Source: the human T2T-CHM13v2.0 reference genome, Homo sapiens | NCBI RefSeq assembly: GCF_009914755.1 | Contig: NC_060937.1 | Direction: 5' to 3' (one strand) | Length of the DNA stretch: 64,000 nucleotides | The notes under the pieces: generated by a model | What the model was told of the DNA's origin: nothing | The model's input: the letters and a program-made list of their open reading frames with translations, nothing else | Database searches by the model: none | In this document: in pieces, positions 1-64,000 of the stretch | How the letters are laid out: every line of letters starts with the position of its first letter | Numbering within the stretch: position 1 is the stretch's first letter | Made by a program: the position numbers and the translations under genes

Positions 1-110
1 GGGTCTCGCTCTGTCACCCATGCTTGTCTTTAATTCCTGGCCTCAAGCGATCCCCCCACCTGGCCTTCTCAAAGTGCTGGGATTACAAGTGTGAACAATT
101 GCACCCAGCC
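1..110 (-). mobile_element. Alu monomer fragment (FLAM/AluJ-like)
   Basis: Antisense Alu left-arm motifs: ggcctcaagcgatcc...aaagtgctgggattaca...cacccagcc. Confidence 0.9.
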
Positions 111-766
111 AGACATCGTTTAATGTTGAATTTGAAGTGATCTGTTTCCTTAATTGCTAGTTTTAAGCTACATTAAACAAACTGGGTAACTACTTGTGTG
201 AGCTCCTTGGGACAATCACTTCTCCAAAATCTACTTCTCCCCTTAGACCTTGGGATTTTCTTAACCATCCCAGAATAGGGATCTCTATCCTGCTGAGAGG
301 AGAAGCTACTTTTCACTTTCTAAAGCCTTGTGCACTCTCAAAGTAAAAAGAGAGAGGTGATAGAGAAAATCTTGAGGTGCTTGGGATCTCTGACAACTAT
401 GCCACCTCCTCGCTGGGAATCTGCAAACTGAGTGGAAAGTAAAAGGGAGAAGGGGTAGAGCTGTGGTGGCGGCTGCTATTCACCAGGGCCAGGGTCCCCT
501 GAGGGCTGGGCTCCAGCTTGGGCATGCAGTGGTGTACTCAGAGTATTTAACACCAGGTGTTTTCTACACACAAAATTACTTCCACTACTGGTCATGTAAT
601 AATCATTATTCTCTCAATTTAAAATGATACATTTTAATTTTAGAGATATTATTTAGTAAAATATTTCAGGTATAAACTAAAATTGCAATTGCCAAACCAA
701 AAAATCACACTTCATAGGTGGCACTCAGTTTCACTCTTTTACATTTTAAGCACACAAAAAGTTCCA

Positions 767-1064
767 GCTGGGTGAGGTGGCTCACACCCGTAATGCCAGC
801 ACTTTGGGAGGCTGAGGTGGGAGGATTGCTTGAGGCCAGGAATTCAAGGCCAGACTTGACAGCGTAGTGAGATCCTATCTCTACAATTTTTTTTTTTTCC
901 TAAAGCCAAGCATAATGGTACATACCTGTAGTCCCAGATACTGAGGAGGCTGAGGTGGGAGAATCACTTCAGCTCAGGAGGTCAAGGCTGCAGTGAGTTA
1001 TGATCATGTCATTGCACTCCAGCCGGGGTGACAGAGTGAAACTCTGTTTCAAAAAAAAAAAAAA
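767..1064 (+). mobile_element. AluJ-like SINE
   Basis: Full dimer with A tail; TSD-like aaaaagttcca / aaaaattcca. Confidence 0.95.
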
Positions 1065-1071
1065 TTCCAAC

Positions 1072-1518
1072 TGTGTTAGGGTTCTCTAGAGGGACAGAAC
1101 TAACAGAATAGATGTATGTATAAAGGAGAGTTTATTAAGGAATATTGACTCCCATGATTACAAGGTGAGGTCCCACAATAGGCAGTCTGCAAGCTAAGGA
1201 GCATGAAGCCAGTCCAAGTCCCACAGTTGAAGAACTTGGAGTCCGATGTTTGAGGGCAGGAAGCATCCAGCATGGGAGAAAGATATAGGCTAGGAGGCTA
1301 AGCCAGTCTAGTCCTTCCACGTTCTTTCGCCTGCTTTTATTCTGGCTGTACTGGCAGCTGATTAGGCTGTGCCCACCCAGACTGAGGGTGGGTCTGCCTT
1401 TCCCAGCCCATTGACTCAAATGTTAATCTCCTTTGGCAACACCCACACATACACACCCAGGATCAATACTTTGCATCCTTCAATCCAATCAGGTTGACAC
1501 TCAATATTAACCATCACA
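1072..1518 (-). mobile_element. MLT2A-type solo LTR (ERVL)
   Basis: tg...agggttctctagagggacagaactaa...ttcaatccaatcaggttgacactcaatattaaccatcaca; TG..CA termini; matches recalled MLT2A consensus. Confidence 0.88.
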
Positions 1519-1541
1519 CAAGTCATCACATAAAATGATAA

Positions 1542-1934
<393 letters not shown>

Positions 1935-3131
1935 TAATGGGCTGGAAGCAAACTTGAGTGATTCCAAAGTGTTACCAATTTATTCTGAAAACACCTTTCT
2001 GTGGATGAGTCCTGGTAAGCCAGAATCACTGAGGATTCTCCAGAGTAACTTCTGTAAGTGTAAGACGATGATTATGAGAGAATAAGTAATTCAAGTGTGT
2101 TAATTGGAAACTTACATATGTACTAGTAAAACTCACCAATAACTGCAGCAATTGTTTAGAACTTACACCACAAAAAGATTTCTCAGGAAGGTGCATTTTG
2201 TGTAGAATCGCTAGTACCATTGGTTTTACGATTTTTTTGTATGTGTGTCTACTTGTGATGCATCCCCTGTTGCCTACACGTGGCTCCCTCTCCCACTGTT
2301 CACTCTCTTCCTCAGGGAGTGGGAATCTGGACTTGGAAGATATGGACGTAGTGTTGGTGTATGACCTTGAGAAATTGACCAGTATTGTGGTTGCTGACTT
2401 CTTAGTAAAATGGAAATGATGACACTTCTCTGCTGACCTCACATAGCTGTCACAGAGATTCCAGAACTATGGGCCTGAAACATGATCTACATATGCTAAT
2501 CTGTACTCAGAGCCCAAGACATTGCAGTTTGCCACAGTAAGAGCCTCTCAGGCTCGTCTTGGGCATTCAGGGTGCACCTGCTGCTTCTGTCTTCCAGGAT
2601 GGCTCCTCTCTCTGTCTGCTTACTGAACACAGTGTGGGCATTTCCCCAGCTTCTGGCTTTGGCTCTGGGCTCCTCTCACTTCCCCCTTTTCTGCCTCTTT
2701 TCCTCCTTTCTTTCCCTGCTGAGCTTACCCACTTATTGCTCTTACTAATTAGCCCAGCAACAGCTCCCAAATCCACCCCTCCCATGAATGCCAGGCCAGC
2801 ATTTCCAACAGACTGCTGTCTTCTGTCAGTCAGATGAACAAATTCAAAAATGGAACCTTCTATCTCTTCCCCTTCCACTTCACAGCAGCATCCTCCCCTG
2901 AATGTCCCACTTTTGTAAACTGAAACCCTGTCTTTCAGGGACCCAAACCTGAAACATCAGAGTCTGTATCACACTCTCTTTTTATTAGTCCTTACACCCA
3001 AACAGAAATGAATGACAGTGGGCAGAGGGGACAGCTGTGGAGGAGCCATGGAGTCAGCTGCCTGGATTCAGATCCTGGCTATACCATGTCTGACCTTGAG
3101 AAAGTTTTTTTAACGTCTATGAATCCTAGAG

Positions 3132-3445
3132 TTTTTGTTTGTTTGTTTGTTTTAAATAGGCAGGGTCTCACTCTGTTGCCCAGGCCCAGGCTGGAGTGCA
3201 GTGATGTGATATTGGCTCACTGCAACCTTGGCCTCCCAGGCTCAAGTGATCTTCCCGCCTCAGCCTCCTGAGTAGCTGGGATTACAGGCGCATGCCACCA
3301 CGCTCAGCTAATTTTTGTATTTTTTTATTGAGATGGAATTTCACCGTGTTGTCCAGGATGGTCTTGAACTCTTGTGCTCAAGCAATCCGCCTGACTTAGC
3401 CTCCCAAAGTGCTGAAATTATAGGCGTGAACCACCGCACCCAGCC
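3132..3445 (-). mobile_element. AluJ-like SINE
   Basis: Antisense Alu with (TTTG)n-type tail. Confidence 0.93.
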
Positions 3446-3569
3446 TTAAAAGTGAGTGTTAACTAGTATTTTTCCATCTCCTACCTGAAAAACAGTCACT
3501 GAGATAATAATTTATTTTTTGTGTAATGTCCTTTCCCTTTAAGGGGTATTGAATAGTTTTTTAAATTAT

Positions 3570-4560
<991 letters not shown>

Positions 4561-4616
4561 AATTTCTGTTTTTAATACAATTTTTTTTAAATATGAGGAA
4601 TTAACTAGGTTTAGTC

Positions 4617-4747
4617 AGTGTTTCTCTAAACTTATTCTGAAAATCACTACTCAGAATCATCTGGAGGGGCAGGTGCTTATAAAAATGCAGACTCCTAACC
4701 CCACCTCAGACCAAGTAGGACCCCTGAGACTGGGGTCACAAAGTGTG

Positions 4748-4803
<56 letters not shown>

Positions 4804-5110
4804 ATACAGGGTCTCACTCTGTTGCCCAGGCTGGAGTGCAGTGGTGCCATGACTGCTCACTGTAGCCTCCAACTCCTGGGTGCAAACAATCCTCCTGCCT
4901 CAGCCTCCTGGGACTACAGGTGTATGCCACCATGCCCAGCTAATTTTTAAATTTTTTGTAGAGATTGGGTCTCACTGTGTTGCCCAGGCTGGTCTTGAAT
5001 CCCAGCTTCAAGCGATCCTCCTGCTTTGGCTTCCCAAAGTGCTGGGATTACAAGCATGAGCCACTGTGCACGGCCTGAAGTGTGGCTTTTAAACAAGCTC
5101 CTATAGGCAC
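4617..5110. mobile_element. MER5A-like hAT MITE split by an antisense AluJ (4752-5075) whose tail is a (TG)~24 microsatellite
   Basis: cagtgtttctc...agaatcatctgg...aaaatgcagactcct...ttaaacaagctcc; TSD-like aagtgtgattt / aagtgtggcttt. Confidence 0.8.
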
Positions 5111-5829
5111 TACCGCATTCACCCACAGGAAGGCCTCCTGCAGGTGGGGTTCTGGACATTATTAGCTGAGGGGAAGAGGGATAGGAAGGGGAGAGGAACT
5201 TCCTGGCCCCCTAAAGCTCCAGCACATAGGAGAACTCAAGCCACAGTCATCAGGATAATCTCATGTGTATTCAAAAGACACAGAAATTAAAGATTGCAAT
5301 CATCCATATTGTTTCATCAAGTCTTCAGTCTTTTCAGTCATGATCTACCAAAAAAATCAGATCGAGGTCTGGAAGCATGACATTTTTAGCTGAGGAAGTG
5401 CTCTTGATCAAAAACCAGATTTTGACTGGTGATACTCAAGTGAAATACCCTATTATCAGCTTCCTACAGATCTCACCAGAGCCATTCTCAGGCATTAGGG
5501 AAGCAATCTCCATGAGGGCCACTTCCCCGGCCACAGCGCCTACTGTGAGATGAGTCATGCCTTTTGTCTTGTGCCTGGAATTTGGGGATGTTTATGAAAA
5601 GTTGATGTAAATACTAGTCATAATTCCTCTCTTCACAGATTCTTTATTTCAGAAAGTGAGTATTTCATCACGTACAAACGTCATATCACTTCCAGCTCCA
5701 TTGCCACCTGGAAATGTTCTTTCTACTGTTTTACTAGGGATTATTTAAAGGCTGTTGGGAACCCTCCAGAGAACACAGTTTCTGATATGTCATCAGTAAT
5801 ATTGAAACACACATTCACGTCAACTGTAC

Positions 5830-6371
5830 TGTAGGGGAAAAGGGATATTTTTCCTTCCCATTATGGCTGAGGCCCTTACAAGAAAAAAAGACAGATCAAT
5901 AAGAGAAAAGCATCCAAGTATGTTTGATATAAGTTTTACATGATGCAGGAGACTTTATAAGGAAACGAAGACCCAAAGAAACTAGTAGACCTGTGTATTT
6001 TTTATGTTCATTTTGATGAAGAAGTAGATAGTCGTGGAGAAGTACAACTGAATAAAAAACAAGTATGGTCTGGTGGTAACGCAGTGCGAGGGGAACTCGG
6101 CAGAGTCTGTTCAGATTCCTCTCTGTGGTCCTGTGTCTTCAGAGATAAGGAAGTTCCTTTGCCTGGGTAGAGGGAGGGCACCTCTTGAATAACAGTCTTA
6201 GGTCTGCCTTCAGGGGAAGGCCTGAGACGCTTTTGCTGGTGCTATGGCCTGCTTCAGGGGAGAAGAGTGAGAGGAAGGTGAGAAGGACCTTCCTGTTGCT
6301 GTTGTCTCCAATGCCAAGGTGCCATGTTTTGGGGTAGTATGTTTTGGGGTTGTGTGTCTTGAACCCCATCA
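5830..6371 (-). mobile_element. MER39/MER34-family solo LTR (ERV1)
   Basis: Reverse complement starts tgatggggttcaag...accccaaaacatggcaccttggcatt and ends ...ttcccctaca. Confidence 0.75.
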
Positions 6372-6425
6372 TTAGCAATTTTATCTTTTGAGGGCCGAGT
6401 GGAGATTCTTGAGGTTAAGAAGTAA

Positions 6426-6745
<320 letters not shown>

Positions 6746-7199
6746 CAAAGTATCTTTTTAAATGCAGCCTCCTTGAGTTTGAGTACAACATCTATTTACT
6801 TACTTCATTTAAATTCTCAAAGCAGATGAGACATAATTAACACATACATCATGATGACATTTACCATAGCACAATAAAACTTAACTTTCAAATTAAGCCA
6901 CTCTGCTATTGAACATTAGCGTTTTAAGGTAAAGCATGATGGTTCATACCTTTTAAAAAAATAGAGAATGGGTCACATCAGCTTTCTCCCCTGGTGGCAT
7001 CTCTCGGCATTCTACTGAATCCTTCAGACACAGGCACGAGAGTAGCCCAGATGAATGTACTCAAGCAGGACATAGTCCAGACTTCCCAGCTAGTCTCAAA
7101 CAAAACAGCAGAATAAAAACCACAACATCCCATGGAATTTCTGTAAACAGACATAATGTTAAGCAAATGGCCATCTAACCTATGTGGTACTTGGCCAGT

Positions 7200-7750
7200 T
7201 GTTACAGGAAAGGGGTCCTGATCCAGACCCCAAGACAGGGTTCTTGCATCTCATGCAAGAAAGAATTCAGGGTGAGTCCATAGAGTAAAGTAAAGCAAGT
7301 TTATTAGGAAAGTAAAGGAATAAAAGAATGGCTACTCCATAGACAGAGCAGCCCTGAGGACTGCTGGTTGCCCATTCTTATGGTTATTTCTTGAGTATAT
7401 GCTAATCAAGGGGTGGATTATTCATGCCTCCCCTTTTCAGACCATATAGGGTAACTTCCTGACATTGCCATGGCATTTGTAAACCGTCATAGCGTTGGTG
7501 GGAGTATAGTAGTGAGGATGACCAGAGGTCACTCTCATGGCCATCTTGGTTTTGGTGGGTTTTAGCTGGCTTCTTTTTTGCAAACTGTTTTATCGGCAAG
7601 GTCTTTATGACTTGTATTTTGTGCTTACCTCCTATCTCTTCCTGTGACTTCGAATGCCTTCACCATCTGGGAATGCAGCCCAGTAGGTTTCAGCCTTTTT
7701 ACCCGGCTCCTATTCAAGATGGAGTTGCTCTGGTTCACATGCCTCTGACA
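7200..7750 (-). mobile_element. MER41A-type complete solo LTR (ERV1)
   Basis: tgttacaggaaaggggtcctgatccagacc...gcctctgaca; 4-bp TSD-like cagt/caat; lacks the tandem-GAS segment seen in the LTR at 29 kb. Confidence 0.92.
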
Positions 7751-7796
7751 CAATGGTGATGGAGAAAGGAAAGGGAGTTAGAAATAAAATGATCGT

Positions 7797-8038
7797 TTTT
7801 ATAGAGAAACCCAGTCCCTACAAACAGCATCCTGTTTTTGGGAAAAGCCCTGGGGGACAATGCCATAAACATTTCCCTCTCATTTTTCTTCCCATATTTC
7901 TGGTCCTGCCTGCTGCTTTATTTCACAAAAAGCATTAATTACATTTTGTCAGGAGTGAAAGGTCATTTTGTGCTGGTGGCCTGGCATGGAGAATATCAGG
8001 GACTGTGGAAATTCAGTGAGTCAAAGATGAAGGCAAAA
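7797..8038 (+). repeat. Copy 1 of a ~240-bp local direct repeat
   Basis: Aligns by eye, almost ungapped, to 9131-9372 at roughly 85% identity. Confidence 0.95.
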
Positions 8039-8360
8039 TTGATAGCCTGGGAAAAATAAGTGTACTGTTTATGGAAGTAAGCATTTGAAACTGATTTTTT
8101 TTAAAAAAATTGTACTTTTAGGAGCTATGGGGACATACTGAAATAGACTTACCCTTTTTAAGTACAGTTTCATTCATATAAACACATTGTTTTATAAAGG
8201 CTTGGAAGCAGATGAATTAATACTTGGGCATTTGGCGCTAATTTTACTGTTTAACAAGAGAGAGAAGGCAGGCTGGGAGGAGCCTGGATTCTCCTTTGTT
8301 CTGTTCATTAGAGGGCAGTAGCAATGACTTCTTTCACAGAGGATCTAAAACTCTGGAGAA

Positions 8361-8520
8361 CAGGGTCTCTCAGATTTTAATGTGGCTGCATATCACCTGG
8401 GGACATTGTCAAATGTAGGTTTTCATTTAGCAGGTCAGGATGGTGCCTCAGATTCTGCATTTCAAACAAGCACTGGGCATCGCTGCTATTGCTTGATGGA
8501 AGGACCACACTTTGCACTGT
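8361..8520. mobile_element. MER5-like hAT MITE
   Basis: gcatatcacctgggg...agattctgcatttcaaacaagc...ggaccacactttg. Confidence 0.8.
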
Positions 8521-8793
8521 GCTGTCTTGGTGTAGCATTACTGAACAAGTTGAATTTGCACCTCATTAAAATGACACTTGTGCTAAGAAGCAAACAGGTG
8601 CTTTGTATCCTCTTAGAGCTGCAGAGCAGAAAGCCCTGAAGGACAGGAAGACCAGGCCTTCTGGGCTGTTAACCTGCTTGGCTCTCTTATCAATTAACTG
8701 GAGTCCTTGTTTGGTTTGAGACTTAAAAGTGTGCTTTATACTTTCCAGTGAGGTTGCAGAGTGGAAACAAGGCTTGGTATGGATGGTTGATGA

Positions 8794-9372
<579 letters not shown>

Positions 9373-9725
9373 GCCATGAAGTCCCATGTAGAGAGATTGC
9401 TACCAAATCTCAAAATCTGCCAGCACTGAGCTTTCATCTTTGCATAAGATCATTTTCTTTATTACTGGATGTTCATAAAGAGTCACAGGGCTGTGGACAA
9501 AATAGTCTCAAGTATTTTCTCTTCCTAAAATTCAAATATACCACCCTCTCTGTGACCTCGAGACCCATAGGCATCTGGCAACTTCAGGATCCAGTTGCAA
9601 GTTCTTAAACTGGAAACAGCATGGCAGGTTTCTGTTGTCCTTGTCTCTGTAGTCATTGGCCACTCACTGCCAGTTCCATCTGGCCCTTTCCCCATGTGCA
9701 CATATACCTACTAAAACATTACCAA

Positions 9726-10415
<690 letters not shown>

Positions 10416-10615
10416 ACCTGTCATCATTCTTGAGTCCACTTTATGCAGGTCTTTAGTCTGAGGTGCACAAAGTTAAAAGGGGCCATTTTTGGTGACCCCA
10501 TGCTTCCATATTCTAACATCCAATTTCCTTTACTCAATGCTATTTACTCAATGTCATAGTCATTAGGGCCACACTTAAGTGAATAGTGCAGTCTTCCTTT
10601 ATCCTGGGCACATAC

Positions 10616-11150
10616 TGCTCTGGCTTGGATGTGGTTTATCCCCACCAAAACTCATCTTGAAATTTGATCCCCAACATGGTCGTGTTGGAGGTGGGGCCTA
10701 ATAAGATCTCTCTTGAATAGATTAATGCCCTACCAAAGGAGCGAATGAGTTTTCTCTCTCCACGGAATGAATTAGTTCCCACCAGAGTAGTGTTTGTTTG
10801 TTTGTTTGTTTGTTTGTTTTTTAATGAGACACTCTCACTGTGTTGCCCAGCCTGGTCTTTAATTCTTGGGCACAAGTGATCCTTCCACCTCAGCCTTCTG
10901 AGTAGCTGGGACTACAGGTGTACACCCTGTGAGAATGGGTTGTTCAAAAAAGTCTGGCTTCCTCGGTTTGTCTCTCTTGCTTCCTCTCTTGCCATGTGAT
11001 GTTTTTGCACATGCTTGCCCCCTTCCACTTTCTGCCATGAGCAGAAGCAGCCTGCGGGCCTCACCAGATGCAGCTGCACAGTCTTGAACCTTCCAGTCAC
11101 CAGAACTGTGAGCCAAATAAACCTCTTTTTAAAATAAATTACCCAGCCTC
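10616..11150 (+). mobile_element. MST-family MaLR LTR with an inserted antisense Alu monomer (10790-10928)
   Basis: aaactcatcttgaaatttgatcccc...ccctcaccagatgcag-like...cagaactgtgagccaaataaacctc...aattacccagcctca. Confidence 0.85.
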
Positions 11151-12383
11151 ATGAGCTTAGACATAAACTAAGTTTGCATTTTGTTGTCTTTTTAAAAAAT
11201 AAGCATATCATACCACTTGCTTTGGCCAATGAAATGTGCGTAGAAATTATATGAGACTTCCAGGAGGCAACATGAAGAGCCTGTGAACAATTCTGTTCTC
11301 ATTCTTCCAGCATCGTGGGAGCATTTACCTAAGGGGACCCTCTGTCGGCCCATCAGAGTCCTTGGATGGTTGCAATGAGAAGAGTGCTCCCATCACCCAT
11401 GAAACCTGTAATTCACACTGCATGTGGTCTGTGAGCCTTGAATAAGTGTTGTGTTAAGTCACTGAGGGGTGTGTGTGTGTGTGTGTTGGTGTTACAGCAG
11501 CCTAACCTATTTTATTCCAGCAAATCCACTGGCATCCAGCTGGTGGTGTAATCAACCATCTGTGAGTTTACTGCCAGGAAACTACCCACTGGCATAGTCT
11601 TTATTTTCTATTGTAGTGTGGGGAGTGTTTAGGAGGGGGTGAGTTTTTCCAGGTTAAGGAAACAATGATCATAACCACCATGAGACATCATTTCCTCATC
11701 TTCTCAAACAGCTGGCAGTTCAGTCAAGAGCTGGAATGAATTCTTGTGCATGGTAAGGACTCCATAAATATTTGTTTATTAAAAAAATTGACGTTAACTG
11801 TCCACAACGCATTACTGCTCATTCTTCCAACACCTCCCTCAAGGGCATGTAGATACTGGATAGAGACCTAGCCAATCTTCAATGAGAGCTGGTAAAAGAC
11901 TGCCAAGTATAGTTAAGCACAGAGTCAGATAACACCCTTCTGTAAAAGGAGGATAAACTCAAGAGCACAGGGGCTGTGTTTTGTTTGTTGGTTTGTTTTG
12001 TGGGAAGAATCAGGTACTTGACAATGTGGTGTTTTATTGTTTCTGTTCCACTCGGTCATTAATCTGGATCCCAGGCTGGTGCAGAAGCTCAGGCATTGTT
12101 TGGCTTTTTTCTTGTCAAGGCCCTGCCAGTTCTTCCAGTTCTTGACTTTCTGACCCGAATCCTCCCCCACATTTTCTACTCACCACATCTCACTTCTACT
12201 GCTATTACCAGGAGCTGGTAATGACAAATCTGGGCTTCACGTGGGCATTTTCTGCCATGCCTTTCTTCAGTCCTTCCTGAACTTGAAATTAATGTGAATA
12301 AAGAAAATACTCATTTACTCATTTTCCCTATTGTTTAACATTGTTGACTTATTTGCATAGAGTGCAATTCAGAAACGACACAC

Positions 12384-12627
12384 GGCTGGGTGCAGTTTGG
12401 GACCAGCCTGGGCAACATGGCAAAACCCTGTCTCTACAATCAATATAAAAATTATCTGGGCATGGTGGTGTGCAACTGTGGTCTTAGCTACTCAGGAAGC
12501 TGAGGTGGGAGGATGGCTTGAGCTAGGGAGGATGAAGCTGCAGTGAGCCAAGATAGATTGTGCCACTGCATTCCAGTCTAGGTGACATAGTGAGACTCCG
12601 CCTCCAAAAAAAAAAAAAAAAAAAAAA
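12384..12627 (+). mobile_element. AluJ-like SINE with an internal left-arm deletion
   Basis: ggctgggtgcag joins directly to tttgggaccagcc; TSD-like gaaacgacaca / gaaacgacata. Confidence 0.9.
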
Positions 12628-12699
12628 GAAAGGGGAAAAAGGAAGAAAGGAAACGACATAACGATATATGTAAGACTGAAACTTTCTTGCTGCATGAGA

Positions 12700-13200
12700 T
12701 ATGGTATTGTGAAATGATTCAGATTTTGGCTTCTGAGCTCAGATTGCCTAGGTCCAAATCCCACTCTGGCACATAGCTGGGTGATCTTGGACAGCTCCCT
12801 CAGCCTATTAGTTTCTTCATCTGTAAAATGGGATGCTGATCGTGTATCTTTCATTGGCTATTGCTGTGTGCATTAAATGAGTTAGTACCTGTAAAGTCCT
12901 TTGAAAGGTGCTTGGGACATTGCAAGTGTTAAAAGCATTGTACCCTGCATAGGCCAGAAAGAAGGCATCAGAGCAGAGCCGACGGTACAGGCCATGTTGT
13001 CTGACCACATCTGTGGCCTCAGGCAAGGAAATGTCCTCTCTATGCTTCTGTTTCCTCATTTGGCAATGGGGACAATATCAGTACTTCCTTCAGAGGAGTT
13101 TTGTGAGGCTAAAATGAAATTGCATGTGTAAAGCTCTTAGCAAATAGTGTTGGCACATACAAAATGCTCCGTTGATACCAGTTATTTTATTATTATGATT
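12700..13200 (+). mobile_element. Two MIR SINEs
   Basis: MIR core motifs agtttcttcatctgtaaaatggga and tgtttcctcatttggcaatgggg...aaagctcttagc. Confidence 0.8.
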
Positions 13201-14041
13201 TAAAAAATTCTCTGCATTTAAAGAAATCTGCCACCTCCTTTCCAAACACCCTATACTTTCCTCTTCTTTTGGAAGTATTCCTCTCATAGTTTGAAATATT
13301 TAATTCTTGATGTTGTCCAGTTTTTCTTTGAAGGGCTAGTTTCTTTGATCCAGGGAGATGCAGCATTTATGTTGGCTGTCAACAGGGCAACGCCCAGGAA
13401 TTATTATTTTTCTAATGACCTAACGTCATTTTCCAGAAATTCTCTAAAAAACAAACTTCTTCGGGGACAAAATAAATTTGAGACTTCCATTAGTTCTTGC
13501 AAACACTTTATAACCCATCTCTCAGATGCTAACATTTTCCTGCGCATTCTGACCGGGTGCCAGAAATCCTATGGCTCTGACATCTAAAATGAGGATTGTT
13601 TGGCTGTTCTCAGTACATTCTATTTGTTCTGAGGTATATTTTGTACTGAAAGTTTAAAGGAATTACCTTGTATCTTATATTTAGCCTACCGTAACTTGTT
13701 TTTCTCTTCTATATATTTATTCAGGTTTGTTTCCTACTTTATTTTACAGTTATCACAAGGACACTACAAAGTCTCTTTTGTGAAATCGCCAAATGTTTCA
13801 GAATTCAACAGACATTATTAACTGTTCTTTCACCCTCCAAGAAACTCTACATTCATCTCAGTTCCCTGTATTAAAAAAGTCTCTGAAAAAAAGTATGTGG
13901 ACATTTATTTATTATGAGGAAATCAGCATTTCTATTTATCTCTTAATTATTATAACATTTAATCATATTTGTTGGTTCAAGGTAAGTACTAATTGTGCTT
14001 CTCTCAAAGTATGAGCACTATATTTCTTCAGAAATAATGCT

Positions 14042-14531
<490 letters not shown>

Positions 14532-14553
<22 letters not shown>

Positions 14554-14871
14554 GAAAAAAGAAAGAAAAAAGAAAAAGAGAAAGGAAGGAAGGGAGGAAG
14601 GAAGGAAGGGAGGAAGGGAGGGAGGAAGGAAGGAAGGAAGGAAAAGAAAGAAAGAGAAAGAAAGAGAGAAAGAAAGAAAGAAGGAAAGAAGGAAAGAAAG
14701 AAAGAAAATATTGATGGCCAGAGAGAGAGAGAGACCCTATCTAAAAAAAGAAAGAAAAAAGAAAAAGGAAGAAAGAGAAAAAAAGGAAGAAAGAGAGAAA
14801 AAGAAAGGAAAGAAAGAGAAAGAAAGAAGGAAAGAGGAAGGAAAGAAGGAAAGGAAAGACGAAAGAAAGAA
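14532..14871 (+). repeat. Polypurine (GAAA/GGAA/GA) low-complexity tract
   Basis: About 340 bp of almost only A and G, grown from the Alu tail. Confidence 0.95.
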
Positions 14872-15182
14872 ATGCTGAATGTTACAGATATTGACACAGA
14901 CATTCCTACATTGGAATGCATATTCCCTCTGGGCTTTTACAGTTAGGGAAGTGCTGAGTCACTGCCTGGCGTACTCACATGCCTGTAGTTTATAAGCCAG
15001 CCACATGCTGGCAGAAACAGTGTAGAACCAGTGGGCCATGTGGACCTCTTGCCACCCACAAGCAAGGCGGGTGACAGGGCAGAGAGCTCCTTAGCAGTTA
15101 CTAGCAATGGCTCGCTTGGTTGAAATAATTTTTTGAAGCTTTTGACAAATAATATAAAGATTACTAAGAAAGCCTGGCGGTT

Positions 15183-15668
15183 TGCAGCAAAAATTATTTG
15201 CTTGGGCAAACTTTAGTCAGGCTCTGGAATCTTCTCCTAGGGCCTTCTATGCACTTCCTTGTAAAATCTAGTTTTAGCAAAGAACCCTGCTAAGTCAGTT
15301 AAGCAAGAATCCCCCACCTACAATAACTGATCACCTTCATGTCTGATTGGGTTCTTCTCCCTCCACCAGCCCCCAGGCGATGTCTGGTTTCCTGGCCTGT
15401 CTTCAACAAGAATCCTGTTGTTGGTTTAGCTAAAGTCTTTCTCAGTCCTGAAGTTCCCTCTTAGTGATTTTCCCTCCACCGACCCCCACCCTGCTCCTTG
15501 GCTATACATTCCTACTTGCTCATGCTGTATTCAGAGTTGAGCCCAATTTCTGTCTCCCACTGCAAAATCTAATTGCTTGGTGGTCCCTATACCTATAGCG
15601 ATGGTCCTGAAGAAAGTTGGCCACACCATGCTTTAACAAGTATCACTGGGTCATTTTTTTCTGTAACA
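15183..15668 (+). mobile_element. MER31-type solo LTR (ERV1)
   Basis: caaactttagtcaggctc...gcacttccttgtaaaatctagttttagcaaagaaccctgctaagtcag...tttctgtaaca. Confidence 0.85.
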
Positions 15669-15949
15669 GTGACTACATCACATGGCCTCTGACACTCGCC
15701 GGACTCCTTAGAAGGGAGCTCAGGAGAAAGGGGAAACACAGGGCAGCTGGGTTCACTGGGATTAGGAATAGAAGCAGCGTGCTGGGCATCTAAGGGCAAA
15801 GATGAAGCTGGGTATGTAATCTACCCAGGAGCCTCTGTGTAAAATATGAAAGAAGAAAGACATGCCAGGGAAAGGGTGGAGCCGGCTAAAGGCCATGGGA
15901 AGTTGGACATGATGGCGTGGGAGAAAGTAACTTTAAGAAGGATGCATTG

Positions 15950-16530
15950 AGATACAGCGGCAGCTAGCGTATTTTGATAAGCAGTCCGATATTTGGGAAG
16001 ATAGAGTGTACGTGTTCAGGAAGCCACAACTCTGCACGTCCATTCGAGATAGACTACCCGGTTCCTCAGGCCCACGGCTCCGAACTGCCCCCGTGGATGG
16101 TGCTTCGAGTACGCCTCCACCAGTGGGCAGTGTGGTCCACGAGGATCAGGCCATTCTAGCCAACGGGAGGTTCTTCCTGTGGAGCCCTGAGCAAAACGGG
16201 ACGGTTTGAGAAGGGTTTTATTTCTGGGTCTCTGTTCTGCGGTGTTCGGTGCCTTAACTGGATGCCCCCGCATCCCAGAGCCAGCCGGCCATCTTCTGCA
16301 GTGATGCTGTTCCCCGGGGGAACGGAGCCCAGCCCTGAAGCTCAGCCGCAGGAACAAACGCCCTGGCTCCTGCGTGCCATTTCTGCCCTCTGCTGCTGCA
16401 GTGGCCTGAGGTCTTCGGATGGCCGCCTGCACTCCGCCTCTTCTTCCTGCCGCCTCCTCTCCTCAGGCCCTTGCTTCAAAGTCCTCCTCCCCTTCCTTTG
16501 CGCTGATAACATCGAGCAGAGCCGGCTCCA
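15950..16530. promoter_or_regulatory. Orphan CpG-rich non-repeat element (marginal CpG island) with a CTCF-like motif at 16117-16130
   Basis: About 30 CpG in ~600 bp by hand count against a CpG-poor background; CCACCAGTGGGCAG; YY1-like CGGCCATCTT near 16286. Confidence 0.6.
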
Positions 16531-17167
16531 TTTCTGGGCTTTTTACTGCCTAACTGATCCTCTACACTGTGCTAAGGAGAAGCTATTTATTTTTTTCTCA
16601 GGAAACCTCAATATCTAGGTGGGAAAGGGCAGGTTTCCTGGAAGAGCACTTCTAGAAAGAGCACCCCCTCCTAAGAAACAAAACAAACTTTTAATCTAGG
16701 TACTTCCTGTTTCCTCCGTTTAAAGCACTCCCCCATCTGGCCAGAGCCTTGTAAAAGTACTTCAAAGACTCAGCTGGCCGGGTTTGGACTCTAGGCTTTT
16801 TCCTTTTAACTCTTTGTGGTTTACTTTAATTGGGCTTTTAGTTGTCCTACTAAATGGTTTGTGGCTATTAAAGGAGCAAGGTTATGAAATCCTCGTCAAT
16901 TCCGCTAAAACTCTTGTACGTATCCAATCTTGACGCATATATTATGTCATGCAGAGGGGAACACGTGGTGTGTCCAGATGTTACTGGGGCAAAAGGCACA
17001 CAGTGGATGCTGGGGTCACTTGTAAATGTAAATATTTATATTTATTTATTAAAATTTCCAAAATGCATACCCATTCCACTTTACTTGAAAAATTATGCTA
17101 TTTTCTATTTCTCCTTGTAGTTATTCTCCTTGGGAGGCACAAACCATGATGGCACATAAGAGTCTCA

Positions 17168-17443
<276 letters not shown>

Positions 17444-17789
17444 TTAATTCCACTTTATAAAGTGAATCTTTCTTGGAGGGAACATGTGACGGAACTAGCC
17501 ATCAGGTAAACCTCATTATAAATTAGTCTATTGGAGATTGGAAAGATCTTGAAAAGAGACATGAGAAAGGTGCACCTTTATGCACCTGGGCAGATTCCTG
17601 CCTCACAGCGCCTCATTTTCCTGTAGAAAAGTGGGAAGGATGACTATCTCACAAAGGTTGAAGATCAAAATCCAAAGGAGATGATGAATGGGACAGTGCT
17701 TCATCAAACTTGGATGCGCTAACCAAAGGTCAAGGCTATTATGGTTTTAACAGCAGCAGAGGAAAGAGGAGGCTGGAGAGAGGAGAATG

Positions 17790-18186
17790 AGCCTGGGAGT
17801 TCCACACCAGCCTGAGCAACATAACATAGAGACCTTGTCTCTACAAAAAAATTAAAAAATTATCTGGGCACGGTGGTGCACACCTGTGGTCTCAGTTTCT
17901 TGGGAGGCTGAGGTGGGAGGATTGCTTGAGCTCATGAGATTGAAGCTGCAGTGAACCATGATCACGTCACTGCACTCCAGCCTGGGTGATAGAGTGAGAA
18001 CGTGCCTCCAAAAAAAAAAAAAAAAGAATAACCAAGTTTAACAATTTCTGTGGGGTCTTCATGTAAAGTCTTCATATAAAACTTAAATACATTTATATGC
18101 TTTTCTCTTGTTAATCTGTCTTTTGTTACAGGGGCCTCAGCCATGAACCTAGGATGGGTAGAGAAAGATATTTTTCTTCCCCTACA
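17790..18186 (+). mobile_element. 5'-truncated AluJ (to 18025) followed by the 3' end of a MER39/MER34-like LTR (18030-18186)
   Basis: LTR end tgcttttctcttgttaatctgtcttttgttacaggggcctcagccatg...cccctaca resembles the reverse complement of 5830-5950. Confidence 0.8.
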
Positions 18187-18249
18187 CCTGTGTTCCACCT
18201 ATTCATTCCTCCCTTCCTTCTCTCCTCTACTCTCACTGATTTTTTGGTT

Positions 18250-21162
<2,913 letters not shown>

Positions 21163-21164
21163 CA

Positions 21165-21555
21165 ATGTAATTTTTTGATATTGGATAATGCAATGTGTCT
21201 ACATTTAAAAGGTCTCTCTATACTATTGAACTAAATTTTCCAACTGACCAATGAATGATGTTATAAAATCATGCATGGGCAAAAGAGTCCTTCAAAGTGC
21301 AAGATAGACCAACGAGTTTTAATGTAACAGAGTATAAAAAGTTCATTCATATAGTTTCTTTTTCTTCTTTTTTAGCTTCTACCTTGCTTGCTCTAATATA
21401 TAGTTTAGTATCAAAAAAGTTTAGTATCCAAAAAGAATACCCAGATTTATCTGAAAAGACTATTACAAATTATTCTTTCACAATCACCTATTTGTGTGAG
21501 GCTGGATTTTCTTCATGTACTTTAACCTGAACAACAGATTATAACGGATTGTGAA
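21165..21555 (+). mobile_element. Charlie1-like hAT transposon fragment (transposase C-terminus)
   Basis: ORF 21297-21530 contains EYPDLSEK...TYLCEAGFSS, the hAT dimerisation-domain motif. Confidence 0.8.
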
Positions 21556-21587
21556 AACAAGGTATTGTAATGTTGAAGAAGGCAACA

Positions 21588-21867
21588 TTACATGCCTGTA
21601 ATCCCAGCACTTTGGAAGGCTGAGATGGGTGGATCACCGGAGGTCAGGAGTTCAAGACCACTCTGGCCAACATAATGAAACCCCGTCTCTACTAAAAATA
21701 CAAAATCAGCCAGGCATGGTGGTGCATGCCTGTAATCCCAGCTACTCAGGAGACTGAGATAGGAGAATGACTTGAACCGGGAGGTAAAGTTTGCAGTGAG
21801 CCAAGATCATGCCATTGTACTCCAGCTAGGGCAACAAGAGTGAAACTCCACCTCAAAAAAAAAAAAA
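21588..21867 (+). mobile_element. AluS-like SINE
   Basis: Sense dimer with A tail. Confidence 0.95.
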
Positions 21868-21969
21868 CGTAAATAAATAAAAGTAAGACTTAAAAAACCC
21901 TTGCCTAAAAAGTGTTGTCAAATAGAAACTAACAATTTATTCTCATCTTTCTGTAATGCCACATGGCTC

Positions 21970-21970
21970 G

Positions 21971-22014
<44 letters not shown>

Positions 22015-22021
22015 TGTGTGT
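21970..22021. repeat. (TG)n microsatellite
   Basis: Seen directly. Confidence 0.97.
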
Positions 22022-24230
22022 CCATTCATTCTTTTGCCCTTGTTATCTTATTACTAGGCATATAGTCTAAGAAACAGATTCTAAGGAATACTAAAAGACC
22101 AATAGGAAATTCAAACAAATATGTTTATCATAGCACAATTCATAATAGTGAAAAATTGAAGCAACCCAAGTAACCAATGAATAGCAAATGTCAAGCAGAC
22201 AATAGTACATCAGTATAATAAAACACAAAGTAACCATGAATATGGAAGTCTACAGATGATATTTAAAAAATAAGCACACATAATAGTTCATAGTATAATC
22301 ATTGATTATTCTAACACTATAAAAATTCATGTTTGAATATAGATCAGAATGAGAAATATTTTAGTTAAGTAGATGTTTTTTTTCCTTAAAGTAGTTATGT
22401 GCACATTAACATTTATAAATGACAGACAACCAGTGCAAGAATATTAAATTCTGGATACCAGAAGGGCACACAAACAGGCAAGGTGAACCATTTTAGTGTT
22501 GGCGGAGGCCTCTCTGTCTCCACTTTGGCCTCCCATTTCCTCAAAGTCTGGCCAGGGGGAGTAGGAGGGCAGTGCAGTTGTGGGGGTCGACAGGCAAAGG
22601 CACTGACTGGGGTCCATGAAGAGGAGCAGCAGAAGTTGGGGCACCAGCCAGGGATGCTTGGTTGACTTGGCAGTACATCAGACTTCATCTGGTCTCCCTG
22701 CTTCTTCTTGGATTGGCGGGGCATAGGGGTTTGCAATCCAACCCAACCAGATTAATCACACATTTATTGAGTGCCTACTGTGTACCAGGTACTCTACTAG
22801 GCCTTGGAACCAAAGGTTGACTAAGACATGGGCCCTGCCCATAAGCAGCTCTCAATCTAGACGAACATAGCCAGATATCAGGCAATCTCTATGAGCCGTG
22901 AGTGCCTGAAATGGGCAGGCACTGATATTTTTAGATACTTGAAGACAAGACATCCTGAAAACCCCCACTGATGAATAAGTTTCAAAATTTTTAGAATAAT
23001 TGACTCAAGCTGCTCACAGGTGGCCCTGCATCTGTGTCTCAGTGACTCACTCCATTCCAGAGCACCTCGGATGGAAGCCTTTGAAGAGGCTCAGAAGGGG
23101 GAAAAGACCAATGCAAACCAAAACAGCAACAACATAAACAGGGCAGCTTCGTCACAAATTGTATGACCTTTTGGAGGAAGATGAATGAAAATAATTCTGT
23201 TTCTGAAGGGAAATGTGATGATTTGTCTTAAAATTGTTGTTCATCCTGCAACAACAAAAAAATGAAGATAGTGCCAATGAAACTATTTCAAGGTCATCTT
23301 TGGGAGCCTAAAAATTGATGCACAAGCATGGAAGCACACAGAGCAAGGAGAGAAGTCTGGGTTTTAAGCTCTTCTCTACTAACTAGCTGTGTGGCCTGGG
23401 GGAGCCACTTCCTCAATTCCCTGTTGTCAAATATTATCTTCCTCACTGGAGAATTGTGAGAATACATAATATGGGATTGTGAACTGTAAAACAGAACAAA
23501 AGTGTAGAATGGCCATTGCAGTAGCAGAGCCTATAAAGTGTTCTGTAGTGATGATAAAAGCAATGGTCATCTTTCCAATGCTGTTTTTCCTAAGACTCCT
23601 TGCATGCTGTTACATAAAATAGCTCAAACCAAGCACAAAGCTTTCAGTAAGCATTTTGGACTCTGCCCTAAATTCTAATTAATCCTGAGTCTTGGCACTT
23701 GGAGGGAGTGATTCCAAGTTTTCTGGGTGAAAAGTAGAACAAACTCATTAGCAAGTGCCAGATATGGTCCTCAACCCCGTCTGGTGTGGTTTGCTAGAGG
23801 GCGCTGATGATATTTCTGGTGTGTTTGATACTATGAAGAGAGTTGTCATTAGGAACTCCTGCCCAGGTAACAGAGGCTGACACCTGGAATGCAGATGCAA
23901 CAGGAAAGATGAAGGCGGGATGAGGTGGTGTTGGAGGGATGGGCCATGCTAGTGACTCACTCACTCTGACATCCTTAGCAACCTGGGACATCCCAGTGAG
24001 GGCAATAGCTGCCTGGGGTCTCCCAGCCCCTCAGTGTTGTAAATAATGCCACAGGTCTCTGAGGAGGAGCGGGGAGGGGAGGGTAAGGACTGTCGAAGCA
24101 AACTGAGAAGTCAGGAGCTTGTCCCCGTGCCGACTCCTCTGTCCATGCTGGCCTAGACACCCACAGCCTTCCATGGGGCAAAGGTTCTAGAACCAGGAGT
24201 GTGGCAGCTTTGAGCTCAAACCTTCTACTG

Positions 24231-24309
24231 GTGTGTGCGTGTGTGTGTTTTGTGTGTGTGTGTGTGTGTGTGTGCATGCGTGCACGCACGTGCATGTGCA
24301 CGTGTGTGT
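24231..24309. repeat. Alternating purine-pyrimidine tract, (TG)n/(CA,CG)
   Basis: ...tgtgtgcatgcgtgcacgcacgtgcatgtgcacgtgtgtg. Confidence 0.95.
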
Positions 24310-25078
24310 AGGGGCCTGGTACTCACGGGAATCCAGTTAGGAGACTAGGCATTGGCTGAGAGGAGCTCCAGAGTGAGGTCAGCATGCCCAGTCTGCCCAG
24401 GGTGGGCAGAGGTTTCAACAGGCTGGGCAGCAGCCTGAGAGCCTGGCAACAAGTCCTGACGGGGAACAAGTCCAGATGCGGCTCCAGAACAGGCCCTGAG
24501 ACCTGGGCCAGGCTGAGAGGGGAGACGGGAGAGGTCCTCTTTCTATTCAAGATAATTTATAAATTTCCAAATTCTTGACCGCATCATTCCAGTTGTAATG
24601 TGCATGCCCCCAGAAGGTGCTTAAGGTGGTGTTCTTCAAGGGACAGCCCCCAGATGCAAGCATCAGAAGCACCCGGATAACCCCGATTAAAATGTCTACT
24701 TTGATTTTGAGGGTGTAGGGTGGGGCTCAAGCATGCGCACTTTAAACAGGGACTCCAAATGCTTCTTTTTGCATAAAGACTCCCCCTGCAGATAAATATC
24801 TTAAATGTCAAGACAGGAAGATGGGCAGATATTTTTTGACCTAGCTTTTCAGTATTCCTCAAGTTACACTATATTAGTTGTTTACTCCATCAAACCTTGA
24901 GAGAAAAATATGTTTGAGCATGGTAGAGAGTTGCATAACATTTCTCATTTCCTTTTCCCTTCTCATATTCAGTGCAATTCCTGATTTTCCAGTGAGAATT
25001 CCTAGCTTGGAGTCATGGATATCACCTGCCCCACCTCCGTCATCTCCCAGCAGGAAACAGAAACTTCATCATCAAGCA

Positions 25079-26244
<1,166 letters not shown>

Positions 26245-26949
26245 ACAGAGTAATGTGGGATATATGAGAAAAGAAAAAGTGCGGTAAATGCGACAGTAAG
26301 GAAAATACAAGATGCCTTGGGGAAATTCCTGGGAGGATGGTCAGATCCAGACTTAGGCCAGGGTCAGATCCAGAATTTAGCCTTCCTGGAGGAGCTGAAA
26401 TCTAAGCTTGGACATGAAGCATCAGAAACAGCTAACAGGATAAAGAGGGAAGGGACCAAGTGTCCAGGCAAAAGGAATAACATCCTGACAGTTAGGAATG
26501 ATTTTAGATTCAAGTAAGAGTATATCGCATTGATTAAAAGTGACTTGAAGCAGTTGGAGTCTATTTTCATCACATCCTAAGGAGGTGGCATAGGAAACTT
26601 CTGGCCTTGGTTCAGCAGACTGATGTCAGGTGGCACCCCTGTGATTCTCTTGGCATGTTCCTTACAGTCACAAGATAGCTATTCCTGCCTGATTATCATT
26701 TCTGTGTTCAAGGCACAAAAAATCAGGGAAAGTTATTAGCAATGTCTATCCTTTTAATCAGGAAAGCAAAACCTGTCCTAGAAGCTTCCAGGAGACCATG
26801 GCTTAACTTCCATAGGTTAGACAGTGTCACAAATGGCTCCCTTAGCTTCAAAGAAGGCTGAGAGCAGGAGTGTTTTGCCATCCCAGACACTGTTGTGGAA
26901 GTGGAAGGGAGATAGAAGCTGAGAGTGAATGTATCAGTCCATCAGGGTG

Positions 26950-28966
26950 GCCATAAGCATTGAAAGGGCTGAGTGTGAAGGAAAAAGCCTTGTTTAGTGA
27001 ACTGACAGTGGTTAGTAGAGTCAGAGGATGGACTCAAGTGGGAGAAATGGCAAGTGTAGGGATGGGGTCATGAAGGAGAGATTAACAAGTTTGGATTTTT
27101 ACCTTGAAGACCTCAGAGGATGTCCCAGTTATCTATTGCCATGTAATAAACTACCCCAAACTTAGTGGCACCAAACAGTGACCATTTTGTTATGTGCAGA
27201 TTCTGTGAGTCAGGAATTCTGACAGGCACAGCAGGGATGGCTTGTCCCTGCTATATGGTATGTGGAGCCTTAGCTCAAAGACTGAATGCCTGGACATGGC
27301 TCAAGTGGCTGGGGACAGGGTCATTGAAGACTTCTTTACTCACCTGTCTGGCGCCTGGGCTGGGATGGCCTGAAGGTTGGAATCAACTGGGCTGTGAACT
27401 GGAGACCACCATGTGGCCTCTCCATGAGGTTGACTTGGGCTCCTTCCAGTGTGCTGCTGGGTTCTGAGAGTAAGTGTCTGGAGACTGGGCATATCAAGAG
27501 ACCCAGGCTGAAGCTGCAAGGCTCCTTCCACCCTAGCCTTGGAAGCCACAGAGCACCATTTTGGTTCTGATGCATCCTCTTGGTTATGTGGAAGCCATTC
27601 AGAGGCAGCCCAGATCCAAGAGAAGGTGAATTAGCCTCCACCTCTTGAAGGGGGAGAGGCAAGATGACATTGTAGAGCAGCATGTGGATGGGAGATGTGG
27701 CAGCCATATTTTGAAAAGCCCATATGCCCTCAGGGGTGACTGAAAGGTTTTAGGCAAGGGTAATAAGTTTAGACTGTGCTTTTAGAAAAATCATAATGTC
27801 TGTAGTTTGAGAACTAGTTGGAATGGTCAAAGACTGTAGGTGGGGAGATGTGGTAGGAGGTTGGCCTCAGTAAATATGGTAGGTGTTGCATCTGGACAGC
27901 CTGGAGAGCTATTTTGCAGGTGGAATCACCAGGACTTAGGACTAAGTAAATGAGAGGTTTGAGGGAGAGGAGGAGTCAAGGTTCAGGATTAAGCAGCTGG
28001 TAACCGGTGCCTTTAACCAACACAGGCACACAGGAATAGGGCAGATATGGGAGAAGACAGAAGGCTCAATTGTGAACATTTGACTTTTGAGTTTCTGTGA
28101 GACATCCAATAACAGTTTTCTAATCATTGGTTATATGGGTTTAGTGTTCAGAAAAAATTTCTGATCTAGAGATATTGATTTGAAAATCATTAATTTAGAG
28201 TCAGTAATTGAGATGTTGAGAGAAAATGAGATTTACCATGGATAGAGTATAGAATGAATGAGAAAAGAAATGAGGGTAAACAGAATTCTGGGGGGCACCA
28301 ACATTTAAAGTCCAGGGAAAGAAGTCTATAAAGGAGGTAGGTGAGTGGTCAATGAGGTAGAAGAATGTAGTAGGTTGATAATAGCTTCCAAAGATAGGTC
28401 CAAATTCCTAGCATGTTACCTTATTTGAAAATGGGTGTTTGTAGATGTGATTAAGGTAAGGATTTTAAGATGAGGAAACTATCCTGGATTTATGGATAGA
28501 CCCTAAATGCCATGACAAATATCCTTATAAAAGAGAGGCAAGAGGGAGATTAGATATGCACAGAAGAGAAGGTGATGTGAAGACAGGGACAGATTAGAGG
28601 GATGTAGCCACAAGTCAAAAAATGCCTGGGGCTACTAGAAGCAGGAAGAATCAAAGAACAGGTTGTCCCTAGAGCCTTCAGGGGGAAGATGGTCCTGTTG
28701 ACACCTCGATTTCAAACTTTTGACCTCCAGAACTGTAAGAGAATAAACATCTGTTGTTCTAAGCCACTTAGTTTGTGGCAATTTGTTACAGTGCCCCTAG
28801 GAAATTAATGAAGATGGAAATCAGGACCGTGTAATACCATGGAAACCAAGGAAGAGAGGATTTTAAGAGGACGAGTGGTAAATTCATTTAACAAATAGTT
28901 TTGGGAATACTGTATGTAGCAGACCCTGTCCAAGATGCTGAAGATGCTGTCCTCATGAAGCTTACA
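26950..28966. mobile_element. L2 LINE fragments interrupted by MLT1 LTRs (about 27121-27725 minus; about 28367-28810 plus)
   Basis: L2 motifs (gaaaaatcataatgtctg, caccaacatttaaag, ttcatttaacaaata...gaagcttacatt); MLT1 motifs (cctccagaactgtaagagaataaa). Confidence 0.75.
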
Positions 28967-29517
28967 TTTATTATTATTATTATTTTAAAGTGAAAACGAG
29001 CATATTAAGAAATTAAAGGAATAAAAGAATGGCTACTCCACAGGAAGAGCAGCCTTGGGGGCTGCTGGTTGGCTATTTTTTATGGTTATTTCTTGATTAA
29101 ATGCTAAACAAGGAGTGGATTATTCATGAGTGTTCACAGAAAAGGGTGGACAATTCCTGGAACTAAGGGTTCCCCCAACCTTTTAGACCATATCGGGTAA
29201 CTTATGGCATTTGTAAATTGTTATGGCACTGGTGGGAGTGTCTTTTAGCAAGCTAATGCATTATAATTAGCGTATAATGAGCAGTGAGGACGACCAGAGG
29301 TCTTTCATTACCATCTTAGTTTTGGTGGGTTTTGGCCGGCTTCTTTACCACAGTCTGTTTTATCAGCAAGGCCTTTGTGAGCTTACCTTGTGCCAGCCTA
29401 TCTCATCCTGTGACTTAGAATGCCTAACCTCCTGAGAATGCAGCCCAGTAGGTCTCAGCCTCATTTTACCCAGCCGCTATTCAAAATGGCATCACTGTGG
29501 TTCAAACACCTCTGACA
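28967..29517 (-). mobile_element. MER41B-type 3' LTR truncated just past its polyA-signal position and ending in an (AAT)n tail
   Basis: Homologous to 7200-7750 but has the extra GAS-containing segment; lacks about 85 bp of U5; tttattattattattatttt at 28967-28986. Confidence 0.88.
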
Positions 29518-31648
29518 TATTTCCCCCTTCCCTTTTACAAGGGAACCCTTAATCCTAAGGGTTGTAGAGAGACAAAGATCCATCTTCTGTAACTTCTTCA
29601 GGCTAGAGAGGGGTGATGATATTCCTGCCTAACTGTTAGGGTCTCTTGTATTCAGGGTAGAGAGGAGCTCAGTCAGAAAGCATGGGTGTGTCGAGGACTG
29701 CTCATAACTCTTGAGTTCCAACAAAAGGTGATATCTGGAAGATTAATAATTGTCCAATTTAAGAGAACATTGAGTAAGCTTATCCTGCATTCCTACACAT
29801 AGAGTACAGCAGCAATATATTTTACAAGAGTAAAGCAAAATAAGTAAAACTATCCCAAATAAACTAAATAAGAACGCTTTCCATGAACTGGGTAACTGTT
29901 GGAACCAAGCTGATATGGGGTTGCTAGCTGATTCCAATATGTGTCCAGAATTAGAACACTAATCCAAATTGTTACATTACCAATTCCTCTGACTTATTCT
30001 GAGCTGCAGTCAGAGATCACTGATTGGTTCACAGGAATAAGCAGGGTCAGTCTAAATTGCAGGAAAAAACAGAAAAACAACTAATTGGACTATAATCTAA
30101 TAACAAGTGTACCATAGTTTTTGAAATGTATTTTTCCTCTCTTCAGTCTTCCATTTTTACTAAAGACACATCATGGTAAGATCAGTTTGCTTTATTATTC
30201 TTGGCCTGATTATTTGCATAAAGTGCAGCAAAAATAAGTATTTTTCACATAAGCTTTTAAAATGAGCTTTGATGAAACTTTGTTCCATAGAGGAATCACA
30301 AATAAAGACTTTTTTTTGAGAGGTGCAGTCTTGGCTCACTGCAACCTCTGCCTCTCGGGTTCAAGTGATTCTTCTGCCTCAGCCTCCCGTAGGTGGGATT
30401 ACAGGCACCCACCACCATGCCTGGCTACTTTTTTGTATTTTTAGTAGAGATGGGGTTTTGCCATGTTGGGCAGGCTGGTCTCAAGCTCCTTATCTCAGGT
30501 GATCTGCCTGCCTCAGCCTCCCAAAGTGCTGGGATTACAGGTATGAGCCACTGCGCCTGGCCAAAGACTTTTTTTTTTTTAAAGCTGAGCCCACCATGGG
30601 TTTGTACCATAAATTCCTCTGCCCTTGAGGTCCCAAGATAACTGGGACTTTCAGAAAGTGACATTCTTTAATTATCACAGTTCAGAAAGCCTGTACAGAG
30701 ACTGTGCAGACAGGTATGAGGCCAGGTTTCCCAAGGGGCTTTTATTGGCTCTATAAGTCAAATTTGATTCCTTAAAGAAAAGTATACCATTACAGGAAAA
30801 GCCTTGCTAAAATAACCAGTTTCTCAATTGTGTCCTATTGCAAAAGAAAACAGATTCTTACTGCATTTATGTAATTAACTATATTGCCATAAGTTAAGAA
30901 TACTCACAAATAGTTTTTAAATTCTGAAGAAATCAGGTAGAGAGAAAGAAATATGCTCCAAATTTTGTTCACTCAATTGTTAAAAGCTGTCAGTAGCTCA
31001 AAAGAAAAGTTTCCTTGACTCTGAAAAACAAAATGAAGGATCAGCAATGTTTAAAGCAAAAAGTCAAAAAGATTACTTCAGTCTTCCATTAGTTCAGTCC
31101 ATACAGTTAACTCCTGTTCTGCTTGACATTCATAAGTATTACAGTTCTCCATGAGAGTCCTCAAAATTTTTTCTCCATTCTAATGTCACAATCTCCAAAG
31201 TTATCAGAAACCTGCTTTAAGAACACCTGTTAAAGTCCTATAGCTGTCTTTAAACCACCTTTTAAAGAGGATTACAACAAGACAACAATTGTGGATGACA
31301 CAACATCTTAGTTAGGACAGCCAATATTAAAGCCATAAATGACAAGAAAATTTTGGTTACTTCTGTGGCATACAACAATTTTACATAACAATCATAAACA
31401 TTAATAACATACACTAAGTCATATCAGAATTATAGGAATTTCCCATAATTTTGGAACACACACCAATAACATATGTATACAAATAAACCCCAAAGAAAGC
31501 CTAACACCATTTCATATTTGACAATGTGTTTCATATTTGACAATGTTTCCTGTATGATTTTATGCCAAATAAGCCAAATATGTCATTTTTGTACTTTAGG
31601 GGACTTAATACCTAAAAGATTAATTAGGTCAGAAAAGACAAAATTTAT
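29518..31648 (-). mobile_element. MER41/MER4-group ERV internal sequence, 3' part (polypurine tract, env TM remnant), with an Alu at about 30310-30562
   Basis: Polypurine tract aaaagggaagggggaaata abuts the LTR; ORF 29743-29937 reads WFQQLPSSWKAFLFSLFGIVLLILL...CCC; Alu TSD aaagacttttttt. Confidence 0.8.
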
Positions 31649-38575
<6,927 letters not shown>

Positions 38576-38599
38576 CTGCCTTTTCTTTCTATAATTCTT

Positions 38600-38915
38600 T
38601 TATGAGCTAAATGATAGGCAATTTCCCCCACAGTCTAGGGCTTGTTTCACATTCTCCTAACAGAACATTTTGAAGAGGTTATGTTCTTAATTTTAACCAT
38701 GTCCAATTCATATTTTTTCTTTTATAGACTCTGTTTTCTAAAAAATATTTGCATAACCCAAAGTCACAAAAGTTTTTCCTTTCTTTTTTTCTAAAAGATA
38801 TAAATTTCTAGGTTTTACATTTAAGTTTATGATCTACTTGCGTTAGTTTTTGTATATAGTGTGAGGTGTGCCTTGAATTTTTCTTTCTTTTCTTGCTTAA
38901 GGATATGCAACTCAT
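38600..38915 (-). mobile_element. Old L1M fragment
   Basis: ttctaggttttacatttaagtttatgatctac...tttttgtatatagtgtgagg. Confidence 0.65.
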
Positions 38916-39352
38916 TTCTATTTTTTTAAAATAATAAAGACACTATTATTTAAAAGAAGAATAAATATTTATGCAAACTGTGAAAGTGGAGGATATGCCT
39001 GCCTCCTGTTCCCAGGGAGAAGGCAGAAGTGGGCGGGCAGGGGAAAGGTAAGGGTTTTGAGAGCAACACGGTCTCTTCAGTGTGGGCTCCACAGGCTAAG
39101 GAGAGGCGGGGCTGGGGCTGGCAGAGCAGTAAGCTGAGACAGTGGGAAGTGCCCTGGTGGGGTCAGTGGCTCCTGTGGGGGTAAAACAAGGGTCAATAGG
39201 ATGAAGCAGTCTGGAGGCTCAGGAGAAGGTGGCAGGGCCCTGACTCTGAGCCCGGCTGCAGGCTGGGTGTGCTCAGAGGTGCATGGTCTCCCCTGGGCGG
39301 CTCCTTGGTGTGTAGGAAGGCCCAAGACACCGAGACATTGCTGCACCTACTC

Positions 39353-40096
39353 CTAGAGCTCCCGCGGTGGCTCTGCGACTGGGCTGTGGCCGGGGTACTT
39401 CCTGCAGTAGGGCAGGCGGCAGGCTGGGGGAAGGCTGCTTCTCCTGGAAGACACTGTTGCTGGAGAGTGGAGGCTTCTTCTGAGCGGCCCAGGCCTGGAC
39501 ACAAAGGCGGGGACCTCTCCATGTCTCCTGATGGGCTTGAAAGCTGATAGCCTGGGTGACGGGCTCTGCTTGGTGTCTGGGACCTCAAACCAGAGTGGCT
39601 CGTCGAATTTCCTTTTTCCCTTGTTGCACTGGCTGAGGGCCTTCAGCATGGTCTCCCTGGCCCAGGGAGCTGGGGCCTCGGGGGGAGGTGACGCTTGTAT
39701 AGGCTCCCCTCTGTGCTCCGGCGGGGCGATTTTCACGGTCACCAGGCTGCGGACGGGCCGGGGGTGCTGGGCCTTCCAAAACCACCGCTTCATGTAGGCC
39801 AGGTGAGCCTCGGAAAAGTCTGGCCCAGTGAGGCTTAGGAGTGGTGGCCTGTTGGGAAAGCACCTCCAGGCCTCTGGGACCATCTCTCTCCGGGTGCGGG
39901 CATAGTCCCAATCGAGAGGAGCGGTGGGGAGGGGCCGGGTGTGGACCCCGAGCTTCCCATGGACGTAGACAACTTTGCAGCAGTCCTGGACCTGGGAGCG
40001 GAGGACCGGCCTGGACGGCGGGGACCGGTGCTTCTGGGCTCGGGGCAGCACCCTGGCCCGGGGCCAGCCCAGGAACCAGCTCAGGTAGTTGCCCAT
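39353..40096 (-). CDS. Intronless POM121-like (POM121L12-type) retrocopy with an intact 247-aa ORF; may be a retrogene or an annotated pseudogene
   Basis: Family motifs SLVTVKIAPPE, ARETMLKALSQCNKGKRKFDEPLWFEV and SAFKPIRRHGEVPAFVSRPGPL; Kozak GTCATGG; MGNYLS start; in-frame upstream ATG at 40228; no introns. Confidence 0.8.
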   Translation of the reverse strand: MGNYLSWFLGWPRARVLPRAQKHRSPPSRPVLRSQVQDCCKVVYVHGKLGVHTRPLPTAPLDWDYARTRREMVPEAWRCFPNRPPLLSLTGPDFSEAHLAYMKRWFWKAQHPRPVRSLVTVKIAPPEHRGEPIQASPPPEAPAPWARETMLKALSQCNKGKRKFDEPLWFEVPDTKQSPSPRLSAFKPIRRHGEVPAFVSRPGPLRRSLHSPATVSSRRSSLPPACRLPYCRKYPGHSPVAEPPREL

Positions 40097-40345
40097 GACA
40101 GCAGTGCAATGGTCGGGACCTTCTGTTAGAAATTCGGCTTCCAGAAGTTTCCGAAGTCTGCCGCCAGGGCCAAGTGTGCTGAGCTTGGTGACCGCTGGCC
40201 TCAGGACGCTACAAAGCGCGCAAAACATCGCGCGTTGGGCACCCTCTGGCCATAGGGTCCCGCACGGGCCAGGACGGCACCTCGTGGAATCGGGGACGTC
40301 ACAGGGCGCAGCTGCAGTGGGGGAGGGCAGCACCCAGACGATCTG
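39650..40345 (-). promoter_or_regulatory. CpG island over the POM121L 5' region with a CRE-like site
   Basis: High GC and dense CpG; TGACGTCC on the minus strand at about 40294-40301, ~200 bp upstream of the ATG. Confidence 0.65.
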
Positions 40346-40799
40346 GGAGACCAGGGAAGCTCAAGCCTCCGTCCTTCCCACTGATGGTCCCAGTCACTTG
40401 GCTCTGAGCAGAGGGGCCCAGCAGCTGCCTCTACTTTTGTGCCTGACCTTTCAAGGTAGAAGATAGAATTTCTGCCAGGTCCTGAAAACTGCAGATGCCT
40501 GTTGACAGAAGGGTGCTGTCTTTGATCAGTGTGAAAATGAACACAATACACTTGGATGCTCTTTCAAGGAAAAACAAATCATTTACTCATATCAGTAAAG
40601 GTGATGTGTGTTTCATTCTTCTAGGATGGATGTTAATGTCACTTTTTGCAATTTTGCTCTTAAGAAAATGGAGTCATCAAGTTTTGTTTTAGGACTGGCA
40701 ATGTTGATTTTATGTGGATTTCCTATAATTTCCAGCCTTCGTATATCCATGAATAGATTGTCTATCTCTGAACATTAATGTCATTTCTCTCCTTTTGCT

Positions 40800-43578
40800 T
40801 AATTTATTTTTAAGAATTATTTCAGTAGTCTTTTGGGGAAAAGGTGATGTTTGGTTACACATGTAAGTTATTTAGTTGTGATTTCTGAGGTTTTGGTGCA
40901 CCCTTTGCCCCATCAGTGTACCCTGCACCCAATGTGTAGTCTTTCATCCCTCTCTCACCTCCCATCCATTCCCCCAAGTCCCCAAAGTGCATTGAATCAT
41001 TCTTATGCCTTTGCATCCTCATAGCTTAGCTCCCACTTATGAGTGAGAGCATACGATGTTTAGTTTTCCATTCCTGAGTTACTTCACTTAGAATAATGGT
41101 CTCCAACTTCATCCAGGTTGCTGCGAATGCCATTATTTCATTCATTTTTAAGGCCATTTAGTATTCCATAGTACGTTTGTACCAAATTTTCTTTATCCAT
41201 TCATACGTTGATGGGCATTTGGGCTGATGCCATAGTTTTGCAATTGCTATTTCTGCTGCTATAAATGTGTGTGTGCAAGTATCTTTTTCATATAATGACT
41301 TCTTTCCTCTGGGTAGGTACCGAGTAGTGGCATTGCTGGATCAAATGGTAGTTCTACTTTTAGTTCTTTAAGGAGTCTCCACACTGTTTTCCATAGTGGT
41401 TTGTACTAGTTTACATTCCCACCAGCAGTATACCAGTGTTTCCTTTTCACCACATCCATACCAACATCTATTTTTTTTTATTATGGCCATTCTTGCAGGA
41501 GTAATGTGGTATCACATTATGGTTTTTATTTGCATCTCCCTGATGATTAGTGATGATGAGCATTTTTTCTTATGTTTGTTGGCTATTTGTATATTTGAGA
41601 ATTACAAATTGTCTATTTATGTCTTTAGCCCACTTTTTGAATGGGATTATTTGTTTTTTTCTTGCTAATTTGTTTGAGTTCCTCATAGATTCTGGATATT
41701 ATTCCTTTGTCAGATGGATAGTTTGTGAAGATTTTCTCCCACTCTGTGGGTTGTCTGTTTATCTGCTGATTATTGCTTTTACTGTGCAGAAGCTTTTAGT
41801 TTAATTAAGTCCCAGCTATTTATCTCTGGTTTTATTGCATTTGCTTTTGGGTTCGTGGTTATAAAATCTTTGCCTAAGCCAGTGTCTAGAAGGGTTTTTC
41901 CGATGTTCTAGAATTTTTATGGTTTCAGGTCTTAGATTTAAGTCTTTGATCCATCTTGAGTTGATTTTTATATAAGGTGAGAGATGAGGATCCTGTTTCA
42001 TTCTTCTGCATGTGGCTTGCCAATTATCCCAGCACCATTTGTTGAATAGGGTGTCCTTTCTCCACTTTACGTTTTTGTTTGCGTTGTTGAAGATCAGTTT
42101 GCTCTAGGTATATGGCTTTATTTCTGGGTTCTCTATTCTGTTCCATTGGTCTAGGAGCCTATTTTCATACCAGCACCATGCTGTTTTGGTGACTATAGCC
42201 TTATAACATAGTTTGAAGTCAGGTAATGTGCTGCCTCAAGATGTGTTCTTTTGCTTAGCCTTGCTTTGGCTATGAGAACTCTTTTTTGGTTCTATATGAA
42301 TTTTAGAATTGTTTTTTCTAGTTCTGTGAAGAATGATGGTGGTATTTTGATGGGAATTGCATTGAATTTGTAGATTGCTTTTAGCAGTGTGGTCATTTTC
42401 ACAATACTGATTCTACCCATCCATGAGCATGGCATGTGTTTCCATTTGTTTGTGTCATCTGTGATTTTTTTCGGCAATATTTTGCAGTTTTCTTTGTAGG
42501 GGTCTTTCACTTCCTTGGTTAGGTGTAATATACTCCTAAGTGTTTTTTGTTTGTTTGTTTGCTTTGCAGCTATTGTAAAAGGGCTTGAGTTCTTGATTTG
42601 ATTCTCAGCTTGGTTGCTGTTGGTGTATAGCAGTGCTACTGATTTGTGTATATTGAGTTTGTATCCTGAATTCATTTGTCAGTTTGCTGAATTCATTTAT
42701 CAGTTCTAGGAGCTTTTAGGATGAGGCTTTAAGGTTTTCTAGGTATACCATTATATCAATGGTGAACAGCAACAGTTTGACTTCCTCTTTACTGATTTGG
42801 ATGCCCTTTATTTCTTTCTCTTGTCTAATTGCTCTGGCTAGGACTTCCAGTACTACGTTGAATAGAAGTGGTGAAAGTGGGCATCCTTGACTTGTTCCAG
42901 TTCTCAGAGGGAATGCTTTCAACTTGTCCCCATTCAGTGTAATGTTGGCTGTGGGATTGTCATAGATGGCTTTTATTATCTTAAAGTATCTCCTTTCTAT
43001 GCTGATTTTGCTGAGGGATGCTGGATTTTGTCAAATGCTTTTTCTGTGTCTATTGAGATGATCATGTTATTTTTGTTTTTAATCCTGTTTATGTGGTGTA
43101 TCACATTTACTGACTTGCGTATGTTAAACCATCTTGCATCCCTAGTATGAAACCCACTTGATCATGGTAGATTATCTTTTTTGTATGCTGTTGGATTCCA
43201 TTAGCTAGTAATTTGTTGAGGATTTTTGCAACCATGTTCATTGAGGATATTCGTCTGTAATTTTCTTTTTTTGTGATGCGCCTTTCTGGTTTTAGTATTA
43301 GGGTGATACTGGCTTCATAGAATGATGTAGGGAGGGTTGCCTCTTTCTCTATTTTTTGAAATAGTCTCAATAGATTGGTACAATTCTTCTTTGAATGTCT
43401 CACAGAATTCAACTGTGAACTTGTCTGGTCCTGGAATTTTTCTTGTTGGCATTTTCTTTTTTAAATTACTATTTCAATCTTGCTGCTTATTACTGGTCTA
43501 TTCAGAGTTTTAATTTCTTCCTGGTTTAATCTAGGAAGGTTGTATATTTCCAGGAATTTATCCATCTCCTCTAGGTTT
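40800..43578 (-). mobile_element. L1PB-like LINE, 3' half
   Basis: Distinct older 3' UTR (ggtgatgtttggttacac...ttttggtgcaccc); ORF2 RT remnants such as [21 protein letters not shown]. Confidence 0.88.
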
Positions 43579-45882
43579 TCTTTCCATGTTTAGTGCTTCC
43601 TTCAGGAGCTCTTGTAAGGCAGGCCTGGTGGTGATAAAATCTCTTAGCATTTGCTTGTCTGTAAAGGATTTTATTTCTCCTTCGCTTATGAAGCTTAATT
43701 TGGCTGGATATGAAATTCTGGGTTGAAAATTATTTCCTTTAAGAATGTTGGATATTGGTCCCCACTCTCTTCTGGCTTGTAGGGTTTCTGCAGAGAGATC
43801 TGCTGTTAGTCTGATGGGTTTCCCTTTGTGGGTAACCTGACCTTTCTCTCTGGCTGCCCTTAATATTTTTTCCTTCATTTCAACCTTGGTAAATCTGATG
43901 ATTATGTGTCTTGGGGTTGCTCTTCTTGAGGAATATCTCTGTGGTGTTCTCTGTATTCCCTGTACTTGAATGTTGTCCTGTCTTGCTAGGTTGGGGAAGT
44001 TCTCCTGGATAATATCCTGAAGAGTGTTTTCCAACTTGGTTCCATTCTCCCTGTCATTTTCAGGTACACCTATCAAATGTAGATTTGGTCTTTTTACATA
44101 GTCCCATATTTCTTGGAGGTTTTGTTCATTCCTTCTTATTCTTTTTTCTCTAATCTTTATTTCAATCTCGCTTTATTTCATTAAGTTGATCTTCAATCTC
44201 CGACATCCTTTTTTTCCGCTTGATCAATTCGGCTATTTATACTTGTGTATGCTTCACGAAGTTCTTGTACTGTGTTTTTCAGCTCCATCAGGTCATTTAT
44301 GTTCTTCTCTAAACTGGTTTTCTAGTTAGCAATTCATCTAACCTTTTTTCAAGGTTCTTAGCTCCCTTGCATTGGGTTAGATCATGCTCCTTTAGCTGGG
44401 AGTAGTTTGTTATTACCCACCTTCTGAAGCCTACTTCTGTAAATTCTTCAAACTCATTCTCCATCCAGTTTTGTTCTGTTGCTGGGGAGTTGTGATCCTT
44501 TGGAGGAGAAGAGGCATTCTGATTTTTGGAATTTTCAGCCTTTTTGCTCTGGTTTCTCAACATCTTTGTGGATTCATCTACTTTGGTCTTTGATGTTGGT
44601 TATCTTTGAATGGGGTCTTTGAGTGGTTGTGCTATTCCTTTCTGTTTGTTAGTTTTTCTTCTAACAGTCAGGTCCCTCTGCTGCAGGTCTGCTGGAGTTT
44701 GCTGGAGGTCCACTCCAGACCCTGTTTTCCTGGGTATCACCAGCAGAGGCTGCAGAACAGCAAAGATTGCTGCCTGTTCTTTCCTCTGGAAGCTTCATCC
44801 CAGAGGGGCACCTGCCAGATGCCAGCCTGAGCTCTCCTGTATGAGGTGTCTGTCGGCCCCTACTGGGAGGTGTCTCCCATTCAGGATACACGGGGGCCAG
44901 GGACCCACTTGAGGAGGCAGTCTGACCATTAGCAGAGCTCGAACGCTGTGCTGGGAGGTCCGCCGCCCTCTTCAGAGCCATCATGCAGGGACGTTTAAGT
45001 CTGCTGAAGCTGTGCCCACAGCCACCCCTTCCCTCAGGTGCTCTGTCCCAGGGAGATGGGGGTTTTATCTGTAAGTCCCTCACTGGGGCTGCTGCCTTTT
45101 TTTCAGAGATGCCCTGTCCAGAGAGGAGAAGTCTAGCAGTCTGGCCACAGTGGCCTTGCTGAGCAGCAGTGAGCTCGGCCCAGTTCAAACTTCCCAATGG
45201 CTTTGTTTACACTGTGAGGGTAAAACCGCCTACTCAAGCCTCAGCAATGGCGGACACCCCTCCCCACACCAAGCTCGAGCATCCCAGGTGGATCTCAGAC
45301 TGCTGCTCCACTGGGAGCAAGAATTTCAAGCCAGTGGATCTTCGTTTGCTGGGCTCTGTGGGGGTGGGACCTGCCAAGCCGCATCACTTGGCTCCCTGGC
45401 TTCAGCACCCCTTTCCAGGGGAGTGAACAGTTCTGTCTCTCTGGAGTTCCAGGCACCACTGGGGTATGGCAAAAAGAAAACCCTGAAGCTAGTTTGATGT
45501 CTGCCCAGATGGCCTCCCAGTATTGTGCTTGAAACCCAGGGCCCTGGTGGGGTAGGCACCAGAGGGAATCTCCTGGTCTGCAGGTTACGAAGACCACTGG
45601 AAAAGTGCAGTATCTGGGGCAGAATGCATGGTTCCTCTGGCTCAGTCCCTCATGGCTTCCCTTGGGTAGGGGAGAAAATTCCCTGACCGCTTCACTTCCC
45701 GAGTGAGGCAATGCCCCACCCTGCTTCGGCTTGCCCTCCATGGGCTGCACCTGCTGTCCGACCAGTCCCAGTGAGATGAACCGCGTACCTCAGTTGGAAA
45801 TGCAGAAATCACCTGCCTTCTGTGTTGATCTCGCTGGGAGCTGCAGACCGCAGCTGTTCCTATTCGGCTATCTTGCCAGCCA
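43579..45882 (-). mobile_element. L1PA7-like 5' UTR plus ORF1 only
   Basis: 172-aa ORF1 C-terminal fragment (43558-44076); 5' UTR ends tcttgccagcca. Confidence 0.92.
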
Positions 45883-50873
<4,991 letters not shown>

Positions 50874-52860
50874 AAAGACATAATTTATAATTTGATTTTG
50901 GAAAGTTTGTCAAATCTCAAATGTTTAAATGCTTTATATTTTAAAGTAGAATTTCAGGTTACCGTAAGACATTCATTTAGCCAAAACGATAACTTAAAAT
51001 TTTTTCAAAGGCAAAAAACTTTAGTCATTAATAGAGGGAAGACAGCTTTCAAGTTTTATGTCTCTTTTCTTTCCCTTCTTTTTTCTACAGTTTATTCAAA
51101 AGGCAAACAAAAATCTTTCTTTTTTTTTGATATTACATGAAAATCTTGTTCAAGAGAGAAAGCCAAATCTCATCCTTGCATTAGTGTGCTATTGATTTCA
51201 AAACCAGTTCTTAATAAAACCTTATAGACAAATCTATCCAATCTTAATCGGTTTGACCATAAGGTAAGACACCATAAACCTTTTGTACCCCTTTTCAAAT
51301 TTTTGTGAAAGAGAAGATCAGTGCTCTATGAAAAACCCATTGTGCTTTTATTCCAATGTTCAATTTATGGAAAAGCTGAATAATACCCCTTTAACTTCAG
51401 CCTGTATGTTCACACACAGAATTTATTTTACAAGATTAATTTTTCGCAAACCTTCCACAATGTGCTCAAACCTTCAGCTTTATCTTATCTAACTTAAAAC
51501 AATTCTTTAACCCTTTAATCTAGGCAAAAGAAAAAAAATCCACATTCCCATGGCATGTTATAATCTTTTACCAAAAACACATTTCGCTTCCCTTATACAC
51601 TCTGCATGTAAAACTTTTCTTATTTCCCAAAGATTACTTAAGTCACATGAACTAAAAGGCATTACACTTTTTACTTTTCTGACAAAATATTTGATTTAAG
51701 CACTTATTATTTTTAAACCAATTAATCAAAGCTCTTTCTTACTACACACACAACACACATAAATACACAGACAGAAGATCCAGTGCTTGTAAGATTTTTC
51801 ATTTGCCAGTTTCTTAATTGGATTACTGGCTTCAGGGTGGAGCCCTTGGAGGAACAGGGCCAGGAAAGCATGTAGTTTCTATGGTCTAATTAGCAGGCAC
51901 AATTGGAATGCGAAAACAGAGCCCCAAAATTAAGGGTTCCATTTTAATACCGAATCCTGGATCCCTCAAAGAGAAATGCTACAGAACAACAATCCCATGA
52001 TTTGACCGTGCATTTCATTGCAAAGCAACCCAAAGCCCATCAGCCCATTCTGTGATTAGCCCATCCCCCATGGGAGTCTTATCTCTCAGTTGGGGGTGGG
52101 GGGAGTGGAGACCTTTCCATAACTTCCAGGTGACCAAGAGGATGCTTCTCTGATCCAAACATGCAAAGAGCCGAGTATCCCCCCATAACTGCCATTAGCT
52201 ATCCCCAAAACTATATTTCCTACATAGTTATTAGACACCAAAGCTCTCTCATAATGCGAAGTAATTTCTGATACCCCCAAAAGTCAAAACCATCAGTTAA
52301 TGCAGTGCAGAACAGAACAGAACCTTAGATTTTGAGAGGGCTCGATCCACTTTTAATTAAGTTGACCTTTAACCATCGCGCTTTTTAAAGAAAAAAAAAG
52401 TTTTTAGATCTCTTATTACCCAATTTTAACCATGCCAAACTGCCAATATTTCTGATTTTTAAACTTTACCAAAGGTTAACTCCCAGGTGAAACCAGTAAA
52501 TCTGAACGAAGGCTATGACTTAACCACGAATGCACCAGGTCAAGCTCCCAAGGACATAAAACAAGAAGAGAGGGAAACTTCATCCAGTTTTTTTCGTTTG
52601 TTTCGGGGACCTCCTACCAGGAGTTTCACCATGTGGTCTCTGGGCAAGACAGTCGCCCTGAGTAACAGAAAAGATAGGAAAGGGAAAGGAGAGAAAGAGA
52701 GAGAAAGCATTACCTGTGGTGAGGTGGGGAAGGCGAGCAGCTCAGGGAGGCCAGAGAAAGACCCACCCATTGCAGCAACACTGAAAAGTTCAGGTGGCCG
52801 CTTGTCAGTCGTGAAGGGATCTTTTCCAGCAGTCCCATCTGCTCTCAAGTTTCCCCTTTT
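50874..52860 (-). mobile_element. MER41/MER4-group ERV internal sequence, 5' part; no 5' LTR
   Basis: Continues 29518-31648 across the L1 TSD; leader-like region with splice donor CAG|GTAATG at about 52713 (minus). Confidence 0.75.
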
Positions 52861-52904
52861 AGGTAATTCTCTCTGCAGGTGAGCATCTCTTGTTATCCAG
52901 TGGA

Positions 52905-53100
52905 AATCTTGCCAGCTGTATGGCCTTCAGCAAGTTGCCTAACCCTCTAAGCCTCACCTTCCTAATTGGTTAAATGGAAGACCAAAGTAGTACCTGTCCC
53001 GGGGGACTGTACAATCACATAAGAAAATGTGTGCAAATCACTTAGCACAGCCCATGCCTGATATGCAGTAGACGGTCACTTCCCATCAGCTATTATTAAT
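52905..53100 (+). mobile_element. MIR SINE
   Basis: gcaagttgcctaaccctctaagcctca...cacttagcacag...agctattatt. Confidence 0.75.
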
Positions 53101-53819
53101 GAGCATCTCTGTTGGGGCTTGTGATGTAAGACACAACTGGCACTTCTTCTGTAATACAAGTCTTTACTCAAGATCATCTCTGCAGTTTACTAAGGCCTCC
53201 ATAGCCCCAATAATTAACATTTTGTTTATCTCATATGAGGGAGAAGGGGAAGAGTCTGTGCGCATCTTATTGTTCTTATGTCTTCAATATTCACCCAGTT
53301 ATCTGTTGTCAGCAAACACTGGTCATGAGCATCCTATCAGCACAACTCTTCTCCTCCTTATTGTTTATCTTCACTCCTTTTAATGAAGATTAGTTTTAGG
53401 TCCACATTAAATCCACCCTGGATTTGATAGCAGGTACAGAAATGCAAAGTCATATTTATATGGATCATTTCCACTCAGTTACTTTTGTCCCTGGCTTGCT
53501 GGACTGGGAGGTGAGTGGTGTGGGAGGCATTACTGTGACCACAGCAGCTATATCCCCTCTCCAGAGATTTACTTGCTCTGAGGAAGAATGAGCTGAACCA
53601 TCAACTCTGTCACAAGGGCCTCTCCACCCATGGCCCACCTGCTCAACTTTGAGGCTAATTGGGCAGGAAATATTACTTGCACTTAGTTAATGAGGATCAG
53701 ATTTTAAATACCTCTGTAAGACTTTTCCCCCTTTTCTGAGTTTGTGTTCTTAAATGAGTAGATTAAGAAATCTTATTTATTTAATTTATCATCCCTAGGT
53801 ACTTGGCATTGACAACTGG

Positions 53820-54180
53820 ATTATTATTACTATTATTAAATTTTTTTTTTTCATAGAGTCAGGGTCTTGACTTGTTACCCAGGCTGGTCTTGAACTCCTG
53901 GGCTCAGGCAATCCCCCTCCTCAGCCTCTGAGTGTTGGGATTGTAGGCATGAGCCACTGGGCCCAGATGATAACTGTATTATTTAGGGAATTGGGTATCA
54001 GTCATTCATTCAACATATATTTCTTGAGAACTGCCCATGTTACAGACACAATTCTTGATTCTGGAGTTCCAGCAACAAACAGGGCAGACAAGATCCCTTT
54101 CCTGATAGAAAAGGGTGAGAGGCAGAAAACAGACAAGAAAACAAATATACCAGAAAATATCAGGCCAGTTGTACCAGGTA
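53820..54180 (-). mobile_element. FLAM-type Alu monomer followed by an L2 3' end
   Basis: Antisense Alu left arm to about 53965; cattcattcaacatatatttcttgag. Confidence 0.8.
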
Positions 54181-56189
54181 TAGATTTTACTTAATAACAA
54201 CAGAAACTGGCTTTAACAAAAGGCAAAAGAAGGATTTTACTGGGAGGATACAGAGTTGTTCACAGAATCAAAGAAAAGGCTGAAGAACCAAAATTTGGAA
54301 GTTCCAAAACCAGAATAACTTTGAACATCTAGGAAACTAGAAGTGACTGACTTTCTTTTTAGGACCGCACTGGAATCAATGAGCTCCTACTAGTACTTCC
54401 TCCTGGGTCAGGATGCCAGAAAGAGAAAGAGTGAGCAGTTGGTTGGTCTGGCTTCAGTCACTTAACCGACTCTTGGCCAGAGTAAGACATACCATGTGCA
54501 TGAGCAGTTTCTCCATCTCCATCTCCAGTGGAGAGAGTGGTAATTTTCCAAAGCCAAACTGTTTCTCAGTTGCAGAAGAAGAAATGGATACTGAGCAGTC
54601 AAAAAGGACAGATGTCCCCTGATTTTAAGGCAGTTTACATAGAAGAGGCTTAGGGGTTTTAGTTTTTGCAGGTGTTCAAAAAATGGGTGTGATTTGGTTT
54701 GCATTAATTAAATTCACCTGGGTTTCAAGCAAGCAAAAGGTGATAAACCCATAGTTCCCTAAAGTGGTGAGAATAGAATTGAGAATTTAAGTTTAGTAAT
54801 TTTGAGAAAGACATTGGTAAATTGAAATATATCAAGGGCAATCAGGTAATCAGAAGGATCTGGAAAACTTTATCTATGAAGAGTAAAGAAACTGCTTTAA
54901 ATACTTTGGAGCCTCTGAAAGAAATATTAGCTGTCTCACTATTGTCATGTATTCTAAATAAGTTAAATAGTAAGCTTCATTCCCTCTTTAAATTTAATTT
55001 ATTATAGAATTTTATTATGTCAAAGACTTCATTGTAGAAATTACTTTAAAATAGGTATTTCAAACTGAAAATTTGTTATTTCTGAATTTTTGTTTATGCT
55101 TCTGTAAAATGAATTTGAACCAGATCGCCTTTGGAGTCTCTCCTAGTTTCAAAATTCTGTGTTCTACAAATCCTCTCATTTTTACCAATCTGTTATAAAG
55201 CAACTATGTTGTAAATAATAATATTATTAACATGGTACTTTTGCTTGCCAAAATGTATACTATAATATTTTTGTTTTTTCTAACAGTGTTAAATTAATCT
55301 TCTTAATCTCCTTTTAAGTCAATAAAAGTCAGATGGAATTTCTTCCATTTTAGAGATTAGGAAATGAGAAACAGTGGTTCATGACAAGGAGAGGATACAT
55401 TTCATTTTGTCTAGTGACCCTGAAGTGTATTATTCTTGTCCCTTTTGTAATCATTATACATCTACTATTAGATAATCATGTATCCAAAAGTTATCTGTGG
55501 TGCAAAGTCTACTTGGTTACTTAGTTGTGGCAAGGTTTTAAAAACAGTTAAAATAAAACTTGAGCATAGGAACTTGACGATAAAATCTAAGATCTTCATT
55601 TCAAGGGGAAGAAACAATTAGAATTTGGAATTTAATTAGGAAAACACAATTAAAGGGATGCAGTGTCTATTCTCCTGCTGAATATTAAAGTTCAACACAA
55701 AGGCAACCCTTACATGAAATGTAGTTGTGGCTAATTAGCTGCGGTAATGGGCTGGAACAAGTGACTTGTTCACAGATAGACAATGAACTCTTCAGCGGCC
55801 AGAGATCAACGATCATTTAGGAAGCAAATGCTTAGAATCACATGGCTTAGAATATGCTTGTCTGGTGCAATGTTTCACAATACATAGTACACTCCCTATG
55901 TTTTCTCTCCATATTCGATATGCAACTGCTAAGAAACATTATATGCTTGGCCTTATTAATAAAGAATTATTGATATGCTAACCCTGAACTGAAACCAAAG
56001 CAAAGCGGACTGATCTCTGGAAACAAGCTGAGTAAACTCCCAAGGTCTTGGGCCACTAAGTAGAGTTGCTAGAGACAGTAGGTCTCTTCTGCTGCCTCCT
56101 GACCTTGAATATAAAACTACAAGCTCAGGTTGCAGACCACATGTTCAGAAAAGAATGATCTCTGAAAACAGCACAGGATAAAACTCAAA

Positions 56190-57130
56190 AGAGCCTTGGG
56201 TCTTGTAGTTTTGGCTCTGCCACTATGAGCTGTGTGACATTCTGTAAGATCTTTACTTCTCTGGGCTTTCTGTATTTTACCTGTAAATGGCATGATTAAG
56301 TCACTCTCTAAGGGTGTTATAAAAATATCACAGCTTAGGAGATGGGAAATATAAAGATACTATGTGAAGCTGGCATTCTTTATTAGGGCAAATCTGCAAA
56401 CAAGTAAAGAGTTCTTTCCTGTACCAGCCACTCAGTGACTTACTTACTTAAGTCCTGCTTGGTAGCAACCCTGTCCTGGTTCTTCCTTGGTCTCATTAGT
56501 AGGCACCTTGCCATCAGCCAGTAGGTTATCAAGACATTTATTCTCACTTCAACATTTGAGTGTTTACACATACTAGCAGTGGTTCTAGGAGCTGCAGATA
56601 GTCATGAACAAAAAAACTCCCCCACAAATCCTGCTCCCATGGACAGTCTATTATTAGTAGTAGTAGTATTTTTGTAGAGGCAAGATCTTGCTATGTTGAC
56701 CAGGCTGATCTGGAACTCCTGGCCTCAAGCGATCCTCTTGCCTTGGCCTCCCAAAATGCTGGGATTACAGGCATGAGCTAAGGTGCCTTGCCAGACTGTC
56801 CAGTCAGAGCAGATAGACCAAAAGCAATCAAATAAATACACAAGACATCAGGAACGGATGATATGCGATATGAGGAAAAATAAAGCTGGTTAAAGGGTGA
56901 GATGTGCCTGGAGGGGGTTGCTATTTTAGCTGGAGAAAGCGTCCCTGATCTGAATGAAGGGAAGGAGGGGTCCTCATAGTCTCTGGGAAGGAGCAGTCCA
57001 GGGAAGCACACAGTTAAGGGCCCTATGGGAGAGCAAGCTTGGGTGTTCCAGGAACGTGGTGGAGATCAATATAGCCAGAGCCAGCAGGCAGAGAGGAGAT
57101 TCTGTTCCTGATGGTAGTGAGCATCCCGGG
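56190..57130. mobile_element. MIR, then L2 fragments interrupted by an Alu monomer (about 56650-56790)
   Basis: ggctctgccact...tgtgac...ctgtaaatgg; ttcaacatttgagtg...ttctaggagctgcagata. Confidence 0.7.
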
Positions 57131-57239
57131 GTGTAACAACCCCTTCTCTTCCAGGAACTAGAAAGCAGGCAGGTGACAGCACAGTCTGGGCTTAGGTGTA
57201 CCAGCTGGTTGGCGTTGGTTAGGCTCAGAGAGTAACCAA

Positions 57240-57810
57240 CCCTCTGGACAGGTGTGTGGCGAGGTACGCCGGCAGGGCCCCACGCTCTTAGGGGCCCCCC
57301 AACTTGGGCTTCAAGGCTCCATGGACACCATCTTGAAATTCTCAACACAGTTATCCTTCCTTTTGTTCTGTAAGTGAAGTCCGGGACAATGGGGCTTGTT
57401 CCCCAGGGCCTGGAGGCTCGGCTCCTGTGCGGTCCTGCCTCCTGCCTCCTCCCCACCTCGCGGACTTGGGTCTGGGTCACCTGTTCCTGCTCCTGCTCCT
57501 GCTCAGAACTGCTGCTGCCCTTCATCCTGAGAGGCCCGACACGGTGCCCCTGCCGCCCTCCACCAGACGGGCAGGGCAGGGTGGGGGCAGGGCCAGGCAT
57601 GACCCTCTGCACGCCTAACCACAGGGCGGGCCCTTGGTGCCCTAAGGGTCTGTCCCCAGCCTGCCAGCATCTCTGTGCGTGAGGGAGTGTGACATTAAAT
57701 AGCAAACAAAACATCTGGACAGGTCAACTGAGAGAGACTGCAGAAGAAACGCTTTTTTTCTCTTTTTTAACAAGGGACCCGCATTTCCATTTTATGCTTG
57801 TCCCTGGGTG
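57240..57810. mobile_element. MER115/Zaphod-like hAT-Tip100 DNA transposon, unusually GC/CpG-rich
   Basis: ggccccacgct...catcttgaaattct...gtaagtgaagtcc...gggacaatgg...gtgacattaaatagcaaa...aacaagggacccgcattt. Confidence 0.7.
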
Positions 57811-57885
57811 ATCTTCTTGACCAGGAATGATGTCACCCACCCCTTGGCCGCCGCTTTCTCTCCGTGGACCTCCGGTGAAGTTGGC

Positions 57886-58024
57886 TTTTTTTTTTTTTTT
57901 TTTTTGAGACGGAGTCTCCCTCTGTCGCCCAGGCTAGAGCGCAGTGGCGCGATCTCGGCTCACTGCAAGCTCCGCCTCCCGGGTTCACGCCATTCTCCTG
58001 CCTCAGCCTCCCGAGTAGCTGGGA
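57886..58024 (-). mobile_element. 5'-truncated AluY (right arm only)
   Basis: gcaagctccgcctcccgggttcacgccattctc with CpGs intact; TSD gaagttggctttt / gaagatggctttt. Confidence 0.93.
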
Positions 58025-58481
58025 AGATGGCTTTTAAAGCGGGTGAACACTCTTGCACTTTCCCGTGGGGGCTGTTGCCCTCTGCTGGGCAAACCAGGAA
58101 TTAGCTCTACCTCAAAATCTGTGAAGAAAATGCTCCCTATTCCAGTTTCAAAACCCAATTTGAGACAATGGTTTGAGCATCAGTTTTCTCCATCTGCACT
58201 TTTGAAGGCTGCTGCAGATTTGAATAGCCAGTTCTAAAGTGAATTACCTTGTAAGCAGGTGACTTTTGCTTAAAACCAAGCAGTCACAAACTTTAGTATC
58301 CAGATCTACCATGTAAAGTACAGCAGAAACACAACATGTTGAGCAGTTGGTTCCACTGTTGAATTGTGCCATCATATAACCTTGCTTACTGTGTGTGAAG
58401 TATTCTTCATAATCTTTAAAAGTTATTGGAATGGGCCTACACCTTAATGGTACTTTTGTTCAGGGCTTAAATAATGTAATC

Positions 58482-58826
<345 letters not shown>

Positions 58827-59015
58827 TTAATTTTATTGGACATAGGGAGAATTACCTGAGAAATAGTACTTTAATGATTTTAAGGCATAAAGAATTTTAT
58901 ATTTAACCATTAAATCACGGACTCTATGATAACCTTTCTTTTCTGGCAATGATGGTACCAAAACCATAGGAAAATACTCTGTTAAACCTGGTGGACTTTT
59001 GCTGTCTTTTCCCTA

Positions 59016-63190
<4,175 letters not shown>

Positions 63191-64000
63191 ATACAATTAG
63201 TGAGTTCTTTTTCACGTCAGGGAATTGTCACTTTCCTTCCCTCTGCCTGGAAGACAGTGCTGGAGACTCACAGCCAAAGTACATACTCAACCCTTCCAAG
63301 TTTTTATCATAGGATCTTATTTATTTTTTCCATGGTCCTTGCACAATCTGAAATTGCCTAGGATGTGAATTTCCTAAGTACAGAGACTATGTGTGATGTG
63401 TTTACTGCTGTCACACTGTGCTGGCACAAAGTAGATGATCAGTGAACACCTGTTGAGAAATGAATGCCTAGGAAAAAAAAAGAAAAGGACTTTCTTGGGC
63501 CAAACTGGCCAAAATATGGAAGGCTCAAAGGAATATAAGTAATGTGTGTACCAGCATTCTGCAATTTTACAATCATATTCAGATTTTGGGGGTTAATATT
63601 TACTACTTGGCAGAGAAATGCCTTTTTGAGATCATAGGTAAAATGCTAGGGGATTGTCATTCTGCTAAGAAAGCCTCTTGCAAGGTCTTCTGTGATGAGG
63701 ACTTTAGATCTTTAACATAAATAACAGGTAGGGAAACATCAGAAAAACTAGTTTGAATAGATCAGGTTTCCTGAAAAGGATTCTTTGTGTGCTCTACGGC
63801 AAATTCTGTGGTAAAATCCATGTGTACACTTTCCAATAGGCTTTGCCATAATAACTAAAGTTTAATCCACTATTAAGTATATAAAAAAAGCAAAGGGAAG
63901 CAAATAACATGTTTTTTAAAATACGGAATTTTAGTTATAGCCCTAAATTAATGTCATATTCCCAAGGGACTTATAATGCATTTGAAATTTAAATAGCACA

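What the first reader, a model, noticed from the sequence alone, without database searches (positions are those of the whole stretch)
31634..50888. A 19.2-kb 'L1' bounded by one TSD: a LINE-1 holding about 9 kb of foreign DNA, including a POM121L ORF
Seen: aaagacaaaatttat (31634-31648) precedes the L1 A-rich tail, and aaagacataatttat (50874-50888) follows the last L1 5' end. This is a 15-bp TSD with one mismatch, and MER41-internal sequence resumes on both sides. So the 3' end at 31649 and the 5' end at 50873 belong to one original insertion, yet they are 19.2 kb apart instead of about 6.5 kb. Between them lie a different L1 5' end (38575), an old L1M piece, the POM121L ORF, an L1PB half and another L1PA 5' UTR/ORF1. 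All are on the minus strand, and some appear older than the host L1. Inference: the segment from about 37000 to 45882 was imported from another locus in one event. The left junction used L1-L1 homology in ORF1, and the right junction was non-homologous and returned to an earlier point in the host L1. This is gene delivery into an L1 used as a landing pad, and it is neither classical 3' transduction nor simple NAHR.
Basis: partly seen in the sequence, partly recalled or inferred. Interest (0 to 1): 0.85.

Follow-up and report, generated by a model that had tools for sequence, protein, structure and literature searches.

The report
Ancient L1 split by copied DNA
One old LINE-1 insertion on human chromosome 13 was later split by about 12 kb of extra DNA: a copy of a nearby repeated segment carrying a dead POM121-like gene, a piece of another LINE-1, and a second copy of part of itself, which makes it an intricate but ordinary scar of DNA-break repair.

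Summary
The 15-bp duplication (31634-31648 / 50874-50888, 14 of 15 identical) brackets one LINE-1 insertion. In 5 of 5 other genomic copies of the flanking repeat that appeared in both flank searches, the two flanks abut and the 15-mer occurs once.

Inside, 33629-38573 and 45883-50873 overlap. Left of about 36.7 kb they are duplicates of the host L1, with the same two Alus, the same Alu target duplications and shared private substitutions. Right of it they are different L1s: K2P 0.105 versus 0.193.

The stretch from about 36.7 to 43.578 kb copies a chr13 segment that has three more copies 0.26-0.56 Mb distal. These keep the same order, L1 5' end, old-L1 fragment, POM121L-like unit, older L1. 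The left junction lies in L1 ORF1. The piece 43579-45882 is a separate L1 fragment, not a copy of the donor's L1.

The best reading is a copy-paste repair primed by L1-L1 homology that rejoined non-homologously further back in the host L1. The POM121L-like frame is open only here and shows no sign of constraint. This is a new member of a known kind, of modest interest.

The parts
31634..31648 (.). Left copy of the 15-bp target-site duplication of the host L1
31649..33628 (-). Host L1 3' end (poly-A, 3' UTR, end of ORF2), present once. It lacks about 140-170 bp at 33397-33413 relative to other L1s.
33629..36692 (-). Copy 'A' of host L1 positions 1981 to about 4431 (my L1 numbering, counted from the 3' end), duplicated at 45883 to about 48985. 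It includes Alu1 (35353-35645, TSD CAACCCCTGC) and Alu2 (36153-36452, TSD AAGAATGTTGA).
   Evidence: Both Alus sit at the same sites with the same TSDs. There are 16 shared derived states in positions 1981-4202, against 2-4 for control pairs. K2P is 0.105.
36693..36786 (-). Interval holding the homologous host-L1/donor-L1 junction, inside the ORF1 RBD-like domain
   Evidence: The last host-private state shared by A and B before the switch is at L1 position 4431. The first marker where A no longer follows the host is at 4524; A has a gap at 4496. One isolated shared state lies at 4668. Pfam Transposase_22 matches at E 2.3e-48 on 36433-36807 minus.
36787..38573 (-). 5' part (ORF1, 5' UTR) of the donor L1 (D-L1), imported
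   Evidence: It has 5 of 5 donor-lineage markers. Its 5' end and the junction with the old-L1 fragment (ccatcttgccagcca|ctctgcc) are shared with paralogs P2 and P4. K2P to the host copy is 0.193.
38574..38905 (-). Fragment of an old L1 (the donor L1's original target), imported
38906..40809 (-). POM121L-like unit. It has an open frame at 39353-40360 (335 codons stop to stop). RefSeq POM121L13P lies at 39798-40177.
40810..43578 (-). 3' half of an older L1 ('O'), imported. It is truncated here but continues in all three paralogs.
43579..45882 (-). 'C': the 5' 2.3 kb of another L1 of the same subfamily. It lacks a 3' end and poly-A and has an empty Alu2 site. Its 3' junction has about 7 bp of microhomology (GGTT..TTC). 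Its 5' terminus abuts the host L1 with 0-1 bp of microhomology.
   Evidence: Neither junction recurs among the 40 scored genome hits of each search.
45883..50873 (-). Host L1 5' 5 kb ('B'), with Alu1 (47648-47938) and Alu2 (48440-48731), up to its true 5' end
50874..50888 (.). Right copy of the 15-bp target-site duplication

Best explanation
A full-length L1 that already carried an Alu in ORF1 inserted by ordinary target-primed reverse transcription into an interspersed repeat, making the 15-bp duplication. By the time of the next event it also carried a second Alu.

Later, about 20-30 Myr ago by divergence, a free DNA 3' end inside this host L1 paired with a similar L1 (D-L1) of a paralogous segment a few hundred kb distal on the same chromosome. 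It was extended on that template for about 6.9 kb: through the rest of D-L1, the old-L1 fragment next to it, a POM121L-like pseudogene and half of an older L1. This was copy-paste, because the donor family is still in place.

The new strand was then joined back to the host L1 without homology, about 2.5 kb 'behind' the point where it had left. As a result about 3.1 kb of the host L1, both Alus included, now occurs twice.

The right-hand join is occupied by a 2.3-kb 5' fragment of a third L1 (C). Either it patched the gap in the same repair, or it is a later L1 insertion whose 3' part was lost in a microhomology deletion.

Shown: one original insertion; duplication of host DNA; donor family and donor order; the homologous left junction in ORF1; micro- or no homology at the two right junctions; C is not a copy of D-L1.

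Inferred: the break and invasion mechanism (BIR / SDSA with coupled end joining, or MMBIR-type template switching), the number of events, and the date.
For: 1. One insertion: the TSD and the flank continuity, 5 of 5 shared loci.

2. Duplicated host DNA: A and B share Alu1 and Alu2 at identical sites with identical TSDs. They share 16 derived states in L1 positions 1981-4202, against 2-4 for five control pairs. They share 9 more in 4032-4668, of which another Alu2-bearing L1 on chr3 shares only 1 of 9, so these are host-private.

3. Switch point: A-B K2P is 0.105 (n=3033) left of 36.69 kb and 0.193 (n=1748) right of 36.79 kb.

4. Donor: the unique 1.9 kb at 38900-40800 has three chr13 paralogs at 87-91% identity. 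Window 38809-43581 aligns to P2 at 89.4% over 4852 columns. The layouts agree, and the L1|old-L1 junction is shared with P2 and P4. In P2 the donor L1 sits between the two halves of one old L1 with its own short duplication, so P2 looks ancestral.

5. Same age: W-P2 K2P in the imported unique and older-L1 part is 0.092, against A-B 0.105.

6. Right junctions: about 7 bp of microhomology at 43579 and 0-1 bp at 45883.

7. The strand polarity fits. On the + strand the path host, D-L1, U, O, C (antisense L1) runs 5' to 3' throughout, read directly.

8. Literature: the review PMC7407515 (passages read) states that BIR tracts reach about 10 kb in mammalian cells and that poor homology at the second end shifts repair from gene conversion to BIR.
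Against: - No orthologous pre-event allele could be examined, so neither the order nor the number of events is shown.
- The four segment copies are almost equidistant (K2P 0.089-0.108; informative splits 34/22/16), so the direct donor cannot be named.
- In the L1 5' part, distances are star-like. An unrelated chr11 L1 is closer to every copy (10.4-12.5%) than the copies are to each other (12.4-16.1%). The assignment of 36787-38573 to the donor therefore rests on 5 markers plus the shared flank junction, not on overall similarity. A genome-wide nearest-neighbour search could not recover the paralogs even for this positive control.
- One host-type state at L1 position 4668 lies beyond the proposed junction.
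- C ends within 0-3 bp of a natural L1 5' terminus. That is a coincidence under pure DNA template switching and suggests an L1 insertion or RNA step.
- The host's 5' part shares 22 derived states with an L1 5' part (E) at paralog P4 that has no Alu2. The chr3 Alu2-bearing L1 shares only 2 of the 9 testable ones. I cannot explain this.
Confidence: 0.7

Rival explanations
1. C (43579-45882) is a later, classical full-length L1 insertion into the right-hand host copy at 45883. A deletion with about 7 bp of microhomology then removed its 3' 4 kb together with the rest of the older L1 and the original right junction of the import. That makes three events: import, insertion, deletion.
For: - C ends at a natural L1 5' terminus directly on host DNA.
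- The 16 bases after it (AATGCTTCCAGCTTTT) end in TTTT, a plausible endonuclease site and TSD length (read).
- C lacks 2 of 5 donor markers plus 3 more, so it is a separate element.
- The 43579 junction has about 7 bp of microhomology.
- In all three paralogs the older L1 continues beyond the point where it stops here.
Against: - The left TSD copy and the poly-A would have been deleted, so nothing direct remains.
- C's terminal branch (0.072) is as long as that of the imported L1 part (0.075), so it is not visibly younger than the import.
- It needs two further events.
Confidence: 0.4
2. C is an L1 RNA-templated patch made in the same repair, like endonuclease-independent L1 insertion at breaks. 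The growing + strand end in the older L1 annealed by about 7 nt to an L1 RNA and was reverse-transcribed to the RNA's 5' end. It was then end-joined to, or switched back to, the host L1 at 45883.
For: - C is 3'-truncated without poly-A, is complete at the 5' terminus, has microhomology at its 3' junction and almost none at the 5' junction.
- It is antisense on the strand being extended, which is the right polarity.
- It comes from a different, then-active source of the same subfamily.
- Its branch length equals that of the import.
- Sen et al. 2007 (PMC1920257; abstract and section 11 read) describe 21 such insertions. Fifteen of them carry 4-312 bp of extra non-L1 DNA, some copied from elsewhere.
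Against: - The known cases carry at most 312 bp of extra DNA, not 6.9 kb.
- There is no way here to show that C and the import are simultaneous.
- The candidate 16-bp TSD ending in TTTT favours a classical insertion.
Confidence: 0.3
3. The whole 19.2 kb is one retrotransposition. Either reverse transcriptase jumped between several RNAs, or a 19-kb read-through transcript was copied, which would explain the single TSD, the poly-A end and the L1 5' end.
For: - There is a single TSD with a poly-A at one end and an L1 5' terminus at the other.
- All pieces are in one orientation.
- Internal pieces end at L1 5' termini.
- Paralog P4 is likewise a 19.7-kb composite between a roughly 16-bp duplication.
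Against: - The two host copies share host-private substitutions that a sister Alu2-bearing L1 lacks (1 of 9 shared) and diverge abruptly at one point. That is the signature of recombination between already inserted DNA.
- The imported block is colinear with genomic paralogs over 4.8 kb, across non-genic DNA and an old L1 truncated only here.
- W and P4 differ in structure, so they are not copies of one RNA.
- No cDNA of this length is known to me (recalled).
Confidence: 0.03
4. Several separate DNA rearrangements produced the structure, with no templated copy-paste primed from the host L1. Examples are unequal crossing-over between the host L1 and the donor L1, followed by re-insertions or deletions, or later gene conversion between paralogs.
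For: - The left junction is a clean homologous L1-L1 hybrid, as in NAHR.
- Four same-orientation copies within 0.6 Mb give ample substrate.
- The patchy state at L1 position 4668 could be a conversion tract.
Against: - A crossover between the host L1 and a distal donor L1 would delete or tandemly duplicate the 0.26-0.56 Mb between them. Both loci and the host's own 5' part with its TSD are still here.
- It needs more steps.
Confidence: 0.12

Closest known systems
Repeat-homology-primed templated insertion or duplication by break-induced replication / SDSA coupled to end joining (MMBIR/FoSTeS-type template switching; Alu-Alu and LINE-LINE mediated rearrangements)
   Same: It is duplicative, with the donor kept on the same chromosome. 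One junction lies inside a diverged interspersed repeat and the others have 0-7 bp of microhomology. The tract of about 7 kb is within the roughly 10 kb quoted for mammalian BIR (PMC7407515, passages read). The return behind the exit point makes a local duplication.
   Different: This case is fixed and ancient rather than a disease CNV. The recipient is the interior of a single L1, so the product looks like one oversized L1 between one TSD. A third L1 fragment sits at the return junction.
Repair of a break in a LINE by gene conversion with other genomic LINEs (Tremblay, Jasin and Chartrand 2000). I saw only the title, in the reference list of PMC7407515. The paper is not held, and its content is recalled.
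   Same: An L1 serves as recipient and a diverged L1 elsewhere as template.
Endonuclease-independent (non-classical) L1 insertion at double-strand breaks (Sen et al. 2007, PMC1920257; abstract and section 11 read)
   Same: Piece C is 3'-truncated, lacks poly-A, has junction microhomology and lies beside DNA copied from elsewhere.
   Different: The co-inserted non-L1 DNA is about 6.9 kb rather than 312 bp or less. A classical insertion plus a deletion explains C equally well.
Interspersed intrachromosomal segmental duplication
   Same: Four same-orientation copies of a 4-20 kb segment lie within 0.6 Mb of chr13q12.3.
   Different: Identity of about 87-91% is at or below the usual 90% cut-off (recalled definition), so standard SD maps may not list it.

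Membership tests
Classical L1 insertion (host element) | Poly-A at the 3' end, a 7-20 bp target-site duplication and an intact pre-insertion site | tested here: met
   A poly-T run starts at 31649. The 15-bp TSD matches at 14 of 15 positions. In 5 of 5 shared loci the flanks abut with the 15-mer present once. The nick site reads ...TTTAT|AA (read).
L1 3' transduction | Extra DNA lies downstream of the L1 3' end, followed by a second poly-A, inside the TSD | tested here: not met
   The extra DNA lies inside the L1, 2 kb upstream of its 3' end.
Simple L1-L1 NAHR | A single hybrid L1 with loss or tandem duplication of the whole interval between the partners | tested here: not met
   A hybrid junction is present. 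But the host 5' part, its TSD and the 0.26-0.56 Mb up to the paralogs are all retained.
Homology-primed templated insertion (BIR/SDSA with end joining, MMBIR) | The donor is retained (copy-paste) | tested here: met
   Three paralogs have the same order.
Homology-primed templated insertion (BIR/SDSA with end joining, MMBIR) | The entry junction lies within extended homology and the exit junctions have micro- or no homology | tested here: met
   Entry is at 36693-36786 in L1 ORF1. Exits have about 7 bp at 43579 and 0-1 bp at 45883.
Homology-primed templated insertion (BIR/SDSA with end joining, MMBIR) | All junctions formed in one event | not testable with these tools
   This needs orthologous loci from other primates, and none are held.
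Endonuclease-independent L1 insertion (for piece C) | 3' truncation without poly-A, junction microhomology, no TSD | tested here: inconclusive
   Truncation and microhomology are met. Absence of a TSD cannot be judged because the left side is not host target DNA. A possible 16-bp TSD ending in TTTT follows the 5' end.
Segmental duplication (1 kb or more at 90% identity or more; definition recalled) | Length and identity | tested here: inconclusive
   89.4% over 4852 columns to P2; 90%, 91% and 87% for the unique part.
POM121 family protein-coding gene | A Pfam POM121 domain above the curated cut-off | tested here: not met
   19.7 bits against a cut-off of 27, E 8.1e-4, residues 266-304 only.
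POM121 family protein-coding gene | An open frame under purifying selection | tested here: inconclusive
   The frame is open for 335 codons here only. P2, P3 and P4 have stops or frameshifts. Window-private changes are 7 synonymous and 13 non-synonymous, pN/pS 0.65, against 0.56, 2.26 and 0.45 in the disrupted copies, over 169 codons.

The most novel reading that the evidence does not exclude
The 12.25-kb insert was made in one hybrid repair that used both DNA and RNA templates. An end in the host L1 was extended on a diverged L1 0.26-0.56 Mb away for about 7 kb, then on an L1 RNA by reverse transcriptase for 2.3 kb, and then rejoined.

The same duplicon also sits inside a second resident L1: paralog P4 is a 19.7-kb composite between its own roughly 16-bp duplication. 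So resident L1s would act as preferred landing pads that seed interspersed duplications.
Probability: 0.2. Interest if true: 0.55.

Novelty: new member of a known kind. Interest (0 to 1): 0.3.

Why it matters
It is a clean, fully resolved example of how homology between dispersed L1s can prime the copying of several kb of unrelated DNA, here a POM121L-like pseudogene, into a new site. This is one way in which interspersed duplications can start.

It also warns that a 'giant L1 between one TSD' is a recombination product, not a giant retrotransposition. It has no evident functional consequence. The carried frame shows no constraint, and the event is old and, as far as I can tell, fixed.

Tried and rejected
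- Nearest-neighbour genome searches with the 5' 1.2 kb of C, A and B returned only unrelated L1s at 82-88%. They did not recover the chr13 paralogs even for A, the positive control. The test has no power, so 'C has no close paralog' means little.
- I tried to map a host/donor junction in paralog P4's L1 3' part. Informative splits were 11 (host + P4) against 10 (P2 + P4) against 3, which is inconclusive.
- Overall distances and a FastTree of the L1 5' parts are star-like. Only two groupings stand out (P2D+P4D, and B+P4E), so I used counts of shared rare states instead. In one search I ignored the pair P3D-g024 (493 columns) because it reflects shared end gaps. In one search, positions beyond about 5110 for the chr3 copy are end-gap artefacts and were ignored.
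- I considered the idea that the two Alus entered the host L1 after insertion. It is rejected for Alu2 and left open for Alu1. Three other loci have an Alu at that site, which is compatible with an insertion hot spot. The window's own second copy was not among the 40 scored hits of that search.
- Literature: a search for 'POM121L13P' found 0 papers. Two broader searches and one preprint look-up gave nothing on this locus or on an Alu-bearing L1 lineage. These searches are not exhaustive.
- Pure nested-insertion models are rejected. The old L1 fragments and the unique DNA cannot have retrotransposed into a younger L1, and they are colinear with the paralogs.
Full report
**Observation**

They touch the L1 poly-A end (31649) and an L1 5' end (50873), and 14 of 15 bases agree.

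Each flank (31150-31648 and 50874-51372) was searched against the window's genome. Both belong to an interspersed repeat (1511 and 1444 first-look candidates, 40 scored each). Five loci appear in both lists, and in all five the two matches abut with a 15-bp overlap. The target was therefore one contiguous repeat copy, and the 19.2 kb lie between the ends of one L1 insertion. The name MER41-int was not tested.

**Anatomy**

A self-comparison and a layout against internal references give the following order. All L1 pieces are on the minus strand.

| Coordinates | Label | Content |
|---|---|---|
| 31649-38573 | A | A complete-looking L1 with Alu1 (35353-35645) and Alu2 (36153-36452) |
| 38574-38905 | U (part) | Fragment of an old L1 |
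| 38906-40809 | U (part) | GC-rich unique DNA with a 335-codon open frame on the minus strand |
| about 40810-43578 | O | 3' half of an older L1 |
| 43579-45882 | C | 5' 2.3 kb of an L1, with an empty Alu2 site |
| 45883-50873 | B | Colinear with 33629-38570 of A, with Alus at the same two places |

**A and B are partly the same DNA**

- Both Alus sit at identical positions with identical target duplications, CAACCCCTGC and AAGAATGTTGA.
- Alu2 turned out not to be private. The L1|Alu2 junction matches over its full length at 38 other loci among the 40 scored. A chr3 copy has the same Alu with the same duplication, but no Alu1. Alu2 therefore came with the host L1. It interrupts the C-terminal dsRBD-like domain of ORF1.
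- The duplicate status of A and B rests on more than the Alus. They share 16 rare states in L1 positions 1981-4202, against 2-4 for control pairs.
- They share 9 more rare states in 4032-4668. The chr3 sister element has only 1 of those 9.
- Beyond about position 4431-4524 (window 36693-36786) the sharing stops. K2P jumps from 0.105 to 0.193.
- That interval lies in the ORF1 RBD-like domain (Pfam Transposase_22, E 2.3e-48).

**Where the rest came from**

- The genome holds three more copies of the unique part, at chr13 28.26, 28.43 and 28.56 Mb (87-91% identity). By the hub's coordinates all three lie inside MTUS2. More distant relatives lie on chrX, chr7, chr6 and chr19.
- In all three chr13 copies the order is Alu-free L1 5' end, POM121L-like unit, older L1. 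The older L1 runs on beyond the point where it stops in the window.
- The exact junction between the L1 5' end and the old-L1 fragment is shared with P2 and P4.
- In P2 that L1, with about 1 kb of extra 3' sequence, lies between two abutting halves of one old L1 with a short duplication. P2 therefore looks like the original site.
- At the five positions where the three paralog L1s agree against three other L1s, A (right of the junction) has the paralog state at 5 of 5, and C at 3 of 5. C also lacks three further states that A shares with P2 and P4.
- So 36.7-43.578 kb is a copy of the chr13 segment, entered through L1-L1 homology. C is a different element of the same subfamily.
- The four segment copies are nearly equidistant: K2P 0.089-0.108, non-CpG 0.070-0.084, splits 34/22/16. 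Window to P2 (0.092) is close to A to B (0.105).
- With recalled neutral rates of 1.5-2.2e-9 per site per year, this is roughly 20-30 Myr. It is compatible with the host duplication and the import being one event.

**Right-hand junctions**

- At 43579 the older L1 and C overlap in about 7 bp, GGTT..TTC.
- At 45883, C's natural 5' terminus meets host position 1981 with 0-1 bp of overlap.
- Neither junction recurs among the 40 scored hits of 7443 and 9345 candidates.

**Mechanism**

A crossover with a distal L1 would have removed or duplicated hundreds of kb, and that did not happen. The structure fits a copy-paste repair. A 3' end in the host L1 invaded the diverged donor L1 and was extended for about 6.9 kb. 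It then returned to the host without homology, 2.5 kb behind its exit, which duplicated 3.1 kb. The + strand polarity is consistent along the whole path.

C has two readings that I cannot separate:
- A later classical L1 insertion at 45883 (the next 16 bases end in TTTT), followed by a microhomology deletion.
- An L1-RNA-templated patch made during the same repair, as in endonuclease-independent insertions (PMC1920257).

A single giant retrotransposition is disfavoured by the host-private substitutions shared by A and B and by the colinearity with the genomic paralogs.

**The POM121L frame**

- The Pfam match is weak: 19.7 bits against a cut-off of 27.
- The frame is open only in the window copy. 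P2, P3 and P4 carry stops or frameshifts.
- Window-private changes are 7 synonymous and 13 non-synonymous (pN/pS 0.65), similar to the disrupted copies.
- I read it as a pseudogene whose frame has survived by chance. The sample is small.

**Limits**

- No primate orthologues and no repeat library were available.
- Only 40 candidates are scored per genome search.
- L1 5' parts are star-like, so similarity searches lack power.
- The 22 states shared by the host 5' part and P4's right-hand L1 remain unexplained.

Noticed in passing
36153-36463 and 48440-48753; L042 (chr3:109876600-109879600): The Alu inside L1 ORF1 (C-terminal dsRBD-like domain) is not a private insertion. The same L1|Alu junction matches over its full length at 38 other loci among the 40 scored, and the chr3 copy has the same 11-bp duplication. 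This looks like an L1 lineage with a broken ORF1 that was still copied dozens of times. I found no description of it in my few searches.
   Followed up: partly
Paralog P4, chr13:28405001-28445000 (L019-L022), offsets 15748-35503: A second 19.7-kb composite (L1, POM121L unit, older L1, L1 5' part) lies between a roughly 16-bp duplication (ctacagtgggtgtacaa / ctcatggctgtacaa) inside an old L1. This mirrors the window. Its left junction could not be mapped.
   Followed up: partly
45883-50873 versus P4 offsets 33196-35510: The host L1 5' part shares 22 rare states (L1 positions 4496-6257) with P4's right-hand L1. That L1 has a different flank and no Alu2, and a sister Alu2-bearing L1 has only 2 of the 9 testable states. 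The cause could be a common source lineage, old gene conversion between the composites, or a mosaic host L1. This is unexplained.
   Followed up: partly
Paralog P2, chr13:28551380-28552560 and 28561440-28562400: The donor L1 seems to sit at its original site. About 1 kb of non-L1 DNA lies beyond its 3' end (a possible 3' transduction), and about 19 nt of extra sequence lie before its 5' end. The two halves of the target old L1 repeat tataattcttt. In the window the corresponding extra 19 nt and repeat are at 38574-38603.
   Followed up: partly
39728-39740: Paralogs P3 and P4 each lost the 3' half of the POM121L unit through different deletions whose right edges lie only 12 bp apart.
   Followed up: no
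39353-40360 versus RefSeq 39798-40177: The hub table gives POM121L13P on the + strand. The frame with POM121-family and paralog similarity is on the minus strand.
   Followed up: no
33397-33413: The host L1 lacks about 140-170 bp that the older L1, the donor L1 and a chr11 L1 all have at this point. The donor L1 in P2 and P4 has a small inverted segment nearby.
   Followed up: no
35353 (Alu1 site): Three other loci (chr2 179.56 Mb, chr14 45.34 Mb, chrY 8.07 Mb) have an Alu at the same L1 site next to an internal A-run. P4's right-hand L1 is truncated at that same run. It is probably an insertion or priming hot spot.
   Followed up: no
chrX:15228338-15231920 and 15283604-15288192 (L005-L008): Two more distant copies (68-74%) of the POM121L-like unit lie 56 kb apart on chrX, both with disrupted frames.
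   Followed up: no
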